DNA from: Steroidobacteraceae bacterium
Lineage (GTDB): Bacteria > Pseudomonadota > Gammaproteobacteria > Steroidobacterales > Steroidobacteraceae
NCBI GenBank assembly: GCA_036393055.1
Contig: DASVWT010000308.1
Location: forward strand, 5,657-69,656
Length of the DNA stretch: 64,000 nt
Direction of reading: 5' to 3'
In this document: one piece after another, positions 1-64,000 of the stretch
Layout of the letters: each line of letters opens with the position of its first letter
Position numbering within the stretch: the first letter of the stretch is position 1
Notes under the pieces: model-generated
Databases searched by the model: none
What the model was told of the DNA's origin: nothing
The model's input: the letters and a program-made list of their open reading frames with translations, nothing else
Made by a program: the position numbers and the translations under genes

Positions 1-1083
1 GGCCCAGTCCTCGAGGTGGCTGGGCGCCTTTGACCAGCCCTCGGCGGAATCCCCGTGACCCGGCAGGTCGAGCGACAGGGACGGACCGGTTTCGGAATCA
101 AAATTCGCGCCGCTGCCGCCGGCGCGGTGAAGCTGCACACGTCGCATCGCCCGCGACTCGCTGTTACTTTCCACTTCCGCCGTGCTTCGCGATCCGTGCC
201 GCCGCCATGCGATGTATTCGGACCCGACCCGCACGAACCCCCGCAGCTCCGAGTCGACAGGCGCGGGAGCCTCGTCGCCGGGGTGCTGCGCGAGGTGCGC
301 CGCACAGGCTTCGAGCAACGCGGCCGGGGCGTCGAAGACGACTCCTCTGCCGCGAAGGGGCTCCCGCTGCAGATGCGCGCAGAGCGGATCAGATCGGTTG
401 CTGGCCATCAACGCTGGCGCGCTGAGCCGCGGCATCCACTCCTGCGGCCGAAAAGTGAACGCCGCACGATACACAGCCCGGTAGGCATCACCCGCATCGA
501 GCAGATCCATGCAGTTGGCGTGAACGCCCTCCTTCGGCGTGACCGTGTAGGCCATCCGTGCGCCTTCGGTCGATTGATACCACGGAAAGAACACCGTCTG
601 CTCTTCCATGCGCGACCAGAGCCAGGTCATGTGAGACCCGTCCCAATGCGGCTCGAAGGGCGGGAGGTAGCGTGCGAGAAGGCTGGATCTCTCGCTCTCC
701 GTCCACGCAGGCAACCCATCAAATGCGACGGTCGCCGTCCGTTCGGGGAAGAGGGCCGCGAATGCGCAGGCGGTCGCCGCTCCGGTGTGAAAGCCATACA
801 GCGCCACACGGCCGAGGCCCAACCGATCCGCGAGAGCGGCCAGCGCGCGGGCGTAGTCGGCGCTGGTCGGATCGGGCAGCGGCAGGGGCTCGGAGCGTCC
901 GGCGCCTGGAGTATCGGATGCAATGGCGCACAGTCCCTTTGCCGCGCAAGCCCTTGCTTGCGCCAACACCGCGCGCGAGGACTGCGGCGAGCCGTGGATC
1001 AGGAGCACGGCGGGGCCGCGACCCATTCGCCTGTAGAAGACGCAACGACCGTCCACCTCGACGAAGTGGCGGGTGGCCTCCAT
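1..1083 (-). CDS. alpha/beta-hydrolase fold protein, apparent tandem two-domain form; partial (3' end beyond window edge)
   Basis: Absent from the ORF track because there is no stop in the window. Manual minus-strand translation from ATG 1083-1081 gives MEATRHFVEVDGRCVFYRRMGRGPAVLLIHGSPQSS..DTPGAGRS..VALYGFHTGAAT. A second hydrolase-like N-terminus (FVRVGSEYIAWRRHG..VQLHRAGGSG..LDLPGHGDS) begins near nt 230 and runs off the edge. The start overlaps the upstream stop (ATGA). Confidence 0.75.
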   Translation of the reverse strand, partial: MEATRHFVEVDGRCVFYRRMGRGPAVLLIHGSPQSSRAVLAQARACAAKGLCAIASDTPGAGRSEPLPLPDPTSADYARALAALADRLGLGRVALYGFHTGAATACAFAALFPERTATVAFDGLPAWTESERSSLLARYLPPFEPHWDGSHMTWLWSRMEEQTVFFPWYQSTEGARMAYTVTPKEGVHANCMDLLDAGDAYRAVYRAAFTFRPQEWMPRLSAPALMASNRSDPLCAHLQREPLRGRGVVFDAPAALLEACAAHLAQHPGDEAPAPVDSELRGFVRVGSEYIAWRRHGSRSTAEVESNSESRAMRRVQLHRAGGSGANFDSETGPSLSLDLPGHGDSAEGWSKAPSHLEDWA

Positions 1084-2132
1084 CAAATGAGGCCCGCCGC
1101 ATCGAGCGCCGCGATGACCCGCTTCTGCCGCTCCACGTAGAAGGCGTGCGTGGGGCCGATGAGATCGCCGCCTGCATCGAGGAGACTGTTCCCCGGCTGC
1201 ACTTCACGGCCGGCCAGCGCCTCGCGCCACAGGCCGATGGGCTGCCGCGAAAGCAGATTCCCCATGCCGGGACGGCGGCGATAGCGGCGCAGGCCCGCCA
1301 GATCGATCTCCGCGCAGGCCGCCATGCTCTCTCCGAAGCCGGCCTCCGCCAGAATCAGACCCCGGTAGTCGACGACCTTCGAGGAGGCATCGGTGGAGGA
1401 GGCAGGTATGGCGATGCCCTCGATCCCTGCCGTATTGGCCGACACGACGTAGGCGAGATTCTCGATGGCGCGGGCCTGCTTGGCGATGTTCTTCGGCGTC
1501 GCGAGCGCACTGGCGATCTCGCTGCTGGAATGGACGAACACCTCCGCGCCGCGCAGCGCCAGCGCGCGGGCGATCTCCGGATACAGGATCTCCTCCGACG
1601 CGATTGCCGCCAGCCGGCCGAGCTCGGTGTCGGCGACCGGGAAGATTGAATCTTTGCCATATCGGGCGATGTAGCGGTCCCAAACATCATACGGCGTGGG
1701 GCTGAACAAAGAGATCAGCCGCCGGTAGCGCAGGATCACCTTCCCCGCCGGGGCGATCACGAACGACGCCTGGAAGTAAAGACCGGGGAAGTGCGCATCC
1801 GACTCGTAGGCGTTGCCGGCCAGAAAAATCCCGGCGTCGCGCGCAATGGAGCCGAGCGCATCGTATTCGGCGCCGTCGGGCGCCAGAGCCGCTCTCCTCG
1901 CCCAGGATTGCGCGCCCTCCTGCATGGGGAAGCCCGTTAGGAAATACTCCGGCAGCGCCACCAGACGGACATCGGGACCGGCAAAGCGCTTGGCGCCCGC
2001 GATCTGGCGGCCGACCCTCTCGATGCTCGACATCATCGCTGCCCGGGTTGCCGCCGGATCGGAAATTCCACTCACGGCGTTGCAGTGCGTCTGCAATGCG
2101 AGCGCGAGATATGGCTGAGGCTCGGACATCAT
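1083..2132 (-). CDS. carbon-nitrogen hydrolase (nitrilase superfamily) protein, atypical active-site residues
   Basis: ORF track 1083..2222, start trimmed to ATG 2132 (GGGGGA just upstream; MMSEPQPYLALALQ). Family hallmarks: VALPEYFLTGFP, ILRYRRLISLF, AAIASEEILYPEIARALALRGAEVFV, AIENLAYVVSAN. Confidence 0.85.
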   Translation of the reverse strand: MMSEPQPYLALALQTHCNAVSGISDPAATRAAMMSSIERVGRQIAGAKRFAGPDVRLVALPEYFLTGFPMQEGAQSWARRAALAPDGAEYDALGSIARDAGIFLAGNAYESDAHFPGLYFQASFVIAPAGKVILRYRRLISLFSPTPYDVWDRYIARYGKDSIFPVADTELGRLAAIASEEILYPEIARALALRGAEVFVHSSSEIASALATPKNIAKQARAIENLAYVVSANTAGIEGIAIPASSTDASSKVVDYRGLILAEAGFGESMAACAEIDLAGLRRYRRRPGMGNLLSRQPIGLWREALAGREVQPGNSLLDAGGDLIGPTHAFYVERQKRVIAALDAAGLI

Positions 2133-2329
2133 TTCCCCCGTAGCAGCCACCAGAGGACACGCGGCCGCAGCGCCTGGGTAAGCAGTGCGCGAACCTCCGG
2201 TGCCGCAAGCGATGCCTCGCAAGGCAGCATACCGGCAACGCCCTTCAGGATCAGCTTGTCAGGCGGCCGCCCGAGCTCCAGCCGATCGAGCCGCAGGTCG
2301 AGCTTCATCGCCGGAGTCGTGACACGCAC
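2129..2329 (-). CDS. hypothetical small protein (66 aa)
   Basis: ORF track 2129..2329 (GTG 2329; internal ATG 2308 gives MKLDLRL). GGAG lies 6 nt upstream, directly after the upstream stop. Its TGA overlaps the next gene's ATG (ATGATG at 2127-2132). Codons are GC3-rich. No recognisable domain. Confidence 0.35.
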   Translation of the reverse strand: MRVTTPAMKLDLRLDRLELGRPPDKLILKGVAGMLPCEASLAAPEVRALLTQALRPRVLWWLLRGK

Positions 2330-2339
2330 CGGAGGCTCC

Positions 2340-3869
2340 TCAGGCAGCGCGCGACCGGGTCGCCGGCCACGGTTGGAGCCGCGCCGCGTTCGCGCCTGCA
2401 GCCCGCCCCGAGATCATCGCTTCGGTCAGGTAAGAGCCGTTCTGATAGAGATTGGAGAACATCGACCCGAGCTCACCGGCCTCATACAGACGCGGAATCG
2501 GCGTGCCGTCGTGACCCAGCACCTCGGACTCTATGTTGCGCCTGGCGCCGCCGCCGGTACAGACGATCGCCGGCAGGATCTCGATGGCGTAGAAGGGCGG
2601 CTTATCGATGGGCGCAAGGGTCTCGCGGGTGCGTCCGAACTCCTCGTCCTTTCCGCGCGCGCAGCTCTCGTTATATCGCCTCACCGTTTCGGCCAAAGCA
2701 GCCGGGTCGCGCTGGATCTTCTGCGCCAGCGCTTCAATCGAGTCGGCACGCGCGATCCAGCCGCGGCTGACTTCCGCCGCGTTGTCCTCACTCCACTCGT
2801 ACTTCTCGACGACCGTATTCCACGTCATCACGGTGGTGACCAGGCGATTGTACACGCGGGTGGTCTCATCGAAGATCATGTGCATCGGCAGCACCCGGTG
2901 GTGCGGCGTGTCGATCCACTCCCCGTGCTCGCGCTGCTTGTAGTGCGTCAGCTGCCATTCCCCGGTCTCGTTGAAGAAGCGGCGGTGATCGCGGCCGATG
3001 TCGATCCAGCTGAAGCTCTGCCAGAAGAGCTGGCGCAGGAACACCGTGTCGTGGCCCGGGTAGCGAAAGCCCGGCCAGATGCCGCCCGACTGGCCCTGAT
3101 TGCGCAGGTGCCACATGTCGGCGCCCGCCTTCTGCAGGATCCGGATGCCGTCGCCGTCGTTGCCCGGGGTTCCCAGCGGATGGGCGTGGGCCAGGCCGAA
3201 GTAGTTGCGCTGCATGTCGAGGTTGTTCTCGAACCCGCCGGTGCAGAGCACGACGCCTCGGCGCGCCCGGACGTTGAGGCGCTTCCCGCCGGACTCCACC
3301 ACGGCACCGAACACCTCGAGAGTGTCCGGATCCTGGATGAGATCGACGATTCGCGACTCGAAGCGCCTGCGGATGCGCGTCCTGCGCTCCACGCAGGCGT
3401 GGAAGGCGAGCCATACCCCGCTCGGGACCGGCAGGATGGTGGCGGTGTGCGCCACCGCTTCGGCGGCGCCGAATTCCGGGAATTCGAGCACCGCGATGCG
3501 ATCGGACCAGCCGGTCCCCTGGACGTACTGCGCTCCCGCCTCGGCGGCACGCTGTTGAATGTAGGGCTCCAGGGCCACCATCCGGCGCGCCCAGGCATCG
3601 AGCATGTCCTCCGGAATGGGATTCGGGGCGCTCATGGCGCGCTGATAGCTCTTCAGCGCCTCGAGGTTCTTCGAGATCAGCAGCGACTGGCCCGATACCC
3701 GGGAGTTGCCGCCGCAGAGGGCCTCCGGCATCTTCTCGAGGATCAGGACATCGATCTTCGGATCGGCGTCATGCGCCTCGATCGCCGCCGCCGCTCCCGC
3801 CATGCCGAAGCCGCAGATGAGGACGTCCGTTTCCTCGTGCCACTCGCTCACACTATTCAAACTTGCCAT
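2340..3869 (-). CDS. FAD-dependent oxidoreductase (fumarate reductase/KstD-like flavoprotein family)
   Basis: 509-aa ORF. N-terminal dinucleotide fold DVLICGFGMAGAAAAIEA..LILEK..GGNS. C-terminal FAD-closing motif RLYEAGELGS. GGGAG RBS. Confidence 0.85.
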   Translation of the reverse strand: MASLNSVSEWHEETDVLICGFGMAGAAAAIEAHDADPKIDVLILEKMPEALCGGNSRVSGQSLLISKNLEALKSYQRAMSAPNPIPEDMLDAWARRMVALEPYIQQRAAEAGAQYVQGTGWSDRIAVLEFPEFGAAEAVAHTATILPVPSGVWLAFHACVERRTRIRRRFESRIVDLIQDPDTLEVFGAVVESGGKRLNVRARRGVVLCTGGFENNLDMQRNYFGLAHAHPLGTPGNDGDGIRILQKAGADMWHLRNQGQSGGIWPGFRYPGHDTVFLRQLFWQSFSWIDIGRDHRRFFNETGEWQLTHYKQREHGEWIDTPHHRVLPMHMIFDETTRVYNRLVTTVMTWNTVVEKYEWSEDNAAEVSRGWIARADSIEALAQKIQRDPAALAETVRRYNESCARGKDEEFGRTRETLAPIDKPPFYAIEILPAIVCTGGGARRNIESEVLGHDGTPIPRLYEAGELGSMFSNLYQNGSYLTEAMISGRAAGANAARLQPWPATRSRAA

Positions 3870-3882
3870 GGATAGACTCCCA

Positions 3883-6171
3883 TCAGAATCGAATCCGCCC
3901 CTCGAGACCGAACATCTGCTTGTCCGGCAACGCGTAGGCGAACGAGCGCTCCGGCCCCAGGAATACCGGGCTGAACCCGGCGGCCGAAAAATCGATGTAG
4001 CGCAGGATGTAGTTCACGTTCCGGCTGTTGGTGAGATTCGTTCCCCAGGCCGTGATCGACCATAGATCCGTCTCGACGCCGAGGCGCGCGTTGAGAATGC
4101 CCTGCGAGCCGGTGTCGGCGAGATTCTCGCTCTCGTCATAGCGGCTGGACTTATAGGAATACGCCGGGCGCAGGAACACCCTGACCCCAAGGGACGTGGG
4201 AATCGTCAGATCCGCTTGCAATCCGCCCATGAATCGCGGCACATCCGGCAACGTCTTGCCCCGGGCGTTTCCCGTCGGACCCTGGAGGCAGGCCCCATCG
4301 GTGATGGGACCGTCAAAGTAGACATAGTCGGGCGTGTACTGGCCCGCCAGATTGCACAGATCCTGGAAGCCCTGGAAGCTGTCGTACACCGACTCGCTCC
4401 AGGCTGCATCCGCTCGCAGGGTCAGGACCCGGCTGACCTTCGCTGCCGCATTCAGCTCGATGCCCTGCGTATGCGCCGCACCCGCGTTCGTGTCGTAGGA
4501 GTTGATGCCGCCGCTCGGTGTCACGACCGTCGAGGTCACCTGCAGGTCGTGGATCCTGTTGTAGTAGACGTCCGCGTCCACCAGCAGCCGCCGATCCAGC
4601 CATTCGCTCTTCACGCCCAGCTCGTAAGCCAGCAGCTTCTCCTCCCCGAACGAGTCCTGCGGGGTGTACGGGCTGTTGAAGCCGCCCGGCTTGGTGCCCT
4701 CGCCGATGGAGGCGTACAACATCACCTGTGGCCGGACCTTGTAGTCGAGCACCACGCGCGGGAGCACCGAGTCATACGCCGCGTACTCGTCATAGCTCGC
4801 GAGCGGCTGCACATAGCGGATGCCGTCGCGCTGCAGCCGCAGCTCCGCGCTCAAGGTCCACTGGGGATTGAAGCTGTACTGCACCTGCCCGAAGACCGCA
4901 GCGTTGTGATCGCTGCCGGTGTAACTGTTGAGCGCCCCGTAGAGTAGCAGGTCGTAGGGCGCGAACACGTCCGCCGTCGCATCGATCTCGTAGTACCAGT
5001 ATGCGCCGAGCTGGTAACGCAGCGCCTGGTCTTGTGGAGACGTGAGGCGCAGCTCCTCGGATATCGAGTGACTGTCGGTATTGGTGGCCGTGAGCAGCGC
5101 ATCGGGCGGAAGCCCCGTGGAGGGCGACAGCACCAGCGCATCGTAGGACTGGTCGAGCCCCACCTTCTGGTGGTTCGTGTCCCAGCCGGTGGTGTTGGTG
5201 ACGGTGAAGCCGTTGAAGCGGTAATGCGCAATCAGGCTGGCGCGGGTCGTGGAGCTGGTATAGCCGTGATCGACCGGCGTGCTTTCGAGATTGACGTAAT
5301 CGTGCGGATGAATCGTTCCACAGTAGTACGGATAGACGTCGAGGAAGCAATTGTCCTGGCTTGCATCCTGATAGCCGATGGCTGCCGGGCCGTCGTCATC
5401 GCGGCTGTAGCCGACGCGCACGGTAGCGTCGAATGCGTCACCCGCAACGTAGCGCAGGCTGGCCGAGCCGGCCTTGGTCTGCTGAGTGTCATCCTTCCTG
5501 CCGTCGTACAGGTTGAGGTACTCGCCGTTGCGGTCGTAGTAGCTGCCATTGACCTGGAAAAACAAGGTGTTCGACACGATGGGGCCTGAAGCGTTTCCGG
5601 AGAAGCGCTGATAGCCGTAACTGCCGAATGACGCGTCCAGATCGCCCTCGAAGTCGTTGGTCGGCTGGCGCGTGATGTAGTTGATCGCACCCGCCTCCGT
5701 GCCGCGTCCGTAGAGCGCCGATTGCGGTCCGCGCAGGACTTCCACGCGCTCGACGTCCGAGAGGTCGAAGCTCTCCAGCGAGCCGCGTACGTACACGCCG
5801 TCGACGAAATTGGCGTAAGGCTTGTAGGACAGCGCCGCATTCGAAATGCTCGTAACGCCCCGGATCACCGTGCTGGTGCTCGAGTCCTGGCGGCCGAACG
5901 TGCTGCCGTAGCTCATCCCCGGCGTGAATTGCGCGATCTGACTCAGGTCGGTATAGCCCTGCTGGGTGATTTGCGCGGAAGTGACCGCAGTGACGGCCAT
6001 CGGAACCTCCTGCAGGGGCAGGGCGACCTTGGTGGCCGTCACCGTGACTTCCTGGAGCTGCAGCGGCTCGGTCGTGCCCGATGCGCCAGAGCCGCTTTGC
6101 GCCATGGCGCTTTGGATGCCGCCGCCGGTGAGGGCCAGTGCAAGGACGAGCGCGGGACGGATTTGAGTCAT
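3883..6171 (-). CDS. TonB-dependent receptor
   Basis: ORF track 3883..6243, start trimmed to ATG 6171, giving signal peptide MTQIRPALVLALALTGGGIQSAMA. Plug motifs VTVTATK and VEVLRGPQSALYGRG. C-terminal ..GLEGRIRF aromatic terminus. Confidence 0.9.
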   Translation of the reverse strand: MTQIRPALVLALALTGGGIQSAMAQSGSGASGTTEPLQLQEVTVTATKVALPLQEVPMAVTAVTSAQITQQGYTDLSQIAQFTPGMSYGSTFGRQDSSTSTVIRGVTSISNAALSYKPYANFVDGVYVRGSLESFDLSDVERVEVLRGPQSALYGRGTEAGAINYITRQPTNDFEGDLDASFGSYGYQRFSGNASGPIVSNTLFFQVNGSYYDRNGEYLNLYDGRKDDTQQTKAGSASLRYVAGDAFDATVRVGYSRDDDGPAAIGYQDASQDNCFLDVYPYYCGTIHPHDYVNLESTPVDHGYTSSTTRASLIAHYRFNGFTVTNTTGWDTNHQKVGLDQSYDALVLSPSTGLPPDALLTATNTDSHSISEELRLTSPQDQALRYQLGAYWYYEIDATADVFAPYDLLLYGALNSYTGSDHNAAVFGQVQYSFNPQWTLSAELRLQRDGIRYVQPLASYDEYAAYDSVLPRVVLDYKVRPQVMLYASIGEGTKPGGFNSPYTPQDSFGEEKLLAYELGVKSEWLDRRLLVDADVYYNRIHDLQVTSTVVTPSGGINSYDTNAGAAHTQGIELNAAAKVSRVLTLRADAAWSESVYDSFQGFQDLCNLAGQYTPDYVYFDGPITDGACLQGPTGNARGKTLPDVPRFMGGLQADLTIPTSLGVRVFLRPAYSYKSSRYDESENLADTGSQGILNARLGVETDLWSITAWGTNLTNSRNVNYILRYIDFSAAGFSPVFLGPERSFAYALPDKQMFGLEGRIRF

Positions 6172-6242
6172 CGTTGGAACTCTCTCGCTGTTGCTCGATG
6201 TGACCGCACCTGCGGCCGAATGGTCGCCGCGGAGCCGCGGCA

Positions 6243-7034
6243 TCAGTGCTGTTTCCGGCCGGACCCGCGCCGCAGCGCCATCCGGTACCGATATCTGTCG
6301 GCGCGGTAGTGGGCGAGAGTCCGCTCCACCCCTCTACCAGTGCTATCGAATACGACGCGCTCGATGATGACGAGCGGCGCGCCCGCCGGAACGCCGAGCA
6401 AGTGCGCCATCTTCGTCGAGGCGAGGCCCGCTCCGATCTCCTGATGCGAGTCGCCGATCCGGATGCCCGCCTGCTCCAGCAGCGCGAAGGTCGGTGCGCG
6501 CGTGGGACTCGGAGGCGGCACGCGCCGCGCGATGTCCTCCGGCACCCAGTTGATGACCTGTCCGAGAGGCGATTGGTGGAGCATCCGCAGATGGCTCACC
6601 CGCTGCACTTTTCCCTCGCCGCTCATATGCAGTGCAGCGCGAGTCGCCTCGTCGGGTTGCAGGTATCTGACCGAGAGATTGCACGCCGTGGTCAAATGAG
6701 TGAAGTCGCTGACGCTGTCGAGGACGTGGCTCCAGTCGACCGGCAGCGGCGGCAGCCGCAGATCGGGCGTGACGAACGTGCCGCGCCCCTGTTGGCGCGA
6801 GAGCCATCCGTCGCGCTCGAGCTCGTCCAGGGAGCGACGCACGGTGATGCGCGATACATTGAAGGAGCGGCACAGCTCTGCTTCGGTGGGAATGCGTTGC
6901 GCGGGCACGTAGACGCCCTCCCGTATCCAGCGCTGAATCGCGACGTAAACCTGGTAATAGCGCGGCGTGGGCGCATCGGCAGCGAGCGAGACGGGGCCAC
7001 CCGCCGATGCCGCCTCGGGGATGTCCCGCGCCAT
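6243..7034 (-). CDS. GntR-family transcriptional regulator (HutC/UTRA type)
   Basis: ORF track 6243..7061 (GTG); ATG 7034 is used here, so the start is uncertain. Winged-helix signature RIPTEAELCRSFNVSRITVRRSLDELERDGWLSRQQGRGTFV plus a ~150-aa effector domain. Confidence 0.85.
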   Translation of the reverse strand: MARDIPEAASAGGPVSLAADAPTPRYYQVYVAIQRWIREGVYVPAQRIPTEAELCRSFNVSRITVRRSLDELERDGWLSRQQGRGTFVTPDLRLPPLPVDWSHVLDSVSDFTHLTTACNLSVRYLQPDEATRAALHMSGEGKVQRVSHLRMLHQSPLGQVINWVPEDIARRVPPPSPTRAPTFALLEQAGIRIGDSHQEIGAGLASTKMAHLLGVPAGAPLVIIERVVFDSTGRGVERTLAHYRADRYRYRMALRRGSGRKQH

Positions 7035-7042
7035 CGTGGCTC

Positions 7043-8263
7043 TCACCGGGCCCAGCGCCACTTGCTGGCGACATACCGGGCCATCGCCTCGCCATCCGGC
7101 GGCAAGGTCTTGGCCAGGATGTCCGGCGGATACGGCCCGACGTAGCGATCGAACACCGGCCGGTAAAGATCCATGTAGGCCATCGGCTGGCGGTGGAAGC
7201 GGCGGAACTGCCCGATGGGGATGGGCACCACGACTTCCTGCTCCTGGTTGTCGGCGTCGGCCTTGCCGAGGAGCTCGCCGCGAGGCCCGTACGCGACGCT
7301 GCCGCCATACCCCTGTGAAATGCCCCAGCCGCCCGCACTGGGGAAGAATCCAGGATTGTCCGGCGAAATCGCGTTGTTCGCGACGCAGCTATAGATACCG
7401 TTGTAATAGGCATCCGCCTGAGCATCGATTGGGGTGAACCCGCCGGTGGCGGTGCGCAGGAATATCTCGCAGCCCTTCATGGCCGCGGCGCGCGGCAGCT
7501 CAGGATCGCCCTGCGTCGAGGTGGTCGTGAAGTTGCCGATGTCGGTGCGCACGACCGGCACCACCGCGTCCCAGCCGTACATCTCCACGAAGCGGCTGAG
7601 ATTGTCGAAGATGGTGGAGGTGAAGACCTCGAATTTGCCGCCCGCCCATACGCCGCGCAGGTCGCGCGCCTTCCAGCTCTTGTTGATGATCTTGCCGCTG
7701 GGCGCGATGGTCGTCGCGATCGACAGCACGTGCCCCGGCCAGTCGCGGTCCCTGGCATAGGACCCGAACACGATGTAGCAATCGTGCTCGCGCGCCTTGG
7801 CCGAGAGCGCCTCGGTTTCCTCGCCCGGCAACTCGATCGCGATTTTCAGAGCGTCTTTTCGATCCCACCGGTCGGAGTATCCGGTCAGCGCGAATTCGTG
7901 GAAAAAGAGCAGATCGTTCTTGAGGAAGAGGCCGCCATGCTGGGCCTCGTCGATCAGCTCGATCATGTGGGCGAGGTTCGCCTTCAGGCCAGGCTTCGGG
8001 TTGGCGGCGTCGACCTGCCGGACACGCATCTGCACGACGGAGATGGCGATCACCTCCTTGCGCAGAGGCACGGTCGAATAGGTGCCGTCGGTGCGCAGGT
8101 CGATCGTGTTTTCCCCCGGCGGCAGCGGGTCGGCCGCCGCCCGGGCCGGCACCGCCGCGCGCGCGCCGGACGGCAGCCCGGCCCCCATTGCGACGCCCAG
8201 CGGGACGGCGGCGGCCAGTACGTTGCGGCGGGTGATGGCGGGCGGGACGGCGGATTTCTTCAT
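7043..8263 (-). CDS. Tat-exported nitrilase-superfamily (aliphatic amidase/formamidase-like) protein, atypical active site
   Basis: ORF track 7043..8416, start trimmed to ATG 8263. MKKSAVPPAITRRNVLAAAVPLGVAMGAGLPSGARA is a twin-arginine signal with an AxA site. Mature part: LLFFHEFALTGY, INKSWKARD, IGNFTTTSTQGDPELPRAAAMKGCEIFLR. Confidence 0.8.
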   Translation of the reverse strand: MKKSAVPPAITRRNVLAAAVPLGVAMGAGLPSGARAAVPARAAADPLPPGENTIDLRTDGTYSTVPLRKEVIAISVVQMRVRQVDAANPKPGLKANLAHMIELIDEAQHGGLFLKNDLLFFHEFALTGYSDRWDRKDALKIAIELPGEETEALSAKAREHDCYIVFGSYARDRDWPGHVLSIATTIAPSGKIINKSWKARDLRGVWAGGKFEVFTSTIFDNLSRFVEMYGWDAVVPVVRTDIGNFTTTSTQGDPELPRAAAMKGCEIFLRTATGGFTPIDAQADAYYNGIYSCVANNAISPDNPGFFPSAGGWGISQGYGGSVAYGPRGELLGKADADNQEQEVVVPIPIGQFRRFHRQPMAYMDLYRPVFDRYVGPYPPDILAKTLPPDGEAMARYVASKWRWAR

Positions 8264-8297
8264 GTGGCTCGGCCTGCTGTCGTGGGGGTGCGATATT

Positions 8298-8343
8298 GTT
8301 ATAGCAAAAATACAAATCGTCGACAAGCCTATTGTCCGGACAT
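8298..8343. promoter_or_regulatory. divergent control region: palindromic operator TTGTCCGGACAT plus minus-strand sigma70-like promoter
   Basis: The 12-mer at 8332-8343 matches the recurring palindrome TTGTCCGGACAA. On the minus strand: TTGTCG (8326-8321), 17-nt spacer, TG-extended TATAAC (8303-8298), about 35 nt upstream of ATG 8263. Confidence 0.5.
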
Positions 8344-8397
8344 TTTTTTCGGACCATCGGCGGGTCTTGGCGGCGGCGCACCCGGGCGGCGGTAAAA

Positions 8398-8421
8398 TGC
8401 TATAATCGTAAGTCAATTGAC
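8398..8421 (+). promoter_or_regulatory. TG-extended -10 promoter element followed by perfect 10-bp palindrome
   Basis: TGcTATAAT at 8398-8406. GTCAATTGAC (8412-8421) lies at the expected transcription start, 22 nt before GTG 8443. ATTGAC recurs at 8434-8439. Confidence 0.45.
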
Positions 8422-8442
8422 CCGCAGCGGGAGATTGACCCA

Positions 8443-9159
8443 GTGAGACATCGCAACGTCCGCGGCACGATCCTCTACACCTCGAGGAAGCCCGAGCGCT
8501 TCGGCCAGCGCCGCGGCATCGAGCACTTCAACTTCACGCATCACCACGACGGCAAGACGACCCTGCGCGCTTATGTGGAGATCGAGGAGCCCGAGCCGAC
8601 CGTCCTGCGCGACGTCGTCTACTCCCTGGACGAGGCGCATCGGCCGATGGACTGCCACGTACGCCTTACCGTCGGCGACCGCTTCATGGGATCCGGGTGG
8701 TTTCGCTTCACTCCGCAGTTCATCGAGTGCGAGTCTTACGGGCCCTCCATAGGACGCGTGTCGCAGCGCATGGAGCTCGTGCAGCCGCTCGATGGCTTCG
8801 GAACGCATCCGGTGGTAGCGGACGGCCATTTGCTGTCGCATTTCGCCTGGACGTCCGGACAGACCCGCCGGCTGCATCTGCGGGTGCCCTCGCCCGACCT
8901 TCGCGGAGCCTCACCGCCGCTGCTCGCCGAGGTGAGCATCGATGCGCGCTACGTCGGCCAGGAGGAAATCCAGGTCCAGGCGGGCCGCTTCGCCGCGCGG
9001 CACTTCCAGTACCTGGATACGGGCGGCGGCGGCTTTACGTCGCAGCATCCCCCATATGATCTGTGGATCACCGACGATGCGGATGCGGTGATGCTGCAGG
9101 GCGGCGTGCAAGGGCACATGCTGACCTGGTACGAGCTCGCGGCTTTGGAGCGCACGTGA
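8443..9159 (+). CDS. hypothetical protein (238 aa)
   Basis: ORF track 8332..9159. The upstream part overlaps the promoter/operator region, so the start is set to GTG 8443 (GGGAG 9 nt upstream). No domain I can name. Stop overlaps the next start (GTGA 9156-9159). Confidence 0.6.
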   Translation: MRHRNVRGTILYTSRKPERFGQRRGIEHFNFTHHHDGKTTLRAYVEIEEPEPTVLRDVVYSLDEAHRPMDCHVRLTVGDRFMGSGWFRFTPQFIECESYGPSIGRVSQRMELVQPLDGFGTHPVVADGHLLSHFAWTSGQTRRLHLRVPSPDLRGASPPLLAEVSIDARYVGQEEIQVQAGRFAARHFQYLDTGGGGFTSQHPPYDLWITDDADAVMLQGGVQGHMLTWYELAALERT

Positions 9160-10712
9160 CCGAGACCGCAGCGGCTGCGGCGGGGAAGACGTTGGCCGGG
9201 GCGGAAGCAGGGCTCCGCTCGGTGGCCGTCAGATCACGGGTCACCGCGTTCATCGACAACGCGTTCGAGTCCGCGGGTGCCGGGGAGGTGCTGCCGGTGA
9301 CCGATCCGGCACTCGAGCGCCGGGTAAGCGAGGTGGAAGAGTCCGGTCCGGCCGTGGTCGACCGGGCCGTGCAAGCGGCCCGTCGGGCATTCGCGCAGGG
9401 GCCGTGGCCCCGCATGGAGGTTGCGCAGCGCCAGACCATCCTGCGGCGGGTGGCGGCACTGATCAGAGAGCACGCGGAGGAGCTGGCGTATCTCGAATGT
9501 CTCAACTCGGGCATTCCGATGCGGCATCTGGCGCTGGGACAAATCCCGCGGGCCGCGCTCAATTTCGACTTCTTCGCCGAGTTCATCGGCCAGGTGGCCG
9601 GAGAGACCTACGGCCAGGATTCGCGCTACCTGACCCTGGTCACACGCGAGCCGGTGGGCGTCGCCGCGCTCATCGGGCCGTGGAACGCACCGCTGGCGCT
9701 GACCTCCATGAAGATCGCCGGTTGCATCGCCTTCGGCAACTGCTGCGTCGCGAAGCCGGCCGAGCAGACCCCGCTCGCGGTCGCCAGGCTGATGGATTTG
9801 ATCGTCGAGGCCGGTATGCCGGCGGGCGTCGTGAACATGGTCTGCGGGCGCGGCCCCGTGACCGGCGACACGCTGGTGAAGCACCCTCTGGTGAACCTGG
9901 TCTCCTTCACGGGCGGCACGGCGACGGGGCGCGCGGTCATGGCCACGGCGGGAGCGGGATTGAAGCCCTGCTCGATCGAGCTCGGCGGCAAGTCCGCGAA
10001 CATCGTGTTCGCCTCAGCCGATGTCGAGCGGGCGCTCGATGGGGCGTTGCTCGGCATTTTTTCCAACAACGGCCAACAGTGCCTGGCGGGCTCACGCATA
10101 CTGGTCCAGCGGCCGATCGCACGAGACTTCATCGACGCCTTCGCGGCGCGCGCGGCGCGACTCAGGGTCGGAGATCCGATGGATCCCGCGACCGAGATCG
10201 GCCCTCTCGCCTTCCGCGCCCATTACGACCGCGTGCTTTCCTACGCAAAGGCAGCCCGGTCGGAAGGCTCACGGCTGCTCACAGGCGGCGGCCCGGCAAA
10301 GGGCTTCGAGCGCGGCTTTTACATGGAGCCGACGGCCATTCAGGTCGCCGACCACCGCCACCGCCTCTGTCAGGAGGAAGTGTTCGGCCCGCTGGCCACG
10401 CTACTCGTGTTCGATACGGCCGAGGAGGCGATCGCGCTCGCCAACGACACGCGCTTCGGGCTCGTCTCCTACATCTGGTCGGACCATCTGCCGACCGCGC
10501 TGCGCACAGCACGCGCGATGGCAAGCGGTGTCGTTTGGATCAACACGCCCATGGTCCGGGAGCTGCGCGCTCCGTTCGGCGGTGTCAAGGAGTCAGGGAT
10601 GGGGCGCGAGGGCGGCCGCGCTTCCATGCAGTTCTATACGGTGGAGAAGACTACCGCCATCGCGGTGGGCGATGTGCCGATGGTCCGCCTGGGGGCCCTG
10701 TCCGATTCATGA
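9156..10712 (+). CDS. NAD(P)-dependent aldehyde dehydrogenase
   Basis: ORF track 9063..10712, start set to GTG 9156, which overlaps the upstream stop. Hallmarks: FTGGTATGRAVMA, IELGGKSANIVF (Glu), NNGQQCLAGSRILV (Cys), EEVFGPL. Confidence 0.85.
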   Translation: MTETAAAAAGKTLAGAEAGLRSVAVRSRVTAFIDNAFESAGAGEVLPVTDPALERRVSEVEESGPAVVDRAVQAARRAFAQGPWPRMEVAQRQTILRRVAALIREHAEELAYLECLNSGIPMRHLALGQIPRAALNFDFFAEFIGQVAGETYGQDSRYLTLVTREPVGVAALIGPWNAPLALTSMKIAGCIAFGNCCVAKPAEQTPLAVARLMDLIVEAGMPAGVVNMVCGRGPVTGDTLVKHPLVNLVSFTGGTATGRAVMATAGAGLKPCSIELGGKSANIVFASADVERALDGALLGIFSNNGQQCLAGSRILVQRPIARDFIDAFAARAARLRVGDPMDPATEIGPLAFRAHYDRVLSYAKAARSEGSRLLTGGGPAKGFERGFYMEPTAIQVADHRHRLCQEEVFGPLATLLVFDTAEEAIALANDTRFGLVSYIWSDHLPTALRTARAMASGVVWINTPMVRELRAPFGGVKESGMGREGGRASMQFYTVEKTTAIAVGDVPMVRLGALSDS

Positions 10713-10753
10713 GAGGAGTTTGACGAGTCCCGCGCGAACGGACCGAATGGCGT

Positions 10754-11971
10754 TCAAAGAGCACGGTAGCTTTCCTCATCGGCTGGGTTGGCCCATTCGC
10801 CGAGCGTGCCCTCCACTGCACGCAAGTACTCGGCTGACTTCACGGCCGTCGCGACATACCATGCGCCGGGTCCATCCAGCTTGGGCAGCTCGGTCTCTGC
10901 GATCGCATCGTGAGAGAATCCGGCCTCGCCGAGCAGCTTCACCACATCGGCCTCGGCGAACACCTGCCAGAAGGGCTCGTTGTTGTATCGGGTCTCCCAG
11001 GCGAAGAGATACCGCTCATACAGGCTGCGGTCGCCGCGGATCGGCACGTCCTGGTGGACTGCGATACCGCCCGGCCGCAGCACCCGGTGCGATTCCGCGA
11101 GCATCCGCGCCAGGGTGTCGCGGGAAACCTCGTGCATGAGGTTGTGAGAGACGACGAGGTCGAAGTGCCCGTCGGGAAAGCCTAGATGGCGCACATCCAT
11201 CTGGTGGAAGTGCACGGCGACGCCGAGAGACTCCGCGCGCGCATGCGCGTAGCGCAGGATCGCCGGGGCGGCATCCACGGCGTGCACCTCGGCGTCGGGA
11301 AAGTCTGCGGCATAACCAACCGACGCACCGCCGGCCGAGCATCCGAGGTCGAGGATTCGACGCGGCCGCAAGTCGGGAAATCGCTGCGCCAGGTGCCGGA
11401 TCACAGCCCCTGCCTTGCTATCGCGTCCCCCGATGCCGACGCCCGAGGAGTAGAGATTGCCGCCGCTCTCATACAGCGCGCCGGCCATGATGTCCTCCTC
11501 GCCGCTGTCGCGCAGGTAGCCTCCCGGCTGGCAGTGGATGTTGGCAACCAACAGGTCGGGAGGCGCCGCTAGTCCGGGATCGAGCGTCAGCGATCCCAGA
11601 GGGTGCCCCGGCTGTGCCGACTGCCCCGACCGCCTCAATCCGCGCGCGGTCTCGAGCATACGCGGCATGTCGCGCACGATCGTGTCCTCGACGACATTCC
11701 ACATCATCTCCTGCGCGCCGCGGGTCAACGCGCTCCACAGGCGGTGACTCGCTTCGCCGGCCATCGCGTCCTCCACCTCCTCGGCTGTCTCAGGACTGCG
11801 GCCGTGGCGGGCGCGAAAGCGCGGCTCGACGTCGCGCCGGTACAACGCCGCGTCCTCACGCGTCATCCCGCGCAGATGGCGCTTCAGCGCCACGATGAAT
11901 TGCGCTCGCGCCACGTCGTCCGACGTCTGCCGTGCCAGCATCTCGTGAGGCTTGCTACGATGCATGTCCAT
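10754..11971 (-). CDS. SAM-dependent methyltransferase-like protein with ~190-aa N-terminal extension (paralog 1 of 4)
   Basis: 405-aa ORF. Class I methyltransferase core: RILDLGCSAGGAS, VHAVDAAP, FDLVVSHNLMHEV, LRPGG. Family motifs HGRSPETAEEVEDAM, AQEMMW, YNNEPFW. GAGGTG RBS upstream of ATG 11971/11965. Confidence 0.8.
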   Translation of the reverse strand: MDMHRSKPHEMLARQTSDDVARAQFIVALKRHLRGMTREDAALYRRDVEPRFRARHGRSPETAEEVEDAMAGEASHRLWSALTRGAQEMMWNVVEDTIVRDMPRMLETARGLRRSGQSAQPGHPLGSLTLDPGLAAPPDLLVANIHCQPGGYLRDSGEEDIMAGALYESGGNLYSSGVGIGGRDSKAGAVIRHLAQRFPDLRPRRILDLGCSAGGASVGYAADFPDAEVHAVDAAPAILRYAHARAESLGVAVHFHQMDVRHLGFPDGHFDLVVSHNLMHEVSRDTLARMLAESHRVLRPGGIAVHQDVPIRGDRSLYERYLFAWETRYNNEPFWQVFAEADVVKLLGEAGFSHDAIAETELPKLDGPGAWYVATAVKSAEYLRAVEGTLGEWANPADEESYRAL

Positions 11972-12854
11972 GGTTCACCTCGGTGCGATTCGTGCCGTAA
12001 CTTACTGTGTGCCCGATCTGCCCGCGGTCGAGCGCGCCTATGTCGAAACCCTCGGATATACCGTTGCGGGCCGCGGCCGGATCGGCGCGCACCTCGCGCG
12101 GGCCTGGGGCGCGGTAGCGATCACCGGCCTGCGGGTGTTGCTGCTCGCCCCTGCAAGCGGCGAGGCCGTGTTTCTGCGCTTCATCGAAGACTCTCGGGCC
12201 GGCGCCTGCGCCGCCCTGACGACGCACGGCTGGAATGCAACCGAATTCGTCGTGCAGGATGTCGATGCGCTGGCGCTGCGGCTCGAGAAGGGCCCGTTCC
12301 GGATCATCGGTCCGCCGAAGGGGCTCACCCGCTTTCCGATGATCCGCGCCATGCAGGCGATCGGGCCGGCGGGGGAATGCTGTTATTTCACCGAGGTCGG
12401 AGCCGGCTCGGGTCTGAGCCTGGCCGAGGCCCGCGCTTTCGTGGGCAGGGTGTTCATCGTGGTCGCGGCCGGGCCGGATGCCGATGCACTCTTTGCGCCC
12501 TACCGGGAGTTCGCCAATGCCGCGGACCCGCCGGTCGCAACACCCGTCGCGGTGATATCCGCGGCCCACGGGCTGCCGCTCGAGACGCCGCATCGGCATG
12601 GGCTCGTGCGTCTGCCCCGCGGCACACTGATCGAGCTCGATCAGTATCCGCCCGCCGCGCGGGCGCGCCCCTGCGTGCCCGGAAGACTTCCGCCCGGGAT
12701 GGCGATGGTCACGCTCGATGTTGAGTCGCTGGCCGGCCGCCGCGGCATCACCCCGCTCGCGGCAGGCGACCTTCCCGGCATCGACGGCTCCGCGGCGTGC
12801 CTGCGCGGTGCGGCAGGCGAGATCATCGAGCTCATCGCCCCAGCCTCGAGTTGA
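11964..12854 (+). CDS. two-domain VOC (glyoxalase/dioxygenase-fold) family protein, paralog 1
   Basis: ORF track 11952..12854 (TTG). ATG 11964 or ATG 11970 is more likely: MVHLGAIRAVTYCV aligns with the paralog N-terminus MLRSATLSV. Clear paralogy to 12866-13741 (FLRFIEDS..GWNATEFVV..GPFRIIGPPKGL). Confidence 0.7.
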   Translation: MSMVHLGAIRAVTYCVPDLPAVERAYVETLGYTVAGRGRIGAHLARAWGAVAITGLRVLLLAPASGEAVFLRFIEDSRAGACAALTTHGWNATEFVVQDVDALALRLEKGPFRIIGPPKGLTRFPMIRAMQAIGPAGECCYFTEVGAGSGLSLAEARAFVGRVFIVVAAGPDADALFAPYREFANAADPPVATPVAVISAAHGLPLETPHRHGLVRLPRGTLIELDQYPPAARARPCVPGRLPPGMAMVTLDVESLAGRRGITPLAAGDLPGIDGSAACLRGAAGEIIELIAPASS

Positions 12855-12865
12855 TTCGGCGGTGA

Positions 12866-13741
12866 TCACACCGCAACCAGCTCGATGAGCGTTCCATCGG
12901 GCGCCCGCAACGTGCCGGTGCGCTTGCCGCCGTAAATGATGCCCGTCCTCTGCTGCGGCGTCTCGATCCAGGGGCCTTCGAGGAGGTGAAACTCGGGGTG
13001 CCCCAGGGTCACGAGGCCGGCGCCGGGCGGCAGCTCGCCCGGCCGCGCTGGACGCGGCGTCGCACCGCGCGGGTACTGGTCAAGCTCCAAGAAGACATCG
13101 CGTCCGTGGGAGAGCGTCGCGATAGTATGCAGGTCCGAGGTTGGCAGACCGAACGCGTCCGCCAGCATGGTGTATGGAATCTCCATCTTCCGCCCGAGCG
13201 AGAGCCGCAGCGCGCGCTCGAACCAGGCGAGCGAGCCGTCGAGATCCGAGCAGGCGAGCACGGCGATGAATATCGAGTCGACCGGGGACGCGGCGCGCGG
13301 CAGATCGTACATGGGCAGATCGTCGAGGATCTGCGTGAGATACACGATCTCCCGGTCCGGACCCCGCACCTGCATCGGGAAGATGGCAGGCAATCCTTCC
13401 AGGGGCCGCGGGGGCCCGATGATCTCAAAGGGCGAGTCCCGCAGCCTCCGATCGACGGCAAGGACATCCGCGACGCAAATCTCGATGGCCGCCCAACCGT
13501 AGGTCCGTAGGGGCAGGTAGCTTGGGACCGTATCGCTCGCAATCAGGCGCAGGAAGACCTCGGCCCCCGACGATGGCGCGAGCACGAGGTAACGGCGGCC
13601 CGCCATGGCGGACGCTCCCCAGCTTGCCGCCAGATCCGGCTCGATCCGGCCCTCCTCGACGATCCGGTAGTCGAGCCATCGTACGTATCGTTGGGCGGTC
13701 GCATCGGGATCGCCGACGCTGAGCGTGGCGGAGCGCAGCAT
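12866..13741 (-). CDS. two-domain VOC (glyoxalase/dioxygenase-fold) family protein, paralog 2
   Basis: ORF track 12866..13807, start trimmed to ATG 13741, 2 nt after the upstream stop. FLRLIASD..GWAAIEICV..SPFEIIGPPRPL; C-terminal ..APDGTLIELVAV. Confidence 0.75.
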   Translation of the reverse strand: MLRSATLSVGDPDATAQRYVRWLDYRIVEEGRIEPDLAASWGASAMAGRRYLVLAPSSGAEVFLRLIASDTVPSYLPLRTYGWAAIEICVADVLAVDRRLRDSPFEIIGPPRPLEGLPAIFPMQVRGPDREIVYLTQILDDLPMYDLPRAASPVDSIFIAVLACSDLDGSLAWFERALRLSLGRKMEIPYTMLADAFGLPTSDLHTIATLSHGRDVFLELDQYPRGATPRPARPGELPPGAGLVTLGHPEFHLLEGPWIETPQQRTGIIYGGKRTGTLRAPDGTLIELVAV

Positions 13742-13743
13742 CT

Positions 13744-14043
13744 TCACGTCGATGTTTGCTCCGGCTGCAGGACCCGCAGCACACGCGCGACGTATTCCCG
13801 GTTCCACTGCCCGCGCTCCGCCGAATCCGCGGCATTGGGCTCGAAGGTCTCGAGCTCCGGACGCGCGAGCACGCCCTTGCGCTCGAGCAGTCGCTCCAGC
13901 GTATCGATGCGCACCCGCGCCACCGCGAGCTCCTGTGCGATCGCCATTGTGACGGCGAGCACGCGCTCGACCTCAGGCGCCAGAAACCAGGGCCGGTCGG
14001 AACCGGTGTGCGGTCCTCCCGCCGAAGATTGCGGTGTCGACAT
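13744..14043 (-). CDS. small helical protein, partner family copy A (99 aa)
   Basis: 99-aa ORF, GGAGG 8 nt upstream of the ATG. Core LAVTMAIAQELAVARVRIDTLERLLERKGVLARPELETFEP..REYVARVLRVL is paralogous to the small ORFs at 17724, 22554 and 44782. Confidence 0.65.
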   Translation of the reverse strand: MSTPQSSAGGPHTGSDRPWFLAPEVERVLAVTMAIAQELAVARVRIDTLERLLERKGVLARPELETFEPNAADSAERGQWNREYVARVLRVLQPEQTST

Positions 14044-14082
14044 CGCTGCGCCTCCGGAGGGGCTCCGCGGAATTACCCTATT

Positions 14083-14091
14083 ACTATAACA
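14083..14091 (-). promoter_or_regulatory. TG-extended -10-like element upstream of small-protein/VOC genes
   Basis: The minus strand reads TGtTATAGT in an AT-rich patch (TTTAAATGTTATAGTAATAGG), about 40 nt upstream of ATG 14043. Confidence 0.35.
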
Positions 14092-14101
14092 TTTAAAGCG
14101 C

Positions 14102-14851
14102 TCAGTGCTGCAAGTCGAGCCGAAGCTGGTAACGGTCGGAGCGGTAATGGGCGACGGTGAGCAGCAGGGGATTGCCGCGCTGATCGAACACCGAGCGCGT
14201 GATGCGCAGGATGGCCGAGCGCGGCTCGACCGCGAGGTGGCGGCAGAGCACCGGATCGGCGAGCACGGCGGCCACCGTCTGCGAGGCCTTGCCGAGCCGA
14301 AAGCCGGCGTTCTTGATGAGTTTCAGGACAGGCTTGTGCGTGAGGCCCTCGCGGGTGATGTGCGGCGCCAGCGCGGCCGGTACGTAACTCAAGACGTAGC
14401 CCAGGGGCTCGCGATCGAGGTAACGCACCCGCACCGCTCGTATCACCGCATCACCCGCCTTCAGGCCCATCAGCTCGGCCACCCCCACGCTGGCCGCCTC
14501 CTGCTGCACCTCCAGGACGCGGACTTTGGTCAACCGGCCGAACTCCAGCAGCGAGTCCACAGCCTGATCCATGTTCGCCTCGATCGGCTTGGCCGGCGGG
14601 CGGTAGATCACGGTCGTGCCGACGCGGCGCTTGCGCGCCACGAAGTGATGTTGGGCAAGCTCCGCCAGCGCGCGGCGCGCCGTGATCCGCGAGACACCGC
14701 AGGTCAGCGAGACCTCTTTCTCGGTCCCGACGATCGAGCCGCAGGGGCGCTGTCCGGAGAGGATCTCGTCGCGCAACTGCAGGAAGATCTGATGATACAG
14801 GGGAATGGCTGCCGACCTGTCGATGGCGGCGCGCTTGTTGCTCGCTTGCAT
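14102..14851 (-). CDS. GntR-family transcriptional regulator (HutC/UTRA type)
   Basis: ORF track 14102..14995, start trimmed to ATG 14851 (MQASNKRAAIDRSAAIPLYHQIF), 249 aa. HTH GTEKEVSLTCGVSRITARRALAELAQHHFVARKRRVGT. Divergent from the hydantoinase operon. Confidence 0.85.
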   Translation of the reverse strand: MQASNKRAAIDRSAAIPLYHQIFLQLRDEILSGQRPCGSIVGTEKEVSLTCGVSRITARRALAELAQHHFVARKRRVGTTVIYRPPAKPIEANMDQAVDSLLEFGRLTKVRVLEVQQEAASVGVAELMGLKAGDAVIRAVRVRYLDREPLGYVLSYVPAALAPHITREGLTHKPVLKLIKNAGFRLGKASQTVAAVLADPVLCRHLAVEPRSAILRITRSVFDQRGNPLLLTVAHYRSDRYQLRLDLQH

Positions 14852-15008
14852 GATTCGCCTTTGCGGCGGCTCCCGTGGTGGACCCTGCGGATCGCGCCCG
14901 ACACCCCCGCGGGAGCGGTACCGATCCCGGCGCAATTGTAAGACAGCATCGGCTGCGCAGCGAGGCCGGCGTCGCCGACGGGCCCGCATGCGCACCCGCG
15001 ATCGGGCT

Positions 15009-15047
15009 TTGTTTCTCCAAGGGCGAAATGGTATATGATTAGGTCAT
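15009..15047 (+). promoter_or_regulatory. putative sigma70 promoter and inverted repeat upstream of hydantoinase operon
   Basis: TTGTTT (15009-15014), 17 nt spacer, TG-extended TATATG (15032-15037). Overlapping inverted repeat ATGAttaggTCAT (15035-15047). GGAGG RBS before ATG 15063. Confidence 0.35.
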
Positions 15048-15062
15048 TTCGAGGAGGGCCGG

Positions 15063-16535
15063 ATGGCGGGCGAGAAGTACGATCTGCTGGTGCGCAACGT
15101 GCGCGTGGTGCGTCCAAACGCAGGCTCCGTGTCTGTGCAGGACATTGCGGTCAAGGACGGCAGATTCGCCGCCGTCGGAGGAGCGCTCGATCCGGCCGCG
15201 GCGGCGAACGTCGCCGATGCGCGCGGCATGCTCGGCTTCCCGGGCCTGGTCGATGCGCACATGCACACGGGCATCTACAGTCCGCTGGCCGAGGACGCCG
15301 TGACCGAGAGCCGGGCCGCCGCGCAGGGCGGTGTGACCTCGAGCCTCAACTACTTCCGCTCGGGCCAGTACTACCTCAACAAGGGCGGCCCCTACGCGGA
15401 ATTCTTCCCCGAGGTGCTCGATATCTCCAAGGGCCGCTTTCACGTCGACTACGCCTATCATCTGGCGCCGCTGGATACGCGCCAGATCGGCGAGATCGAC
15501 ATGCTGATCGAGAAGTACGGCGTCACGTCCTTCAAGATTTTCATGTTCTACGGCGGGTACGGCCTGCACGGCGCGTCCGGCCATCAGCACGAGTTCCTGA
15601 TGATCGGGCCCGAGGAGAAGTACGACCTCGCCCACTTCGAGTTCGTCATGCGGGGCGTGGAGCGCGCGCTCGCCAAATTTCCGGACCGCAGCCGCTACAT
15701 CAGCCTCAGCCTGCATTGCGAGACCGCCGAGATCATGGCCGCCTACACCAAGCTGGTGCAGCAGGAAGGCAAGCTCAGCGGTCTCAGGGCCTACAGCGCG
15801 GCGCGGCCCCCGCACTCCGAGGGACTCGCGGTCACGATCGCCTCGTACCTCGCGCACGAGACGCGGTGCCTCAACATCAATCTCCTGCACCTGTCCTCGC
15901 GCAAGGCGGTGGAAGCCGCGCTCACCATGGAGCGCGCCTTTCCGCACGTCAATTTCCGCCGGGAGGTGACGATCGCGCACCTCTGTATCGATTACGACGT
16001 CAAGACCGGCGTGCTCGCCAAGGTCAATCCGCCCATCCGCTCGCGCGAGGACGTCGAGTACCTCTGGCAGACCCTGCTCGACGGCAAGATCGACTGGGTG
16101 TGCAGCGATCACGCCTGCTGCCGGCACGAGATGAAGGTCGATGGCAGCAGGCCGGGCGACGTCTTCCTCGCCAAGTCCGGATTCGGTGGCACGGAGTACC
16201 TGCTCTCGGCCCTGCTCAGCGAGGGCCGCCGGCGCGGCCTGTCCTACAACCGCGTCGCCGAGCTGACCTCGTGGAATCCGGCGCAGCGCTTTGGCCTGCT
16301 GCGCAAGGGAGACATCGCTCCCGGATTCGACGCCGATCTGGTGCTGGTCGATCCCGACAAGTCGTTCGTCGTGCGCGCGGCGGAATCCGAATCCCGGCAG
16401 GGCTACACGCCATTCGAAGGCATGGAGCTGACGGGCAAGGTTGCCGCGACATATCTGCGCGGCAACTGCATCTACGAGAACGGCGCGGTAGTCGGACCGC
16501 CGCAGGGACGCTACCTCCACCGTCCTTACGCCTGA
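15063..16535 (+). CDS. hydantoinase/dihydropyrimidinase-type cyclic amidohydrolase
   Basis: 490 aa. Complete metal-site pattern: VDAHMH (HxH), SFKIFM (carbamylated Lys position), SLHCE, LLHLSS, CSDHAC. Confidence 0.9.
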   Translation: MAGEKYDLLVRNVRVVRPNAGSVSVQDIAVKDGRFAAVGGALDPAAAANVADARGMLGFPGLVDAHMHTGIYSPLAEDAVTESRAAAQGGVTSSLNYFRSGQYYLNKGGPYAEFFPEVLDISKGRFHVDYAYHLAPLDTRQIGEIDMLIEKYGVTSFKIFMFYGGYGLHGASGHQHEFLMIGPEEKYDLAHFEFVMRGVERALAKFPDRSRYISLSLHCETAEIMAAYTKLVQQEGKLSGLRAYSAARPPHSEGLAVTIASYLAHETRCLNINLLHLSSRKAVEAALTMERAFPHVNFRREVTIAHLCIDYDVKTGVLAKVNPPIRSREDVEYLWQTLLDGKIDWVCSDHACCRHEMKVDGSRPGDVFLAKSGFGGTEYLLSALLSEGRRRGLSYNRVAELTSWNPAQRFGLLRKGDIAPGFDADLVLVDPDKSFVVRAAESESRQGYTPFEGMELTGKVAATYLRGNCIYENGAVVGPPQGRYLHRPYA

Positions 16536-16545
16536 GGAGCCAACC

Positions 16546-17727
16546 ATGGCCGCGATGATCCAGCCCGACCGCACCACCCCGGACGCGGCCGCGCTGGCCT
16601 CCCGGCAGTCGTTCGTCGCGTCTCTGCGCGGTTATGTCCTCGACGATCTCGCTGCCGCGATGCGGCATACGTACGAGTCGGAAATCGAGCCCGCGTTCGA
16701 GCGAGCCCACGGCCGGCCGCCGCGCACGGAAGATGAAGTGCACGCGGCCATGCAGAACAACGCCGTCTTCAAGATCTACAGCTCGATCCGGGTCAACGCC
16801 CAGGAGATGGTCTGGCGCTCGGTGATTCCCGCCGCCGAGGCCGGTCTCGCCGACCTCGAGAAGGCGGTATCGGGCGCGCCCGGGCAGCGTGTGGGCTCCC
16901 TGACCCTCGATGAGTCGCTGACTCTTCCCGCGAACGTCGCAAGCCTCGAGGTTCACCTGATGCCTGGCGGCTATGCCCCCGACGCTTCGGCTCTGGCCGG
17001 AGCCGTCTATGACCGGGGCCTCGCCGTGTTCGCCGCCGGTATGATGGGCAGGAATCAGGACGACATCGGCCTCTCGATGGCGAATTACGTCAAGCATCGC
17101 TTCACGGAGTTTCATCCGCGGCGGATTCTCGATTGCGGCGCGACCGTTGGACACAACTCGGTGCCGTGGGGACTGACCTTTCCTGAAGCGGAAGTGCATG
17201 CGATCGATGTCTCCGCGGCGGTGCTCGCGTACGGCCACCGCAGGGCGCGGAGTCTGGGTGTACCCGTTCATTTTCGCCAGATGAACGCCACCCGGCTCGC
17301 CTATCCGGACGCGTCCTTCGATGTGGTCTTCAGCTCCATGTTCCTGCACGAGCTGCCGGTCGCCGATATCCACCGGTTCTTCGCCGAGGCGCGCCGCGTG
17401 CTGCGGCCGGGCGGCCTGCTGCTCAACATGGAGCTGCCGCCCAACCGGGAGCTGGCTCCGTACGATCAGTTCTATCTGGACTGGGACTGCTACTACAACG
17501 AAGAGCCCTACTATCGCGCCTTCCGCGATCAGGACCCGGAAGCTCTCGTGGCCGCGGGCGACTTCCGGCGGGACTGCTACTTCCAGTTCGTCGTGCCGCA
17601 ATACTCCTATATGACGGAGCCGGAGTTCATCGCCGCCGTCAGCGCACCGCCCGCCATCGGCCAGCAGACCGGGCGCCTGAGCTCGGGGGTTCAGTGGTTC
17701 GGCTTTGGCGCGTGGAATCGCCCGTGA
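16546..17727 (+). CDS. SAM-dependent methyltransferase-like protein with N-terminal extension (paralog 2 of 4)
   Basis: 393 aa, GAGGAG RBS. RILDCGATVGHNS, VHAIDVSA, FDVVFSSMFLHEL, LRPGG, YNEEPYY. N-terminal HGRPPRTEDEVHAAM, AQEMVW. Confidence 0.8.
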   Translation: MAAMIQPDRTTPDAAALASRQSFVASLRGYVLDDLAAAMRHTYESEIEPAFERAHGRPPRTEDEVHAAMQNNAVFKIYSSIRVNAQEMVWRSVIPAAEAGLADLEKAVSGAPGQRVGSLTLDESLTLPANVASLEVHLMPGGYAPDASALAGAVYDRGLAVFAAGMMGRNQDDIGLSMANYVKHRFTEFHPRRILDCGATVGHNSVPWGLTFPEAEVHAIDVSAAVLAYGHRRARSLGVPVHFRQMNATRLAYPDASFDVVFSSMFLHELPVADIHRFFAEARRVLRPGGLLLNMELPPNRELAPYDQFYLDWDCYYNEEPYYRAFRDQDPEALVAAGDFRRDCYFQFVVPQYSYMTEPEFIAAVSAPPAIGQQTGRLSSGVQWFGFGAWNRP

Positions 17728-18047
17728 CCGGCTCACCGCTCGACACGACCGGTCCGCGCCAGCGCTTCTTCGAGGCGGAACCAGTCGATCATCTCGTCAC
17801 CATGATGCTCGAGCTGGCCGCAGAGGTGTGGGCCGTCCGCGAGCGTCTCTACATCATCGAGAAGGAGTCCGCGCGTCTGGGGCTGCCCCTGGGCTCCGCC
17901 GTGGAGGGGCATGTCCTCTCGCCAGAAGAGCAGGCGGAGCTCGCCGAGATGCGCCGGCACATGCTGGCCAACATCCTGCGCACAGTGGGCCGGCCGCACC
18001 GCGATCCGCCTGAGATGCCCGGCACGACGGCGCCGCGCGCGGAATGA
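17724..18047 (+). CDS. small helical protein, partner family copy B (107 aa)
   Basis: ORF track 17694..18047, start set to GTG 17724, which overlaps the methyltransferase stop (GTGA). Core LVTMMLELAAEVWAVRERLYIIEKESARLGL..EMRRHMLANILRTV. Confidence 0.65.
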   Translation: MTGSPLDTTGPRQRFFEAEPVDHLVTMMLELAAEVWAVRERLYIIEKESARLGLPLGSAVEGHVLSPEEQAELAEMRRHMLANILRTVGRPHRDPPEMPGTTAPRAE

Positions 18048-18048
18048 C

Positions 18049-18852
18049 ATGGCCGGATCCGAGCCGATGCCGCAAGTCCCTGCGCGCAGCGATACGACGC
18101 CGCGCGAATACGGACGCCGGGGTGTTTTCGGCATATTGACACCTCAAAGCAACGCGATCGCAGAGCAGGAGCTGCGTATCCTGTTGCCGCCGGCCTGCTC
18201 CATGGTCAGCGCGCGGCTCACGAGCGCGGGCCGCACCCTCGAGCGGCGCCTGGCGGATTACGGCGAGCGGCTGGACCAGTTCCTCGATCAGTTCGGCAAT
18301 ATCGCCGCCGATGCCGTGGGCGTCGCTTGCACCGGGTCATTCTACGGCCTGGATCGGGGCGAAGAGCGCACCCGCAGGCAGGCCCGGCAGGCGCGCCGCG
18401 GATGTCCCGTCGTAACCTCCGTGGACGCGATCGATGCCGCTCTGCGCGCACTCGGCATCGGCTCCATCGCCATCGTGTCTCCTTACCCCGCCTGGCTCAC
18501 CGAAAGCTGCCGCTCGCATTGGGTAGGGCTGGGCACGCGTGTGACCGGCGTGCTGCAGCTCTCATCCGGAGCGACCGAGCCCCATCGGATCTACTCGCTC
18601 ACTTCCGCGTCAGTGCTCGAGGAAACTCTGCGATTCGACGTGCAGGGAGCCGAAGCTATCCTGCTGTCGGGAACGGGCATGCCGAGCCTGCGCGTCATCC
18701 AACAGCTCGAGCCCACGCGTGGCATCCCGGTGCTGTCATCGAGCCTCTGTCTGGCCTGGGCGCTAGCCCGGACCGTGGATCTCGGCGAGCGCGGTCCGGA
18801 GTCGCGGCTGTACGGCGGATGGGCCGGGCGCCTGGCGCTGGCACTGGCATGA
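18049..18852 (+). CDS. Asp/Glu/hydantoin-racemase superfamily protein (maleate isomerase / arylmalonate decarboxylase-like)
   Basis: ORF track 17911..18852, start trimmed to ATG 18049, 1 nt after the upstream stop. FGILTPQSN, AVGVACTGSFY, IAIVSPYP, AILLSGTGMPSLRVIQ, IPVLSS. Confidence 0.7.
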   Translation: MAGSEPMPQVPARSDTTPREYGRRGVFGILTPQSNAIAEQELRILLPPACSMVSARLTSAGRTLERRLADYGERLDQFLDQFGNIAADAVGVACTGSFYGLDRGEERTRRQARQARRGCPVVTSVDAIDAALRALGIGSIAIVSPYPAWLTESCRSHWVGLGTRVTGVLQLSSGATEPHRIYSLTSASVLEETLRFDVQGAEAILLSGTGMPSLRVIQQLEPTRGIPVLSSSLCLAWALARTVDLGERGPESRLYGGWAGRLALALA

Positions 18853-20051
18853 CGGCAGAGCTTCGCAAGCCCGTTCTCATCGTCGGCGCCGGTCCGGTTG
18901 GGCTGACTGCCGCATTGCGTCTGGCGCAGGCCGGAGTTGCGGTCGCGCTTTTCGAGGCCGAGCGTGCCGTCTCGACGGATCTGCGCGCCTCGACTTTTCA
19001 TCCGCCGACCCTCGACATGCTGGATACTCTCGGCGTGGCGGTGGAGCTCATCGCCCAGGGGCGGCTGACGCCCCGCTGGCAAGTCCGCCTGCACGAGACG
19101 GGCGAGCGCGCGGAGTTCGATCTCAGCATCCTGGCGGACGAGACACGCCACCCGTATCGCCTGCAGTGCGAGCAGCAGGTATTGCAGCGTCTGCTGCTCG
19201 ACCGGTTGGCTCAGTATCCCCATGCGCGCATCCGTTTCGACGCCGAAGTCGAGGCGGTGGGACAAGACGCCCGTGGAGTCTGGGTCGGCGTCAAAGGCGA
19301 GCGCACACAGGGCAGTTGGCTGATCGGCGCCGACGGCGCCCGCAGTATCGTACGCCGGACGTGCGGCATCGGTTTCGAGGGCGAGACCTATCCGGAGAGC
19401 ACGATCCTGGTCACCACGGATTTCGAGTTCGAGCGGTCGCTCCCGGGGCTCTCGCCCGTCAATTATATCTGGGCCGGCGCCGGAACCTTCAGCCTCCTGC
19501 GACTGCCCGATTTCTGGCGCTGCAGCCTCTACCCCCGCGAAGGGCAGACGCTCGAGAGCGCGATGGAGGATGATTCAATCGAGGCTCAACTCCAACATGT
19601 AGTCTCGCGTGCCGAGCGCTACAGGGTTCTGCACAAGAGGTGTTACCGCATCCACCGGCGTGTCGCCGACACGTATCGCCGGGGGCGCATGCTGTTGGCA
19701 GGCGATGCAGCGCATCTCAACAGCCCGAGCGGCGGCATGGGAATGAACGCCGGAATACATGACGCCTTCAGCCTCACGGACTGCCTCATTGGAGTCCTGG
19801 GAGATGCGGATGAACGGCTGCTCGACCGCTATGAGCGTCAGCGGCGCCCGATCGCCGTCGAGCACGTTCTGCAGCAATCCGACCGCAACCGGCGCCGCAT
19901 GCAGGAGACCGATCCGCAGCGCCGCCGCGAGCTGCTGCGCGACCTGCAACTCACGGCGGCGGATCCCGCACGGGCTCGCGAGTATCTGCTCGCGAGCTCC
20001 ATGATTGCCGGTCTGCGGCAGGCGGGCAGGATCGAGTCGGTGCAGACATGA
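18849..20051 (+). CDS. FAD-dependent aromatic-ring-type monooxygenase
   Basis: Within ORF 18327..20051; start ATG 18849 (ATGA overlap). VLIVGAGPVGLTAALRLAQAG, GADGARSIVRR, LAGDAAHLNSPSGGMGMN. Confidence 0.85.
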   Translation: MTAELRKPVLIVGAGPVGLTAALRLAQAGVAVALFEAERAVSTDLRASTFHPPTLDMLDTLGVAVELIAQGRLTPRWQVRLHETGERAEFDLSILADETRHPYRLQCEQQVLQRLLLDRLAQYPHARIRFDAEVEAVGQDARGVWVGVKGERTQGSWLIGADGARSIVRRTCGIGFEGETYPESTILVTTDFEFERSLPGLSPVNYIWAGAGTFSLLRLPDFWRCSLYPREGQTLESAMEDDSIEAQLQHVVSRAERYRVLHKRCYRIHRRVADTYRRGRMLLAGDAAHLNSPSGGMGMNAGIHDAFSLTDCLIGVLGDADERLLDRYERQRRPIAVEHVLQQSDRNRRRMQETDPQRRRELLRDLQLTAADPARAREYLLASSMIAGLRQAGRIESVQT

Positions 20052-21448
20052 GGAGTTCCACTGCACGCGCATTCTCCAATCGCTACGCGTGGTACGTCGC
20101 GGGACTGCTGACGCTCACGCAGATCGTTTCCTATCTGGATCGTTTCCTGCCGAGCCTGCTGGTACGGCCCATCAAGCAGGACCTGCACTTGAGCGATTTC
20201 CAGATCGGGCTGCTGCTCGGGCCGGCATTCGTCGTGTTCTATGTCCTGCTCGCCGTCCCGCTGGGCTGGTTGGCAGATCGAGTCAACCGGCGCGCCATTC
20301 TGGCCGTGGGCGTGGCGATCTGGTGCTCCATGACCGCCGCGGCAGCGGCGGTGAGCGGCTTCCTGCCGCTGTTCGCGACCCGCCTCGGGGTGGGATTCGG
20401 CGAGGCGGCCGTCGCACCGACGTCGATCTCGCTGATCGGCGATTACTTCGGGCGCGAGCGGCAGGCGCGCGCCGTCAGCCTCTTCATGTCCGGTGCGTTC
20501 CTCGGCGCCGGCGCGTCGTTTCTCTTCTTCGGGCCGCTGGTCCATTACATCGAGTCGCTGCCCACGGTCGCGTTGCCGCTGCTCGGCCGGATCTCATCGT
20601 GGCGGTTGTGCTTCCTCCTGGTCGGGGCCCCCGGCCTGTTGCTGACACTCCTCATGCTGACGGTGCGCGAGCCGGCGCGACGGGATCGTGTTGCAATACG
20701 CTCACGGGATGGCCGGACGACTTCGAGCGCAGAGGCGAATCCGACGTTCTCCGAAGGCATCGCCTACATCGTACGGCGGTGGCGCGCCTTCGGAACGCTG
20801 TTTGTCGCGTCCTCCTGCAATGTCATGATGGGTGCCCTCGCGTTCTGGAACGTCGCACTCTTCGGCCGCACGTGGCACTGGAATGTCGCCCAGGTGGGCA
20901 TCGCGGTCGGGGTGATCCTCTTTACCGCTGGGCCCCTGGGGACGCTGCTCGGTGTCTATCTGACCAACCGCGACCTGGCCGCGGGCCGAAGGGATGCGAC
21001 CCTGCGGGCGCTTTTCGTCGGTCTGCTCATCGGAGTGCCCACGTACTGCGCCTTTCCGCTGATGCCGAGCGTCCAGTTGGGGCTGGCGGTTTTGTTCGTC
21101 GCGCTGCTCGGTCAGGCCATGGCCACCGCAGCGGGGCCAGCCACCCTGGTGATGCTGGCGCCCGGCCAGATCCGCGCCCAGTCGACCGCCATTTACTATC
21201 TGGTGATCAGCATCGTCGCGCAGCTCATCGGACCGCCGCTGGTGGGTCTCATCACCGACCTGCTCGGCAGCCCGGACGCGCTGCGCTACGCCGTTGCCAT
21301 CGAGGCGGCCCTGATCGGGATTCCGTCGATCGTGCTCGTCTGGCTCGGCTTTGGGGCCTACCGCCGTTCCGTGGCGGAGCTCGAGGGCCAGTTCGATGTC
21401 GAGTCGTGGCCCGCCGGTACGCCCGCCATAGAAGGAGCGCCAAGATGA
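20048..21448 (+). CDS. MFS transporter
   Basis: 466 aa, multi-TM hydrophobic profile. MFS loop motif GWLADRVNRRAIL. ATGA overlaps at both ends. Confidence 0.85.
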   Translation: MRSSTARAFSNRYAWYVAGLLTLTQIVSYLDRFLPSLLVRPIKQDLHLSDFQIGLLLGPAFVVFYVLLAVPLGWLADRVNRRAILAVGVAIWCSMTAAAAAVSGFLPLFATRLGVGFGEAAVAPTSISLIGDYFGRERQARAVSLFMSGAFLGAGASFLFFGPLVHYIESLPTVALPLLGRISSWRLCFLLVGAPGLLLTLLMLTVREPARRDRVAIRSRDGRTTSSAEANPTFSEGIAYIVRRWRAFGTLFVASSCNVMMGALAFWNVALFGRTWHWNVAQVGIAVGVILFTAGPLGTLLGVYLTNRDLAAGRRDATLRALFVGLLIGVPTYCAFPLMPSVQLGLAVLFVALLGQAMATAAGPATLVMLAPGQIRAQSTAIYYLVISIVAQLIGPPLVGLITDLLGSPDALRYAVAIEAALIGIPSIVLVWLGFGAYRRSVAELEGQFDVESWPAGTPAIEGAPR

Positions 21449-22557
21449 CATTCTCGCTCGAGAGCCGGGCCACGCTGCAATTCGTGTTGACTCTGCGCCG
21501 CCGATGGGCGGATACGCTCTATCCGCGCTTGCGCGCGGAATGTGATGCCCTGGGCGGCCCGGAATCGCTCGCGCCCGATGGTTTCGCGGATCGCGTCCAC
21601 GGGCTGAGGAGCTATCCGGGCTTTGCGTGGCTGGAGCGCGGGTCGCAGAAGATGTTGTGGCGCGCGGCGATCGATGCGATCACGGGGGATGATGCCGGGG
21701 AAGCTCGTGCGGCGGAAAGTGGCACCGCGAAACGCGACGCGGCGGATCGAGCGGCAGGACGAAGATATCCGACAGGGCCCGCGTCGGGCTCGACGCTGGA
21801 GCTCGACCCGCAATTGCCGCTGCCGGATTGGTATACCGGCTGGGACATTCACTTGCAGCCGGGCGGTGTTTGGTCCGATGCAACCTCGGCCCGGGTATAC
21901 GAGCTCGGCGCGCGGCTGGTGATGCTGGGCGACAACGACGATTACAAGTTTCATCGCCTGTTCGTGGAGACCGCCGTTCCGCGACGCGATTACCGCCGGA
22001 TCGTCGATCTCGGCTGCGGCTTCGGCAAATCCACGTGGCCGCTGAAGAAAGCCTTCCCCGTTGCGGAAGTGATCGGCATCGATCTCTCCGCGCCATGCCT
22101 GGAGCTTGCGGTGCGGCGGACTGCGGCAAAAGGACTCGGCATTCGCTTCCGGCAAGCGAATGCAGCCGGAACCGGACTCGAGGCGGCGCGCGCCGATCTG
22201 GTCACCGCCACCATGCTCGCCCACGAATTGCCGCTCGATGCTCTGGCGGCGGTTCTCGCGGAGGCAGCGCGCCTTCTGGCGCCGGGCGGCCTGCTGCGGA
22301 TTCTGGATTTTCAGTACACCGGCGACCCCTTGCGCGATCTCGCGATGACCGAGCATGGCGCACGCAACAACGAGCCCTTCATGCCGCCGATGATGTCGGC
22401 CGATACGGTCGGTATGGCTGAGGCCGCGGGCCTGCGGGAGGTGCGCTGGACGGCCTTCGACGAGCGCGATGCGGGCAGACTGGAGCAGCTTGCGTGGCCG
22501 CAGCGCGCGGAATGGCACTTTCCGTGGGCGGTCCTCGAAGCGGAGAAGCCGGCGTGA
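21445..22557 (+). CDS. SAM-dependent methyltransferase-like protein with N-terminal extension (paralog 3 of 4)
   Basis: C-terminal part of ORF 20005..22557; start ATG 21445 (GGAG RBS, ATGA overlap with the MFS stop). RIVDLGCGFGKST, VIGIDLSA, ADLVTATMLAHEL, LAPGG, RNNEPFM. Confidence 0.8.
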   Translation: MTFSLESRATLQFVLTLRRRWADTLYPRLRAECDALGGPESLAPDGFADRVHGLRSYPGFAWLERGSQKMLWRAAIDAITGDDAGEARAAESGTAKRDAADRAAGRRYPTGPASGSTLELDPQLPLPDWYTGWDIHLQPGGVWSDATSARVYELGARLVMLGDNDDYKFHRLFVETAVPRRDYRRIVDLGCGFGKSTWPLKKAFPVAEVIGIDLSAPCLELAVRRTAAKGLGIRFRQANAAGTGLEAARADLVTATMLAHELPLDALAAVLAEAARLLAPGGLLRILDFQYTGDPLRDLAMTEHGARNNEPFMPPMMSADTVGMAEAAGLREVRWTAFDERDAGRLEQLAWPQRAEWHFPWAVLEAEKPA

Positions 22558-22883
22558 GCGCGCCCGCTGAATTCGGCGGCATCGACAACTCACATCTCGC
22601 GGCCCTCGTCTTCGAGCTGGCCTCACAATTGCACGTGGAGCGCGCGCGACGCCTCGCGCTCGAGGCAACGCTGACGCGTCTCGGCATTCTCGATGCCTCG
22701 CAGATCGAGGCTGCCGCTGACGGTCCCTCTTACCGGCAACAGACGGCCCTTCTGGCGGATGAGGCGATCCGCAGGCTCCTGGAAGTACTGTCCGAGTCGA
22801 GCGACGAGCGCAAGCCCCTGCGCGCCGAGGCGCCCGCAAGCGCCGCGCCGCCGGCCGCAGACGCCGAAAGCAAACATCCCTGA
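22554..22883 (+). CDS. small helical protein, partner family copy C (109 aa)
   Basis: ORF track 22494..22883, start set to GTG 22554 (GTGA overlap). Core LAALVFELASQLHVERARRLALEATLTRLGILDASQIE..ADEAIRRLLEVL. Confidence 0.65.
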   Translation: MSAPAEFGGIDNSHLAALVFELASQLHVERARRLALEATLTRLGILDASQIEAAADGPSYRQQTALLADEAIRRLLEVLSESSDERKPLRAEAPASAAPPAADAESKHP

Positions 22884-22895
22884 AGGAGAATCCCG

Positions 22896-23720
22896 ATGGC
22901 CAGGCCGTGGATCGAATTCGTGCAGTCGCAGAACCTGCCTTGGGCGGCCGGTGATCTCTGGGGCTGCCGCCCCGGTGTCGACCTCAAGGTCCTCAGTCTG
23001 GACCCCGATCAGGGCGCCGCCAGCCTGCTGGTGCGTTACCCTCCCGGGTGGCGGCTCGAGCGCGAAGGCACGCTCTCGGCCGACGAGGAATTCCTGGTGT
23101 TGGACGGCGCTCTCTCGCTGGGGCGGCAGCGCCACGGCGAGAAGGCATACGCACACCTGCCGGCGGGCTACGCGCGCGGTCCGATGGCATCCGAGAGAGG
23201 CGCTGTCGCTCTGACTTTCTTCTCGCAACGGCCGTTCTGGGACACGGCGAGGCCGTTCGATCCGGCGCGGCTGGTCGAGAACCTGGATGCGTTCTCCGTT
23301 CCCTACACCGGGCGCTTCCATCCGGAGTTCCCGCCCGGAGCCGGCCGCAAGACGCTGTATGAGGATCCCGTCACCCACGATCAGAGCTGGATTCTCGGCA
23401 CCCTGCCGATGCGCTGGGCGGAGCGCGCGGAGGTTCATCCCGTCGTGGAGGAAATGTATCTGTTGAGCGGCGAGTCGCACGGCAACCGCGGAGTGATGCG
23501 CCCCGGCGCCTACTTCTGGCGGCCGCCCGAGATCGCGCACGGGCCGTACGGAACGCTGACGGGAAACCTCTACTTCTTCCGCACTCACGGCGGACCGCTG
23601 GTCACCCGATATGTCGATTCCGGCCAGCCGTTCCGCTGGTGGCCCGCGTACGATCCCGTGTTGCCGGAGGAGCTCGCCGGTGCGCGCGGCGAAGCCGCGC
23701 CCGCCCCGCGGTGCTGGTGA
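22896..23720 (+). CDS. cupin-fold (apparent bicupin) protein of unknown function
   Basis: 274 aa, AAGGAG RBS. Two cupin-like halves (..ADEEFLVLDGALSL.. and ..HPVVEEMYLLSGESHG..PPEIAHGP..). Confidence 0.6.
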   Translation: MARPWIEFVQSQNLPWAAGDLWGCRPGVDLKVLSLDPDQGAASLLVRYPPGWRLEREGTLSADEEFLVLDGALSLGRQRHGEKAYAHLPAGYARGPMASERGAVALTFFSQRPFWDTARPFDPARLVENLDAFSVPYTGRFHPEFPPGAGRKTLYEDPVTHDQSWILGTLPMRWAERAEVHPVVEEMYLLSGESHGNRGVMRPGAYFWRPPEIAHGPYGTLTGNLYFFRTHGGPLVTRYVDSGQPFRWWPAYDPVLPEELAGARGEAAPAPRCW

Positions 23721-23723
23721 GCA

Positions 23724-24398
23724 ATGACCCGACTCCCTTACTCTTGCCTCGTCTTCGCCCACCTGCTCCTCTTCGTCCTGTGGCTCGGGGGTGACGTCGG
23801 CGTCTACACACTCGGCCGCCACTTCCGTATGCGCGCCCGCTACAGCATCGAGCAGCGGCTCGCGCTGCTGAAGCTCCTCGTGGCAATCGACATGGTGCCG
23901 CGAACCGCCTGGGCCCTGATGGTTCCGGTGTCCCTCTCCGTCGTCGCGGCGGGCGGTTACTGGGCGGTACCGCGCTGGCTGCTGGCGCTGGCGTGGATCG
24001 CGGGGCTTCTCTGGACCTGGCTCGTCTGGGATGCGCACGCGCACGAGCGGACGCCACGGGCGGCACGCGAGCGGCGCGTCGAATTCTGGCTGAAGATCGT
24101 GCTGGCGCTCTTCTACCTCTGGCTGGGAAGCGCTTCGCTCGCAACCGGAGCGCCGCTGACAGCCGCGTGGCTGGCCGTGAAGGCGCTGGCGTTCGGCCTG
24201 ATCTTCGGTGCCGCCACGATGATCGATGTCGCCTACCGGCCGGTCGGCGCACAGCTCGGCCGTCTCCTGCGCGAGGGCTCGAGCGATGCCACCGAGCTGC
24301 CGCTGCTCGTGACCATGAACCGCACGCGCGCGTGGGTCTGGACGGTGTATCTGCTGCTGTTGGTGACCGCATTTCTCGGTGTCGCAAAACCCTTCTGA
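23724..24398 (+). CDS. integral membrane protein, unknown function (paralog A)
   Basis: 224 aa, about 5-6 hydrophobic helices. N-terminal LVFAHLLLFVLWLGGDVG; C-terminal LLVTAFLGVAKPF. Paralogous to the next gene. Confidence 0.7.
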   Translation: MTRLPYSCLVFAHLLLFVLWLGGDVGVYTLGRHFRMRARYSIEQRLALLKLLVAIDMVPRTAWALMVPVSLSVVAAGGYWAVPRWLLALAWIAGLLWTWLVWDAHAHERTPRAARERRVEFWLKIVLALFYLWLGSASLATGAPLTAAWLAVKALAFGLIFGAATMIDVAYRPVGAQLGRLLREGSSDATELPLLVTMNRTRAWVWTVYLLLLVTAFLGVAKPF

Positions 24399-24451
24399 TC
24401 CGCGGGCGCCATCCAACCGACCCACTCCTCCGCAGCACCCAAAGGTGAGCC

Positions 24452-25114
24452 ATGCTCCCGCAGGCACTGCTCGTCGCCCATATCGCCATCGTCGGCTACT
24501 GGCTCGGCTCGGAGCTGGTGATCAACAGCACCTATCGCCAGGTGTGCTTCGGCGCCCGGCTACCGTTCCCGGAGCGCAATCGGATGATGGAGCACGTCAT
24601 GGAGGCCGACCAGCACGTGCGTTATGCGCTGGCCCTGCAGGTCGCGACGGGTTTCGCTCTCGCGGCGCTGTACGGCTTCATTCCGGGCGGCGGTACCGCC
24701 GCCTGGATGGCCGCCCTATTCGGGGCACTCTGGCTCACGTTCATCGAGACCGTGCATCGCCTGCGCCACGCCCCCACGGGCCGCCGCCTCGGCGCGATCG
24801 ACCGCGGCTCCCGCTACCTGTTGATGGCCGTGCTGTTGTGCATCGGCGCCGGCCTGATCGGCCGCGGATGGGGCACCCCCGGCTGGCTGCGCCTGAAGCT
24901 GGCGCTCTTTGCCGGCGTAATGGCATGCGGCGTCGGCATCCGGATCGTGCTGCTGGCGCACTTCCGCGTTTGGAAGGCGATGGCGCAAGATGGTCCGACC
25001 GACCACGGCAACGCGCTCATCCGAAGCATCTACATCAAAGCGACGTCGATTCTGGGATTCCTCTGGGCGCTGATCGCCTGTATCGTCATCATCAGCGTCT
25101 CGAAGCCCATGTGA
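24452..25114 (+). CDS. integral membrane protein, unknown function (paralog B)
   Basis: 220 aa, AAAGGTGAG RBS. LLVAHIAIVGYWLGSELV, WLRLKLALFAGVMACG; C-terminal IVIISVSKPM. Confidence 0.7.
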   Translation: MLPQALLVAHIAIVGYWLGSELVINSTYRQVCFGARLPFPERNRMMEHVMEADQHVRYALALQVATGFALAALYGFIPGGGTAAWMAALFGALWLTFIETVHRLRHAPTGRRLGAIDRGSRYLLMAVLLCIGAGLIGRGWGTPGWLRLKLALFAGVMACGVGIRIVLLAHFRVWKAMAQDGPTDHGNALIRSIYIKATSILGFLWALIACIVIISVSKPM

Positions 25115-25145
25115 AAAATCCGTCTGTGGTTTGCGCGCTGCAAGC

Positions 25146-25512
25146 TCAACTGGGCTCGGTGAGCATCCATTCGTACGCTGGGAGTACCTCGACTCCCGGG
25201 GCCGCAACCTCCCCCGCAGCGTCACGGTCGAGAACGAGCAATCGACGGTGGGCGCGCGGATGTTCCTTGGCAGCAGCGGCGAGCGCCCGCATCTCGCGCG
25301 CAAGGGTTTCCTGCGCCTTCAGAGACGCACAAACCTGTATGAGCTCCTGACCGCCACTGCGATATCGGGCCAGGAAGTCGACTTCAAGGCCATCTGCCGT
25401 CTTCACGTAGCCTACCTCGGCTCGCCGCCGCTCGAGCTCGTGTGAAGTGGGTTGCAGGGCTGGGCGCAAGCGCGGCGTTCAGCCGCTCTTCGAGCACGGG
25501 GTGAAGAGGCAT
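25146..25512 (-). pseudogene. C-terminal remnant of a COG1373/DUF4143-type ATPase gene
   Basis: 107-aa ORF 25146..25469 reads ..AEVGYVKTADGLEVDFLARY..IQVCASL..TLAREMRALAAA.., resembling only the C-terminal third of such ATPases. An out-of-frame continuation (MPLHPVLEERLNAAL) lies upstream. No P-loop N-terminal part is present. Confidence 0.5.
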
Positions 25513-25643
25513 GCCCGCTGAGTCCGCTCAATGTGGCCTTAATTCAAGGCCGGATTATTATAATTGTGTCCTTATGTCAAGGCCAGGATTTCCCGCGGGC
25601 CGTCTGGAACCGCGCAAGCTCAGCAGCGGCTGACAGGGTCCCA

Positions 25644-25682
25644 GGAGCGCGGAACACGCCAGAAGCGGGGTTCCGTCGCTCC
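25644..25682 (-). terminator. stem-loop downstream of TonB-dependent receptor pseudogene
   Basis: GGAGCGCGGAAC (25644-25655) pairs with GTTCCGtCGCTCC (25670-25682), giving a 12-bp stem with one bulge and a 14-nt loop. It starts 30 nt after the stop at 25712. No T-tract. Confidence 0.35.
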
Positions 25683-25711
25683 GGACCGCAGGACAAACCC
25701 GAATGCGGCGG

Positions 25712-28073
25712 TCAAAACTGGTAATTCGCCCGCAGGTCCCACATGCCCGGCGTGTTGAAGTAATCGAAGCCCAGCAGGTCGGCCGTTCCGTAGTCGACCA
25801 TCGTGCAGTTCCGACACTCCAGCGTCACCGTCAACGGAGTCCTCGCCATCGCCCAGGTGACGCTGGCATCGAGGAGCGTTCGCGCCTTCGTCTCACCCCC
25901 GACGTCGGGGTAGGAGGCCGAGAAGCCGGCGGTGTTCGCGGTATCGAACCATTCCTTCGCCACGTAGTGGACGCCCAGATACGGCGTGATCGAGAAGCTT
26001 TCGAATCCGAGGGTGTACCGCGCGCCCAGCGTGAGATCGATGGGCGGCGTGTAGACGGGCGTCGCGAGACTCCCATCCGCCTTCACGATACCCGAGTCGC
26101 AGGATGCCGGATCGCCGGCGCGACAGGCTGCCTGCTGCGCCAGGATGAGCTGGCTCTGAGCGTAATAGCCGGCTTTCATCGAGCTCAGGTTGCCGCTGAT
26201 GGTCAGCGGATCGATCGGCCGCCATTCGAGGTCGGCCTCGAGACCATAGGCGTAGAGGCTCGCCGCATTGCTGGTATCGAACGAGCGGGTGTGCGGATTA
26301 TCCGAGAGTAACTGATAGTCCTTGACGTCCTCGTAGAAGACGGTTGCGTTGAGGCGCAGTCGCGGCGTCGGCGTGGAGCGCAAGCCGGCTTCATAGGACC
26401 ACATCGTCTCCGGGCCGAAATTGTTGAAGTCGACCGGATTGGTGCCGGTGAGTCCGTTCCAGCCGCCGCCCTGGAATCCCCTCGTTGCGGAAACATAGGC
26501 CATGAGCTGCGGATCGAACTGGTACTGCAGCGATACGTGCGGCGTGAACTGGTTGGTCTTCAGGTGCGTCGGGTAACCCGCCGCCTGGATCTGCGCTGTG
26601 TCATAGCCGAGACCCGGCGCGTTGGGGTTCGCCACCACATTCTTCGTCTCGTCCGTGAATCGTGCCCCGACGGTCGCCGTGAAAGCCGAGGTGACCTTGT
26701 AGTCGCCCTGCGCATAGAGCGCGGCCGAGGTCGTGTCGTTGGTGAAGAACTGGTCGTTGAGCGTCAATGCAAAAGTGGGCGCGAGGCCCAGCACCTGGCC
26801 GTAATCGTTGTTGTTCGTCTCGTATAGATAGAACGCGCCGGCCGTGTAGTTGAAGCGATCGCCCACCTTCTCGGTCCACTTCACCTCCTGCGAGACCTGG
26901 TGATTGGCCAGATCCTGGGCGAGCGTGATCTCTCCGGTCGGCACCGCATCCGCCGTGGGCAGAGGACCCAGCACCGCGGCGGGGAAATCCGCCCCCAGGT
27001 CCTGATGCAGCCGCCGGTATCCGGTGATGAGGTTCAACGTGCCGCCGCCGAGATCCAGGGCGATGTTCGAGGAGACGCCGTAGCTCGTGACGATCGCCCC
27101 CTGGCCGAACCCCGACTTGAAGCCGGTCAGGTAGGGCCGGAGCGCGCCGCCTATCTTGTCGAGGCCGCTGTAGGAGATGCGCTCGCCATTGGGACCCGGC
27201 TGATTGAGTATGTTCGCGTTGTTGTTGCGCTCATAGTCGAAGGCCAGGTCCCAGCGCAGGTTGGACATCGCGCTCGGAAGCAGCGCAAGGGCCTCGGCGG
27301 ATGCCGAAGTTGTTGGTTCCGTTGAGCCGCTGGCCCGTGGTGACGTCGTGCACGTAGCCGTTGCCGGTGATCCCGTAGACGGACGTGCGGGTGAGGATCT
27401 GGTCGCTGATGGGCAGATCCACGGCTGCGCGCGCCAGATACTGGTAGCCGCCGGACTCGCCGTACTGGCCATAGCTCACCTCGGCATCGCCGCCGAACTT
27501 CGTGCCCGCCTTCTTGAGGGTCACCAGGATCGCGCCGCCGGTGGAGTTGCGGCCGAAGAGCGTGCCCTGCGGCCCGTTGAGCACCTGCAACTGCTGCACG
27601 CCGAACAGCGCAAAGTTGTTGGCGTTCTGGCGCGCGATGTAGATGTCGTCGATGTAGGTGCTGACCTGGGGCTCGAAGGTCGGGAAGGACTGTGTCTGGC
27701 CGAGGCCGCGGATGTAGTACACGTTGGCCGAACCCTGGCCGACGTTGTTCGCGGCGAACATGTTTGGCACGTACCGCTCGAGGTCCTGCGTGGAGGTGAT
27801 CTGCCGCGTGGCGAGCTGATCAGAGGTGAAAGCGGTGACCGCGACGGGCACGTTCTGCAGGTTCTGCTCGCGCCGCTGGGCCGTGACCGTAATGGTCTCC
27901 AGCGTGCCGGCCGTCTGCACCGGCTGCGACGCGTTGCCCTGATCACCGGTGCCCGTGCTCTGATCGGCGGCGGCTGCGCCGGACGGCGCCGCGGCCACCG
28001 CTGCCGCCGGCAAGGCCAGTGCGCCCGCAACGGCCGCGATTGCCGCGAGGATCGGATTCGTGTGGATGCTCAT
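25712..28073 (-). pseudogene. TonB-dependent receptor interrupted by a 1-nt frameshift
   Basis: Two overlapping minus-strand ORFs: 27231..28073 (signal peptide plus plug) and 25712..27472 (barrel). Together they align end to end with the intact paralog at 32393-34717. The frames join at ..NNFGIR/EALALLP.., where the sequence reads TTCGGCATCCGC-C-GAGGCC (extra base within 27296-27300). Confidence 0.8.
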
Positions 28074-28186
28074 GCGGAATGTCCCCCGACGATCGCTTGA
28101 TATGTATTTAGTCTATAGCAAATAGATGCTGCGTGGAAACCCCGCCCCGACCGAAGCCCGCCCCCTGCCCTGCCGGGTCGGTGCGA

Positions 28187-28198
28187 ATGTCCGGACAA
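28187..28198. promoter_or_regulatory. palindromic operator copy ATGTCCGGACAA
   Basis: Match to the recurring 12-bp palindrome, 115 nt upstream of the receptor start (28073). A TG-extended TATAGA (minus strand, about 28113-28118) lies between it and the gene. Confidence 0.45.
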
Positions 28199-28236
28199 TT
28201 TGTATCCGCCGGGCCACAGGGGAGCGCTCGGACCGC

Positions 28237-28350
28237 TGCAAAGATGCCGGTGCGGATCAGCTCGTCGGTCTCGGCTGCGCCGAGATTCAGTCCATCGGGG
28301 ATCGCGCGGTATTCGCCCGACCGCCGCGGGACTCGCGATCGTCGAGGGGA
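28237..28350 (-). pseudogene. 3'-terminal remnant of a family-III CoA-transferase gene
   Basis: The minus strand reads ..VPRRSGEYRAIPDGLNLGAAETDELIRTGIFA, preceded by an in-frame TAG (28351-28353). The DNA at 28249-28330 is visibly similar to the 3' end of the CoA-transferase gene at 38311-38390. Confidence 0.6.
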
Positions 28351-28383
28351 CTAGCAGGCTTGGGGCCTCGAAATCCAGTCCGG

Positions 28384-28419
28384 CTCACCTCGCCCTCTCA
28401 GGGGGCGTGAGGCGGTGAG
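28384..28419 (-). terminator. imperfect GC-rich hairpin downstream of MFS gene
   Basis: CTCACCtCGCCC-tctca-GGGgGCGtgaggcGGTGAG, about 95 nt after the stop at 28512. No T-tract. Confidence 0.25.
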
Positions 28420-28511
28420 AGAACCAGCGGGCGGCGTTCCGCTGCGTCCAGGATGTCCTACGCTGTCTAAGGCGGCGAACTGCGGGCCACCGGCTGGTTT
28501 GCGTCCCGGCC

Positions 28512-29795
28512 TTAGTGCGCTTCCGCAGCCGTAAGACCTGCTCCGGCCGAGTCTCCCCCAGCCGCGGGATAGCGTCCGAGCAGCAGCAGCACTGCGCCCG
28601 TGGCGGCGAACATGAATATATCGGCTATGAGAATCGAGTCGTAGCTTCCCGTGCGGTCGCGCACCATTCCGTAGAGAATCGGCGAAATCGATGCTCCGAT
28701 GACGAAGGCCAGATAAAGGGTGCCGTAGATACGCCCGTAATGCGCCATCCCGAAATACTTGGCCGCGAGATACGCGATGATGTCGGACTCCGCTCCCACG
28801 GCGAACCCGAGCAGGAAGCCGGCGATCATGATCGAAGGTGCGTTGCCCGCCGTGCCGAGCAGCATCCAGCACGCAAGCGCCGTCACCAGCATTGCCGGAC
28901 ACGCTATCGCCGGCGCCCAGAGGTGGTCCATGAGAATTCCGGTCAGCAGCCGGGAAAAGAGAATGCCAAAGGCCGTCAGCGTGATCACGCTGGCGGACGC
29001 GCGGGCCGACAGCCCGTGCAGCTCGGCAATCTGCACGACGTTGATCTGCGCGCCAATATCGGCCAGAGAGATGGCCAGCACCGCAAACACCAGCACCCAG
29101 AACCGATAACCGCGGAGAGCCTGTACGAGAGTGATGCCGATCAGACGGCCGCGCGTATCGGCGACGCCCGCCGGATACTCTTCGGGCCGCGGGTCACGCA
29201 GCCAGAGCAGACCGACCGGTACCGCGATCAGCAGCGGAAGCAGCGCCGCCGCGGGAAATACCGCCTGCCACCGGGAGGTGGCGGACAACACGGTCTGAGC
29301 GACTTGCGGTACCGCCAGAGCGGCCGCACTGCTCCCCAGAAGCATGACGGCAAGCGCCAGACCGCGATTGCGCACGAACCACATGTTCACGGCGCGGCTG
29401 AAAATGAGGGGCGTCGAGCCGATGCTGACCACACCGAGAAGTGCCCACAAGGCGCAATACCCGCTCACGGAATTCGACAGGAAGTAGAACGACCCGAACG
29501 TGAGTCCGAAGGCCGTCATCGACCACAGCGCCACCGGCCGCACGCCGATTCGATCGCAGAGAGCGCCGAATACCGGCGCGAGCAACGCGGCGACTATCCC
29601 GAAGATGGAATATCCCATGCTGATGAGGGTGAAGTCCCACCCGGACTGGACGTGGATGGGCCCCATCACGATCGGCAGTACGTAGAAGGGGACCGGATAG
29701 GCGCCGCAGGCCACGCCGACGAAGCAGGCCGTGAGCGGCTTCCACCCTGCCCCGAACTCCAGGTAACCGCCGCCTTCGAGTCCAAACCTGCTCAC
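28512..29795 (-). CDS. MFS transporter (paralog of 47552-48829)
   Basis: ORF track 28512..29882 begins at a TTG inside the operator palindrome. The start is reassigned to GTG 29795, which overlaps the stop of a leader uORF (GTGA). Begins ..GWKPLTACFVGVACGAYPVPFYVLPIVMGP; multi-TM. Confidence 0.8.
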   Translation of the reverse strand: MSRFGLEGGGYLEFGAGWKPLTACFVGVACGAYPVPFYVLPIVMGPIHVQSGWDFTLISMGYSIFGIVAALLAPVFGALCDRIGVRPVALWSMTAFGLTFGSFYFLSNSVSGYCALWALLGVVSIGSTPLIFSRAVNMWFVRNRGLALAVMLLGSSAAALAVPQVAQTVLSATSRWQAVFPAAALLPLLIAVPVGLLWLRDPRPEEYPAGVADTRGRLIGITLVQALRGYRFWVLVFAVLAISLADIGAQINVVQIAELHGLSARASASVITLTAFGILFSRLLTGILMDHLWAPAIACPAMLVTALACWMLLGTAGNAPSIMIAGFLLGFAVGAESDIIAYLAAKYFGMAHYGRIYGTLYLAFVIGASISPILYGMVRDRTGSYDSILIADIFMFAATGAVLLLLGRYPAAGGDSAGAGLTAAEAH

Positions 29796-29821
29796 CAGCG
29801 CACCGCCGAGAGATTCACCAT
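29792..29821 (-). CDS. leader uORF (MVNLSAVRW, 9 codons)
   Basis: AGGAG (29830-29826), 4 nt, then ATG 29821. Reads ATGGTGAATCTCTCGGCGGTGCGCTGGTGA. Its TGA overlaps the GTG of the MFS gene by 4 nt. The same architecture occurs upstream of the paralogous MFS gene. Confidence 0.45.
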   Translation of the reverse strand: MVNLSAVRW

Positions 29822-29870
29822 TGGTCTCCTGCTTTCGCCGCCCGCAGTATCGAGCCGCGCCCCGGACAGC

Positions 29871-29910
29871 TTGTCCGGACAACTATTGGGGAGAATCGCA
29901 AGGCTGTCAA
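29871..29910 (-). promoter_or_regulatory. sigma70-like promoter with perfect palindromic operator TTGTCCGGACAA at the start site
   Basis: Minus strand: TTGACA (29910-29905), 17 nt, AATAGT (29887-29882), immediately followed by TTGTCCGGACAA (29882-29871). A half-site TGTCCGG repeats 3 nt further downstream. Confidence 0.55.
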
Positions 29911-29979
29911 GCGCATCCCCCGCGTCCGCCGATCCCCGGCGTGCGTTTGCCCGATTCTCCATCTTCGCCCATGCGAACG

Positions 29980-29999
29980 ATTCCAACTCCGGCGGGAAT
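29980..29999. promoter_or_regulatory. inverted repeat ATTCC-N10-GGAAT (candidate LysR-type binding site)
   Basis: ATTCCAACTCCGGCGGGAAT in the MFS/LysR divergent intergenic region. This is the dyad type expected for LTTR autoregulatory sites. Confidence 0.3.
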
Positions 30000-30106
30000 G
30001 TCGGACTCGATGGCGGGCCGCGCCGCCGCGCGCATTGGCTGGTCTGCCTTGGGTTCGGCCGGTGTCTCATCCAGGCACGGGCCATCGGGGTCCTTCTGGA
30101 CCGTTG

Positions 30107-30115
30107 TGCTATATA
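30107..30115 (+). promoter_or_regulatory. TG-extended -10 (TGcTATATA) 6 nt upstream of the LysR start codon
   Basis: TGCTATATA at 30107-30115; ATG at 30122. No room for an RBS, which implies a leaderless or near-leaderless transcript. Confidence 0.35.
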
Positions 30116-30121
30116 TACGTC

Positions 30122-31072
30122 ATGGATCTTCGACAGCTTCGCTACTTCCTGGCCGTTGCCGAGCTCGGCAGCTTCACCCGCGCCGCATCCGCGATCGGCC
30201 GCACCCAACAGGCGCTCAGCAAGGGAATCCAGGCGCTGGAGCACCAGCTCGGCGCGCGCCTGTTCGAGCGCGGGGTCCGCGAAGCGAGGTTGACGCCGGT
30301 CGGACGATTGCTGGTGGACCACGCGCGCGCCGCGGACGAGGCGGTACGCACTTTCGAAGAGCGCCTGGAAGAGCTGCAGACGGGCCGGGAGGGCGAAGTC
30401 AGGATAGGCACGAGTCCGACGACGTCCGGATACCTGGTGGCGCCCGCGGTTCTGGCGTTGCGCCGTATCTGGCCCCGAATCGGCGTCAAGGTCATCAGCG
30501 GCTTCCTGCCGGATCTGTTGTCCGCCCTGCTGGCTCGGGAGGTGGACGTCGTAGTGGCGATCCATATCCTGTCTGATCTGGAAAGCGGAACCGACTCGCG
30601 CATCCGCACCGAGACGCTGATGCACGACGTATGCTGGGTGGTCGCTAGCGCGCATCATCCGCTGGCCAGGCAGCGCAACATAACCCTGGCGCAATTGCAG
30701 AAATGCTCGTGGGTGCTGGGGAGCCGTCATGCCGCCGCACAGAACGCGTTCCGCGAGCGCTTCAGACGGGCCGGGCTGGAGCCGCCTCTGCAGCACACTG
30801 AATCGACGTCCCTCGGGTTCGTGCGGGTGCTCGTTCATGAGGCGGACTACCTCGCCTTGTTGCCCACGCGCCTGGCGCAAGCCGAGCTGGCTGCCAACCA
30901 ATGGGTCAAGCTGGATGTGCCGCAGCTCGAGTGGCGGCTTCCCATCGTGGCTTACACCAGGAGCGCCGAGCCCGAGGCAAACCCGGTGCAGCGCATGCTG
31001 CAGGAGCTTCGGCATGCGGCAGCACAGGCACTGAAGTCGACGGGTGAATCGAACGCCGCAGGCGTCGGGTAG
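30122..31072 (+). CDS. LysR-family transcriptional regulator
   Basis: ORF track 30035..31072, start trimmed to ATG 30122. MDLRQLRYFLAVAELGSFTRAASAIGRTQQALSKGIQALEHQLGARLFER; 316 aa. Confidence 0.9.
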   Translation: MDLRQLRYFLAVAELGSFTRAASAIGRTQQALSKGIQALEHQLGARLFERGVREARLTPVGRLLVDHARAADEAVRTFEERLEELQTGREGEVRIGTSPTTSGYLVAPAVLALRRIWPRIGVKVISGFLPDLLSALLAREVDVVVAIHILSDLESGTDSRIRTETLMHDVCWVVASAHHPLARQRNITLAQLQKCSWVLGSRHAAAQNAFRERFRRAGLEPPLQHTESTSLGFVRVLVHEADYLALLPTRLAQAELAANQWVKLDVPQLEWRLPIVAYTRSAEPEANPVQRMLQELRHAAAQALKSTGESNAAGVG

Positions 31073-31107
31073 ACCGGGGGCTCGGCCCTTCGTGCGGCAG
31101 TCCGGCA

Positions 31108-32325
31108 TCACACGCGCGGCTCGTTCTGCAGCATCGCGACGAGACTGCCGGTTGCCAGCAGTCCTACCGCCAGCCAGAGGCCTGCCCGGATTCCGCTCGG
31201 ACCGTCCGAGAGCGCACCGCTCGAGAGAGGGCCCACGCATTGCCCGAGGCCGAAGGCGACGATCAGCGTAGCGATCGTTACCGTCCAGGCGTTAGGATGC
31301 GTGACCCGGCGGGCGAATGCCACGACGGCGCTTCCGACGGAAAGAAAGGACCCGCCAAAGATTGCGGCCGACAGATAAGCGCCGCCGGGCGTGCTCCAGA
31401 CCAGGGGGATCGCCGCGCCGATCATGACGACGCCGATCGTCGCCGCAGCTCCCTTGCCCCCCTTCAGGCGCCCGAGAACGGGCCCCCAGAAAAACACGGC
31501 TGCGACGGATGCAAGACCCAGCATCGACCAGAAGAGCGAGATGTCCGCTGCGGAGAACCCCTCATCGCTGCGCAAGTAGGCGACGATGAAGGTCACGTAC
31601 GCGAAGTAGCCGGCACCGAAAAGCCCATAGGCCAGCAGATGGGGCGCCATCAGGCGTGGTGACCAGCTGCTTCCCAAGGCGGCCGGCGCCGAGGATGCGG
31701 GCTCGGGAGAGCGTCGAAGCACGCAACAGCCGAACACTGTCGCCCCCAGTCCCAATGCACCCAGCACCAGCCAGCCGCCGCGCCATCCGACGGCATCGAG
31801 CAACGGCGGCACGGCCACCGCGGACGCTACGATCCCCAGTCCCCCGCCGGAGAAGTAGATTCCAAGAAAGGTCGGCGCGCGGTTGGTTCCGCCCCCAGCC
31901 GCCGCGGCGGCAGTCAGTGCCGTCCCCGATATGAACGTGAAGGCGCCCGTCAGGCCTGCAATGAAACGCAGCATCAACAGCACCGAGTAGCGGCTGCCGA
32001 TTCCAGACGCCGCGATCGCGAGTGTACACAGCGCGAGTCCGATCGCGTAAAGCCGCTTGACTCCGGTCCACCTGCCGAGCGGGGCCGTCATCAGGGCCCC
32101 CGCCAGATAGCCGATGGCGATGGCGCTGCTCATCGCCCCGGACTGAGCGAAGTCCCAGCCGAGATCCGCGCGCATGGCGGGCAACAGCAGGCCGTACGCG
32201 GAGCGCGCAAGCCCCGAGGACACCGCAGGACCCATGGCCAGACCGACCACGACCCAGGTCGGAGTGAGCGCCGTCCGGGCCTCTGTCGGGATCGTTTCCG
32301 TCTCTGCACGGAACAGCATGGTCAA
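31108..32325 (-). CDS. MFS transporter (YbfB/YjiJ-like)
   Basis: 405-aa hydrophobic ORF (TTG 32325; ATG 32319 alternative). ..GLARSAYGLLLPAMRADLGWDFAQSGAMSSAIAIGYLAGAL.. Confidence 0.75.
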   Translation of the reverse strand: MTMLFRAETETIPTEARTALTPTWVVVGLAMGPAVSSGLARSAYGLLLPAMRADLGWDFAQSGAMSSAIAIGYLAGALMTAPLGRWTGVKRLYAIGLALCTLAIAASGIGSRYSVLLMLRFIAGLTGAFTFISGTALTAAAAAGGGTNRAPTFLGIYFSGGGLGIVASAVAVPPLLDAVGWRGGWLVLGALGLGATVFGCCVLRRSPEPASSAPAALGSSWSPRLMAPHLLAYGLFGAGYFAYVTFIVAYLRSDEGFSAADISLFWSMLGLASVAAVFFWGPVLGRLKGGKGAAATIGVVMIGAAIPLVWSTPGGAYLSAAIFGGSFLSVGSAVVAFARRVTHPNAWTVTIATLIVAFGLGQCVGPLSSGALSDGPSGIRAGLWLAVGLLATGSLVAMLQNEPRV

Positions 32326-32392
32326 CCTACGCCCCCCGGGTCAGGCCATGATCCAATGGAAGGGCGACCCGCGGACTTCGCTCGCGTCGCAC

Positions 32393-34717
32393 TCAGAAAG
32401 TGTAGTTCAGGCGCAGGTCCCACATTCCCGGAGCGTTGAAGTAATTCACTCCCAGCAAATCGACCGTTCCATAATCGACCATCGTGCAGTTCTTGCATTC
32501 GGCGGTAATGGTCAACGGCAGCCGGCTCGGTCCAAAGGTCACGCTGGCATTTACCACCGTGCGCGCTCTCGTGTAACCGCCGGCAGCCTGCGGCCATGGG
32601 GCGGCGGGACCCGGCGAGTTGGCCGTGGAGATCCATACTCTGGAGACTTGATTGATGCCGACATACGGGGTCACCGATAGTCCGCCGAAATGCATCGCGT
32701 ACGAGCCACTGATCGTCAAGTTGAATGGTGCGGAGTTCGACGGCTCCCCGAGCCTGCCGTCTGCTCGGACGATGCCGTTATCGCAGCTGCTGGCGATGCC
32801 CGCCACGCATCGGGCCTGCTGAGCGACGACCAGGGACGACGGGTCGTAGTAGCGAGCCTTGATGGTGCCCAGGTTCGCGGCCAATGTGAGCGATTCGGTC
32901 GGCCGCCATTCGACCTGCGCCTCCAGTCCGTAGCCGTACATGTCCGAGGCGTTGGTGGTGTCGAAGGAGTTCGTGTTCAGGTTGTCCGTTTCCAACTGAT
33001 AATTCTTGACGTCCTCGTAAAAGAGCGTCGCATTCACACGTAACCGCGGCGTCGGCGTCGAGCGCAGACCCAACTCGTAGGACCAAACGGTTTCCGGACC
33101 ATAGTTGTTGAAGTCCTGCGGATTGCTGCCGGTGAGCCCGTTCCAGCCGCCACCCTGGAAGCCCTTGGTGGCGGAGGCATACACCATGTATTGCGGATCG
33201 AACCGATATTGCAGGGCGGCGTGCGGTGTGAACTGCCTCGATTCCAGATGCGTCGGGTAGCCGGCGGCCTGGACCTGCGCCGTGTCGTAACCGAGTCCGG
33301 GCACATTGGCACGCGCCACCACGCTTCTGGTCTCGTCCGTGCCCCGCGCACCGAGCGTTGCCGTCAGGTGTGAAGTCACTTGGTAGTCTCCCTGAGCGTA
33401 GATGGCCGTCGATTTCGTGTCGTTATGGGTAAATTGATCGTTGAGCGGCACGGCAAAGTTGGGGGTGACGCCAAGTACCTGCCCGAAATCGTTGTCGCTG
33501 TCCTCGTGGAGGTAGAAAAGCCCGGCGGTGTAGTTGAGCCGCCCCCAGGCCGTGTCGTTCCACTTCACTTCCTGTGAAAACTGATGGTTATTGAGGTCCT
33601 GGGCCAGGGTGATCTCGCCCATCGGCAGGGCGTCGGCCGTCGGCAGGGGACCAAACGCGGCCACCTGGACGTCGATCGCGGCCTGCTGGTGCATGCCGCG
33701 GAATCCGGTAATGAAGTTGAGCGTCCCGGTTCCATGCCGCCACTGCAGATTCGACGCGACCCCGAATGTCTTGACGATGTCCGCCTGTCCGAAGCCGGCC
33801 TTGGCGCCCGTGAAGTACGGCTCGAGGGCGCCGCCGATTCTGCTGAACCCGCTGTAGGAGACGCGATCGCCGCCGGGACTCGGCTGATTCAGGAGGTTGC
33901 CGGCGGTGTCGTGCTCCAGATCCGCCGACACGTCCCAGCGGAGGCTCGGCATGCCCCTCGGCAGCAGGGTAACTGCCTCGCGAACCCCGTAGTTGTTGGT
34001 ACCGTTCAATCGCTCGCCCGTGGTCAGATCGCGGGCGTAGCCTGGGCTGGTGATGCCGTAGGCCGACGTTCTGGTCAGAAGCTGCTCGTTGATCGGCACG
34101 TCGACCGAGGCGTTGGCGCGATATTCGCTGCCGCCGGATTCTCCGAACTGACCGTAGCTCAGGCCTACCTCGCCGCCGAACTCCCGGCCCGGCTTGCGCA
34201 GGGTCACGAGCATCGCGCCGCCGGTGGAGTTTCGGCCGAAGAGGGTGCCCTGCGGACCGTTCAGCACCTGCAATTGCTGCACGCCGAACAGCGAGAAGTT
34301 GGTCGCGTTCTCCCGGGCTATGTAGATGTCGTCGACGTAGACGCCCACCTGAGGCTCGGTGGTGGGGAAGGAATTGGTCTGCCCCAGGGCACGGACGAAA
34401 TAGCTGTTCGACGAGCCCAGGCCGGTGGTGGTCGCGCCGATCATGTTCGGCACGTAGAACGCGATGTCCAGTGCCTCGGTGATCTGCCGGGGGGCGAGCT
34501 GGCTGCCGGAGATGCTCGTGACCGCGATCGGGACGTTCTGCAGATTCTGCGTCCGGCGCTGCGCGGTCACCGTCACCGTCTGCAGGATCACCGGCTCCGT
34601 GGGCGATGTGGCGGATTCCGCGGGCCGGGATGTCGAGTCGGACTGTGCCGCGCCCGAAGTGCATGCCCAGATGCCGGCGAACGCCGCGAGCCCTACCGAT
34701 GCGAGTTGCTTGTTCAT
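32393..34717 (-). CDS. TonB-dependent receptor (intact paralog of 25712-28073)
   Basis: ORF track 32393..34786, start trimmed to ATG 34717 (MNKQLASVGLAAFAGIWACTSGAAQ signal peptide). Plug LQTVTVTAQRR..QVLNGPQGTLFGRNSTGG. C-terminal ..GMWDLRLNYTF. Confidence 0.9.
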   Translation of the reverse strand: MNKQLASVGLAAFAGIWACTSGAAQSDSTSRPAESATSPTEPVILQTVTVTAQRRTQNLQNVPIAVTSISGSQLAPRQITEALDIAFYVPNMIGATTTGLGSSNSYFVRALGQTNSFPTTEPQVGVYVDDIYIARENATNFSLFGVQQLQVLNGPQGTLFGRNSTGGAMLVTLRKPGREFGGEVGLSYGQFGESGGSEYRANASVDVPINEQLLTRTSAYGITSPGYARDLTTGERLNGTNNYGVREAVTLLPRGMPSLRWDVSADLEHDTAGNLLNQPSPGGDRVSYSGFSRIGGALEPYFTGAKAGFGQADIVKTFGVASNLQWRHGTGTLNFITGFRGMHQQAAIDVQVAAFGPLPTADALPMGEITLAQDLNNHQFSQEVKWNDTAWGRLNYTAGLFYLHEDSDNDFGQVLGVTPNFAVPLNDQFTHNDTKSTAIYAQGDYQVTSHLTATLGARGTDETRSVVARANVPGLGYDTAQVQAAGYPTHLESRQFTPHAALQYRFDPQYMVYASATKGFQGGGWNGLTGSNPQDFNNYGPETVWSYELGLRSTPTPRLRVNATLFYEDVKNYQLETDNLNTNSFDTTNASDMYGYGLEAQVEWRPTESLTLAANLGTIKARYYDPSSLVVAQQARCVAGIASSCDNGIVRADGRLGEPSNSAPFNLTISGSYAMHFGGLSVTPYVGINQVSRVWISTANSPGPAAPWPQAAGGYTRARTVVNASVTFGPSRLPLTITAECKNCTMVDYGTVDLLGVNYFNAPGMWDLRLNYTF

Positions 34718-34849
34718 GAGCGCTTGAATCCCCCAGGCATGCCTAGCGTGTACAGGACCCGGATCGAGTGAAATTTTCAGCCGCAAATTCGCCCAGACGT
34801 TGCCGCGGGGTCTGATGCCCGTCCGTCGGCAAGCACGCCCGCCGCACCA

Positions 34850-36325
34850 TCAGGCTCCCGCCTCGGCGTAGGCCGAGAGCGGCGCCGCTTCCGCGGATTG
34901 ACGGATCAGGACGCGGTCGCGCAGGAAGCGCAGCAGTGCGCTGTCGCCCATGCGGGAGGCGCCGAGCCCCGAGTCCTTGAAGCTCGATTTCTCCGCCTCC
35001 CACACCAGCGCGGTGAGGCTGCCGTCATTGATGGAGACCGCGCCAACTTCGAGCCGTGCCCCGATGGCCTCCGCCTCCTCGGCGCTGCCCGCGAGCACCG
35101 CGGCAGACAGGCCGTAGCGGCTGTCGTTCGCGAGCCGTACGGCCTCCTCGGGCGCGTCGAACACGACGACCGGAATCACCGGCCCGAACGTTTCCTCGTT
35201 CATGACGAGCATGTCGCGGGTGAGCCCCGTCATCACGGTGGGCCGCAGATACAGTCCGCCCCCGAGCCGCTGGACGTCCCCCCCTGTGAGCACCCGGGCT
35301 CCTTTCGCGCGGGCATCGTCGATCTGCGCCTGCACGATTGCGGCCTGCTTCTCGAAGATGAATGGGCCGATGTCGCCCCGCCGGATATCGGGGTAATTCA
35401 ACTCCGCGCGCTCGGCCGCTTCCGTGAGCGCTGCCAGGAACGGAGTGGCTATTTGCCGCGCGACATAGACGCATTCGATGGACTGGCAGGCCTGGCCGGT
35501 GTTCACGATGCTCGCGCGCAGAGCGGTCGCGGCCGCCCGGACCGGATCGGCGCTCGCGAGCACGATCATAGGGTCCTTGCCGCCGAGCTCGAGGCTCGCC
35601 GGAATGAAGGCTCGAGCGGCGGCCATGGCGACCTTGCGGCCGGTTGCGACCGATCCGGTCAGGCACACATAATCGACACGCTCGATGAGCGCGGCTCCCG
35701 TCGCGCCATCGCCCTGCACGAAGTCGAGAACTTCCGCGATCTCCGCTACCACGCGAGTGGCCGCGAGGAGCGGCTCGACGAAGCGCGGCGTGATCTCCGA
35801 CGGCTTCACGAGGACCGCGCATCCCGCCGCAAGCGCCGGCACGGCGTCGATTAGCGACAGGACCAGGGGGAAATTCCAGGGACCGATGATTCCCACGAGA
35901 GGGTAAGGCACCGGCAGCGTGGAAGTCGTGATGGAGGGGAAGGCCGTCGGCCGCGACGACCGGGCTCGCTGCGCAAGCAATTCCGGCGCTCGGGCGGCCC
36001 ACCGGCGAATGAGCTGGATGACACTGGCCGTCTCGATCTGCGAGAGCCTGTGTCGGCCGGTATCCGCGGCGAGTGCGCTCGTGATCTGTGCCGCTCGCTC
36101 TTCGATGGCGGCCGCCCAGCGCAGCAGAGCCTGGGCGCGCTCCTGCCCCGGGCGGTGAGACCAGCGTGCCTGGCCCTCGCGCAGCTTCGCCGCGCCGGCG
36201 TCGATCGCCGCGCCGGAGGCCGGCTCGAGCGTGAAATCGATCCTGCCGGTGCGGGGATTGCGCACCCCGATCGTGCCGATGCCGCCGCCGGGGGCAGCGC
36301 TCATCGCCAGGTCGCTCGATTGCAT
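34850..36325 (-). CDS. aldehyde dehydrogenase (paralog of 42994-44412)
   Basis: 491 aa (ATG 36304 alternative). PWNFPL, LTGSVATGRKV, LELGGKDPMIV (Glu), NTGQACQSIE (Cys), EETFGPV. Confidence 0.85.
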   Translation of the reverse strand: MQSSDLAMSAAPGGGIGTIGVRNPRTGRIDFTLEPASGAAIDAGAAKLREGQARWSHRPGQERAQALLRWAAAIEERAAQITSALAADTGRHRLSQIETASVIQLIRRWAARAPELLAQRARSSRPTAFPSITTSTLPVPYPLVGIIGPWNFPLVLSLIDAVPALAAGCAVLVKPSEITPRFVEPLLAATRVVAEIAEVLDFVQGDGATGAALIERVDYVCLTGSVATGRKVAMAAARAFIPASLELGGKDPMIVLASADPVRAAATALRASIVNTGQACQSIECVYVARQIATPFLAALTEAAERAELNYPDIRRGDIGPFIFEKQAAIVQAQIDDARAKGARVLTGGDVQRLGGGLYLRPTVMTGLTRDMLVMNEETFGPVIPVVVFDAPEEAVRLANDSRYGLSAAVLAGSAEEAEAIGARLEVGAVSINDGSLTALVWEAEKSSFKDSGLGASRMGDSALLRFLRDRVLIRQSAEAAPLSAYAEAGA

Positions 36326-36394
36326 GGCTCACTCACCGCAAGACCGCCTTGGGCCGACGGCATGCCCCATCGGTCGCCGCCGGTCCTCTGAAAG

Positions 36395-36410
36395 TTGTTC
36401 GGACATTATG
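36395..36410 (-). promoter_or_regulatory. -10-like CATAAT fused to operator variant (ATGTCCGAACAA)
   Basis: The minus strand reads CATAATGTCCGAACAAC, the same layout as TATAATGTCCGGACAAC at 48994-49010. One mismatch to the palindrome. About 70 nt upstream of the ALDH start. Confidence 0.45.
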
Positions 36411-36534
36411 GGCCGGCGAGGATCGTCCGTCGCACAACTTCGGCTTGTCGCCCGGAACAACGGTTGTTGGACCGATGTCGATCGGTGCCGGGAACATTCC
36501 GGTACCGTCACAGTCCGCTACCCGGAGTACATCA

Positions 36535-37335
36535 ATGAGCCCTGCACCCGCGATGGCCGCTGCCAGAGAGCTTACGCACGAAGACTTCGAGCTGTTTGCC
36601 GAAGCGCGCTTCGGGCCGGCCGACGGCAAGCACCGCTACTGGTACGGACGGGGGCCGGTACGCGATGCCCAGACCGGGAAGACGATCTACGACTTCGAAT
36701 ACTACGACACGGTGCGTCATTACATCGACCCCGATAATCCGGACCGCCGCTTCGGGATCATCAGGAAGCTCGATCTGTTCCGTGACAAGGATACCGGCAA
36801 GGTGCTCGAGACCTTCGGCGGCAAGCCCGTCAAGTCATGGACCTTCCCGTATCAGTTGCTCGAGCTCGAGTACAAGGGCGGCAGGGTCGTGCTCACCGCG
36901 AGTCAGGGCAGCGGCGAGTTTCTTCGCACCCATGTCTTTACGGAAAGCAATATCTCCCGGTTCGGAGACTTCGCTCACGTTACCATTCCGGCGTTTTTCA
37001 TGACCCGCAGGCCGGAGATCCCCGATGAAGTGGCGGCGCACACGATGACGTCGTTTTTCCTCGTCTACGAGGGCGACCGCGAGGCAGTTCCGCGCTATCA
37101 ATGGGGGCAGGCCGGCGTCAGCCCACTGGCCCCCTGGGCGGGCGGCGATGGCAGGAAGATGAGCTACATGTTCATGACGGGCGCCCGCCACGAGGAATAT
37201 GCGGAGCTGCCGCAGGATCTTCGTAGCGTCATCGAATCGCAGTATCCGCAGTTCCGCGAGCCGCCGAAGGATCTGGAGGAAGTCAGGACGCTGCAGCGTT
37301 ACTCACGAACCGTCACGGACCATGGACCTGGCTGA
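36535..37335 (+). CDS. hypothetical protein (266 aa)
   Basis: ORF track 36349..37335, start trimmed to ATG 36535 (GGAG 8 nt upstream; MSPAPAMAAARELTHEDFELF). No motif I can assign. Confidence 0.6.
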   Translation: MSPAPAMAAARELTHEDFELFAEARFGPADGKHRYWYGRGPVRDAQTGKTIYDFEYYDTVRHYIDPDNPDRRFGIIRKLDLFRDKDTGKVLETFGGKPVKSWTFPYQLLELEYKGGRVVLTASQGSGEFLRTHVFTESNISRFGDFAHVTIPAFFMTRRPEIPDEVAAHTMTSFFLVYEGDREAVPRYQWGQAGVSPLAPWAGGDGRKMSYMFMTGARHEEYAELPQDLRSVIESQYPQFREPPKDLEEVRTLQRYSRTVTDHGPG

Positions 37336-37353
37336 AGGCCGCTGCGCTCGAAG

Positions 37354-38229
37354 ATGAGTATGGGGGATCCTGCGGGCACGGAGCCGAGGGTGACTCGCGG
37401 ATACGTGTCAATGCGTTACGGACAGATGCACTACGCCGTAGCGCGAAGCCCTGGAGTGAGCCCGCGCGAGACACCGCTCGTCATGTTCCATCAGACGCCG
37501 AATTCGCTGGTGGAGTTCGGCCCGCTGATCGGAGAGATGGGTAGGGATCGCCTCACCATCGCCATCGATACACCGGGATACGGTGGCTCGGACGCCCCGC
37601 CCGATCAACCGCGCATCGAAGACTACGCGGCTGCGATCTGCGAGGCCTTCGGTGCGCTCGGCCTGAATTCCGGGCAACGCATCGATTTACTCGGAAACCA
37701 TACGGGCGCGTTCATTGCGACGGCGCTCGCCGTGCTCGAGCCACTCAGGGTTCGAAGGGTCGCTCTGATCGGCGTTTTCGTAGTGCCCGACGAAGTCCTC
37801 GCGACCGTTCGGGCGGCTCTTCCTGACCCCACCTCATATACGCAGGTCATGGATCAGTGGTGCGCTAGGTACCCGATCGCGAAGGCTGCCTATGAGGCCG
37901 AAGGGGTGCCAGACAGCGCATGGGCTCTGCAAGCCGACAGTTTGCGTCCAATCGCAAGCAAGCGCGAGTACGGACATCAAGCCGCATTCGAGTATGCAGA
38001 GCGTGCTCGTACCGAGCTGCCGAAAGTGACGCAGCCCGTACTGCTGATGGCGGTAGCCGACAATCTGGAAGAGGCTACGCGCGCGAGCGCACCGTTGTTC
38101 AGGAACGCAGAGCTGCTCGAGATGCCGCACATTCGCACCGGCAAGGGCGTCTACGATGGCGTGTTCTACAATCACACCGAAGCCTTCGCGATCGCGCTGC
38201 GGAAATTCCTGAGCGAGGAACGCGATTGA
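37354..38229 (+). CDS. alpha/beta-hydrolase fold protein with atypical nucleophile elbow
   Basis: 291 aa. LVMFHQTPNS, IDTPGYGGSD, IDLLGNHTGAFIATALA. Paralogous to the first domain of the partial gene at 1-1083. Confidence 0.75.
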   Translation: MSMGDPAGTEPRVTRGYVSMRYGQMHYAVARSPGVSPRETPLVMFHQTPNSLVEFGPLIGEMGRDRLTIAIDTPGYGGSDAPPDQPRIEDYAAAICEAFGALGLNSGQRIDLLGNHTGAFIATALAVLEPLRVRRVALIGVFVVPDEVLATVRAALPDPTSYTQVMDQWCARYPIAKAAYEAEGVPDSAWALQADSLRPIASKREYGHQAAFEYAERARTELPKVTQPVLLMAVADNLEEATRASAPLFRNAELLEMPHIRTGKGVYDGVFYNHTEAFAIALRKFLSEERD

Positions 38230-38289
38230 TCTGAGCGGCGGCAGAGGCGGCGGCCCTGCTACCTCTCGAGAGGAGCATCCGGGCCGCGC

Positions 38290-39468
38290 TCAGGCCGCCG
38301 CAACGACGCCGCTGCGGATCAGCTCGTCGATCTCGGCCGCGCCGAGACCCAGTCCATCGAGGATCGCGCGGGTATCCGCCCCCGCCGCCGGCAGCCGCGC
38401 ATCCCGCCCCAGCCGCTCGCCGCCGAATTCGATCGGCAGCGCGGGAAGGCGGGTGCCGGTGCCGTCGGGTAAGGTCACGCTCTCCAGGCCGCCCGAGGCG
38501 GCGAGATGAGGATCGGCAAACATGTCCTCGGGCTTGCCGATCGGCGCGAAGGGAATGCCGCTATTTTCCAGCCGGGCGATGAGCTCCGCGCGCGTGAGCT
38601 CACGCAGTCGGCTCGTGATCTGCGGCAGGATGCGCTCCCGCTTGAGCACGCGGGCATTGTTCGCGCGCAGGGTCTCATCGGCCCAGAGGGCATCGAGCCC
38701 GAACAGACGGCAGAATTTCTCCCACAGGGAATCCGATACCACGCCGATGAAGATGGCGCTGTCGTCCCGGGTGGCGAAGACATCGTAGATGGCCCATGCC
38801 GAGAGGCGCGCCGGCATGGGCTGCGGCGCCTGGCCGGTGACCGCCTGCTGGGCCATGTGCTGGCCGATCAGGTAGACCGTGGTCTCGAAGAGCGAGCTCT
38901 GGACCTTCTGGCCGCGGCCGGTGCGATGGCGCTCCTCGAGCGCCGCCAGAATCGCGATCACTCCGAACATTCCGCCCGCTACATCCACGACACTCGACCC
39001 GGCTCGCAGCGGCCGCCCCGGCGGCCCCGTCATGTACGCTAGCCCCCCCATCATCTGGGCGACCTCATCGAGCGCGGTGCGGTGCTCGTAGGGTCCGGGC
39101 AGGAAGCCCTTCTCGCAGGCATAGATCAGACGCGGATGCGCTTCAGCCAGCGCCTCGTAGCCGAGCCCCAGCCGCTGCATCGCGCCCGGACGGAAGTTCT
39201 CGATGACAACATCGGCCTGCGCGATGAGCCGGCGCGCGATCTCGATGCCCCGCGGCCGCTTCAGCTCGAGGCAGATGCTCGCCTTGTGCCGGTTGTACAT
39301 GGGGAAGTAGCCGGCGCCCGAGCCGAGAAGATTACGTGTCCGGTCGCCGCCGATCGGCTCGACGCGGATGACCTGCGCGCCGAGCGCGGCCAGGATCGCT
39401 CCCGCCGCCGGCCCCATCACCATGTGTGTGAACTCGACCACCCGGATGTCAGCGAGCGGCAGCCTCAT
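38290..39468 (-). CDS. family III (CaiB/BaiF) CoA-transferase
   Basis: 392 aa. IRVVEFTHMVMGPAAGAILAALGAQVIRVEPIGGDRTR; C-terminal ..GADTRAILDGLGLGAAEIDELIRSG. ATGA overlap with the upstream gene. Confidence 0.9.
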   Translation of the reverse strand: MRLPLADIRVVEFTHMVMGPAAGAILAALGAQVIRVEPIGGDRTRNLLGSGAGYFPMYNRHKASICLELKRPRGIEIARRLIAQADVVIENFRPGAMQRLGLGYEALAEAHPRLIYACEKGFLPGPYEHRTALDEVAQMMGGLAYMTGPPGRPLRAGSSVVDVAGGMFGVIAILAALEERHRTGRGQKVQSSLFETTVYLIGQHMAQQAVTGQAPQPMPARLSAWAIYDVFATRDDSAIFIGVVSDSLWEKFCRLFGLDALWADETLRANNARVLKRERILPQITSRLRELTRAELIARLENSGIPFAPIGKPEDMFADPHLAASGGLESVTLPDGTGTRLPALPIEFGGERLGRDARLPAAGADTRAILDGLGLGAAEIDELIRSGVVAAA

Positions 39469-40394
39469 GCTCGAGCTCCAAATCCGAGCGGCAGCCCGGC
39501 AGCCGGCAGGAAGCCGTACAAGGGCTCATCGGGCAGCGCGGCGGCTACGATGCGCCGCACCTCGAGCAGCTTCTGCAGATCGATGCCCGTGGCGACACCC
39601 ATCGCTTCCAGCATGAACACCAGATCCTCGGTGACGATGTTGCCCGATGCGCCCGGCGCGAAGGGGCAGCCCCCGAGCCCGCCAAGCGAGCTGTCGAGCG
39701 TGGTGATGCCCTCCTCCAGGCCTGCCAGCGCGTTGGCGAGGCCGAGCCCGCGCGTGTTGTGCAGATGCAGACCCTGCAGCCGCTCGCTTCCCACGGCTGA
39801 CTTCACTCTTCGCACCAGGCGTTTCACCTGCGAGGGGTTTGCGTAACCCGTGGTATCGCTCAGGCCGACCTCCGCTGCCCCGGCCTCGATCGCCTGCTCC
39901 GCGAGGCGCACCACGAGGTCCTCCGACACCGGCCCCTCGAGAGTGCAGCCGAACGCGGTCGAGAGCCCTACCTCGAAATGAGGCCGGCCCGCCGCCGGCT
40001 CGGCAGCGACGCGCGCGGCAATCGCCCGGATCTCGGCCAGCATTCCGGCATGATCGCGCCGCACATTGCGCAGACTGTGGGTTTGTGAGACCGAGAGAGG
40101 GATGGAAATCTTGTGAGCGTGCGCGGCGAGCGCCCGCTCCGCTCCCTTGAAGTTGGGGACGAGCGCCGCGACCGTGAGGTCTGGAATCGTCCGCGCGAAT
40201 TCGACCAGCGCCGCGGTGTCCGCCATCTGCGGGAGAACACTCGCCGGCACGAAACTGCCAACCTCGATCTCGCGCACGCCCGCGGCCGCCTCTGCACGGA
40301 TCCACGCCTGTTTTGCCTCCAGCGGCATCACGCGGTGGATGCTCTGCAAGCCATCCCGCGGTCCCACTTCACTCACCAATACGGATTTGATCAT
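39465..40394 (-). CDS. hydroxymethylglutaryl-CoA lyase-like (DRE-TIM) lyase
   Basis: ORF track 39465..40418, start trimmed to ATG 40394 (ATGA overlap). EVGPRDGLQS, EIEVGSFV, GLHLHNTRGLGLANALAGLEEG, GGLGGCPFAPGASGN. Confidence 0.85.
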   Translation of the reverse strand: MIKSVLVSEVGPRDGLQSIHRVMPLEAKQAWIRAEAAAGVREIEVGSFVPASVLPQMADTAALVEFARTIPDLTVAALVPNFKGAERALAAHAHKISIPLSVSQTHSLRNVRRDHAGMLAEIRAIAARVAAEPAAGRPHFEVGLSTAFGCTLEGPVSEDLVVRLAEQAIEAGAAEVGLSDTTGYANPSQVKRLVRRVKSAVGSERLQGLHLHNTRGLGLANALAGLEEGITTLDSSLGGLGGCPFAPGASGNIVTEDLVFMLEAMGVATGIDLQKLLEVRRIVAAALPDEPLYGFLPAAGLPLGFGARA

Positions 40395-41023
40395 CGCCCG
40401 GCCCCAAGGTATATCCACGGCCGTGCCCGCCGGTCGCGCTCGAGGAACGCATCGATTCGCTGCTGCGACTGCAACGTCAGATCGATGGCATCCAGGCCTT
40501 CGACCAGCATCGCCTTGGGCTCACTCTCCAGCGGGAAAGGCCAGCGGCGCCCGTCCGGGAGCGAGACGCTCTGCGCGCGAACATCGACGGTCAGCGGATT
40601 GCCCTGCGGGTCGGCCGCGACGGCCTGCGCCATGTCGCGGACCGCCGCAGCCGCTACCGCTGCCGGCAGGACGCCATTGCGCACGCAGTTGCCGAAGAAG
40701 ATCGGAGCGAAGCTCGGCGCAATCACGACGCGGATGCCGTACTCGGCGAGCGCCCAGACCGCGTGCTCGCGGCTGGAGCCGCAGCCGAAATTGCCGCCCG
40801 CCAGGAGGATGCGCGCCTGCGCGTAGCGCGGCTGGTTGAGCACGAAAGAGGGCTCGGGCTCGCGGGCCGCCGGCGAGCGATAGCGCCAGCCCGCGAACAG
40901 ACCCGCGGCGAGCCCGGTCTTGCCCGTGCTGCGGATCTCCCGCGAGGGAATGATGGTGTCGGTGTCGATATTGTCCAGGAGCAGCGGAGCCGCCACCGCC
41001 GTCAGCCGTGTGAGCGGCGTCAT
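40391..41023 (-). CDS. aconitase-family dehydratase small subunit (LeuD-like)
   Basis: ORF track 40391..41221, start trimmed to ATG 41023 (ATGA overlap). LLDNIDTDTIIPSREI, LAGGNFGCGSSREHAVWAL. Confidence 0.8.
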   Translation of the reverse strand: MTPLTRLTAVAAPLLLDNIDTDTIIPSREIRSTGKTGLAAGLFAGWRYRSPAAREPEPSFVLNQPRYAQARILLAGGNFGCGSSREHAVWALAEYGIRVVIAPSFAPIFFGNCVRNGVLPAAVAAAAVRDMAQAVAADPQGNPLTVDVRAQSVSLPDGRRWPFPLESEPKAMLVEGLDAIDLTLQSQQRIDAFLERDRRARPWIYLGAGR

Positions 41024-42396
41024 GACAGGAGCTCCCTCGGATCGGCGATCGCGCCGGCGATGGCGCTCGCCGCGACCGTCTCCGGGCTCGCAATGTGGGT
41101 ACGGATCCCTGGCCCCTGGCGTCCCTCGAAGTTGCGGTTGGTGGAGGAAATGACGCGCGACCCGGGCCGGAAGCTCTCCCCGCCGGCGTAGAAGCACATC
41201 GAGCAGCCGCTCTCGCGCCACTCGAAGCCGGCAGCCTGAAACACGCGATCGAGACCTTCGGCCTCCGCGGCGCGTTTCACTGCGGATGATCCGGGAACGC
41301 AGATGGCGGCCACGCCCGGCGCAACGTGCCGCCCTGCGAGAAGCGCGGCCGCGCGGCGCAGATCGGACAGCCGGCTGTTGGTGCAGCTACCGATGAATGC
41401 CGCATCGATCGGGATGCCGCGCAGCGCCTGCCCGGCGCGCAAGCCCATGTAGGCGAGAGGCCGCTGCGCGGCGGCCGGCGGTACGACGCCGGTCACCCCG
41501 GTCGACTGCGCCGGTGACACTCCCCAGCTCACCATCGGCTCCACCGCGGCGGCATCCAGGGTGATCTCCTCATCGAAGCGGGCGCCGGGATCGCTGGCGA
41601 GTCGCCGCCACTGCGCTACGGCCGCGCTCCAGGAGGCACCCTGCGGCGCGTACCGGCGGCCCTGCAGGTACGCAAAGGCAACATCGTCCGGCGCGATCAG
41701 CGCGGTCATCGCCGAGAATTCGCTGGCAAGATTGCACAGTGTCATGCGCGCTTCCATGTCGAGCGCCGCGACCGCCTCGCCGGCGAACTCGAGCGCACAC
41801 CCCTTGGCACCGCCCGCCCCGTAGCGGGCGATCAGAGCAAGTGCCAGATCCTTCGCGGTCACGCCCGCTGCGAGGCGCCCGGAGAGAATGACGCGCAGCG
41901 AGCGCGGGCGGCGCACACGCAGCGTGCCCGTAGCCAGCGCATGCTCCGCCTCCGAGGAGCCGATGCCCCAGGCCAGAGCGCCGAAGGCGCCCTGAGTGCA
42001 GGTATGGCTGTCCGGTGCGACCAGAGTACAGCCCGGCAACACGATGCCGAGCTCCGGTGAGATCACGTGCATGATCCCCTGATCCGGGTCGGTCACATCG
42101 TACAGCGTCAATCCCGCCTCCAACGCGGCGCGGCGGGTCTCGGAGATGAACGCCTGGCCGCCAGGCATGAGCGTGCGATCGCCCCGCCCGGGCCTGGTAT
42201 CGACGATGTGATCCATCACGCAGAAGGCGCGGCGCGGATCGGCCACGCGCCGCCCCGAGGCCGCCAGGCTGCCGAGCGCGACGGCACCCATGCGCTCGTG
42301 CAGGAAGATGCGGTCGATCGCGAGCAACGCGGCGCCGTCCGACAGTTCGGCGATGAGGTGCCGTCGCCAGATCTTCTCGAGGAGCGACTCGGTCAG
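41020..42396 (-). CDS. aconitase-family dehydratase large subunit (LeuC-like)
   Basis: ORF track 41020..42657 extends far into the upstream gene. The conserved N-terminus (LTESLLEKIWRRH..IDRIFLHE) begins at CTG 42396-42394, which has GGAG 8 nt upstream and overlaps the upstream stop (CTGA). APDSHTCTQGAFG, GSCTNSRLSDL, ESGCSMC. Confidence 0.75.
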   Translation of the reverse strand: MTESLLEKIWRRHLIAELSDGAALLAIDRIFLHERMGAVALGSLAASGRRVADPRRAFCVMDHIVDTRPGRGDRTLMPGGQAFISETRRAALEAGLTLYDVTDPDQGIMHVISPELGIVLPGCTLVAPDSHTCTQGAFGALAWGIGSSEAEHALATGTLRVRRPRSLRVILSGRLAAGVTAKDLALALIARYGAGGAKGCALEFAGEAVAALDMEARMTLCNLASEFSAMTALIAPDDVAFAYLQGRRYAPQGASWSAAVAQWRRLASDPGARFDEEITLDAAAVEPMVSWGVSPAQSTGVTGVVPPAAAQRPLAYMGLRAGQALRGIPIDAAFIGSCTNSRLSDLRRAAALLAGRHVAPGVAAICVPGSSAVKRAAEAEGLDRVFQAAGFEWRESGCSMCFYAGGESFRPGSRVISSTNRNFEGRQGPGIRTHIASPETVAASAIAGAIADPRELLS

Positions 42397-42887
42397 GCCC
42401 GCTGCTCCATTTCTTTCTCGACGGCGCGCCAGTCGCGTGTCACCAGGCGCTCCTCGATCGCGGTGCGTGTCTCGAGGCGTCCCTTGCGGATCCAATGCCA
42501 GGTGCGGCAGCGCGTGGCGCCGTCGTCCGCGATCTGGATCATCTCGTAGAGGTACAGCCCCGGATCGCCCTGCCGCTCCCAGTAGAGCATGATGGTGCGG
42601 CGCGCGGCGTCGAGGCCGACCTCGGCCGCCCAGCCCTTGATGAGCTCGTTGTCCCACCAGATGCGGCCGTCGGCGTAGGTGGCGGGGAAGTCCCGGATCT
42701 CCACGCGGCCGTCATCCCACGTGTAGTAGTTGGTCTGGTGATAGGGGTGCCCCTGCTCGGGCATCCGGCAGAGCAGCCGCGAGCGATGGGCGTCGATCTG
42801 CTTTCCCGCCGCATCGTAGTAGGTGTACACGCCGTCCCAGACTCCCTCGTGGCGTGCCAGCAGGGGCATGCTGTCGCGAATTCCCAT
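42393..42887 (-). CDS. hypothetical protein (164 aa), first gene of LeuCD-like operon
   Basis: MGIRDSMPLLARHEGVWDGVYTYYDAAGKQIDAHRSRLLCRMP..YHQTNYYTWDDGR..; GGGAG RBS. Trp/Tyr-rich, possibly a beta-barrel-type small protein; family not identified. Confidence 0.65.
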   Translation of the reverse strand: MGIRDSMPLLARHEGVWDGVYTYYDAAGKQIDAHRSRLLCRMPEQGHPYHQTNYYTWDDGRVEIRDFPATYADGRIWWDNELIKGWAAEVGLDAARRTIMLYWERQGDPGLYLYEMIQIADDGATRCRTWHWIRKGRLETRTAIEERLVTRDWRAVEKEMEQRA

Positions 42888-42930
42888 GAATGTCTCACTC
42901 CCATGGACGGGCCGCCGATGGCCTTTGATT

Positions 42931-42949
42931 TGTTATACTGTCAGGACAA
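42931..42949 (+). promoter_or_regulatory. TG-extended -10 (TGtTATACT) fused to operator variant CTGTCAGGACAA
   Basis: TGTTATACTGTCAGGACAA. The operator (42938-42949) has one core mismatch. It lies 45 nt upstream of the ALDH ATG 42994, in the divergent region shared with the LeuCD-like operon. Confidence 0.45.
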
Positions 42950-42993
42950 TTGATCCAGCGCAAGTCTCTTGCCCCGCCGCGGAAGGCCATGCC

Positions 42994-44412
42994 ATGCACG
43001 TCAGAAATCCCCGTACCGGGAAGGATGATTTTCAGTTCGAGCCCGCCGGTCCCGCGGCGCTCGATGCGATCGCGTCCCGGCTGCGCAGCGCCCAGCCGCA
43101 GTGGGCGGCACGGACGCCACAGCGGCGGGCGGAGGCACTGCTGCGGTGGGCCGCGGCGCTCGAGAGCCACGCCGCGCGGATCATCGGCGCCCTGGAGAGC
43201 GACACCGGCCGCCGCGCCCTCTCGCGGATCGAGCTGGCAAGCGTCGCGGGCCTGAGCCGCCGCTGGGCCGCGCGTGCGCCAACGCTGATCGAGGCACAGA
43301 GCCGCAGCGGCTGCGCGACCTCGCAGCCGGGTATCACGACCTCGACGCAGCTCGTCCCCTACCCGCTGGTCGGCATCATCAGTCCCTGGAATTTTCCGCT
43401 GATCCTCTCGCTGATCGATGCCGTGCCGGCCCTGGCCGCGGGCTGTGCGGTGATGATCAAGCCGTCGGAGATCGCACCGCGATTCGTCGAGCCGCTCGAG
43501 GCGGCTACCCGTCAGGTACCCGAGGTCGCGGACGTACTCGCCTTCGTGCCGGGGGATGCGGCCACAGGCGCCGCATTGATCGATCGGGTCGACTTCGTCT
43601 GCTTCACCGGCTCCGTCGCAACCGGACGCAAGGTCGCGGCCGCCGCCGCCGCCGCGTTCATCCCCGCCAGCCTGGAACTCGGCGGCAAGGATCCGATGAT
43701 CGTGATGGCCAGCGCAGACCCGCACCATGCGGCACAGATCGCGCTGCGGGCCGGCGTCGTCAACACCGGCCAGGCCTGTCAATCCATCGAGTGTGTCCTC
43801 GTGGCCCGTGCGATCTCCGGTCCCTTCATTGCGGCATTGACCGAAGCCGCCGACCGAGTGCGGCTCAACCATCCTGACATCGGCAGCGGCGACATCGGGC
43901 CCTTCATCTCGCAGCGACAGGCGCAAATCGTCGCGGCGCAGATCGCGGATGCGCTCGCCAAGGGCGCGCGAGTGCTGAGCGGCGGCGAGGTCCTGAGCCT
44001 CGGCGGCGGCCTCTATCTGAAACCGACGGTAATCTGCGACGTGACGAGCGGGATGCGGGTGCTGGAGGAGGAGACGTTCGGCCCCATCATCCCGGTGATC
44101 CCGTTCGACACTCTGGAGGAAGCCGTGCGGCTCGCCAACCGGGGCCGTTACGGGCTCTCCGCGGCCGTGCTCGCCGCAACCGCCGAGGAAGCCGAGGCGG
44201 TTGCGAGTCAGTTGCAGGTCGGGGCGGTCTCCATCAATGACGGCAGCCTCACCGCGCTGGTGTGGGAAGCCGAAAAAACGAGCTTCAAGGACTCAGGGCT
44301 CGGCCCCTCGCGCATGGGGGATTGTGGCCTCACGCGCTTCCTGCGCCGGCGCGTGCTCATCCGTCAGTCCGGCGCCCCCGCGCCGCTGGCAGCGTATGCG
44401 GAGAAGGGTTGA
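42994..44412 (+). CDS. aldehyde dehydrogenase (paralog of 34850-36325)
   Basis: ORF track 42823..44412, start trimmed to ATG 42994 (GGAAGG 8 nt upstream; MHVRNPRTGKDDF). PWNFPL, LELGGKDPMIV, NTGQACQSIE, EETFGPI. Confidence 0.85.
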   Translation: MHVRNPRTGKDDFQFEPAGPAALDAIASRLRSAQPQWAARTPQRRAEALLRWAAALESHAARIIGALESDTGRRALSRIELASVAGLSRRWAARAPTLIEAQSRSGCATSQPGITTSTQLVPYPLVGIISPWNFPLILSLIDAVPALAAGCAVMIKPSEIAPRFVEPLEAATRQVPEVADVLAFVPGDAATGAALIDRVDFVCFTGSVATGRKVAAAAAAAFIPASLELGGKDPMIVMASADPHHAAQIALRAGVVNTGQACQSIECVLVARAISGPFIAALTEAADRVRLNHPDIGSGDIGPFISQRQAQIVAAQIADALAKGARVLSGGEVLSLGGGLYLKPTVICDVTSGMRVLEEETFGPIIPVIPFDTLEEAVRLANRGRYGLSAAVLAATAEEAEAVASQLQVGAVSINDGSLTALVWEAEKTSFKDSGLGPSRMGDCGLTRFLRRRVLIRQSGAPAPLAAYAEKG

Positions 44413-44419
44413 ATCCCGC

Positions 44420-44782
44420 TCAGGATTTCGCCAGGTCCTCGCGGATGTCCTCGATCGGGCGCTCCTGCGCCGCCGCCGCGAGCGCCTCCGCCTCCTGCTG
44501 CAGGCCGCGCATGATCCTGGCGATGTACTCGCGGGTGAGATTGCCGCGCTCCAGCGCAGCCGCCTGATCCGGCGCATACGACTCGATGTCGGCGCGCGTC
44601 AGCGATCCCCGGGTCTCGAGCAGGCGCTCGACGGTGTCGAGCCGCTCGCGCAGCACGGATACCTCGCCGACCAGAGCCATCAGCATCGACAGCATGCGGT
44701 CGAGTGCCGGATCCTCGAAGTACTGCGGGCGGCGCCCCTTGGCCTTGGCGTTCGCGCGGACCATCCAGTCGATGTCGCTCAT
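44420..44782 (-). CDS. small helical protein, partner family copy D (120 aa)
   Basis: ORF track 44420..44827, start trimmed to ATG 44782, which overlaps the methyltransferase stop (ATGA). Core LSMLMALVGEVSVLRERLDTVERLLETRGSLTRADIESYAP..REYIARIMRGL. Confidence 0.65.
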   Translation of the reverse strand: MSDIDWMVRANAKAKGRRPQYFEDPALDRMLSMLMALVGEVSVLRERLDTVERLLETRGSLTRADIESYAPDQAAALERGNLTREYIARIMRGLQQEAEALAAAAQERPIEDIREDLAKS

Positions 44783-45993
44783 GAGGCGTTGGCCTCCCGC
44801 CCTTTCCATGCGCCATACGCGTGCCATGCGGCGGCACGGCCGTAATCTTCCGCGCCCTTATCCGGCGCCCCGGGGAAGATGCGCTTGTCCACGACGGCCG
44901 TGACTCCCGTGGTGAACAGCTCCTGCGGGCGGAAGCCGCTCTCGATCATGAGCTTCTTCAGATCCAACGAGTGCATCGCCGACCAGAAGGGCTCGTTGTT
45001 GTTGAAAGCGTCCCAATCCCGAATGAACTGCTCATAGAGCGGCATGTCGGCAGTGTACTGCGGCTGCTCCAGATGCAGCGTGAGGCCGCCCGGCGCGAGC
45101 ACGCGATACAGCTCGTTCAGGATGCGCGGCAGCGCCTTGGCGCTCAGCTCGTGCAGGAACATGGTGGTCTGGACCCAGTCGAAGTATCCCTCCGGCCAGC
45201 GCGAGAGGTCCTCGGCGTTGGCCTGCAGAAAGGTCAGATTGCGAACGCCCAGCGACCGCGCGCGCGCATGGCCGTAGCGCAGGATCGGCGCCGCAGTATC
45301 GAGTGCGATCACTTCGCTCTGCGGGAACGCCTGGGCGAGCGGCACGGCGTTGTGGCCGATCGTGCAGCCGACATCGAGAATCCTCTTGGGAGTCCACCCC
45401 GGGCGCTCGCGGCCGATCCAGGCCACGAGGGCCTGTCCACCGCCGTCCGACAGCGCGCCGAGCCCGCCGGCGGTGGTCGCGAACATTCCACAGTCGTAGT
45501 TGGCTCCGGCCGATACATCGCCCGCACGCTCCTCGCCCGCATAGCTGCCGGGCATGCAGTGGATGTCGACGGCCGCCTGGTAATGCGGCGTCGACACGGC
45601 AGGATCGAGCTTCAGCGTATCGGCCCCGTCGTTGAGGGCCCGCGCCCTGGCATCGAGGTCATCGAGCTGACGCAGGACCATGGCCCTGCCGTTCTGCTGC
45701 CGCATCTCCATGGAGTTGCGCTTGAGCGCGGACCAAAGGCGATGGAACGGGTCTGCATTCATCGCGCGGCGGATCTCGAAGCGATCGCGCGGTCCGCGCC
45801 CGTGCTCTTTCTCGAAGCCGGGCAGCACCCGCTGCCGGTACGCGGCGGCGTTGCCGCGCCCCAGCGGTCCCGACAGGTACTTGTTGAGGTTGGCGAGGAA
45901 GTTGAACCGTGCCGTTTCATCGTGGCGCGGAGTCGGAAACATGCCATGGCGCGCGACCGCGGTGTAGGGCGGCGGAATGTCTGCTTGTTTCAT
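44779..45993 (-). CDS. SAM-dependent methyltransferase-like protein with N-terminal extension (paralog 4 of 4)
   Basis: ORF track 44779..46449, start trimmed to ATG 45993 (MKQADIPPPY), just after the upstream TAA. RILDVGCTIGHNA, VIALDTAA, FDWVQTTMFLHEL, LAPGG, NNNEPFW. N-terminal HGRGPRDRFEIRRAM. Confidence 0.8.
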   Translation of the reverse strand: MKQADIPPPYTAVARHGMFPTPRHDETARFNFLANLNKYLSGPLGRGNAAAYRQRVLPGFEKEHGRGPRDRFEIRRAMNADPFHRLWSALKRNSMEMRQQNGRAMVLRQLDDLDARARALNDGADTLKLDPAVSTPHYQAAVDIHCMPGSYAGEERAGDVSAGANYDCGMFATTAGGLGALSDGGGQALVAWIGRERPGWTPKRILDVGCTIGHNAVPLAQAFPQSEVIALDTAAPILRYGHARARSLGVRNLTFLQANAEDLSRWPEGYFDWVQTTMFLHELSAKALPRILNELYRVLAPGGLTLHLEQPQYTADMPLYEQFIRDWDAFNNNEPFWSAMHSLDLKKLMIESGFRPQELFTTGVTAVVDKRIFPGAPDKGAEDYGRAAAWHAYGAWKGREANAS

Positions 45994-45995
45994 GA

Positions 45996-47555
45996 TTACA
46001 GCCCCAGGCTTCCGGGATTCATGAGATGGCTCGGGTCCACCGCCGCCTTCAGCGCCCGCAGGATTTCCCAGGCTTGCGGGTCGAGGGCCTCCCGCAGCGG
46101 ATAGGTGCGCCCGATCTGAAAGTGCGCCGCCCCGAGCGAATCGACGATCTGGATGATGGAGTCGCGTAGACGTGTAACCAACTCTCGTGACGCCTCGTTG
46201 GCTGGAAACCGGGTGAGCTTCGCAAGGTGCGCGGGCTCCACGGTGCGGCGATGCAGCTCCTCGAGAGCATCGGGCCAGTAGAATACGGGCTCGACGACGC
46301 AGGCCGACGGACTGATGGCGGCGAACAGGGCGCCTGCACTCACGCCGTGGCGCTCCATTTCTCCGGCCTCGCGCGCAAAGAGGTCTTGGATCCGCCGCCA
46401 GCCTTCCGCCAGCCGGCCGTGCGGCAACAGGCCGTGCACGGGCAGCCATCGCTCGCCCGCGGGGCCGATCATGGAGTTCAGCGGCGGGAAGGGGTGCGCT
46501 CTGGCCACTTTCGGGATGGTGTTCTCGACCGGGGCTCCGCCTGCCTCGGTGACGAGACGATCGACGGCGGCGAGATCCGCGGCAACGGCGCTCTCATGCC
46601 TGCCCTCGCAGACGACATGAAGCGAGAACGATCCGGCTTCCAGGAACGAGCGCCCCGCGGCAACCACCTTGACCCCTTCTTTCAAGCCCTTCCAGGCGGA
46701 TCCCTGTGCCTTGACGACTGCCAGCAGGGAGCGCGCGTCGGCGGCAATGCTCTCGCGCTTCAACCGCTGCGACTGCAGGTAGGGATCGAAGCCGAAGCAT
46801 TCCGCAGCGAGGCGCTCGCGCGCCACGGCGCTCATGGCGGCAAAGAATCCTTCGGCCGTCGGAAGAGTATACGAGCCGTAAGCGAAGGCCTCCGCCTCGC
46901 GCACCAGTTGCAGCGTCACCGTCGCTTTGATGCCTAGTGCGCCGGTATCGGACGCGAACAACCCCGTGATGTCCGGACCGAAGGGACGGAAGAAGCCGCA
47001 CCCCGTGCTCAACACCCGGCCGTTCGCCAACACGACCTCGAAGCTCAGCGCGCCGTCGACGAGCACACCGTCGCGGGCGCCCCAGAACACGCCGTTCTGA
47101 CTCATCCCGCCGCCGATGGTCGCCTTCAATCCCGAGAGAGTCCCCCAGGCGAGCGCGCGCAGACGGTGCGGCTCGAGCGCGCGGCGCAGATCGGCCCAGG
47201 TGCAGCCCGCCTCCACTCTGGCGGTGAGGTTGACCGGGTCGACATCGAGCACGCGATTCATCGCACTCATGTCGATCAGGAGCGCACCGGGCGAGGAAGC
47301 CAGATAGCCGCCGGTATAGCTGGCGCCACCGCCGCGAGGAATCACCGCGATCCCGCGCGCGGTCGCTGCGGCCACGCCGCGCGCGAGCATCTGGGTGTCG
47401 GTCGGCCGGAAGACTGCCAGGAGCGGCGCGCCCTTCTGGAAGACATCGTGCTCGAAGTAGGCGAGCTCGGCCGCCTCTCTCGAGAGGGCGGTTTCACCCA
47501 CCGCCTGCGCGACCGTGGCAAGGCTGTCGTCGCGGACCATGCTGACGCCGCTCAT
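45996..47555 (-). CDS. FAD-linked oxidase (PCMH/GlcD-like FAD-binding domain)
   Basis: ORF track 45996..47966, start trimmed to ATG 47555 (ATGA overlap with the MFS stop). VIPRGGGASYTGG, then GCTWADL, then a C-terminal oxidase domain. 519 aa. Confidence 0.8.
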   Translation of the reverse strand: MSGVSMVRDDSLATVAQAVGETALSREAAELAYFEHDVFQKGAPLLAVFRPTDTQMLARGVAAATARGIAVIPRGGGASYTGGYLASSPGALLIDMSAMNRVLDVDPVNLTARVEAGCTWADLRRALEPHRLRALAWGTLSGLKATIGGGMSQNGVFWGARDGVLVDGALSFEVVLANGRVLSTGCGFFRPFGPDITGLFASDTGALGIKATVTLQLVREAEAFAYGSYTLPTAEGFFAAMSAVARERLAAECFGFDPYLQSQRLKRESIAADARSLLAVVKAQGSAWKGLKEGVKVVAAGRSFLEAGSFSLHVVCEGRHESAVAADLAAVDRLVTEAGGAPVENTIPKVARAHPFPPLNSMIGPAGERWLPVHGLLPHGRLAEGWRRIQDLFAREAGEMERHGVSAGALFAAISPSACVVEPVFYWPDALEELHRRTVEPAHLAKLTRFPANEASRELVTRLRDSIIQIVDSLGAAHFQIGRTYPLREALDPQAWEILRALKAAVDPSHLMNPGSLGL

Positions 47556-48829
47556 TCCGGCAGCGGTGCCGGCGTCGGCCGCAGGGACTGCATCGGCTCG
47601 CGCTCGAAGGCCGGATAACGCCCGAGCAGCAGCAGTGCGACACCGGTGATCGCGAACAGCAGCAACGCGATCATCAGGATCTCGTCGTAGCGGCCGGTCC
47701 GATCGCGCACCACTCCATAGGCCACCGGCGACAAGGACGCGCCGATCCCGAAAGCCAGATAGAGCAGTCCATAGATGCGCCCATAATGCGCCATTCCGAA
47801 GTACTTGGCGGCGAAGTAGGCGATGACGTCCGACTCCGCTCCGGCCGAGAAGGCGATCAGGAACACGCCCACGACGACCCGCGTCACGCTGGGCGTGGTG
47901 CCGGTCAGCAGCCAGCACCCGAGTCCCGAGAGCAGCAGCGCCGGACAGGCGACCGCCGGCGCCCACACTCGATCGAAGAGGTAGCCGATGAAGAGACGGG
48001 AGGCCAGGATCCCCGTGGCGATGATCCCGAGAGCGCTGGCGGCGAACCGCGGCGTGAATCCGTGCAGCTCCACGATCTCTGCGATGTGGATGTGCGCACC
48101 CGCATACGCGAAGGCGATCAGAAAAACCGCGGCGAGCAGCAGCCAGAAGCGGTAGCCGCGCAATGCCTGTGCGAGCGTGATGCCCGCAACCTGGCCGTGC
48201 TCATCGCAGATGCCGGCGGGCCGCTCCTGCGGCTTCGGATCGCGAAACCACGCGAAGCAGATCGGCAGGGCGAGCAGGAGCGGTAGCAGGGCGACCACCG
48301 GGAAGGCCAGCCGCCAGCCGCCCCAACCGATCGCCGATTGCGCCAGCTGCGGCACCACGAACGCCGCCGCGCTGGTGCCGAGGAGCATGATCGCGAGCGC
48401 CAGGCCGCGGCGGCGAAAGAACCAGATGCTGATGGCCCTGCTGAAGGTGACCGGCGTGGAGCCGATGCCCACGATGCCGAGCAGCGCCCAGAGCGCCCAG
48501 TATCCACCGACCGACCGGGGGGTGAAATAGAGGGACGCGAACACCACGGTGAACGCGACCAGTGAGGCCAGCGCCACCACACGGACGCCGAAGCGGTCCG
48601 CGAGGCCCCCGAACACCGGCGCGAGCAACGAGGCGATGATCCCGAAGATCATCATGCCGGCACTGATGTCGGCGAAGTCCCAGCCCAGCTTGGCATGGAT
48701 CGGGCCCATGACGAGCGGCAGGACGTTGAAGGGAACCGGCGAGGCGCCGCAGGCCACCCCGACGACGGCTGCCGTCAGCGGCTTCCACCCGAGGGCGAAC
48801 TCCCCCCTGCGCGCAGCCTGCGCGCTCAA
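47552..48829 (-). CDS. MFS transporter (paralog of 28512-29795)
   Basis: ORF track 47552..48925 begins at a TTG inside the operator. The start is reassigned to TTG 48829, which overlaps the leader-uORF stop (TTGA). ..GWKPLTAAVVGVACGASPVPFNVLPLVMGP.. Confidence 0.8.
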   Translation of the reverse strand: MSAQAARRGEFALGWKPLTAAVVGVACGASPVPFNVLPLVMGPIHAKLGWDFADISAGMMIFGIIASLLAPVFGGLADRFGVRVVALASLVAFTVVFASLYFTPRSVGGYWALWALLGIVGIGSTPVTFSRAISIWFFRRRGLALAIMLLGTSAAAFVVPQLAQSAIGWGGWRLAFPVVALLPLLLALPICFAWFRDPKPQERPAGICDEHGQVAGITLAQALRGYRFWLLLAAVFLIAFAYAGAHIHIAEIVELHGFTPRFAASALGIIATGILASRLFIGYLFDRVWAPAVACPALLLSGLGCWLLTGTTPSVTRVVVGVFLIAFSAGAESDVIAYFAAKYFGMAHYGRIYGLLYLAFGIGASLSPVAYGVVRDRTGRYDEILMIALLLFAITGVALLLLGRYPAFEREPMQSLRPTPAPLPE

Positions 48830-48858
48830 GGCCGCCACCCGTCTGCCGGTCGATGCAT
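48826..48858 (-). CDS. leader uORF (MHRPADGWRP, 10 codons)
   Basis: GAGGA (48869-48865), 6 nt, then ATG 48858. Reads ATGCATCGACCGGCAGACGGGTGGCGGCCTTGA. Its TGA overlaps the TTG of the MFS gene by 4 nt. Confidence 0.45.
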   Translation of the reverse strand: MHRPADGWRP

Positions 48859-48913
48859 CGTCGTTCCTCGTCTCTTGCGGCGCGGCGACTGAATTGGCGC
48901 CTTCGCGGTCTAT

Positions 48914-48953
48914 ATGTCCGGACAACTCTCGGCCGAATCCGCACGACTGTCAA
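48914..48953 (-). promoter_or_regulatory. sigma70-like promoter with palindromic operator at the start site (MFS/oxidase/methyltransferase operon)
   Basis: Minus strand: TTGACA (48953-48948), 17 nt, GAGAGT (48930-48925), then TTGTCCGGACAT (48925-48914). Same layout as 29871-29910. Confidence 0.5.
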
Positions 48954-48993
48954 GCCCCGCGGTCACGGCGATGGACGCGTCGCGGATTGCCGC

Positions 48994-49009
48994 TATAATG
49001 TCCGGACAA
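48994..49009 (+). promoter_or_regulatory. consensus -10 TATAAT fused to palindromic operator (CitE-like operon)
   Basis: TATAATGTCCGGACAA: TATAAT at 48994-48999, operator ATGTCCGGACAA at 48998-49009. Lies 21 nt before ATG 49030 (GAGGA RBS in between). Confidence 0.55.
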
Positions 49010-49029
49010 CTTTTGCACCGAGGACTCCG

Positions 49030-49854
49030 ATGAGTGTTGTGGACGGGCTGGCGAGCCTGCTGTTCGTGCCCGGCAGCCGGCCGGACCGCTTCGGCAAGGC
49101 GCTTTCGAGCGGCGCCGATGCCGTATGCATCGACCTGGAGGATGGGGTTGCCGATGCCGCCAAGGCGGAGGCGCGGGCCGCCGCCCTGGAGGCGCTCGCG
49201 GACCGCCCGCCGCGCGTCTGTCTGCGCATCAACGGGCTACGCACCCGCACCGGACTGCAGGATCTGGTGGAGCTGGCCTCCCGCGGCCACCGGCCCGAGC
49301 TGCTGTTGGTTCCCAAGGTCGAGAGCGCCGTCGATGTCGAGATCGTGTCGGCGGTGTCCGGCCTGTCGTGCATCGTGCCGCTGATCGAGACGCCGCGCGG
49401 CCTGGCCGCCGCGGCCGAGATCGCCGCCGCTCCGGCGGTCGCCGCCATGATGTTCGGCGGCGGCGATTTCGCGGCGGAGCTCGGCGTGCGGGTCGAGTGG
49501 GAGCCGCTGCGCACGGCCCGGGGCCTGTTCATACTGGCGTGCGCGCAGGCCGGAAAGCTGGCGATCGACGTCCCGTACCTGGCGCTCGAGGACCCCGCCG
49601 GCCTCGCGGCCGAAGCCAAGGCAGCCAAGGCCATCGGCTTCGGCGCCAAAGCTGCGATTCATCCGGCGCAGGTCGCGCCCATCCACGCCGTGCTCCGCCC
49701 GACCGAAGCCGAAATCGCCGAAGCCGAGGAGGCGCAGCGCGCCTTCGAGGCCGCCGGCGGCGGCGCGATCCGCTTCAAGGGGCGCCTGCTCGATGAGCCG
49801 ATCATGCGCCGCTACCGAAGAATTCTCGCACAGCAGAGGAATCAACATGCGTGA
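49030..49854 (+). CDS. HpcH/CitE-like acyl-CoA lyase (citrate lyase beta / citramalyl- or malyl-CoA lyase family)
   Basis: ORF track 48853..49854, start trimmed to ATG 49030. LLFVPGSRPDRFGKALSSGADAVCIDLEDGV, LLLVPKVES, PLIETPRG, FGGGDFAAELG. Confidence 0.85.
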   Translation: MSVVDGLASLLFVPGSRPDRFGKALSSGADAVCIDLEDGVADAAKAEARAAALEALADRPPRVCLRINGLRTRTGLQDLVELASRGHRPELLLVPKVESAVDVEIVSAVSGLSCIVPLIETPRGLAAAAEIAAAPAVAAMMFGGGDFAAELGVRVEWEPLRTARGLFILACAQAGKLAIDVPYLALEDPAGLAAEAKAAKAIGFGAKAAIHPAQVAPIHAVLRPTEAEIAEAEEAQRAFEAAGGGAIRFKGRLLDEPIMRRYRRILAQQRNQHA

Positions 49855-50356
49855 AGGCAGCATCGAAGTCGGTCCGCGGCGTTTTCGCGAGACGTTTGGC
49901 CGTTATTACGAAGACTTCGTGGCGGGTGACGTTTACGAGCATCGTCCGGGACGCACGATCACGGACGCTGACAATGTGTGGTTTACCCTGCTCACCATGA
50001 ACACTCACCCGGCCCATTTCGACTACGAGTTCGCGAAGAAGACCGAGTTCGGCAAGCCCATCGTCTGCTCGCCGCTCACCGTCGCCTTGATGGTGGGCAT
50101 GTCCGTTTCGGACGTGAGTCAGAAAGCCGTCGCGAATCTCGGCTGGGAGTCGATCAAGCTCACCCAGCCGCTCTTTCCGGGCGACACCCTCTACGCCGAG
50201 AGCGAGGTGCTCGAGAAGCGGGAATCCCGCTCTCGCCCCGAGCAGGGCCTGGTGACCGTGAAGACCACGGGAAAGAACCAGCACGGCGAGATCGTATGCA
50301 CGTTCAACCGGACGATGCTGATCTGGAAGCGGGGCTTCGGCCCTGCAGACGGCTGA
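49847..50356 (+). CDS. MaoC-like (hot-dog fold) enoyl-CoA hydratase/dehydratase
   Basis: ORF track 49793..50356, start trimmed to ATG 49847 (AGAGGA RBS). FVAGDVYEHRPGRTITDADNVWFTLLTMNTHPAHFD, GDTLYAESEVLEKRES. Confidence 0.8.
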   Translation: MREGSIEVGPRRFRETFGRYYEDFVAGDVYEHRPGRTITDADNVWFTLLTMNTHPAHFDYEFAKKTEFGKPIVCSPLTVALMVGMSVSDVSQKAVANLGWESIKLTQPLFPGDTLYAESEVLEKRESRSRPEQGLVTVKTTGKNQHGEIVCTFNRTMLIWKRGFGPADG

Positions 50357-50368
50357 TCAGAACGACCC

Positions 50369-51547
50369 ATGGATACACAAACCAAGCCGCGGACGCGGAC
50401 CATCGATCCGGACGACGAGCGCGCCCTGCTCGATGCAATCGACCGCTGGCTCGAGCGCGACGTCGCGCCGGTCGTCATGCGCCACGATCACGGCGATATC
50501 TGGCCGGCGGAGCTGGTGGCGCAAATGGCCGACATGGGTTTGTTCGGAGCGACCATCTCCCGCGAGTACGGTGGACTCGGACTTCCGGCGACCACCTATG
50601 CCACGCTCATCGCGCGCATGTCATCGATATGGATGGCGCTCACCGGGATCCTCAACTCTCACCTCATCATGGCCGCTGCCGTGGAGCGTTTCGGCACCGA
50701 GGCGCAGAGGTCGCAATGGTTGCCGCGCTTTGCCAGCGGGGAGCTGCGCGGGGGCCTCGCGCTGACGGAGCCGGATGCGGGCACCGACCTGCAGGCCATC
50801 CGTACGACGGCAACCCTCGCTGGCGACGAGTACGTCATCAACGGCACGAAGACCTGGATCTCCAACGGCATCCAGGGACACTGCTTCGCGTTGCTGGTCA
50901 AGACCGATCCGGCCACCGATCCGCCGCGCAAAGGCATGAGCTTCTTCATCGCTCCCAAGGGGCCCGGCTTCAGCGTCGGCAGGAAGATCGAGAAGCTCGG
51001 CTACAAGGGCATCGACAGCGCGGAGCTGATCTTCGATCAGTACCGCGTTCCCGCAGCGAACCTGATCGGCGGCGTCGAGGGCCAGGGTTTCTACCAGGCG
51101 ACCGGCGGCCTCGAGCTCGGCCGGATCAACGTGGCAGCGCGCGGCGTCGGCCTCGCCGACGGCTCGCTGCGGCTCGCAACCGCCTATGCCCAGGTCCGCA
51201 AGACCATGGGCAAGCCCATCGCCCAGCATCAGGCCATCCAGCTCAAGCTCGGCGAAATGGTGACCCGCGCCCGCGCCGCGCGCCTGCTGACACTCGATGC
51301 GGCGGAAGCCTACGACCGCGGCGAGCGGTGCGACCTGGAGGCGGGAGCGGCGAAGTACTTCGCCTCCGAGGCGGCGGTCCGCAATTCCGAGGAGGCCATG
51401 CGTATCTTCGGCGGCTACAGCTACTCGAAGGAATTCGAGATCGAGCGCTTCTATCGCGATGCGCTCCTCATGTGCATCGGCGAGGGCACCAACGAGATCC
51501 AGCGGATGATCATCGCCCGGCAATGGCTCAAGAGAAATCCCGTCTGA
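50369..51547 (+). CDS. acyl-CoA dehydrogenase
   Basis: 392 aa. EYGGLGL, LTEPDAGTDL, GTKTWISNG, GGYSYSKEFEIERFYRDA, IGEGTNEIQRMIIAR. Confidence 0.9.
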   Translation: MDTQTKPRTRTIDPDDERALLDAIDRWLERDVAPVVMRHDHGDIWPAELVAQMADMGLFGATISREYGGLGLPATTYATLIARMSSIWMALTGILNSHLIMAAAVERFGTEAQRSQWLPRFASGELRGGLALTEPDAGTDLQAIRTTATLAGDEYVINGTKTWISNGIQGHCFALLVKTDPATDPPRKGMSFFIAPKGPGFSVGRKIEKLGYKGIDSAELIFDQYRVPAANLIGGVEGQGFYQATGGLELGRINVAARGVGLADGSLRLATAYAQVRKTMGKPIAQHQAIQLKLGEMVTRARAARLLTLDAAEAYDRGERCDLEAGAAKYFASEAAVRNSEEAMRIFGGYSYSKEFEIERFYRDALLMCIGEGTNEIQRMIIARQWLKRNPV

Positions 51548-52749
51548 TGGCTCACCCCCCTGTCCGGCTGCCGCTCGCCGGCGTGCGCATTCTCTCCGCC
51601 GAGCAATACGGCGCCGCTCCGTATGGCACGATGCTGCTCGCCCAGCTCGGCGCGGATGTGATCAAGATCGAGCCCCCGGCGGGCGGCGACAGTGCGCGCG
51701 CAGTGGGCCCGCATTATCTGAGCGGCGGCGACAGTCTGTTCTTCCAGACATTCAACCTCAACAAAAGATCGTTGACGCTGGACCTGACATCCGACGGTGG
51801 CCGCGCCGTGCTCAAGCGTCTCGCCCGGGATGCGCATGCGATCGTCAACAACCTGCGCGGCGATCTTCCGGGACGGCTCGGGCTGACCTACGAGGCACTG
51901 GCGGACGACAACCCCGCGATCGTATGCGCGCACCTCTCCGCCTACGGGCGCGACAACCCGCGGGCGCGCTGGCCGGGTTACGACTACCTGATGCAGGCGG
52001 AGGCGGGCTTCATGAGCCTCACCGGCGAGCCCGACGGCCCGCCCGCCCGCTTCGGCCTCTCCATGGTGGATTTCATGACCGGCGCCATGATGGCGGTCGG
52101 CTTGCTGGCGGCGCTGACCGAGGCCCGCAGCACCGGCAAGGGGCGCGACGTCGATGTCGACCTGCTGGCCACCGCCTTCCACCAGACCAGTTATCCGGCG
52201 ATCTGGTACCTCAATGAGGGAGACATCACGCGGCGGGTGGCGCGCTCCGCGCACCCCTCCGTCGTGCCGAGCCAGCTGTTCCGCACGGCCGACGGCTGGG
52301 TGTTCGTGATGGCGCAACTGCCGAAGTTCTGGACCGTGCTCCTGCAGCGCATCTCGCGCCCGGAGCTCGCCCAGGACGATCGCTTCCGCACGCCCGCGGA
52401 TCGGCTCGCCAATCGCGGAGCGCTCACGGCGGTGCTGGATGGTATATTCCAACAGAACCCCACGAGTTACTGGGTCGAGCAGCTCGGCGGTTACGTCCCG
52501 GTCGCTCCGGTGCATACGCTCGATCAGGCGCTCGACAGCGCGTTTCTGCAGGCATCCGGAATGATCGAGCCGATCCGTCATCCGGATGGGCGCGAGCTGC
52601 GCGTGTTGAGCAACCCGATTCGTCTCGACGGGCGCTGGCTCGCCAATCGCGCGGCGCCGCGCCTGGGGGAGCATAGCGCGGCGATACTCGCCGAAGCCGG
52701 CCTCGATGCCGCGGCGATCGACATGCTGCGCGAGAAGGGCGTGGTGTAG
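51547..52749 (+). CDS. family III (CaiB/BaiF) CoA-transferase
   Basis: C-terminal part of ORF 49978..52749; start ATG 51547 (TGATG overlap). LAGVRILSAEQYGAAPYGTMLLAQLGADVIKIEPPAGGD; C-terminal ..GEHSAAILAEAGLDAAAIDMLREKGVV. Confidence 0.9.
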   Translation: MAHPPVRLPLAGVRILSAEQYGAAPYGTMLLAQLGADVIKIEPPAGGDSARAVGPHYLSGGDSLFFQTFNLNKRSLTLDLTSDGGRAVLKRLARDAHAIVNNLRGDLPGRLGLTYEALADDNPAIVCAHLSAYGRDNPRARWPGYDYLMQAEAGFMSLTGEPDGPPARFGLSMVDFMTGAMMAVGLLAALTEARSTGKGRDVDVDLLATAFHQTSYPAIWYLNEGDITRRVARSAHPSVVPSQLFRTADGWVFVMAQLPKFWTVLLQRISRPELAQDDRFRTPADRLANRGALTAVLDGIFQQNPTSYWVEQLGGYVPVAPVHTLDQALDSAFLQASGMIEPIRHPDGRELRVLSNPIRLDGRWLANRAAPRLGEHSAAILAEAGLDAAAIDMLREKGVV

Positions 52750-52751
52750 CG

Positions 52752-53840
52752 ATGCACTTGCGTGGCATCCAGGTAATCGACGCGACCCTGTTCCTGCCCG
52801 GACCGATGCTGACGGTCATGATGGCCGACCAGGGCGCGGAAGTCGTCAAGGTGGAGCCGCCCGCGGGCGATCCGGTCCGCAGCCAAGGGCCCTTCGAGGC
52901 GGGTCAGTCGATCTGGTTCCGCAGCCTCAACCGTGGCAAGCGCAGCGTGACGCTGGACCTGAAGGCCGAGGAGGGGCGCTCTGCCCTCTGGAGCCTGCTT
53001 GCCGATGCCGATGTTTTCGTGGAGGGATTCCGGCCGGGCGCAATGGCGCGGCTGGGGTTCGGTTACGAGAGTGTCGCTGCGCGCTGCCCGCGCCTCATTT
53101 ACTGCTCGATCTCGGCCTTCGGACAACACGGGCCGCTCGCAAGCCACCCGGCGCACGATCTGGCGGTGCAGGCGCTCACCGGATTCCTCTCCGTGAACGA
53201 CGGCGCCGATGGAACGCCGGTCGTCCCGGGTGCCCCGGCAGCCGACATGGCCGCGGGACTGACGGCGCTCTCAGGCGTCCTGATGGCGCTCCTCGGCCGG
53301 GAGCGGACGGGCAGAGGAGACTACCTCGACGTGGCGATGCTCGATTCGCTGTTGCCCTGGTGCGCACATGTCGTCGGCGAGGCGATCGCCGGCGGATCGC
53401 CGCCACGGTCGTCAGCGCAACGGTCCCTCGGGGGCGCAGCTTTCTATCAGGTCTACCGCACCGCGGATGGCAAGCACGTCGTGCTCGCCGGCAGAGAAGC
53501 CAAGTTCGCCGCCGAACTGCTCGGCGCGCTCGGGCGGCCGGACCTCCTCCCCCTCGCCAGTGCGCCGGCGGGAGAGGCGCAGCGGCCCCTCACGGAGTTC
53601 CTGCGGACAACATTCGTGCAACGCACCCGCGATGAATGGACTGCCTGGTTCGCCGGCAGGAATGTCGCCTTCGCGCCGGTGCTCGATTTCCGCGAGGCGC
53701 TGGCTCAACCGCACATTGCGCAGCGGCGGTTGCTCGTCGAATCGGGAGGAGCGCACCACATCGCGCCCCCGTTGCGGTTCGCCTCCGCCCCCGACTGGTC
53801 GCCGCGGCAGGCGCCAGAGCTGGCGAAACCCGGGACTTGA
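52752..53840 (+). CDS. family III (CaiB/BaiF) CoA-transferase
   Basis: 362 aa. LRGIQVIDATLFLPGPMLTVMMADQGAEVVKVEPPAGDP. Lies 2 nt after the preceding CoA-transferase gene. Confidence 0.9.
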   Translation: MHLRGIQVIDATLFLPGPMLTVMMADQGAEVVKVEPPAGDPVRSQGPFEAGQSIWFRSLNRGKRSVTLDLKAEEGRSALWSLLADADVFVEGFRPGAMARLGFGYESVAARCPRLIYCSISAFGQHGPLASHPAHDLAVQALTGFLSVNDGADGTPVVPGAPAADMAAGLTALSGVLMALLGRERTGRGDYLDVAMLDSLLPWCAHVVGEAIAGGSPPRSSAQRSLGGAAFYQVYRTADGKHVVLAGREAKFAAELLGALGRPDLLPLASAPAGEAQRPLTEFLRTTFVQRTRDEWTAWFAGRNVAFAPVLDFREALAQPHIAQRRLLVESGGAHHIAPPLRFASAPDWSPRQAPELAKPGT

Positions 53841-53844
53841 GGTC

Positions 53845-54603
53845 TCAGCCGCGAGCCTCGACATGCATCGAGTACACGAAGCGATCGCCCGGATGGTGGC
53901 TGGAGGAGAGCTCCACGATGCGGCCGCGGCCATCGAGATAACAGCGCAGAATGCGCAGGCAAGGGGTCCCGCGGGGGACGCCCAGGCTCCTCGCGACCGG
54001 CTGCGTCGCCGCCACGGCCTGGATATCCTGCGTCACGCGGGTGACCTTGACACCGCCCAACTGCTCGAGCTGACGGAATATCGCTGCACCCCCCGGCTGC
54101 ACCTGACGCGCCGCCTCGCCGAGATCCGGATGGACGTAGGCAACCGTCACGGCAATGGGCCTGGCCTGGCCGCGCCGGAATCGCAACCCGCGGAAATGAA
54201 ACCAGCCCGCCCCCGGCTTGGCCCCGATCTGAGTGGCCAGCGAGCGCGGCAGCGGCACCGGGCCCTTCGGGGTGAACTGAAAGGTGCTGTCGCGGGCGTA
54301 TTGCAGGATCTCGTCGATGTTGGAGAGAGGCTGATGCAGCGCCCCGCCGCGGGCGGACGCGGGCTGCACGTACGTTCCCGATCCCCGGCGGCGGTGGATC
54401 AGGCCTTCCGCCTGCAGCGCCCGCAGCGCCTCGCGCACGGTGAAGCGGCTGAGCCCGTAGCGCCTGCAGAGCTCGCTCTCGGTCGGAAGCTGACTGGGAT
54501 CGGAGCCGCCGCGCAGGATCATGGCCCGCAATCGCTCGGCCAGCTCCTGGTAGCGCGGCTTGCGCGCGAAATTCGCTGTCGGCTCGTATGCACTGCGCGC
54601 CAA
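53845..54603 (-). CDS. GntR-family transcriptional regulator (HutC/UTRA type)
   Basis: ORF track 53845..54663. Start set to TTG 54603 (GGAGGG 9 nt upstream), which avoids overlap with the divergent PrpD gene; the start is uncertain. LPTESELCRRYGLSRFTVREALRALQAEGLIHRRRGSGTYV. Confidence 0.8.
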   Translation of the reverse strand: MARSAYEPTANFARKPRYQELAERLRAMILRGGSDPSQLPTESELCRRYGLSRFTVREALRALQAEGLIHRRRGSGTYVQPASARGGALHQPLSNIDEILQYARDSTFQFTPKGPVPLPRSLATQIGAKPGAGWFHFRGLRFRRGQARPIAVTVAYVHPDLGEAARQVQPGGAAIFRQLEQLGGVKVTRVTQDIQAVAATQPVARSLGVPRGTPCLRILRCYLDGRGRIVELSSSHHPGDRFVYSMHVEARG

Positions 54604-54650
54604 GTCGGTGGCCCTCCGGTCAGGCTGAAGCGGGGAGTCGATGGGAAACC

Positions 54651-55889
54651 ATGAGCGTCGCAAAGAATAGCCTAACCGAGCGGCTGGTGGCGCATCTGCA
54701 GCGCCCCGTGCCGGAGGCGGTGCGCCAGCGTGCCCGCCGGCACCTGCTCGACTGGCTGGGTTGTGTCGCCTGCGCGCGCGCCTCGGAGCTGTCCGGACAT
54801 CTTGCGGGCGAGGCCACTATGTCCCGGGCGGCGTGGCTCGGCAATCTGATGGAAATGGACGACGTGCATCGCACCGCCCTGCTGCATCCCGGACCGGTGG
54901 TCTGGCCGTCCGTGCTGGTCCACTCGGGGCTTTCGCTCGATGAGACGCTGGCCGCCGCGGTGCGCGGCTACGAGGCGATGATCGCCGTCGGATCGATGCT
55001 GGACGCGCATCACTATGCTCATTGGCACAACACTGCCACTGCCGGCGTCTTCGGCGCCGCTGCCGCCGCGGCGAGCGCGCTCGGGGCGACCCCCGAGCAG
55101 ATGGTGAGCGCCCTGGGCCTCGCCGGGTCGGTGGCCGGAGGGCTCTGGCAGATGCGGCACGAGCCTGTGATGGCGAAGGCCTGGCATGTGGCCCATGCCG
55201 TCAGCGCCGGCACAGCGGCGGCGAACCACGCCTGCCGCGGAATCACTGGACCACGCTACGTCCTCGAGGGCCCGCAAGGGCTGTTGGCTGCCACCTGCCG
55301 GGAGCCTCGTCCGCTCGCGCTCGGGGCAGACTGGCGGATGGCCGAAGTCAGCTTCAAGCCCTGGGGCGCCTGCCGGCATACCCACCCGGCGATTACCGCC
55401 GCCCTGGAGCTGCGCGCGCGCGGCGCTCTGTCGGGCGAGATCATCGTGCGCACCTATCGCGACGCGCTGGTGTTCTGCGACCGCCCGGAGCCCCGAACAT
55501 CCGCCGAGGCCAAATTCTCTCTGCAACATGCGGTGGCCGTGGTCGTCGCCCGCGGGGAGCCGCGACTCGAGGACTTCGAGCCCGCCGCAATCGAGGCGCT
55601 GCAACGTTGGCGCCAGGCGGTCACGGTCGCCGAGGAGCCCGCATTGACCGCGTCATATCCAGCGCATTTTGGCGCACGGGTCTCGACAGCGACCGCCGAG
55701 GCGCTGGCCGCGGACGCGCTGGGCGATCCGGAGCGGCCCTTGTCGGAAGCCGGGGTTGTCGCCAAGGCGCGCGCATTGATGGAGTGGGGGCGCATCGGCT
55801 CCGCCGACACGCAGCGCACGATCGGCGCCGTTCTGCAGGGGAACTCGACGAGCACCATCACCGCAGCCCTGGAGTCCTGGTTTCCATGA
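54651..55889 (+). CDS. MmgE/PrpD-family protein (paralog 1)
   Basis: ORF track 54588..55889, start trimmed to ATG 54651 (MSVAKNSLTERLVAHL..ARRHLLDWLGCVACA). ..MDDVHRTALLHPGPVVWP.., ..SFKPWGACRHTHP.. Confidence 0.8.
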   Translation: MSVAKNSLTERLVAHLQRPVPEAVRQRARRHLLDWLGCVACARASELSGHLAGEATMSRAAWLGNLMEMDDVHRTALLHPGPVVWPSVLVHSGLSLDETLAAAVRGYEAMIAVGSMLDAHHYAHWHNTATAGVFGAAAAAASALGATPEQMVSALGLAGSVAGGLWQMRHEPVMAKAWHVAHAVSAGTAAANHACRGITGPRYVLEGPQGLLAATCREPRPLALGADWRMAEVSFKPWGACRHTHPAITAALELRARGALSGEIIVRTYRDALVFCDRPEPRTSAEAKFSLQHAVAVVVARGEPRLEDFEPAAIEALQRWRQAVTVAEEPALTASYPAHFGARVSTATAEALAADALGDPERPLSEAGVVAKARALMEWGRIGSADTQRTIGAVLQGNSTSTITAALESWFP

Positions 55890-57193
55890 ACGCGACCCAC
55901 CGGATCCTGGAGTTCGCGCGTGCGCGGCACCAGTTGCCTGGATCGGCGCGTGCCGCTGCGCTGCACCTGCTGGCGGACTCCCTGGCCGTTGGCGCCGCAG
56001 GCGCGACCGCGCCGGGCGCTGCCGGAGTATTGCAGGCGGCGCAAGGTTGGGGAGCGGGCAGCGATGCGCGCGCCCTGGCAAGAGGGTCGCGCCTGCCCGC
56101 CACCAGCGCCGCCTTCGTCAACGGCTTCCAGATCCACTGCCTGGAATGGGACGCCGTGCACGAGCAAGCGGTCGTGCACGCCCTCTCGACGGTGACGGCT
56201 GCGCTGGGCGCGGCAATCGATCGCCGCGGCGGTTGCGACCCTGAGGAGGCGCTCACCGCGCTCGCGGTGGGGGTCGACGTTGCATGCGGACTGGGGCTTG
56301 CCGCGAAGAGCGGGTTGCGTTTCTTCCGGCCGGCCACGGCCGGATGCATCGGGGCGGCATTGGCCGTGGCGCGCATCGAAAAAACCGATTCGCTCGCGGA
56401 CGTGCTCGGCCTTGCCTACTCCCAGTGCGCCGGGACCATGCAGGCGCACGTGGAGGGCTCCATCGCCTTGCCTCTGCAGATCGCGGTGGCCGCACGCGCA
56501 GCGGTCACCGCAAACGATCTGGTGCGAGCGGGGCTGACCGGCCCGCACGATGCGCTCGAGGGCCCATTCGGGTATTTCCGCCTCTTCGATGAGGGCGATC
56601 CGGCGGAGTACGCGCACAGTCTCGGCCGCATCTGGCGGATCGCGGAAGTGAGCATCAAGCCCTTCCCGTGCGGGCGTGCGAGCCATGCAGCGCTCGCAAC
56701 GCTGCAGGCCCTGTCTCGCGAGACGAGCCTCGATGTTGCGCGGGTTCGGCAGATCGACCTGCACTCGCCGCCGCTCATCGGGAGACTGGTCGGCCGTCCG
56801 CCTCATCCCTCCATGTCGCCGGCAACGGCGCGACTATGCCTGCCGCTGCTCGCGGCACTCATGCTGACCGACGGCCGCATCGATCCGCGCCGCTTCGAGC
56901 CGGCCACGTTCGCCGATCCGCACATCGGGGCGCTCGCGGCGAAGGTGCGCGTTTTGGACGATGGCAACCCCGATCCGAACGCCCTGTCGCCACAACGTCT
57001 CGTCATCCACCTCGCCGACGGCACCATCCTGGAGCGCGCCATTGCCGCCACGCTGGGCCATCCCGGCGCGCCGATGTCCGCCGTGCAGACCGCTGCGAAG
57101 CGCGATCTCGCCTTCGAGCTGGCAGGCACGCTCGAAGATGCGCGGCTGCGAGCCGATCCGCTTTCATACTTCACCCGCCCGGGGACTGCATGA
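55886..57193 (+). CDS. MmgE/PrpD-family protein (paralog 2)
   Basis: Part of ORF 55022..57193; start ATG 55886 (ATGA overlap). AALHLLADSLAVGAAG.., ..SIKPFPCGRASHAA.. Confidence 0.8.
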   Translation: MNATHRILEFARARHQLPGSARAAALHLLADSLAVGAAGATAPGAAGVLQAAQGWGAGSDARALARGSRLPATSAAFVNGFQIHCLEWDAVHEQAVVHALSTVTAALGAAIDRRGGCDPEEALTALAVGVDVACGLGLAAKSGLRFFRPATAGCIGAALAVARIEKTDSLADVLGLAYSQCAGTMQAHVEGSIALPLQIAVAARAAVTANDLVRAGLTGPHDALEGPFGYFRLFDEGDPAEYAHSLGRIWRIAEVSIKPFPCGRASHAALATLQALSRETSLDVARVRQIDLHSPPLIGRLVGRPPHPSMSPATARLCLPLLAALMLTDGRIDPRRFEPATFADPHIGALAAKVRVLDDGNPDPNALSPQRLVIHLADGTILERAIAATLGHPGAPMSAVQTAAKRDLAFELAGTLEDARLRADPLSYFTRPGTA

Positions 57194-58566
57194 GCTTTCC
57201 AAGCTATTTCGAGGCGCTGGATGCGCGACAGATGCTCGCCGATTATCCGATCGGGGAGGCTTTCGTCTCGCGCTATACACGCATGAGCCGTGATGAGCTG
57301 TACGCGCAACAGAACGAGCGCTTTCTGCGGCTCATGCGGCGCGGCTGGCAGATCCCCTTCTATCAGCGGCTGTGGCGGGCGAAGGGCATCGAGCCCGGTG
57401 ACATCCGCGGCCTTGCCGACATCGGCAGGCTACCGGTTTACGACAAGTCGGACCTGATGGCCTCCATCGCCGAGCATCCCCCGTTCGGCGACTTCGCAGG
57501 ACTCGATCGCAGCGATCAGTCCCCGCCGGCGATCTTTCACACTACCTCCGGCACCACCGGCCGGCCGCAGGCGCTGCTCTTCGGCCCCAAGGGGCGTGAG
57601 GTCTGCAATCTGCTCGTGGCCCGCATGTATCGGTGGCAGGGCCTTCAGCCGGCGGATGTCGTCCAATCGGTGTATGGCCACGGCATGATCAATGGTGGCC
57701 ACTTCATCCGCGAGGCCGTCACCCATTTCACCAACTCGATCTTCCTATCAGCTGGCACCGGCGTCGAGACCCGCTCCGCCCAGCAGGTGCGCCTCATGGC
57801 GGATTTCGGCGTCACGGTGCTGGTCGGGTTCATCGACTACATTCGCAAGCTTTCCGAGGTTGCACGCGAGGAAGGGCTGCTCGATCGCATCGGCGTGCGC
57901 ATGATCTGCGGACATCTGGGCACGGAGGACCGCGCGAGCGTCGAGGCGGCCTGGCAGGGCGCCCGCGCCTACGACTGGTACGGAGTGGGGGACACTGGAA
58001 CCATTGCGGGCGAGGGGCCGGAACGGGACGGCATGTACGTGTGGGAGGATGCGCAGTACCTGGAGCTGCTGGATGTGGAAAGCGGCGCACCCGTTCGCCC
58101 GGGAGAGATGGGCGATATGGTCGTGACTACCCTGTTCAAGGACGATATTGCCCCATGCATCCGCTTCAATACCCACGACATCACCCACGAGCTCGGCGGG
58201 CGCAACGCGACCGGAATGGTGTTCAAGCGCATCGCCGGATTCAGGGGCCGCAGCGACAACATGATCAAGCTGCGCGGCATCAATGTCTTTCCGCATGCGA
58301 TCGGCGCCATCATCGAGAACCGCGCCGATCTGACCGGCGAATACATCTGCCGCATGGTCCGCGATGCCCGATCGGGACGCGATGATCTGATCGTAACCCT
58401 GGAGAGCCGCGGCGGCAGTGATGCGCGCGAGCTCGCTGTGCTGCTGCGGGAAGGCCTCGGCGTCGAGGTGCGGGTGGAGCTGGCGCCGCCCGGAGGGACC
58501 GCGGCGCTGACGCAGATCGATGTTCGCCAGAAGCCGATCCGGCTCATCGACGAGCGCAAGCTCTGA
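57190..58566 (+). CDS. phenylacetate-CoA ligase-like (PaaK family) adenylate-forming enzyme
   Basis: Part of ORF 56668..58566; start ATG 57190 (ATGA overlap). FHTTSGTTGRPQ, WYGVGDTG, GRSDNMIKLRGINVFP. Confidence 0.8.
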   Translation: MSFPSYFEALDARQMLADYPIGEAFVSRYTRMSRDELYAQQNERFLRLMRRGWQIPFYQRLWRAKGIEPGDIRGLADIGRLPVYDKSDLMASIAEHPPFGDFAGLDRSDQSPPAIFHTTSGTTGRPQALLFGPKGREVCNLLVARMYRWQGLQPADVVQSVYGHGMINGGHFIREAVTHFTNSIFLSAGTGVETRSAQQVRLMADFGVTVLVGFIDYIRKLSEVAREEGLLDRIGVRMICGHLGTEDRASVEAAWQGARAYDWYGVGDTGTIAGEGPERDGMYVWEDAQYLELLDVESGAPVRPGEMGDMVVTTLFKDDIAPCIRFNTHDITHELGGRNATGMVFKRIAGFRGRSDNMIKLRGINVFPHAIGAIIENRADLTGEYICRMVRDARSGRDDLIVTLESRGGSDARELAVLLREGLGVEVRVELAPPGGTAALTQIDVRQKPIRLIDERKL

Positions 58567-59969
58567 TGGATTCTCGTATGAAGGAGCTTGGATCCGACGG
58601 AGCGCACGGCTCGGCACGCCAACGTGGGCCGGCGATTGCGGATCTGCTGGCCTCCTACGCCGCGGGGCATACCACTGCCACCGCGGTCACGCAGCGGCAT
58701 CTGGCGCGGATCGGCCGCCTGGATCCGGTGCTGCACGCCTTCATCGAGGTGGATGAGGCCGGCGCGCTGCAGGCGGCGGCGGAATCCGACGCTCGCATTG
58801 CGGCAGGCACCCTGCGCAGCCTCGAAGGGATTCCGGTCGCCATCAAGGCCAACATCGCGGTTGCCGGATTCGGGTGGAGCGCCGGCATGAAGGCGCGCCG
58901 CGATGAAGTCGCGCAGACCGATGCGGCGAGCGTCAGCCTGCTGCGGGCCGCCGGCGCCGTCATTCTCGGCACTCTCAACATGCACGAGGCGGCATTCGGC
59001 GCCACGACGGACAATCCCTGGTTCGGGCGCGCAATGAATCCCCACCGCGCAGGGCATACGCCCGGCGGGTCTTCCGGCGGGAGTGGCGCGGCAGTGGCGG
59101 CCGGCTTGTGCGCCGCGGCCCTCGGCTCGGACACCCTCGGATCCGTGCGCATTCCGGCCGCGTACAACGGCATCTACGGGCTCAAGCCAACACATGGCGC
59201 GATCTCGAGCGAGGGACTCGTGCCGCTCGCGGCGGCGCTCGATACGGTCGGCCCGATGGCGCGCTCGATGGATGATCTCGAGGTGTTGACGCGGGTGCTC
59301 ATGCCGGCCCCTGGCGGAGCGGATCCAGGCGGGTCGGGTGGTTGCGAGTCGGCGAGGAGCCCGCGGGCGTTGCGGCGCCTGCTGGTTCTGCGAAGCCTGG
59401 CGGAGGAACCGTGCGAGCCGGCCGTGATGGCGGCTTACGAGCGGGCCAGAGCGGCATTGAGAGCGCTTTCGGTCGAGTCCGTTACACTGCCACATCCCCT
59501 GGCACGAGTCCGACTCGCCGCATTCATGATCGCAGGCCGTGCGCTCGCCGCGCAGCCGCACATGGTCCGCGCGTCGGCGGCAGGAGGGTTGTCGGCCGAA
59601 CTTGCGAAGCTGCTCGACATTTGCGGCCAGAGGACCGAACCCGAGTTTGCCAGCGATCGCGAGGTGCTTTCGCAGACGGGCGCGGCACTGTGTACCAGAC
59701 TTCAGGCGGACGGAGCTCTGCTGCTGCCCACCACCCCGCATGCAGCCTTCGCGCATACGCCCCGTCCGCCGAGCTCCCAGGCCGCATTCACCGTACTGGC
59801 CAGCATCGCCGGCCTGCCCGCCATCAGCCTGCCAGCCGGCCTGGACGCCAACCGCCTGCCGCTGGGCATGCAACTCGTCGGCCCGAGCGGCCGCGAGCTC
59901 GAGCTGATCGCGCTGGCGCGTACGCTCGATGCGCGGCTGGACGGCTACGCGCCGCCGCACCTTGACTGA
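58566..59969 (+). CDS. amidase (amidase-signature family)
   Basis: 467 aa, TGATG overlap with the upstream gene. GIPVAIKANI, GHTPGGSSGGSGAAVAAG, GSDTLGSVRIPAAYNG. Confidence 0.9.
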   Translation: MDSRMKELGSDGAHGSARQRGPAIADLLASYAAGHTTATAVTQRHLARIGRLDPVLHAFIEVDEAGALQAAAESDARIAAGTLRSLEGIPVAIKANIAVAGFGWSAGMKARRDEVAQTDAASVSLLRAAGAVILGTLNMHEAAFGATTDNPWFGRAMNPHRAGHTPGGSSGGSGAAVAAGLCAAALGSDTLGSVRIPAAYNGIYGLKPTHGAISSEGLVPLAAALDTVGPMARSMDDLEVLTRVLMPAPGGADPGGSGGCESARSPRALRRLLVLRSLAEEPCEPAVMAAYERARAALRALSVESVTLPHPLARVRLAAFMIAGRALAAQPHMVRASAAGGLSAELAKLLDICGQRTEPEFASDREVLSQTGAALCTRLQADGALLLPTTPHAAFAHTPRPPSSQAAFTVLASIAGLPAISLPAGLDANRLPLGMQLVGPSGRELELIALARTLDARLDGYAPPHLD

Positions 59970-59987
59970 TCCGTCCCGGAGGTTCCG

Positions 59988-60293
59988 ATGCGCATCATCG
60001 TTTTATTCAACCTGAAGCCCGGCGCTGACGTGGCGACCTACGAGCGTTGGGCGCGTACGACCGACATTCCCGGCGTGCGGGCGCTCTCATCGGTCGGCGC
60101 GTTCGAGGTCTACCGGGCGACCGGCCTCCTGGGCTCGGGCGAGAAGCCGCCATACGCCTACATCGAGGTGATCGACGTCGGAGACATGTCCGCTTTCGGC
60201 CGCGACGTGCAGAGCGAGCGCGTTCAGCGGGTGGCGGCGGAGTTCGGGCGGTTCGCGGATCAACCGCAATTCATCCTGACGGAGCCGCTGTGA
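59988..60293 (+). CDS. small dimeric alpha/beta-barrel-type protein (EthD/HapK-like), function unknown
   Basis: 101 aa, GGAGG RBS. MRIIVLFNLKPGADVATYERWARTTDIPGV..YIEVIDVGD... The fold assignment comes from sequence pattern only. Confidence 0.5.
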   Translation: MRIIVLFNLKPGADVATYERWARTTDIPGVRALSSVGAFEVYRATGLLGSGEKPPYAYIEVIDVGDMSAFGRDVQSERVQRVAAEFGRFADQPQFILTEPL

Positions 60294-61126
60294 TGGGCCG
60301 ATTCAGCGGCAAAGTGATCGTGGTGACCGGCTCCGGCCGGGAGAAGGGGCTGGGACAGGCCATCCTGCAGCGCTTCGCCGATGAAGGCGCGCATTGCGTG
60401 GTATCGGATCTGGGCACACCCGCGGAGCACATGGGCGCGCGCGATATCGGCACGACCGAGGAGATGGAACGCGTCGCGGCCGGCCTGCGCGATCGCGGAG
60501 CCCGGGTCGCCGTCATCGCCTGCGATGTGCGCCGCAGCGCGGATTGCGATGGGCTGATCGCACGCGCCGTGGAGCAGCTTGGCCGCGTGGACATCCTGGT
60601 CAACAATGCCGGCATAGGCTACCTGATGAAGCCGCTGCTCGAGACCGCCGACACCGAGTGGGAGGCCGTGCTCGGAGTCAATCTGACGGGCGCCTTCTAC
60701 TGCACGCGCGCCGCCGCGCGGCACATGATCGCCCGCGGCGGAGCCGGCCGCATCATCAACATCGCGAGCCAGGCCGCCAAATCCGGCTTCCCGCACATGG
60801 CCCCCTATGTCAGTTCCAAGCACGGCATGGTGGGCCTCACCCGCGCCACCGCCATCGAGCTGGGCCGCTACGGAATCACGGTGAATGCGGTCTGCCCGAA
60901 TCATGTCACGACGGGCCTCGGCGTCCGGCAGAACGAATACTTCTCGAAGCTGCTCGGCTTCGAGAGCGTCAGCGCGTATCTTGCGGACATGAGCCGGCGC
61001 AATCCCCTGGGCCGCCCCGGGCTTGCGAGCGACACTGCTGCCGCCTGCGCGTGGCTCGCCTCCGAAGAGGCGCAATACGTGACCGGCGAGGCGCTGAACG
61101 TTTCCGGCGGCGAGGAGATGCACTGA
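60293..61126 (+). CDS. short-chain dehydrogenase/reductase (SDR)
   Basis: Part of ORF 60047..61126; start ATG 60293 (TGATG overlap). VIVVTGSGREKGLGQA, NNAGIG, SQAAKSGFPHMAPYVSSKHG (S..YxxxK). Confidence 0.9.
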   Translation: MGRFSGKVIVVTGSGREKGLGQAILQRFADEGAHCVVSDLGTPAEHMGARDIGTTEEMERVAAGLRDRGARVAVIACDVRRSADCDGLIARAVEQLGRVDILVNNAGIGYLMKPLLETADTEWEAVLGVNLTGAFYCTRAAARHMIARGGAGRIINIASQAAKSGFPHMAPYVSSKHGMVGLTRATAIELGRYGITVNAVCPNHVTTGLGVRQNEYFSKLLGFESVSAYLADMSRRNPLGRPGLASDTAAACAWLASEEAQYVTGEALNVSGGEEMH

Positions 61127-61992
61127 TGCGCGCGGAGAGAATCGACTGGCCGAACGGCGCCCGGATCGCCCTCTCGATCGTCGTCAACGTCGAGGAGGGC
61201 TCGGAAATGACCGTGGCGCGCGGCGATCGTGGCATGGAGCCGGTCGATGAGCTCGGCATCCACGTCAGGTCCCCAATCAGGAACTACGGCAACGAGTCCA
61301 ACTATCTCTACGGCATAAAGGCCGGTGCGCCGCGGGTCGTGGAGTTGCTCCGCCGCCATGGCGTGATGGCCAGCTGGACGGTCGCCGCCATGAGCCTGGA
61401 GACTTACCCGGAGCTCGCGCGCGCCATCGCCGATCTCGGCCACGAGCCGGTGAGCCACGGGTGGCGCTGGGTGCACCAGTTCAAGATGAGCGAGTCCGAG
61501 GAGGCGCAGTTCATCGACCGGGCCGTCAGCTCCATCGAGAAATCCACGGGCACGCGGCCCTACGGCTGGCTGAGCCGGTATCTGCACACCGACCGCACGC
61601 GCCGGCTGCTGATCGAGCGCGGGTTCGAGTACCACATGGACGATTATTCGGGCGATGTCCCCTTCTGGGATCGGGAGACCGCTCCGGGAAGACCCATCGT
61701 AGTCGTTCCTTACCAGCTCGATACCAACGACATGAAGATGTGGACCGATCCGTCGCTGACGCCGCGGTCCTGGCTCGACTACGCGACGCAGTGCTTCGAT
61801 CAGCTCTATCGGGAAGGCGAGGCCGGCAATCCGAAGATGATGTCGCTCGGGCTGCACCTGCGCATCATCGGCCGGCCGGGGCGGATCTGGGCACTGGAGG
61901 AGTTCCTGCGACACGTTACCGGACGCGGTGGAGTATGGATCGCGGCCCGGCGCGAGATCGCGCGCCACTTCGCGAGCGTGTGCCCGGCATGA
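61126..61992 (+). CDS. polysaccharide-deacetylase-fold hydrolase (PuuE allantoinase-like)
   Basis: Part of ORF 60394..61992; start ATG 61126 (TGATG overlap). IALSIVVNVEEGSE, HEPVSHGWRW, PYQLDTNDMK, GLHLRIIGRPGR. Confidence 0.75.
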   Translation: MRAERIDWPNGARIALSIVVNVEEGSEMTVARGDRGMEPVDELGIHVRSPIRNYGNESNYLYGIKAGAPRVVELLRRHGVMASWTVAAMSLETYPELARAIADLGHEPVSHGWRWVHQFKMSESEEAQFIDRAVSSIEKSTGTRPYGWLSRYLHTDRTRRLLIERGFEYHMDDYSGDVPFWDRETAPGRPIVVVPYQLDTNDMKMWTDPSLTPRSWLDYATQCFDQLYREGEAGNPKMMSLGLHLRIIGRPGRIWALEEFLRHVTGRGGVWIAARREIARHFASVCPA

Positions 61993-62786
61993 GCGGGCTC
62001 CTGCGGCTCGAGTTGGCGCCACCGCTCGCGCGCATCAAGATCGATCGGTTGCCGAGGAAGAATGCGTTCAACCACGCGATGTGGGAGTTGCTCCCGACCC
62101 TCCTCGAGCAATGCGTTGACGATCCGGAAACGCGGGTGATCGTCATGCAGTCGTCGGCACCGGGCGCCTTTTCGGCCGGTGCCGACATAAGTGAGTTCTC
62201 GAGCCGCGCCTCGAACCCGGAGTGGATGGCTGCCAATCAGGCGGCAATCCGGCGCGCGCAGCGGGATCTCGCGCGTGTCGCGAAACCCACCCTGGCGCTG
62301 ATCGAAGGCGACTGCGTTGGCGGCGGCTGCGGGCTGGCCTTGGCATGCGACATCCGGGTGGCATCTCCTGCCGCAAGATTCGGTATTCCAGCTGCGAAAC
62401 TGGGGCTGAGCTACTCCCTGCACGATACCAAGCTACTGGTGGACCTCGTCGGGCCCTCGCAGGCCAAGCGCCTGCTCTTCAGCGGTCAATTGGTCCCGGC
62501 AGCCGAAGCGCAACGGATAGGCCTGGTGGATCTGGTGTGCGAGGATGTCCCTGAGCAGGCTGCGACGCTGGCGAACGCGATTGCGAGTGCTTCGCCGGCG
62601 GCAATTGCGGTCATCAAATCGGTGATACGCGAGATTCTCGATGGCCAGGCGGACGATGACGCACGAACCCGGCACAGGTTCGAGGCAGCTTTCACCTCGG
62701 AGGACTTCAAGGAAGGCGTTGCCGCATTCCTCGAGAAACGCCCGCCTCGCTTTCACGCGCTGCGGCGGAACGCGCCCGTCGAATAG
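61989..62786 (+). CDS. enoyl-CoA hydratase/isomerase (crotonase) family protein
   Basis: Part of ORF 61461..62786; start ATG 61989 (ATGA overlap). KNAFNHAMW, GAFSAGADISEF, GDCVGGGCGLALACDIRV, FKEGVAAFLEKRPPRF. Confidence 0.9.
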   Translation: MSGLLRLELAPPLARIKIDRLPRKNAFNHAMWELLPTLLEQCVDDPETRVIVMQSSAPGAFSAGADISEFSSRASNPEWMAANQAAIRRAQRDLARVAKPTLALIEGDCVGGGCGLALACDIRVASPAARFGIPAAKLGLSYSLHDTKLLVDLVGPSQAKRLLFSGQLVPAAEAQRIGLVDLVCEDVPEQAATLANAIASASPAAIAVIKSVIREILDGQADDDARTRHRFEAAFTSEDFKEGVAAFLEKRPPRFHALRRNAPVE

Positions 62787-63982
62787 TTGATGCCGTAGCA
62801 GTCAACGACACGGATGCCGTTGCGGCCACCGCGCTTGGCGGCGTAGAGCGCCTCGTCCGCAAGCTGCAATGCGCCTTCGGCGCTGCGGCCGGCCCGCGGA
62901 CTGACGATCGACACCCCGATGCTCACCGTGACGACGCCTGCGGGCGAGTCGTCATGCTGGATTGCGAGCGCCTGCACGCTCTCCCGCAACTCCTCGGCGA
63001 TCTCGCGCACGTGCTCGGCGCCGAGGTCGTAGAGCGCCACCAGGAACTCCTCTCCGCCATAGCGCGCCGCGATGTCGAGCGGCCGGCGCGCGAAGCGCTG
63101 CGCCACGTGCGCGACGCGCTGCAGCGCCGCATCGCCTGCCTGGTGACCATAACGGTCGTTGTACGCTTTGAAATGATCGACATCGATGAGGAGGAGCGAC
63201 AGCGCACGGCGATCACGAATCGCCTGCTGCCACAGACGCGCATAGTCGTCATCGAAGGCTCCGCGGTTCTTCAGGCCCGTGAGGCCATCGCGCGCCACCA
63301 TCTCGCTCAGGAGCCCGCGCTCCAGAAAGGACGTGCGCAACTGCCGCTCGACGCCCTGATAAACGAACGCGCCGACCGCGCTCGTGATCGCCAGTTCCGC
63401 CGCGTAATAAGCCACATCGGCGGCGGGCCAACCGGCCTGCGCCAGCGTGAGGACGACCGCGGCAACCATGCAGGTGTTGACTGCCACTGCTTCGCGGAAG
63501 GCCTGCCCGCCGAAGAAGCTCGCGATGCTGAACGCGGTGAGGAAACAAAAAGGGTCCGGATGTCCGGCGCCGTGCCGGCCTGCGATGCCGCAGGCGGACA
63601 CAATGGCGATGACCGGAAGGAGGAGCCTCGCCGCGGGCGAGTACACCCTCTTGTAGAGACGCTCGCTGGAGGCAACCACCAGTGCCACGCACGCTGGAAT
63701 CACCAGTCCGACCCAGCCGAGGGCCACATCGCCCAACGGCACGCCTTCCAACACGATCAGTTTGACCGCGGCGGCGATCGCGAGCAGTCCCAGCGCAAGC
63801 TGGAAGAACCGCACGCGTGTGCGCGAGCGCGTTAAGTAAAACTCCTGGAAAGAGCGCTCCAGATCGGAGGCGAAGCGCATGTCCGGGAAACCGCGGCGCA
63901 GCTCCTGCGCATACGCGGATTCCGGAAAGCTCTCGTGCTCGAGCGGCTCGGGGACCTTCATCGCGGACGCAATGTAGCTCAC
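62753..63982 (-). CDS. membrane-anchored diguanylate cyclase (GGDEF domain)
   Basis: 409 aa (GTG 63982; ATG 63961 alternative). About 5-6 N-terminal TM helices, then DGLTGLKNRGAF..IDVDHFKAYNDRYGHQAGD..RPLDIAARYGGEEF (RxxD I-site 5 residues before GGEEF). Confidence 0.9.
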   Translation of the reverse strand: MSYIASAMKVPEPLEHESFPESAYAQELRRGFPDMRFASDLERSFQEFYLTRSRTRVRFFQLALGLLAIAAAVKLIVLEGVPLGDVALGWVGLVIPACVALVVASSERLYKRVYSPAARLLLPVIAIVSACGIAGRHGAGHPDPFCFLTAFSIASFFGGQAFREAVAVNTCMVAAVVLTLAQAGWPAADVAYYAAELAITSAVGAFVYQGVERQLRTSFLERGLLSEMVARDGLTGLKNRGAFDDDYARLWQQAIRDRRALSLLLIDVDHFKAYNDRYGHQAGDAALQRVAHVAQRFARRPLDIAARYGGEEFLVALYDLGAEHVREIAEELRESVQALAIQHDDSPAGVVTVSIGVSIVSPRAGRSAEGALQLADEALYAAKRGGRNGIRVVDCYGINYSTGAFRRSA

Positions 63983-64000
63983 GCGGCCGCCACTGAATGT

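Follow-up and report, generated by a model that had tools for sequence, protein, structure and literature searches.

The 64,000-nt window analysed here, the whole stretch of Steroidobacteraceae bacterium contig DASVWT010000308.1 to which all positions refer, carries on its minus strand a gene for a transporter of the MFS family (W1), preceded by a promoter, a palindromic predicted operator and a short upstream open reading frame in the leader (uORF), as well as a paralogous MFS gene (W2) with a closely similar upstream region (Table 1). The W1 promoter is sigma-70-like, with 10 of 12 matches to the consensus over TTGACA-17-AATAGT (one such promoter was found in the promoter scan against 0.1 expected), and the palindrome TTGTCCGGACAA abuts its -10 hexamer directly on the 3' side. 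Across the whole window this palindrome has nine matches with up to two mismatches against 1.16 expected, a count reached in none of 100 shuffles, and the predicted operator sits directly 3' of the -10 element at the W1, W2 and HpcH promoters and in relatives. Enrichment of the palindrome, combined with its placement at or just after the -10 of several promoters, is the pattern of a repressor operator.

Table 1 Promoter, operator and leader features of the two MFS genes, in window coordinates.
Feature	Position	Strand	Description
W1 -35 hexamer	29905-29910	minus	TTGACA; promoter scan
W1 -10 hexamer	29882-29887	minus	AATAGT; operator and longest-ORF TTG both begin at its last T
W1 palindrome	29871-29882		TTGTCCGGACAA; perfect, 12 bp; predicted operator of the local regulon; covers the predicted transcription start
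W1 extra half-site	29862-29868	minus	TGTCCGG; 3 nt 3' of the palindrome; read from the sequence
W1 leader-ORF Shine-Dalgarno (SD)	29826-29830	minus	AGGAG; 4 nt ahead of ATG 29821 and 7 nt ahead of the GTG that is codon 2
W1 leader ORF (uORF)	29792-29821	minus	MVNLSAVRW, then stop; ATG, eight codons and TGA
W1 stop/start overlap	29792-29795	minus	GTGA; TGA 29794-29792 and GTG 29795-29793 share 2 nt
W1 MFS transporter gene	28512-29795	minus	PF07690, OFA-like (Pfam); 427 aa from GTG 29795
W2 -35 hexamer	48948-48953	minus	TTGACA; 17 nt to the -10
W2 -10 hexamer and operator	48914-48930	minus	GAGAGT 48930-48925, then operator TTGTCCGGACAT 48925-48914
W2 leader-ORF SD	48865-48869	minus	GAGGA; 6 nt ahead of ATG 48858
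W2 leader ORF	48826-48858	minus	MHRPADGWRP, then stop; TGA 48828-48826 overlaps TTG 48829-48827 (TTGA)
W2 MFS gene	47552-48829	minus	425 aa from TTG 48829

The longest open reading frame for the W1 transporter spans 28512-29882 on the minus strand and is opened by a TTG that is the first triplet of the palindrome. The transcription start predicted from the conserved promoter match lies inside the operator, at 29874-29877, 3' of this TTG and about 50 nt upstream of the uORF, so that on this promoter assignment the TTG would not be part of the mRNA at all. A public gene call (P0001) likewise takes the protein as 427 aa from GTG 29795, from which the predicted N-terminus would be (M)SRFGLEGGG. 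Within the leader of about 80 nt, AGGAG is the sole canonical SD and ATG 29821 the sole ATG. Specifically, the uORF reads ATG GTG AAT CTC TCG GCG GTG CGC TGG TGA, with its ATG at 29821-29819 out of the MFS frame and its stop overlapping a GTG that lies in that frame. The first-pass annotation of this DNA had already recognized the TTG at 29882 as a piece of the operator palindrome, the AGGAG and out-of-frame ATG downstream of the operator that encode MVNLSAVRW, and the TGA that overlaps the in-frame GTG, all of which we recover at the same coordinates. Its accompanying statement that this GTG has no ribosome-binding site of its own was too strong: a weak GGTG, complementary to the CACC of the anti-SD, is present 5 nt ahead of GTG 29795, and the predicted SD duplex energies are -6.3 kcal/mol for the MFS GTG versus -7.4 kcal/mol for the uORF ATG.

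The W1 and W2 MFS proteins are 58% identical. As the first-pass annotation had claimed for the paralogue at 47552, W2 combines the same layout with a diverged leader, its peptide reading MHRPADGWRP and its junction TTGA; an alternative in-frame GTG lies within the uORF, 9 nt upstream of TTG 48829. Orthologues of the W2 leader encode MHRPADRWCP with a GTGA junction (L039) and MQRPAERWPP with a TTGA junction (L037, to which the L052 leader is identical). The tree path from W1 to W2 amounts to about 1.4 substitutions per protein site, a divergence at which non-coding sequence should be saturated.

In the tree, all uORF-bearing genes form a single clade with 100/100 support. Our sample of this clade comprises 10 distinct leaders, several of them closely related (W1, L032, L033, L034, L035, W2, L039, L037, L042/L043 and L036). 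A promoter-operator pattern scan of metagenomes returned five loci, of which L037 and L039 were useful, L041 is a methyltransferase promoter and two were unrelated; a search of a plasmid collection gave LysR-gene fragments only, with no homologous locus. Eight of the 10 leaders retain a start preceded by an SD, then 8-12 open codons, then a stop on or adjoining an in-frame NTG, and SD motifs of 4-5 nt stand ahead of the uORF start in seven of these eight. Beside the W2, L039 and L037 peptides given above, the encoded peptides are MVNLSAVRW (W1), MRSSVGLRS (L032), MRWSARVQW (L033), V(V)RASAKLR (L034) and MHVPGTADEERR (L035), and the stop/start junctions are GTGA in W1, L032, L035 and L039, TTGA in W2 and L037, ATGA(TGA) in L034 and GTGGTAA in L033. 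The remaining two leaders (L042/L043 and L036) have the homologous SD-ATG fused in frame to the MFS gene, and the SD-ATG is lost in none of the 10. These in-frame leaders show the homologous SD-ATG site in apparent use as a real start. The proposal that architecture is conserved while sequence diverges is therefore borne out between W1 and W2 and in eight of the 10 clade leaders, the other two being fused in frame, and the comparison of orthologous leaders that the first-pass annotation had suggested as a check finds SD, start and stop/start overlap kept in those eight with differing peptides.

Several further features of the clade bear on how the arrangement has been maintained. W2, L032, L034, L035, L036, L037, L039 and L042 all retain the -35 hexamer at the same distance from the operator. 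Within the W1 subclade, the segment from the SD to the MFS start carries a single indel, of 3 nt, and the 5' leader carries many indels whose lengths are not divisible by three. In L034 the uORF stop is shifted 3 nt upstream, and in its new place it is precisely overlapped by an ATG (ATGATGA). In the uORF state, the MFS gene starts with GTG or TTG in seven of the eight leaders, and no other in-frame start precedes TM1, save the W2 GTG within the uORF and an in-frame ATG in L033 that lies 5 nt after the uORF ATG and counts against coupling of the two reading frames. The operator TTG is excluded as a conserved MFS start: in L037, L039 and L035, a stop codon interrupts the MFS frame after the operator and before the overlapped start (12 nt ahead of the overlapped GTG in L035). 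The sequencing runs in which this DNA occurs are all of soil-metagenome DNA. A strain contig of about 92% overall identity that spans the W1 uORF has no variant inside it, and none of the nine substitutions between strains in the W1 promoter and leader touches the -35, -10, operator, SD or uORF. The W1 MFS gene is under purifying selection, with 18 synonymous versus 5 non-synonymous strain variants in the 427-aa frame. For W2, the leader variants listed include a His to Gln change at codon 2 (Gln as in L037) and a change of GAGGA to GAGGT that preserves the SD.

The leader ORF is thus equipped with an SD and a start codon of its own and ends on or against the main start, in an architecture that is kept as the peptide drifts. 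The best explanation, and one we consider probable, is translational coupling by termination-reinitiation, that is, a natural 'bicistronic design' in which a repressor-controlled promoter would be followed by a two-cistron translation device. Under this model, transcription from TTGACA-17-AATAGT would begin within the TTGTCCGGACAA operator, ribosomes would load at the sole strong initiation site of the leader (AGGAG and ATG 29821), translate the nine codons and stop at a TGA of which two bases also belong to GTG 29795. After termination, the ribosome or its 30S subunit would be retained on the mRNA, probably aided by the weak internal GGTG, and would re-initiate on the overlapping GTG (TTG in W2) to make the MFS protein. 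The leader peptide would have no sequence-specific role; the leader ORF would instead deliver ribosomes to a poor non-ATG start, such that MFS output becomes a fraction of leader translation. We infer the transcription start, the translation of the uORF and the dependence of the MFS gene on it from sequence. Counting against coupling, the two in-frame fusion variants show that the uORF state is dispensable.

One alternative, which we regard as unlikely, is that the uORF is translated and the MFS gene initiates alone, at a weak internal SD (GGTG, GAGGTG or AGGAG) combined with GTG or TTG. SD-like motifs, weak to good, lie 3-11 nt ahead of most MFS starts in the clade (GGTG in W1, W2, L032 and L039, GAGGTG in L037 and AGGAG in L035), and, with such motifs at workable spacing, independent initiation could supply some or all of the MFS protein; at W1 the GTG duplex is only about 1 kcal/mol weaker than that of the uORF ATG. 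On this view the uORF would either be neutral or inhibit slightly, through ribosomes that occupy the overlapping start, and occlusion of a ribosome-binding site by closely spaced upstream ones has been described (PMC13285730). It could also be what remains after a dispensable N-terminal extension was frameshifted long ago, as is suggested jointly by the fused L042 and L036 leaders and by the sister clade, in which an in-frame ATG at about -69 opens a conserved N-terminal extension of the MSRYD type. A neutral uORF, however, should have let the SD-ATG, the frame or the overlap decay in some leaders, and the SD-ATG persists in all 10; the indel in the uORF, at 3 nt, preserves the triplet phase, and in L034 stop and start have moved together. 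Initiation that is fully independent is also hard to square with the prevalence of non-ATG MFS starts, found in seven of eight leaders.

Short open reading frames ending on a start codon arise readily in leaders of this kind, and a chance match has to be weighed as well: the short ORF would be untranslated, a by-product of a GC-rich leader and an NTGA start (NTG followed by AGC or ATC). As a null we used dinucleotide shuffles of the leader, scoring any ATG-uORF of 4-20 codons that ends on the same stop. Shuffles of the W1 leader yielded such a uORF in 27% of trials, or 8% when an SD was also required, and the per-locus values over all leaders tried were 20-36% and 3-16%, respectively. A single locus is well within chance, and it is solely the conservation in relatives that lifts the arrangement above it. 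Consistent with an accidental origin, chance 'uORFs' ending on ATGA starts are common in receptor-linked homologues, a comparable one occurs in L044, and the HpcH gene has a pseudo-uORF that ends on its ATGA and begins upstream of the likely transcription start. Retention of the arrangement in eight of 10 leaders of a deep clade, each uORF start having an SD, speaks against this explanation, as do the use of the homologous SD-ATG as the MFS start in L042 and L036 and the position of the sole ATG of the W1 leader directly after its sole canonical SD. The joint chance, with SD required and three deep sublineages taken as independent, is roughly 5e-4 (0.09 x 0.06 x 0.1), and we judge a chance match to be quite improbable.

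Beyond the clade, a uORF had been expected beforehand in a third promoter-proximal clade (L044-like, with an operon of MFS and CN-hydrolase genes), an expectation that failed. One of its three leaders has a uORF, that of L044, with 8 codons, no SD and a TGATG junction; in L048 and L050 a uORF is absent and the gene relies on an SD of its own. From these comparisons, the uORF device appears to be specific to one clade, and this narrow spread weighs against the coupling model.

A further possibility is that the uORF encodes a regulatory leader peptide, whose nascent chain or whose termination at Trp/Pro-stop would halt the ribosome when the transported compound or some other small molecule is present. 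Such stalling would control re-initiation or mRNA folding, as happens in tetA(L), cmlA, ermC and tnaC. Known short sensing leaders are similar in length to the 8-12-codon uORF, and the downstream gene is a transporter, as it is for tetA(L) and cmlA. In the W2 subclade the motif M-[HQ]-R-P-A-[DE]-x-W-x-P is fairly well kept and ends in Pro-stop, and a CGA-to-AGA change between W2 and L037 is synonymous. Across the clade, however, Met is the sole conserved residue (compare MVNLSAVRW, MRSSVGLRS, MHVPGTADEERR and MHRPADGWRP), W-x-P-stop is confined to three close relatives, the TGG conserved in the W2 subclade coincides with an internal SD-like GGTGG, and the fused variants do without the device altogether. 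A Trp near the stop was considered as a shared feature and rejected, being absent from L032, L034 and L035. Folding of five leaders gave z-scores of +1.21, +0.72, +1.41, +0.57 and -0.47 relative to shuffles, with no shared helix; an attenuator was discarded on the same five leaders, in which neither excess stability nor alternative hairpins were evident. An Rfam scan of 29600-30100 on both strands gave no match up to E = 1. A regulatory leader peptide is, in our view, very unlikely. There is an even slimmer prospect that the uORF acts as a sensor through its end, where slow termination at Trp/Pro-UGA would respond to substrate or translational status and gate re-initiation; if true, a catabolic uptake transporter would carry, on top of its operator, a switch resembling tetA(L) or TnaC. 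The first-pass annotation had left its functional device open between termination-reinitiation and leader-peptide control: the architecture is conserved and coupling is probable, and the leader-peptide part is not supported, given that the peptides differ, the folds resemble those of shuffles and Rfam has no match.

Finally, the in-frame SD-ATG of L042 and L036 could suggest that MFS synthesis begins at ATG 29821 and involves a programmed -1 frameshift, or that the frames differ through sequencing error, both of which are exceedingly improbable: inspection of the W1 and W2 uORFs finds no slippery heptamer (X XXY YYZ), the uORF stop always falls on an in-frame NTG, and eight independent assemblies, each from a different sample, show the same out-of-frame state, as do several soil runs with no indel at the site.

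Coupling by termination-reinitiation, the reading we favour, is an already established mechanism, and what is new here would be a well-conserved example of it, with no conceptual advance. For annotation, the longest-ORF TTG start that lies in the operator is wrong throughout this clade, and the correct start would be the GTG or TTG overlapping the leader stop. The clade also offers a clean comparative example of a bacterial uORF apparently kept for its position, not its product; such claims for bacterial uORFs usually rest on single-species reporter assays. With L042 and L036 standing beside eight out-of-frame relatives, direct initiation and re-initiation could be compared on the same gene, and the fusion variants suggest how the leader may have originated, namely from an N-terminal extension that was frameshifted and then rescued by re-initiation.

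Among known systems, tetA(L) of Bacillus subtilis has a leader peptide with tetracycline-dependent re-initiation, and cmlA and cat also have leader peptides; these leaders respond to ribosome-targeting drugs via specific peptide or RNA features. The uORF described here resembles them in being a short leader ORF directly 5' of an MFS-type transporter, whose translation would be linked to that of the leader, and differs in that no conserved peptide, alternative hairpins or antibiotic link was found and in that the gene belongs to a catabolic regulon. A closer likeness is to the alphaproteobacterium Sinorhizobium meliloti, in which uORFs with ATGA overlaps drive downstream genes and destruction of the uORF lowered or abolished expression of the main ORF (PMC13285730): in both cases the 5' leader contains a short ORF with a separate SD and start codon, and the stop of this ORF overlaps the main start in NTGA. 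Mycobacterial short ORFs that 'deliver' a ribosome have likewise been reviewed (PMC12548453). Unlike the S. meliloti and mycobacterial uORFs, the present ones precede main starts that are GTG or TTG (GTGA, TTGA) instead of ATG, are known from sequence alone, stand behind a repressor operator on a transporter gene, and come with a clade-wide record and natural in-frame fusions. Overlapping gene pairs provide another parallel, 13 of 14 having proved strictly coupled (Huber et al. 2019, PMC6728339). With those pairs the uORF shares the 4-nt stop/start overlap and an SD-like motif inside the upstream ORF, and downstream translation would similarly be strictly, or else largely, dependent on the upstream ORF, although here the upstream partner is an ORF of 8-12 codons without a conserved product and not a protein-coding gene. 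Synthetic bicistronic design (BCD) is also close in form, its original version being reportedly that of Mutalik et al. 2013. In BCD cassettes (described in PMC10367133), as in the present leaders, SD1 is followed by a short leader cistron that carries SD2 and whose stop is fused to the gene start, an arrangement that serves in BCD to secure reliable initiation irrespective of the 5' sequence of the gene. By contrast with BCD, the element described here is natural, its SD2 is weak (GGTG) and its second start is non-ATG, which suggests that output is probably set low and not maximised.

The MFS gene W1 (28512-29795, minus strand, start GTG) and its paralogue W2 (47552-48829, minus strand, start TTG), whose proteins are 58% identical, share one upstream layout (see table). 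Minus-strand reading and a promoter scan bore out the promoter-operator-uORF unit that the first-pass annotation had placed upstream of W1, including the out-of-frame ATG behind AGGAG, the nonapeptide whose TGA overlaps the in-frame GTG, and the paralogue with a diverged leader. Specifically, the scan of 29700-30150 returned solely TTGACA-17-AATAGT (one found versus 0.1 expected). The longest MFS ORF opens at TTG 29882, which, as claimed, is part of the operator palindrome (its first triplet); because its first T is the final base of the -10, a transcript from this promoter cannot include it. The frame of GTG 29795 encodes an MFS_1 protein (PF07690, E = 4e-37), and the next start in that frame 3' of the GTG falls within TM1. 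Palindromes of this type are enriched in the window (nine sites with at most two mismatches versus 1.16 expected). The 17-nt spacer (29888-29904) is also partly conserved (GCG(T/G)TTTGCC or GCGGATTCGGCC) in W2 and the homologous loci L032, L034, L035 and L036; across such diverged loci this appears to exceed neutral expectation and could reflect a second protein contact.

Promoter, operator and leader ORF features of W1, W2 and homologous loci (L handles) of the uORF clade.
Locus	Feature	Position	Strand	Details
W1	-35	29910-29905	-	TTGACA, read from sequence; 17-nt spacer to -10
W1	-10	29887-29882	-	AATAGT, read from sequence
W1	Perfect palindrome	29882-29871		TTGTCCGGACAA, directly after -10
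W1	Extra half-site		-	TGTCCGG, after palindrome, before GC-rich leader
W1	SD of uORF	29830-29826	-	AGGAG
W1	uORF	ATG 29821	-	ATG, then GTG AAT CTC TCG GCG GTG CGC TGG TGA; MVNLSAVRW; overlap GTGA
W1	uORF stop	29794-29792		TGA, two bases in common with GTG 29795-29793
W2	Unit, same layout as W1	48953-48826		TTGACA-17-GAGAGT, then TTGTCCGGACAT
W2	uORF	ATG 48858		GAGGA, 6 nt, ATG; MHRPADGWRP; TGA overlaps TTG 48829 (TTGA)
L032	Leader			MRSSVGLRS; overlap GTGA
L033	Leader			MRWSARVQW; overlap GTGGTAA
L034	Leader			V(V)RASAKLR; overlap ATGATGA
L035	Leader			MHVPGTADEERR; overlap GTGA
L039	Leader			MHRPADRWCP; overlap GTGA
L037 (= L047 = L052)	Leader			MQRPAERWPP; overlap TTGA

A genome scan yielded 31 homologous loci at 50-61% identity, nearly all from Sphingomonadales, the majority directly behind a TonB-dependent receptor gene; these receptor-linked homologues start at their own SD-ATG (N-termini MT..ARSEF or MSEF). 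Closer relatives came from a protein search and contig look-ups, and others from scanning metagenomes for the promoter-operator pattern. In a maximum-likelihood tree of 43 MFS proteins, every uORF-bearing gene falls within one clade (support 100/100) with the topology L035; (L042, (L037, W2)); (L036, (W1, (L032, (L033, L034)))). L039, too short for the tree, has a leader closest to that of W2. The path from W1 to W2 spans ~1.4 substitutions per site, and the W1 terminal branch is long (0.42). The uORF had also been predicted in a third promoter-proximal clade, a prediction that failed (weak in L044, none in L048 and L050), and the arrangement is specific to the one clade.

The comparison of orthologous leaders called for by the first-pass annotation gave ten distinct leaders in this clade, and its view that architecture is kept and sequence is not was upheld: eight have an SD and start codon followed by 8-12 open codons, with the stop falling on an in-frame NTG, and the peptides have only Met1 in common. 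L033 also carries an in-frame ATG 5 nt downstream of the one that opens the uORF. In the other two, the homologous SD-ATG is in frame with the MFS gene. L042/L043 begin MHRPATLGVPSARAARGGEF...; their distance from the ATG to an AGC codon is 30 nt versus 32 nt in L039, and the TG of the GTGA overlap is missing, so that both stop and start are gone. The L036 product begins MVPMADAK.... Judging from these fusions, the uORF arrangement is evidently dispensable.

Several features speak for selection on the layout. Within the W1 subclade, the interval from SD to MFS start has a single indel, of 3 nt, and the 5' leader has many whose lengths are not divisible by three. In L034, three substitutions put the uORF stop one codon further 5' and simultaneously made an ATG atop the new stop. 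The operator TTG cannot serve as a general start, because MFS-frame stops lie between operator and overlapped start in L037 and L039, and 12 nt 5' of the GTG in L035. Soil-metagenome strain variants of W1 (28512-29795) differ by 18 synonymous and five conservative non-synonymous changes; the gene is under purifying selection. Across a ~92%-identical promoter and leader, all nine substitutions lie outside the -35, -10, operator, SD and uORF. The probability of such avoidance is (63/121)^9, or ~0.003, if all elements are counted, and 0.08 if only the uORF is.

The leader is probably best read as a natural bicistronic translation device: the strong SD-ATG of the leader ORF would recruit ribosomes, which, on terminating at the MFS start, would begin again at the GTG or TTG that overlaps the stop and so make the transporter. 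It is unlikely that the uORF is translated without being needed for MFS expression. The claim that GTG 29795 has no ribosome-binding site of its own was too strong: the uORF SD-ATG is the strong site, and a GGTG lies upstream of the GTG. GGTG occurs 3-11 nt 5' of the MFS start in W1, W2, L032 and L039, with GAGGTG in L037 and AGGAG in L035, and by these motifs the MFS starts apparently retain some ribosome-binding potential. Internal SDs are typical of overlapping gene pairs and usually assist re-initiation (PMC6728339); the motifs might equally support some independent MFS initiation, and the two fusions do without the uORF arrangement. Against this, the SD-ATG is lost in none of the ten clade leaders.

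A chance match is improbable for the clade, although a single uORF locus is not more than chance. Dinucleotide-preserving shuffles of each leader, with the start codon and its following bases held fixed, gave an ATG-started ORF of 4-20 codons with the same stop in 20-36% of cases, and in 3-16% if a comparable SD was required. Accidental upstream ORFs end on the ATGACG starts of many receptor-linked homologues, and a pseudo-uORF at the window HpcH gene would begin 5' of that gene's own transcription start. One locus being within chance, the case must rest on relatives: if the three deep sublineages are taken to be independent under the shuffle null, the joint chance is ~5e-4, a rough figure that ignores further retention within sublineages.

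The comparative evidence supports the coupling half of the functional device originally proposed and not the 'control device' half, for which no shared fold, Rfam match (W1 leader region) or conserved peptide turned up. A sensing leader peptide is very doubtful given the lone shared Met1; a Trp-x-Pro-stop ending is limited to three close relatives, where the TGG of that ending falls in an internal SD-like motif, GGTGG. An attenuator, whether transcriptional or translational, is unsupported, as the folds of five leaders are no more stable than those of their shuffles (z = +1.21, +0.72, +1.41, +0.57 and -0.47) and have no common helix. Frameshift or sequencing error can be set aside, since slippery sites are absent from the uORFs and independent assemblies repeatedly show the difference in frame.

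Other loci of the family have overlaps of their own, some by way of a relay mini-ORF placed between the MFS gene and the gene before it. The receptor stop overlaps an ATG (TGATG) opening a 5-codon ORF, MSGGG or MGGGG, in L028/L029 (~2975-3000), whose TGA in turn overlaps the MFS ATG (TGATG); in L021 (~2965-3000), TGATG is followed by six codons (MKECRG) and TTGA. A 12-codon ORF in L010 (~2955-2995) starts within the upstream gene end and closes in GTGA on the MFS start, and in L005 and L009 the MFS ATG directly overlaps the receptor stop (TGATG). These cases suggest that chained coupling is widespread among transporters of this family. In L017 (2870-2955), the MFS leader behind an operator-bearing promoter contains the decayed 3' end of a TonB-dependent receptor gene (similar to ..SLxNTxYIxPPMxW..F*), from which the receptor-MFS order looks ancestral, with the receptor deleted in L017. 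In the clade with MFS + CN-hydrolase genes, the start codon of the MFS gene is embedded in operator-like ATGTCTGGACAG (L044:1501-1512; one mismatch from TGTCCGGACA) or the operator half-site ATGTCCGGATTG (L048:1201-1212); besides two full upstream operators, this may be a third repressor site. Genes lacking a Pfam match lie between HpcH and MFS genes there (L044:533-1213, L048:280-963), similar in size to a tandem pair of ~225-aa proteins, also without Pfam match, at window 23721-25114. The window aldehyde dehydrogenase gene, behind operator-like CATAATGTCCGAACAA, has a 13-codon leader ORF (36325-36406, minus strand; ATG..MGHAVGPRRSCGE*) whose TGA ends 3 nt before its ATG.

In the sister clade, an upstream ATG is in frame and comes with an MSRYD-type extension; together with the fused variants, this suggests that the leader ORF was originally an N-terminal extension that became frameshifted and was rescued by re-initiation. 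The mechanism is already known, and these leaders are a well-conserved new example of it, not a new mechanism, of value for annotating start codons and as a natural test case. In its proposed working, the device resembles the ATGA-overlap uORFs of Sinorhizobium meliloti, where turning uORF starts into stops lowered or eliminated expression of what lies downstream (PMC13285730). It agrees with general findings on overlapping gene pairs (PMC6728339) and with the reviewed 'ribosome delivery' idea (PMC12548453), and synthetic BCD cassettes follow the same logic (PMC10367133).

Follow-up and report, generated by a model that had tools for sequence, protein, structure and literature searches.

Introduction

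Trm112 is a small, non-catalytic zinc-knuckle/beta protein that activates the methyltransferases Trm9, Trm11, Mtq2 and Bud23, which act on RNA or protein in eukaryotes and archaea and need it for stability or activity. Rv2258c, RedM, SibL and NPUN_R0239 are small-molecule O-methyltransferases that have an N-terminal helical dimerisation or cap domain. CysG and BelI, from cystargolide and belactosin biosynthesis, are class I methyltransferases that esterify 3-isopropylmalate, with the methyl ester being a transient protecting group which an esterase removes (PMC11408123). Their metal motif, a His-His pair following strand 4 and an Asp further along the chain (Asp191), binds Ca2+ (PMC11408123). 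The class I enzymes Tam, Tmt1 and TmtA esterify substrates or inhibitors of the aconitase family (trans-aconitate, 3-isopropylmalate and itaconate), and have been tied to itaconate turnover (PMC6320622).

In this study, we analysed a 64,000-nucleotide stretch of DNA from a Steroidobacteraceae bacterium (hereafter the window) in which an operon closes with the genes of a class I SAM-dependent methyltransferase (MT) and a small partner protein (PT). A literature search found nothing specific on this gene cluster or on the MT-PT pair. MT resembles CysG and BelI in having a Methyltransf_11/25-type class I fold. Their substrate, an alkylmalate, is a LeuCD-type product, and genes for LeuCD-like proteins and alpha/beta hydrolases are syntenic with the MT-PT pair. 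However, CysG and BelI are single-subunit, biosynthetic enzymes of about 215-230 aa, with neither the ~200-aa N-terminal region of MT nor a PT-like partner. The link of Tam, Tmt1 and TmtA to itaconate turnover has its parallel in an itaconate-type cluster (g44-g48) that adjoins the operon in the window, but Tam lacks both an N-terminal domain and a partner protein. Trm112 shares with PT the concept of a small dedicated partner of a class I methyltransferase, an interaction that we infer for PT, whereas PT is a predicted all-helical hairpin from bacterial catabolic operons, and Pfam and Foldseek revealed no homology between the two. Rv2258c, RedM, SibL and NPUN_R0239 are like MT in having a helical N-terminal domain followed by a Rossmann domain and were its best full-length Foldseek matches, although with TM-scores of only 0.41-0.44, rmsd of 15-20 Å and 12-20% identity. 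In addition, MT had no Methyltransf_2 Pfam match above cut-off, and those four enzymes lack a partner gene.

Results and Discussion

Organization of the operon and its promoter region

The genes for an MFS transporter, an FAD-linked oxidase, MT and PT form a tight end-to-end array on the minus strand. The ORFs and their Pfam matches confirmed the four-gene operon proposed in an initial annotation of this DNA, whose features are as follows:

48998-49009, no strand assigned: second operator-like palindrome, which shares bases with the TATAAT of the divergent g44 promoter
48914-48925, no strand assigned: operator-like palindrome TGTCCGGACA, just downstream of the TTGACA -35-like hexamer (48948-48953) of the MFS operon
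48826-48858, minus strand: 10-codon uORF (MHRPADGWRP), read from the sequence, its stop overlapping the MFS TTG start
47552-48829, minus strand: MFS transporter, oxalate/formate antiporter-like or lactate-transporter-like (MFS_1, 114.9 bits)
45996-47555, minus strand: FAD-linked oxidase, GlcD-like, 519 aa (FAD_binding_4, 96.7 bits, plus FAD-oxidase_C)
44779-45993, minus strand: MT (g41), 404-aa class I SAM-dependent methyltransferase (Methyltransf_25, 68.7 bits)
44420-44782, minus strand: PT (g40), 120-aa partner protein (ORF, GC3 0.87)

Both of the ATGA overlaps that had been claimed are present, one common to the MFS stop and oxidase start (47552-47555) and the other to the MT stop and PT start (44779-44782). 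Between them, the oxidase stop codon TAA (45996-45998) is followed two bases on by the ATG of MT at 45993. A scan of the minus strand within the operon for internal promoters or terminators found none above shuffle expectation. The MFS transporter scored 121.7 bits against the NCBIfam SfMCT-like model, which is under its cut-off, and its start codon is probably the TTG at 48829; the CTTGAG at this start is kept in the closest relative, locus L005. The annotation had also included a leader uORF. The 10-codon reading frame exists, but a conserved leader peptide was rejected: it is only partly retained in L005, where its ATG is kept and the frame ends earlier, after 7 codons, and a 62-aa ORF called 5' of the MFS gene in sphingomonads is not conserved.

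The annotation's placement of an operator at the operon promoter was borne out. The motif TTGTCCGGACA, allowing at most one mismatch, had 14 matches in the window, representing 8 sites of which 6 scored on both strands, versus 0.75 expected, and this count arose in 0 of 100 shuffles. Two of these sites are in the intergenic region between the MFS gene and g44, where g44 has a promoter-like TGGACG-16-TATAAT on the plus strand at 48972-48999. Both intergenic palindromes and the TTGACA are conserved in L005. When mapped against the gene calls, the TGTCCGGACA sites were intergenic or just 5' of genes. Three GntR+UTRA proteins are encoded in the window: g05, g13 and g49, the last assigned by sequence similarity. 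The locus thus appears, from its sequence, to have the hallmarks of a GntR/HutC-type regulon, namely palindromic GT-N-AC type operators in promoters and a GntR/UTRA regulator nearby.

Paralogous pairs in the window

A total of four MT and four PT paralogues were identified in the window, one pair more than the three previously annotated. In addition to g41/g40, these are:

10754-14043, minus strand: split pair of PT g12 (13744-14043) and MT g09 (10754-11941), separated by two VOC-like genes
16546-18047, plus strand: pair of MT g15 (16546-17727) and PT g16 (17724-18047), with a GTGA overlap, after the hydantoinase/allantoinase-like g14
21445-22883, plus strand: pair of MT g20 (21445-22557) and a PT ORF (22554-22883), with a GTGA overlap, MFS g19 before it and cupin g21 after it

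The pair that had been missed or merged is g20 with ORF 22554-22883; at the position matching this ORF, a 107-aa gene with overlaps of 4 bp is called in the relative L085. The g15/g16 pair was detected both by tblastn (E 3e-60 for MT and 5e-5 for PT) and in the HMM census described below, and its arrangement is repeated in L085; a search with the g16 subfamily gave just 15 close matches. The g09/g12 type is the closest to g41/g40. These two genes had been described as a coupled pair with VOC proteins, a description that did not hold, as PT g12 heads a unit with VOC-like g11 (a weak Glyoxalase match, E 0.002, under cut-off) and MT g09 is 1.8 kb off, past VOC-like g10. This one split pair demonstrates that MT-PT coupling is not universal. 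On the Novosphingobium plasmid pSA1, a PT and an MT of the g09/g12 type are adjacent in the order PT then MT, and the two genes can thus remain neighbours with their order changed.

The PT family

A profile search with PT returned 1,513 clusters at 50% identity. Lengths in the best 150 of these 1,513 clusters span 76-240 aa, so none of the 150 is MT-sized, and no MT-PT (Rosetta-stone) fusion was found among them. All of 925 PT homologues, which are about 120 aa in length, are labelled 'hypothetical', and the source names of ten representatives of the family are empty. Searches of Pfam, NCBIfam, PADLOC and PHROGs assigned no family to any of the four window paralogues, and against the PDB the best sequence match had an E-value of 0.47 and the best Foldseek match one of 6, with no fold match. 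The AF2 model of PT (pLDDT 78) has helices at residues 25-57 and 73-106, predicting a helical hairpin. Three residues, R45, R47 and E52, do not vary among the four window paralogues.

MT and PT are paired across genomes

The HMM census of MT and PT covered 86 loci plus the window, with 103 MT genes. Copy numbers of the two genes were equal (1:1, 2:2, 3:3 or 4:4) in nearly all of these loci, PT started within 250 bp downstream of MT in 92 of the 103 cases, and the ATGA overlap was retained in at least 43 loci. Eleven independent secondary pairs, each with its own PT, were found in sphingomonad loci. Distant PT representatives showed the same tendency: among seven sampled, four were directly downstream of MT, one was one gene away and one was beside an MT remnant. 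A mirror-tree comparison of MT and PT gave r = 0.93 (permutation maximum 0.27) and, although some correlation is expected for any adjacent genes with a common history, the subfamilies map 1:1, which indicates that the pairs duplicate as units. In some loci a regulator or one to three genes lie between MT and PT, evidence that co-translation is not essential. In a metagenomic locus, an MT-like protein consisting of N- and C-terminal segments only, without the Rossmann core, is encoded beside a PT homologue, providing a hint as to where PT binds. The co-travel of MT and PT across hundreds of genomes and numerous catabolic operons points to a two-part enzyme.

Potentially, PT could act independently of MT, for example as a chaperone, as the partner of a VOC-type enzyme or in small-regulator fashion, and be co-transcribed with it since both serve the same pathways. 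This would suit the units that PT heads together with a VOC-like gene, seen in the window (g12-g11) and in loci L073 and L094, the distances of 1-3.7 kb between some MT-PT pairs, and the lack of fusions among the best 150 clusters noted above. We consider such independence quite unlikely, however, given the 1:1 copy numbers and the co-clustering of subfamilies over deep paralogues, the persistence of adjacency in unrelated contexts that have no VOC gene at all, and the finding with Pfam, NCBIfam and Foldseek of no DNA-binding or other recognisable domain in PT.

MT has the profile and fold of a class I methyltransferase

MT scored above the curated cut-offs of class I SAM-dependent methyltransferase profiles across its Rossmann core, both for Methyltransf_25 (residues 205-303, cut-off 27 bits) and for Methyltransf_11 (57.1 bits, cut-off 21.2). 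Its AF2 model (pLDDT 88) has five helices at residues 24-121 and a Rossmann core at 200-365, with strands at 204-208, 227-232, 253-257, 271-277, 299-309, 359-365 and 389-396 in a Rossmann-like alpha/beta fold; the N-terminal helical region of ~200 aa is family-specific. Foldseek matched MT to many class I methyltransferases with a probability of 1.0, although these were generic enzymes only, with TM-scores on the query of at most 0.44. The nearest structures are mostly small-molecule methyltransferases (RebM, Coq5, CouO/NovO and PMT), and matches in both sequence and fold searches of the PDB were confined to the generic methyltransferase core. BelI was the third-best PDB sequence match, a generic one over the core (E 1.6e-6), and its IHHL metal motif aligns with LHEL in MT (H281, E282), in which the second His is Glu.

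Several residues are invariant across the MT paralogues, including D232, the motif I glycines G209 and G213, and H281-E282; D344, a candidate counterpart of Asp191 in the CysG/BelI metal motif, is also invariant, and an adenine-side Q-A-N/D motif is invariant or nearly so. In class I methyltransferases, the acidic residue after strand 2 has a ribose-binding role, and D232 occupies this conserved position. Based on the invariance of D232, the motif I glycines and H281-E282, and on the confidently modelled Rossmann fold, MT looks catalytically competent.

Names for MT were sought among curated families and rejected. The NCBIfam models for UbiE, MenG, BioC, Tam, CpaM and TehB all scored far under cut-off, including those for UbiE/MenG/COQ5 (TIGR01934, 41.2 vs 158 bits; PRK00216 models, 33-40 vs 216-378 bits) and for trans-aconitate 2-methyltransferase (Tam, NF010703, 21.9 bits vs a cut-off of 320), and the 'UbiE' labels in source records are generic. 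A defence-system or phage origin was likewise rejected, the PADLOC resemblance being limited to the generic methyltransferase core.

The variability of motif I raises the question of whether MT methylates at all. In the g41 orthologue group motif I is GCTIG, not GxGxG, and three of the four paralogues in the window have Thr or Ser in place of the central Gly. Possibly, MT is a SAM- or ligand-binding pseudo-enzyme or uses the methyltransferase fold for other chemistry (isomerase or decarboxylase), in which case the pair would sense the transported compound or act on it without methylating it. It is difficult to see where methyl transfer would fit in these catabolic clusters, the simplest operon (L005) has no annotated isomerase, and one relative has lost the Rossmann core. 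Against this, D232, the Q-A-N/D motif and the post-strand-4 H-E vary little or not at all, motif I of paralogue g20 is the canonical GCGFG, and MT is 75% identical to its sphingomonad orthologues, a level of identity between Gamma- and Alphaproteobacteria that is typical of a strongly constrained enzyme. We therefore regard a non-methylating MT as distinctly improbable.

The nature of its substrate is a separate issue, as PT could itself be the protein substrate, carrier or scaffold of MT, with a methylated hairpin (e.g., at R45, R47 or E52) being the functional product. PT is a small conserved protein encoded beside a dedicated methyltransferase, the three residues named do not vary among the window paralogues, precursor-plus-methyltransferase pairs are described for at least some RiPP systems, and rickettsial protein lysine methyltransferases are among the PDB sequence matches of MT. 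This possibility nonetheless appears rather improbable: conservation in PT runs along the whole hairpin instead of being split into a leader and a variable core, the pair is in catabolic operons with transporters and hydrolases and no peptide-maturation genes nearby, small-molecule enzymes predominate among the nearest MT structures, and PT is found paired even with the remnant that has no SAM domain.

Genomic context and a proposed role

The pair has at least seven types of neighbour: MFS/oxidase, hydantoinase-like, cupin, VOC, nitroreductase, tannase-type esterase and oxoprolinase-family genes. The proposal that it occurs in different enzyme contexts, including hydantoinase-like, MFS/oxidase and VOC genes, was thus substantiated, and the idea of a portable module agrees with this variety together with the matching copy numbers, the adjacency and the 1:1 subfamilies. 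Comparison of orthologous contexts showed the pair to be retained in relatives. In contrast, the view of the pair as accessory to the oxidase has to be reversed, as it is the pair that forms the constant core, with the oxidase being variable and optional. The oxidase gene is absent between those for MFS and MT in the ~90%-identical L005 and in four Erythrobacter-type loci, and the MFS-oxidase-MT-PT order of the window was found in only 2 of ~57 informative loci. L005 has the simplest operon, MFS-MT-PT, followed by a remnant of g38 and then LeuCD-HMGL-CoA transferase. In most loci the pair is syntenic with genes for LeuCD-like, HMGL-like, family III CoA-transferase and alpha/beta-hydrolase proteins, and in L047 and L091 an esterase-type gene directly adjoins it.

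The explanation we tentatively favour, while considering it slightly more likely to be wrong than right as a whole, is that MT and PT form a two-gene enzyme module, a small-molecule methyltransferase, in catabolic operons. MT would be the catalytic class I SAM-dependent subunit with its own N-terminal helical cap, and PT a dedicated helical-hairpin partner of ~100-130 aa made in matching amounts, usually via overlapping stop/start codons. PT may dock on the non-Rossmann parts of MT, its N-terminal helices and C-terminal segment, and thereby complete or stabilise the substrate site or an oligomer. The module would be inherited and duplicated as a unit and placed in different catabolic operons, here closing one that is opened by an MFS carboxylate-type transporter and probably subject to repression by a GntR/UTRA regulator acting at the TGTCCGGACA palindromes. 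Most likely, the module would methylate an imported intermediate, namely a small acid or amide. Our preferred guess is that a branched or unsaturated di- or tricarboxylate is transiently methyl-esterified at a carboxyl group, giving a product that would pass to the accompanying LeuCD-like hydratase, HMG-CoA-lyase-like protein and CoA-transferase, with the methyl group later taken off by an esterase. This guess is based on the synteny with LeuCD-like, HMGL-like, CoA-transferase and hydrolase genes, the abutting esterases and the methyltransferase precedents. Weighing against the two-subunit explanation are that SAM-consuming steps are unusual in catabolism, that contexts including nitroreductases, hydantoinases, cupins and VOC proteins are so varied as to make a single substrate class doubtful, and that the likeness of MT to CysG/BelI, Tam and UbiE appears to be generic only, with NCBIfam scores far under cut-offs. 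The non-canonical motif I of the g41 group, the pairs that are split and the lack of fusions among the best 150 PT clusters count against it as well.

A more far-reaching form of this explanation, which we think unlikely, is that PT is an unrecognised obligate hairpin subunit of an entire clade of bacterial small-molecule SAM methyltransferases. The heteromer would add transient methyl (ester) groups in catabolism as a protect/direct step in the manner of BioC/BioH or CysG/CysE, take part in degrading cyclic amides or imides as well as branched unsaturated dicarboxylates, and be swapped among operons and plasmids, widening the substrate range.

If MT and PT are truly a heteromer, they would be a bacterial small-molecule addition to the few methyltransferases that depend on a dedicated non-catalytic partner, and a function would be available for an unannotated family of ~1,500 clusters. 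A SAM-using catabolic step would also be unusual chemistry, a protecting-group or detoxifying methylation of aconitase-family substrates. On a practical level, proteins of this type annotated as 'class I SAM-dependent methyltransferases' may be inactive or insoluble when expressed alone. Knowledge of the module would further help to decode a large catabolic island that recurs in soil and freshwater Steroidobacteraceae and Sphingomonadales. Domain content permits no more than the conjecture that the pathway of this island might lead from a cyclic imide or hydroxypyridine via an alkylmaleate to citramalyl-CoA. Most sphingomonads have an extra nitrilase-type hydrolase in the locus.

Organization and predicted control of the operon

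The pair under study, comprising a class I SAM methyltransferase (MT, g41) and its small helical partner (PT, g40), closes a run of four minus-strand genes that extends across 44420-48829 without intergenic space between them.

47552-48925, minus strand: ORF of the MFS transporter g43, probable TTG start 48829 (gene call)
45996-47555, minus strand: FAD_binding_4 oxidase (domain match)
44779-45993, minus strand: MT, 404 aa (domain match)
44420-44782, minus strand: PT, 120 aa (ORF)

Both the MFS/oxidase and the MT/PT junctions are ATGA overlaps, and the oxidase stop and MT start are two bases apart. A sequence scan of the operon revealed no promoter-like sites on the minus strand and no excess of terminator-like sites.

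The palindrome TTGTCCGGACA, allowing up to one mismatch, had 14 matches versus 0.75 expected, a number reached in 0 of 100 shuffles; these correspond to eight sites, six scored on both strands, and those placed relative to the gene calls map between genes or just upstream of them. Two copies occupy the gap that separates the MFS gene from the divergent g44. The closest relative, L005 (a Steroidobacteraceae MAG, ~90% protein identity), conserves both, along with a TTGACA hexamer located upstream of the copy on the MFS side; the second copy overlaps TATAAT in a promoter-like site assigned to g44. Based on this conservation and enrichment, the gene packing and the presence of three GntR/UTRA regulator genes in the window, the initial annotation described the operon and its operator correctly. 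The leader uORF included in that description was a different matter: a reading frame of 10 codons is present, its stop overlapping the TTG start of the MFS gene, and L005 keeps its ATG but closes the frame earlier, so that a leader role is only weakly indicated. A 62-aa gene in the TonB-dependent receptor/MFS gap of another genome (L001 1726-1914), considered as a leader peptide, lacks conserved equivalents elsewhere among the loci and is probably a spurious call.

Palindromes of the form TGTCCGGACA occur across the island, upstream of genes and in intergenic positions (8332, 28187, 29871, 36395, 42939, 48914, 48998 and 54789), which suggests a single GntR/UTRA regulon spanning the MFS genes g27 and g43, the g44-g48 cluster and others. 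No exact TGTCCGGACA copy was found at the MT/PT pairs of 10-23 kb in the window.

The two proteins

MT matches Methyltransf_25/11 well above cut-off, only over residues ~200-320, and scores far below the cut-offs of all specific NCBIfam models considered (UbiE, MenG, BioC, Tam and others). In its AF2 model (pLDDT 88), five helices (24-121) and a linker region precede a Rossmann core. Foldseek returned generic class I methyltransferases only, the best full-length matches being O-methyltransferases with N-terminal helical domains (TM-score 0.41-0.44). Residues invariant across the MT paralogues include D207, G209, G213, D232, H281, E282, N332, E334, D344, H145, P148 and G149; motif I is GCTIG in the g41 orthologue group and GCGFG in the paralogue g20. 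MT could also be a non-methylating or sensing protein.

PT belongs to no Pfam, NCBIfam, PADLOC or PHROGs family and has neither a sequence nor a fold match in the PDB. It is modeled as a helical hairpin (helices 25-57 and 73-106; pLDDT 78). A profile search identified 1,513 clusters at 50% identity, 627 of them at E ≤ 1e-10; the best 150 of the 1,513 range from 76 to 240 aa, all small stand-alone proteins, and include no MT-PT fusion.

Pairing of MT and PT

By tblastn and HMM searches, the window has four paralogues each of MT and PT, one pair more than the three initially reported, as g20 and the ORF beside it had been overlooked or merged.

16546-17727 (g15, MT) and 17724-18047 (g16, PT): GTGA overlap
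21445-22557 (g20, MT) and 22554-22883 (GTG-start ORF, PT): GTGA overlap; after MFS g19, before a ChrR-type cupin
g41 (MT) and g40 (PT): the pair under study
13744-14043 (g12, PT) and 10754-11941 (g09, MT): split, with VOC-like g11 and g10 between

In a relative, the position matching ORF 22554-22883 is occupied by a called gene of 107 aa. The Asp/Glu-racemase-like g17 and FAD monooxygenase g18 (18136-20051) are missing from the otherwise collinear L085 (10324-10520) and appear to be an insertion between g16 and g19.

PT orthologues were found in 407 species genomes, from which 80 loci were kept, mostly of Sphingomonadales, together with Steroidobacteraceae, Hydrogenophaga, Marinomonas and Caulobacteraceae. 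Across 86 loci and the window, the count of MT genes (by a family-specific N-domain HMM) agrees with that of PT genes almost everywhere, and PT starts within 250 bp of an MT stop in 92 of 103 cases, although the loci were selected via PT and the primary pairs are thus partly circular evidence. The 11 secondary pairs are independent of that selection, and each MT has its own PT. The ATGA overlap is conserved in at least 43 loci. For seven distant PT representatives, MT is directly upstream in four and one gene off in another, a sixth adjoins an MT-like protein with N- and C-terminal segments only, and the contig of the seventh is too short to judge. Distance matrices of MT and PT are correlated (r = 0.93, as against at most 0.27 in permutations), and each MT subfamily corresponds to one PT subfamily; pairs thus duplicate and diverge as units. 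MT/PT is a real, well-conserved and uncharacterized two-gene module.

We propose that MT and PT would form a stoichiometric two-subunit enzyme in which a SAM methyltransferase has a small partner of its own. This is favored over mere co-transcription because of the matched copy number, the co-duplication and an adjacency that survives changed gene order. The split pairs in some loci, and the lack of a fusion among the best 150 PT-family clusters, count against a complex. In the window, PT g12 heads a unit with g11, and MT g09 lies beyond g10; since the equivalents are adjacent on the Novosphingobium plasmid pSA1 (PT, then MT), the split is most simply read as a real pair interrupted by an insertion. 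Alternatively, PT could be the methyl acceptor of MT, or could act independently of it, as its repeated position ahead of VOC genes would favor. PT is directly upstream of VOC/glyoxalase-like genes at window 12009-14043, L073 8917-10269 and L094 3151-4097; g12 and g11 overlap by 4 bp, an arrangement shared by the latter two, unrelated loci. This recurrence points tentatively to a functional link of PT other than the one with MT.

Within the proposed two-subunit enzyme, PT may contact the helical cap and C-terminal segment of MT, as suggested by one metagenomic contig on which a Rossmann-less MT remnant is still paired with PT. There (L090 3483-4970), a 216-aa protein matching only the MT N-terminal helices and C-terminal NxEP segment is directly upstream of a 240-aa PT homolog.

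Variable gene neighborhoods and possible chemistry

Upstream of g41-type MT genes, the layout was MFS-oxidase-CN hydrolase in 31 loci, MFS-CN hydrolase in three, MFS-oxidase, as in the window, in two and MFS alone in five (L005 included), with none of these layouts in 13. Other contexts of the pair were:

IclR-TBDR-FMN reductase-VOC-alpha/beta hydrolase-MT-PT-membrane protein
nitroreductase-MT-PT-nitroreductase
MT-PT-tannase-type esterase
MT-Aldedh-PT-VOC-MFS
MT-PT-FAD oxidoreductases-hydantoinase A/B (plasmid pJE1)

What stays constant is thus the pair, whereas the oxidase, taken in the earlier proposal as the enzyme that the pair serves, is optional. The varied contexts support the portability in the earlier proposal of a portable accessory module, with the direction of "accessory" reversed.

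The most persistent neighbors of g41/g40-type pairs encode a LeuCD-like hydratase, an HMG-CoA-lyase-like protein, a family III CoA-transferase, hydrolases of PuuE-like and alpha/beta type and the small protein g38. Some aconitase-family acids are known to be esterified by class I methyltransferases: 3-alkylmalates by CysG/BelI, the methyl group later being removed by an esterase (PMC11408123), and trans-aconitate, 3-isopropylmalate and itaconate by Tam/Tmt1/TmtA (PMC6320622). The LHEL of MT aligns with the metal-binding IHHL of BelI, and the pair travels with LeuCD-like and esterase-type genes. A reasoned guess is that MT might methyl-esterify aconitase-family acids; against this, its likeness to CysG/BelI and Tam is generic, the pair occurs in diverse contexts and the use of SAM in catabolism is costly.

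Divergent from the operon, 49039-53840 encodes a CitE-like lyase, a MaoC/mesaconyl-CoA hydratase, an acyl-CoA dehydrogenase and two family III CoA-transferases, a set resembling pseudomonad itaconate/methylsuccinate degradation clusters (compare PMC12290011). The g38 gene (42393-42869, 158 aa, weak DUF3598_N match) is found alongside LeuCD-like genes in most related loci surveyed and as only a truncated remnant in L005. Many loci have unannotated 220-226-aa proteins directly behind MT-PT or close by (window 23724-25114, L003 7386-8066, L047 9391-10071, L088 2120-2794), which may be part of the same system; g22 and g23, with 5-6 hydrophobic segments, are predicted to be membrane proteins, and the L047 homolog has a weak DUF2269 match. 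MT homologs (~54% identity) are also carried by sphingomonad plasmids (NZ_CP017076.1 [pSA1], NZ_KM017071.1 [pJE1] and six others), conjugative ones among them, with matches at six places on the 1.76-Mb pSA1. Such carriage would fit a module that moves horizontally.

Follow-up and report, generated by a model that had tools for sequence, protein, structure and literature searches.

A conserved palindrome as the probable operator of a HutC-subfamily GntR regulator and its candidate catabolic regulon

The short palindrome that recurs among catabolic and uptake genes in the stretch of DNA presented above (hereafter the window, 64 kb in its entirety) is most likely the operator at which a GntR-type protein, here called G3, acts as the repressor of a regulon composed of several operons. 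The palindrome is a real feature that occurs far above chance, and orthologous promoters have retained it in two orders of Alphaproteobacteria, Sphingomonadales and Caulobacterales. Thus, the initial annotation of this DNA, which described a merely local regulon, drew its boundaries too narrowly. The operator and regulon are most likely an instance of a well-known type of switch. However, our literature searches on the motif, and on itaconate/citramalyl-CoA lyase-type pathways associated with GntR and TonB proteins, found no description of the regulon.

There are nine matches to the 12-bp palindrome TTGTCCGGACAA in the window when up to two mismatches are allowed, compared with 1.16 expected, and none of 100 dinucleotide-preserving shuffles gave nine matches. 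Similarly, there are 11 matches to its 10-bp core TGTCCGGACA with at most one mismatch, compared with 1.73 expected. No enrichment in the window was seen for the variant palindrome TGTTCGAACA. Among 91 perfect-core sites in other genomes there are 54 unique 20-mers, and these define a full motif that is a 16-bp palindrome, AtTTGTCCGGACAAaT, with the symmetric consensus frequencies A (0.88) T (0.65) T (0.79) TGTCCGGACA A A T. The half-site is TTGTCC, the central pair is CG, and the core spacing is GT-N4-AC, which replaces the GT-N6-AC spacing initially proposed. An inverted repeat of roughly 12-16 bp with a GT-N4-AC core is the arrangement of HutC-type operators, and the palindrome has all of these features.

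Because the window has a G+C content of 67%, lists of open reading frames are noisy. Genes were therefore called from third-position G+C and Pfam matches, and start codons were refined. The genes and operons that matter here are the following.

3883-6243, 25712-28073 and 32393-34786, all minus strand: TonB-dependent receptors, of which 25712-28073 is split over two overlapping ORFs
6243-7061, minus strand: G1, GntR and UTRA domains
~9063-10712 (plus), 34850-36325 (minus; ALDH2) and 42994-44412 (plus; ALDH3): ALDH genes
14102-14995, minus strand: G2, GntR and UTRA domains
28512-29795 (MFS1) and 47552-48838 (MFS2), both minus strand: MFS paralogues
30122-31072, plus strand: LysR gene
38290..42887, minus strand: candidate target operon with DUF3598-like, LeuC-like, LeuD-like, HMGL-like and CoA-transferase genes
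44420..48838, minus strand: candidate target operon with MFS2, FAD-linked oxidase, methyltransferase and small protein genes, whose synteny is conserved in relatives
49030..53840, plus strand: candidate target operon with CitE-like lyase (49030-49854), MaoC/mesaconyl-CoA hydratase-like (49793-50356), acyl-CoA dehydrogenase (ACAD; 50369-51547) and two family-III CoA-transferase genes (51559-52749 and 52752-53840), all plus strand
53845-54603, minus strand: G3, GntR winged-helix (wHTH) and UTRA domains (HutC subfamily), with an ORF extending to 54663 and a probable TTG start at 54603
54651..59969, plus strand: operon divergent from G3, with PrpD1 (54651-55889) and PrpD2 (55886-57193), both plus strand and PrpD-like, then PaaK-like ligase and amidase genes; HapK-like protein, SDR and ECH genes follow

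All three of the HutC-type GntR genes that had been annotated do carry GntR and UTRA domains. The operon previously labelled as Tat-amidase/receptor does include a receptor, but its composition is CN-hydrolase, G1, TonB receptor, FAD enzyme and CN-hydrolase. We searched for NCBIfam equivalogs among G3, G1 and eight uptake, methyltransferase, hydrolase, PrpD and ligase proteins, a set outside the CitE-MaoC-ACAD-CoA-transferase core, and none reached the cutoff. The possibility that the window is a known plasmid was set aside, as matches in plasmid collections are just ~76% identical and extend over one gene.

A 16-bp weight matrix, made solely from sites in other genomes, was then run over the window. 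It returns exactly eight strong sites scoring 14.1-25.0 bits, compared with a background in shuffled sequence of 0.3 per window at 12 bits or more. The single weak extra match, at 7354 with 10.7 bits, lies within a coding region. The eight candidate operators are listed below.

8332..8343, TTGTCCGGACAT, 23.4 bits: in the 179-bp gap between the CN-hydrolase/G1/TonB-receptor operon (minus strand, start 8263) and a conserved gene (plus strand, start ~8443)
28187..28198, ATGTCCGGACAA, 21.2 bits: 114 bp 5' of the TonB-dependent receptor gene 25712-28073 (minus strand)
29871..29882, O(MFS1), TTGTCCGGACAA (perfect), 20.8 bits: directly 3' of the predicted minus-strand promoter of the paralogous MFS gene MFS1, TTGACA-17-AATAGT (29882..29910)
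36395..36406, TTGTTCGGACAT, 15.9 bits: between ALDH2 (minus strand, start 36325) and DUF1838-like/hydrolase genes (plus strand)
42938..42949, CTGTCAGGACAA, 14.3 bits: between the DUF3598-LeuCD-HMGL-CoA-transferase operon (minus strand, start 42887) and ALDH3 (plus strand, start 42994)
48914..48925, O(MFS2), ATGTCCGGACAA, 25.0 bits: directly 3' of the predicted minus-strand promoter of the MFS2 operon, TTGACA-17-GAGAGT (48925..48953)
48998..49009, O(CitE), ATGTCCGGACAA, 21.8 bits: overlapping the final two bases of the -10 element TATAAT in the predicted plus-strand sigma-70-type promoter of the CitE-like operon, TGGACG-16-TATAAT (48972..48999), and 21 bp 5' of the CitE-like start codon at 49030
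54789..54800, CTGTCCGGACAT, 14.1 bits: in codons 47-50 of PrpD1, the first gene of its operon

The coordinates and sequences of the first seven sites agree fully with the initial annotation, whose list lacked the eighth. Its statement that the copies are only intergenic likewise holds for all seven that it listed and fails for the site at 54789, which lies in the PrpD1 coding sequence. Once gene starts are refined, seven of the eight sites are intergenic and 54789 is the exception. If the non-coding share is taken as 15%, which is our own estimate, the probability that at least seven of eight sites fall in non-coding DNA by chance is ~1e-5.

The promoters described here are consensus predictions. 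A consensus scan places a core promoter at 48998, 48914 and 29871. By eye, a plus-strand extended -10-like element (TGtTATACT) overlaps the site at 42938, and a minus-strand CATAAT on the ALDH2 strand adjoins the site at 36395. The earlier count of five in seven sites abutting a -10-like hexamer is thus reproduced by the scan for three, with the remaining two seen by eye, and no convincing overlapping promoter was seen at 8332 and 28187. The site at 8332 is 69 bp upstream of the first gene in the G1 operon and 5 bp upstream of a -35-like TTGTCG. At these five predicted promoters, and at the orthologous CitE promoters discussed below, the operator falls over the core region between -35 and +1. 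Its location on or adjoining the predicted -10 or +1 agrees with the repressor-type position originally suggested.

Two sites, O(MFS2) and O(CitE), are separated by 84 bp centre-to-centre, and a GAGGA ribosome-binding site precedes the CitE-like start codon. The MFS1 and MFS2 paralogues are 61% identical, and their upstream regions have diverged except for the -35 element and the operator (GCTTGACAG, AGTTGTCCGGACA). This comparison amounts to an apparent footprint within one genome.

The same arrangement is found in other genomes. An exact match to the CitE-like protein was looked up and none is on record. A genome search with this protein gave 80 loci, the best of which is 64% identical. In nearly every locus from Sphingomonadales and Caulobacterales, with genomes of 49-69% G+C, the palindrome is located 40-60 bp 5' of the CitE orthologue. 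In Sphingomonadales the CitE promoter has the form cTTGACTttagat-TTGTCCGGACAAA-ttgtgaag, wherein the operator fills the spacer and reaches the -10 element, and in Caulobacterales it has the form TTGACC-17-CAAAAT overlapping ATGTCCGGACATT.

By tblastn synteny, one conserved cluster can be followed across relatives. On one strand it carries genes for a small protein, methyltransferase, CN-hydrolase, FAD oxidase, MFS transporter and TonB receptor, and on the other strand u23724, CitE, MaoC, ACAD and two CoA-transferases; the genes u8647 and u24452 also belong to the cluster. Next comes G3 divergent from PrpD, followed by the PaaK-like ligase and amidase. Sphingomonas sp. DBB INV C78 and Sphingobium estronivorans are among the relatives with this cluster. 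There are 85 sites (at most one mismatch) in the 29 loci that carry a G3 orthologue, and five of these sites are within gene bodies. Sites are found upstream of the first genes of operons, namely CitE (28 of 29), u23724 (17 of 17), the TonB receptor (13 of 13) and u24452 (7 of 8). Orthologues of u8647, which in the window is the gene starting at ~8443 beside the site at 8332, have a site in 6 of 11 loci. The internal genes MaoC, ACAD and CoA-transferase have a site upstream in none of the 29 loci.

A motif-first scan of metagenome contigs with the exact 16-mer found at least 120 matching stretches, 80 of which were kept as loci. Among the matches listed with a G+C content of at least 0.56, homologues of the window regulon are located beside the site in 24 of 31 loci. 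The contexts of sites among the listed matches are CitE-MaoC-ACAD; u23724 with the TonB receptor; hydrolase-DUF3598-LeuC-LeuD-HMGL-CoA-transferase; ALDH2; methyltransferase with DUF1838; and PrpD. The motif is found 5' of an operon of the LeuCD-HMGL-CoA-transferase type in loci L089, L124, L142 and L165, a context that directly corroborates the window site at 42938, which was out of reach for the CitE-centred scan. Homologues of ALDH2 and DUF1838 are present in site-bearing loci L127, L139 and L165. A site is directly upstream solely for DUF1838 in L127, which lends partial support to the candidate operator at 36395.

In the same scan, matches to the 16-mer in low-G+C (gut-type) metagenome sequences belong to an unrelated repeated element, and the 16-mer is also present in a 41-bp tandem array in L110.

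Overall, the same site is found 5' of orthologous operons in several genomes that also carry the gene for one regulator, as is characteristic of a regulon. The proposal that the palindrome ties several operons together is strongly supported both at orthologous promoters and by the metagenome contexts that were found from the motif alone.

G3 has an N-terminal GntR domain (PF00392, E 1.4e-18, above the gathering score) and a C-terminal UTRA domain with a chorismate-lyase fold (PF07702, E 4.6e-20). Its scores against the named NCBIfam equivalogs (HutC, PhnF, NagR, Rv0792c and others) are all far under the cutoff, as with HutC at 96 bits compared with the 220 needed. Judged by its domains and these scores, G3 is an unnamed member of the HutC subfamily. 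There are more than 1100 homologues at E <= 1e-20, and all of those that are listed with a source name bear no annotation beyond 'GntR family transcriptional regulator'.

In the motif-bearing loci there is no GntR gene other than the G3 orthologue, which is always located between the second CoA-transferase and PrpD. These orthologues are 50-66% identical to G3 in Sphingomonadales and 37% identical in Caulobacterales. When the comparison is limited to complete loci, a perfect 10-bp core occurs at least once in all 26 with G3 (70 cores in total) and in none of 32 without it (Fisher 4.5e-17), although this value is inflated by shared ancestry because most of the G3-free loci come from other phyla. 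The motif-free group does include alphaproteobacterial loci, such as L027 and L038, that keep CitE-MaoC-ACAD and lack G3. From this co-occurrence, and from the gene contexts and boxes of the other regulators, we infer that the palindrome belongs to G3.

Of two other regulators encoded in the window, G2 was judged unlikely and the LysR protein was rejected. The divergent promoter of G2 lacks the motif and has a dre-like TGGTATA box instead, and there is no G2-type gene in the motif-bearing loci. Just 3 of the 29 loci that bear the motif encode a homologue of the LysR protein, and its gene has no adjacent site in any of them. Moreover, the motif has T-N10-A spacing and not the T-N11-A spacing of a LysR-type box.

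The third regulator, G1, had been put forward in the initial annotation (at 6243-7034) as the cognate regulator that controls its own operon. This reading has some appeal, given that G1 is a HutC-type protein, that the site at 8332 is 69 bp 5' of the first gene in its operon, and that the equivalent of Arg38, a DNA-contacting residue of the relative NagR described below, is absent from G1 just as it is from G3. However, orthologues of G1 (46-50% identity) are found in another cluster, in which ALDH and methyltransferase genes are divergent from UbiD-TENA-SDR-GntR-DUF1838-DctQM. In five such loci, covering 61 kb, the motif is absent even when two mismatches are allowed, and a G1-type protein is encoded in none of 29 motif-rich loci. 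The G1 family is also rare, with 73 matches at E <= 1e-30 versus more than 1100 at E <= 1e-20 for G3. In addition, the G1 operon has a palindrome-like box of its own, TTGTTATAGCAA (8296-8307), over a -10-like TATAAC, and similar boxes (TTGTTATAC) are present in the corresponding region 5' of G1-orthologue operons. Since only G3 travels with the motif, we consider it very unlikely that G1 is the cognate regulator. Perhaps some cross-binding by G1 occurs in this organism, because a protein without the Arg38 equivalent could read a half-site with T at -5 and G at -4.

If G3 is the binder, its effect on transcription could still be other than repression. It might activate, or act either way depending on the promoter, as suggested by MscA of Mycobacterium smegmatis, which positively regulates its own cluster via TTGTCCGGACAA (PMC11711680). 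The position of the site at 8332, just 5' of a -35-like hexamer, would be compatible with activation. However, at five promoters in the window and at the conserved CitE promoters elsewhere the site occupies the spacer, the -10 or +1, where binding of a dimer would be expected to block RNA polymerase, and characterized members of the HutC family such as NagR are repressors (PMC4333415). Activation or dual action by G3 is therefore unlikely. It is extremely unlikely that the palindrome is non-regulatory and represents a short dispersed repeat, a restriction or methylation target, or the hairpin of a small RNA in a 5' leader. The core does contain TCCGGA, a type II site, and the low-G+C metagenome repeat and the L110 array show that the 16-mer can occur in other settings. 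Nevertheless, its position is kept at orthologous promoters while the flanks diverge over genomes of 49-69% G+C, it strictly co-occurs with one regulator gene, and it is nearly missing from coding DNA, as indicated by the small share of sites in gene bodies. Conservation spans 16 bp and so extends beyond any 6-bp restriction site, and a 12-bp palindrome that has no loop could form a stem of 4 bp at best. Repression by G3 from the palindrome remains our preferred reading.

Further arguments for this reading come from comparisons with characterized relatives. The best PDB sequence matches to G3, in full-length alignments, are NagR (YvoA) of Bacillus subtilis (4u0v/2wv0, E 4e-19) and DasR of Streptomyces coelicolor (E 6e-14), which share with G3 the combination of GntR wHTH and UTRA domains. 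In the structure of NagR bound to DNA, Arg48 reads G-4, Arg38 reads G-5, and Gly69 of the wing contacts the minor groove at -7 (PMC4333415). The equivalents of Arg48 and Gly69 are kept in G3 and its orthologues. In contrast, the position of Arg38 is Ser in G3, and Ser, Thr, Leu or His across its orthologues. Correspondingly placed in the G3 motif, G at -4 is kept and T is found at -5 instead of G. These residues and the motif are consistent with the HutC-family mode of recognition.

The operators of NagR and DasR resemble the palindrome in being ~16 bp long, bound by a dimer and built on a GT-N4-AC core. The dre half-site consensus is TGGTCT and its central pair is TA. The G3 system differs in its TTGTCC half-site, its CG centre and its targets, which are not amino-sugar genes, and G3 is only a distant relative of both proteins. 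Another operator from the HutC subfamily is TGGTCTATACCA (PMC2018728). NagR represses promoters for uptake and catabolism and is released by a metabolite of the pathway (PMC4333415).

A closer precedent for the sequence itself is MscA (MSMEG_5630/Ms5630), whose box2 is exactly TTGTCCGGACAA as established by EMSA and lacZ fusions (PMC11711680). MSMEG_5630 is a protein of 245 amino acids that has been classed in the HutC subfamily of GntR regulators (PMC2018728). Thus, there is experimental precedent for a HutC-type protein acting on this 12-mer, and the likeness to the G3 system lies in the classification and the shared box. MscA has been reported to be an activator of an antioxidant gene cluster that is controlled by Cu2+ oxidation of cysteine (PMC11711680). 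It differs from the G3 system in being actinobacterial, in being an activator and in also using a second, different box. In the literature on the 10-mer nearly all entries concern p53 sites, with MscA as the one bacterial case.

Among metabolic gene clusters, those for itaconate and C5-dicarboxylates (Ich/Ict/Ccl type), such as PA0878-PA0883 of Pseudomonas aeruginosa, are under the control of LysR-type regulators. They unite the same set of enzyme families as the window cluster, namely CitE-like lyase, MaoC-type hydratase, acyl-CoA dehydrogenase, family-III CoA-transferase and MmgE/PrpD. In the window cluster, however, the proposed control is by a HutC-type GntR protein and not by a LysR-type protein. 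The cluster also adds TonB receptors, MFS transporters, methyltransferase, CN-hydrolase, FAD oxidase, PaaK-like ligase and amidase.

The gene for G3 and PrpD1, whose true start is at 54651, form a divergent pair with starts that are 47 bp apart. The site at 54789 is 138 bp into PrpD1 and 186 bp 5' of the G3 start. The promoter of the PrpD operon had been described as free of the motif, a view that does not hold given this site in the 5' coding region and its counterparts in relatives. The spacer between G3 and PrpD holds a site in some relatives (L002, L007, L010, L018, L019 and L021), whereas in others the site falls in PrpD codons 22-26 (L001, L003, L004 and L005). A site near the pair is recurrent, but movable and not universal. 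Some loci that carry G3 lack a site in its vicinity, among them L087 (76% identical), and autoregulation by G3 would therefore not be universal. We also considered whether the site at 54789 is a by-product of coding constraint. This was rejected because the PrpD peptide is variable there and the sites of relatives are placed elsewhere. It is plausible, though weakly supported, that through the site at 54789 G3 regulates its own gene or forms a roadblock within PrpD.

The architecture of these promoters suggests how the system may work. A dimer of G3 would bind the palindrome with one winged-helix domain on each TTGTCC half-site. At five or more promoters, a site coincides with or immediately follows the predicted -10 element and transcription start; these promoters would serve the two MFS operons, the CitE/MaoC/ACAD/CoA-transferase operon, an ALDH gene and ALDH2. 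The LeuCD/HMGL operon would share the site at 42938, where a promoter was read on the ALDH3 strand alone. Of three further sites, one would act near the TonB-receptor gene, another near the CN-hydrolase/G1 operon and the third in the 5' end of PrpD. From the positions of the sites on promoters, bound G3 would be expected to occlude RNA polymerase and thus to repress. Presumably, a small-molecule intermediate of the encoded catabolic pathway binds the UTRA domain, whereupon G3 would be released. Binding by G3, its action as a repressor and its release by an effector are steps that we infer from sequence comparisons.

A broader reading, which we offer tentatively and hold to be possible but somewhat short of probable, is that G3 and its operator delimit a catabolic regulon that has so far gone undescribed and occurs widely among Sphingomonadales and Caulobacterales. 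The substrate would be taken up via the TonB-dependent receptor and MFS transporter. It would probably bear an amide or nitrile, and would be processed by the methyltransferase, CN-hydrolase, FAD oxidase, PrpD-like proteins, PaaK-like ligase and amidase. It would then enter a module of the methylsuccinyl/mesaconyl/citramalyl-CoA type (ACAD, MaoC, CitE and two CoA-transferases) along with the LeuCD/HMGL module. In the window, paralogues would have enlarged the regulon, and interspersed with it would be the regulons of G1 and G2, which each have a separate box.

The palindrome and G3 reveal no new type of regulation. For the HutC recognition code they add a data point in which an Arg38-type residue is lost and T replaces G at operator position -5. 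With the motif, the extent of the regulon can be mapped in complete genomes, the inducer can be sought as a route to the substrate, and the TonB receptors and MFS transporters can be annotated. The site thus offers a sharp and testable way into a gene cluster that many alphaproteobacteria from the environment have conserved.

Many paralogue sets are found within the 64 kb of the whole window, which comes from a contig of 73,202 bp. There are three ALDH genes, three TonB receptors, four MFS genes, three family-III CoA-transferases, two PrpD-like genes, two CN-hydrolases and three HutC-type regulators (GntR+UTRA proteins G1, G2 and G3, the last being the proposed cognate repressor of the conserved 16-bp palindrome), together with three methyltransferases of about 400 amino acids. 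The latter are listed here with one of the receptors, which is split.

10754-11971: methyltransferase
16546-17727: methyltransferase
44779-46449: methyltransferase
25712-28073, minus strand: split TonB-dependent receptor, downstream of palindrome site 28187

The plug domain of this receptor is encoded by the ORF at 27231-28073 and the barrel by the ORF at 25712-27472; these ORFs are in different frames and share about 240 bp. A frameshift, a pseudogene or an assembly error accounts for the split. As for the conserved cluster (the genes around CitE-MaoC-ACAD, G3 and PrpD in Sphingomonadales and Caulobacterales), the orthologue of its CN-hydrolase is located at 1083-2222 and forms the end of the G1 operon. 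In relatives this gene adjoins the methyltransferase, whereas the window copy is placed in the G1 operon instead.

The predicted G3 operator is also found inside PrpD genes. In four loci from other genomes (L001, L003, L004 and L005) it lies within PrpD codons 22-26, about 68 bp into the gene, where ATT GTC CGG ACA A encodes I V R T. Other genomes carry A-T-R-Q or A-V-R-Q at these codons and have the operator in the intergenic spacer, and in the window PrpD it is located at codons 47-50. The operator position seems to have shifted repeatedly around the G3/PrpD start region.

The Caulobacteraceae locus L038 lacks both G3 and the standard motif, and it carries a symmetric variant just 5' of its HMGL-CitE-MaoC-ACAD operon.

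L038, about 9975-9990: symmetric variant GTTGTTCGAACATT

A related regulator may have this variant as its box, and window site 36395 (TTGTTCGGACAT) represents a half-variant of the same sequence.

The 16-mer is also central in a larger conserved element, CGGACAAATTGAATTTGTCCGGACAAATTGTCCGG, in roughly 30 metagenome loci of low G+C, among them L088, L091, L105 and L153; several come from human gut. The element is made up of repeated GGACAAAT units and recurs in many contigs with similar flanks. Unrelated to the window, it resembles a mobile-element end or attachment site, or else a further protein-binding array. An array in the metagenome contig L110 (at least 21 copies) has no relation to regulon genes.

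L110, 1695 bp, 38% G+C: units of about 41 bp in tandem, each with (A)TTTGTCCGGACAAA

Candidate boxes are present for the other two HutC-type regulators.

8296-8307: palindrome-like box TTGTTATAGCAA, differing from the main palindrome, 25 bp from site 8332
About 15027-15048: dre-like TGGTATA box AATGGTATATGATTAGGTCATT, just 5' of the amidohydrolase gene (15063)

The box TTGTTATAGCAA, a candidate G1 operator, covers the -10-like TATAAC of the G1-containing operon. Upstream of the regulator-carrying operon in G1-orthologue loci are TTGTTATAC (L084 and L085) and CATTATAGT (L081). The amidohydrolase gene immediately downstream of AATGGTATATGATTAGGTCATT is divergent from G2, and this box is a candidate G2 operator. 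With this candidate, the three HutC-type regulators of a single window may use three different boxes.
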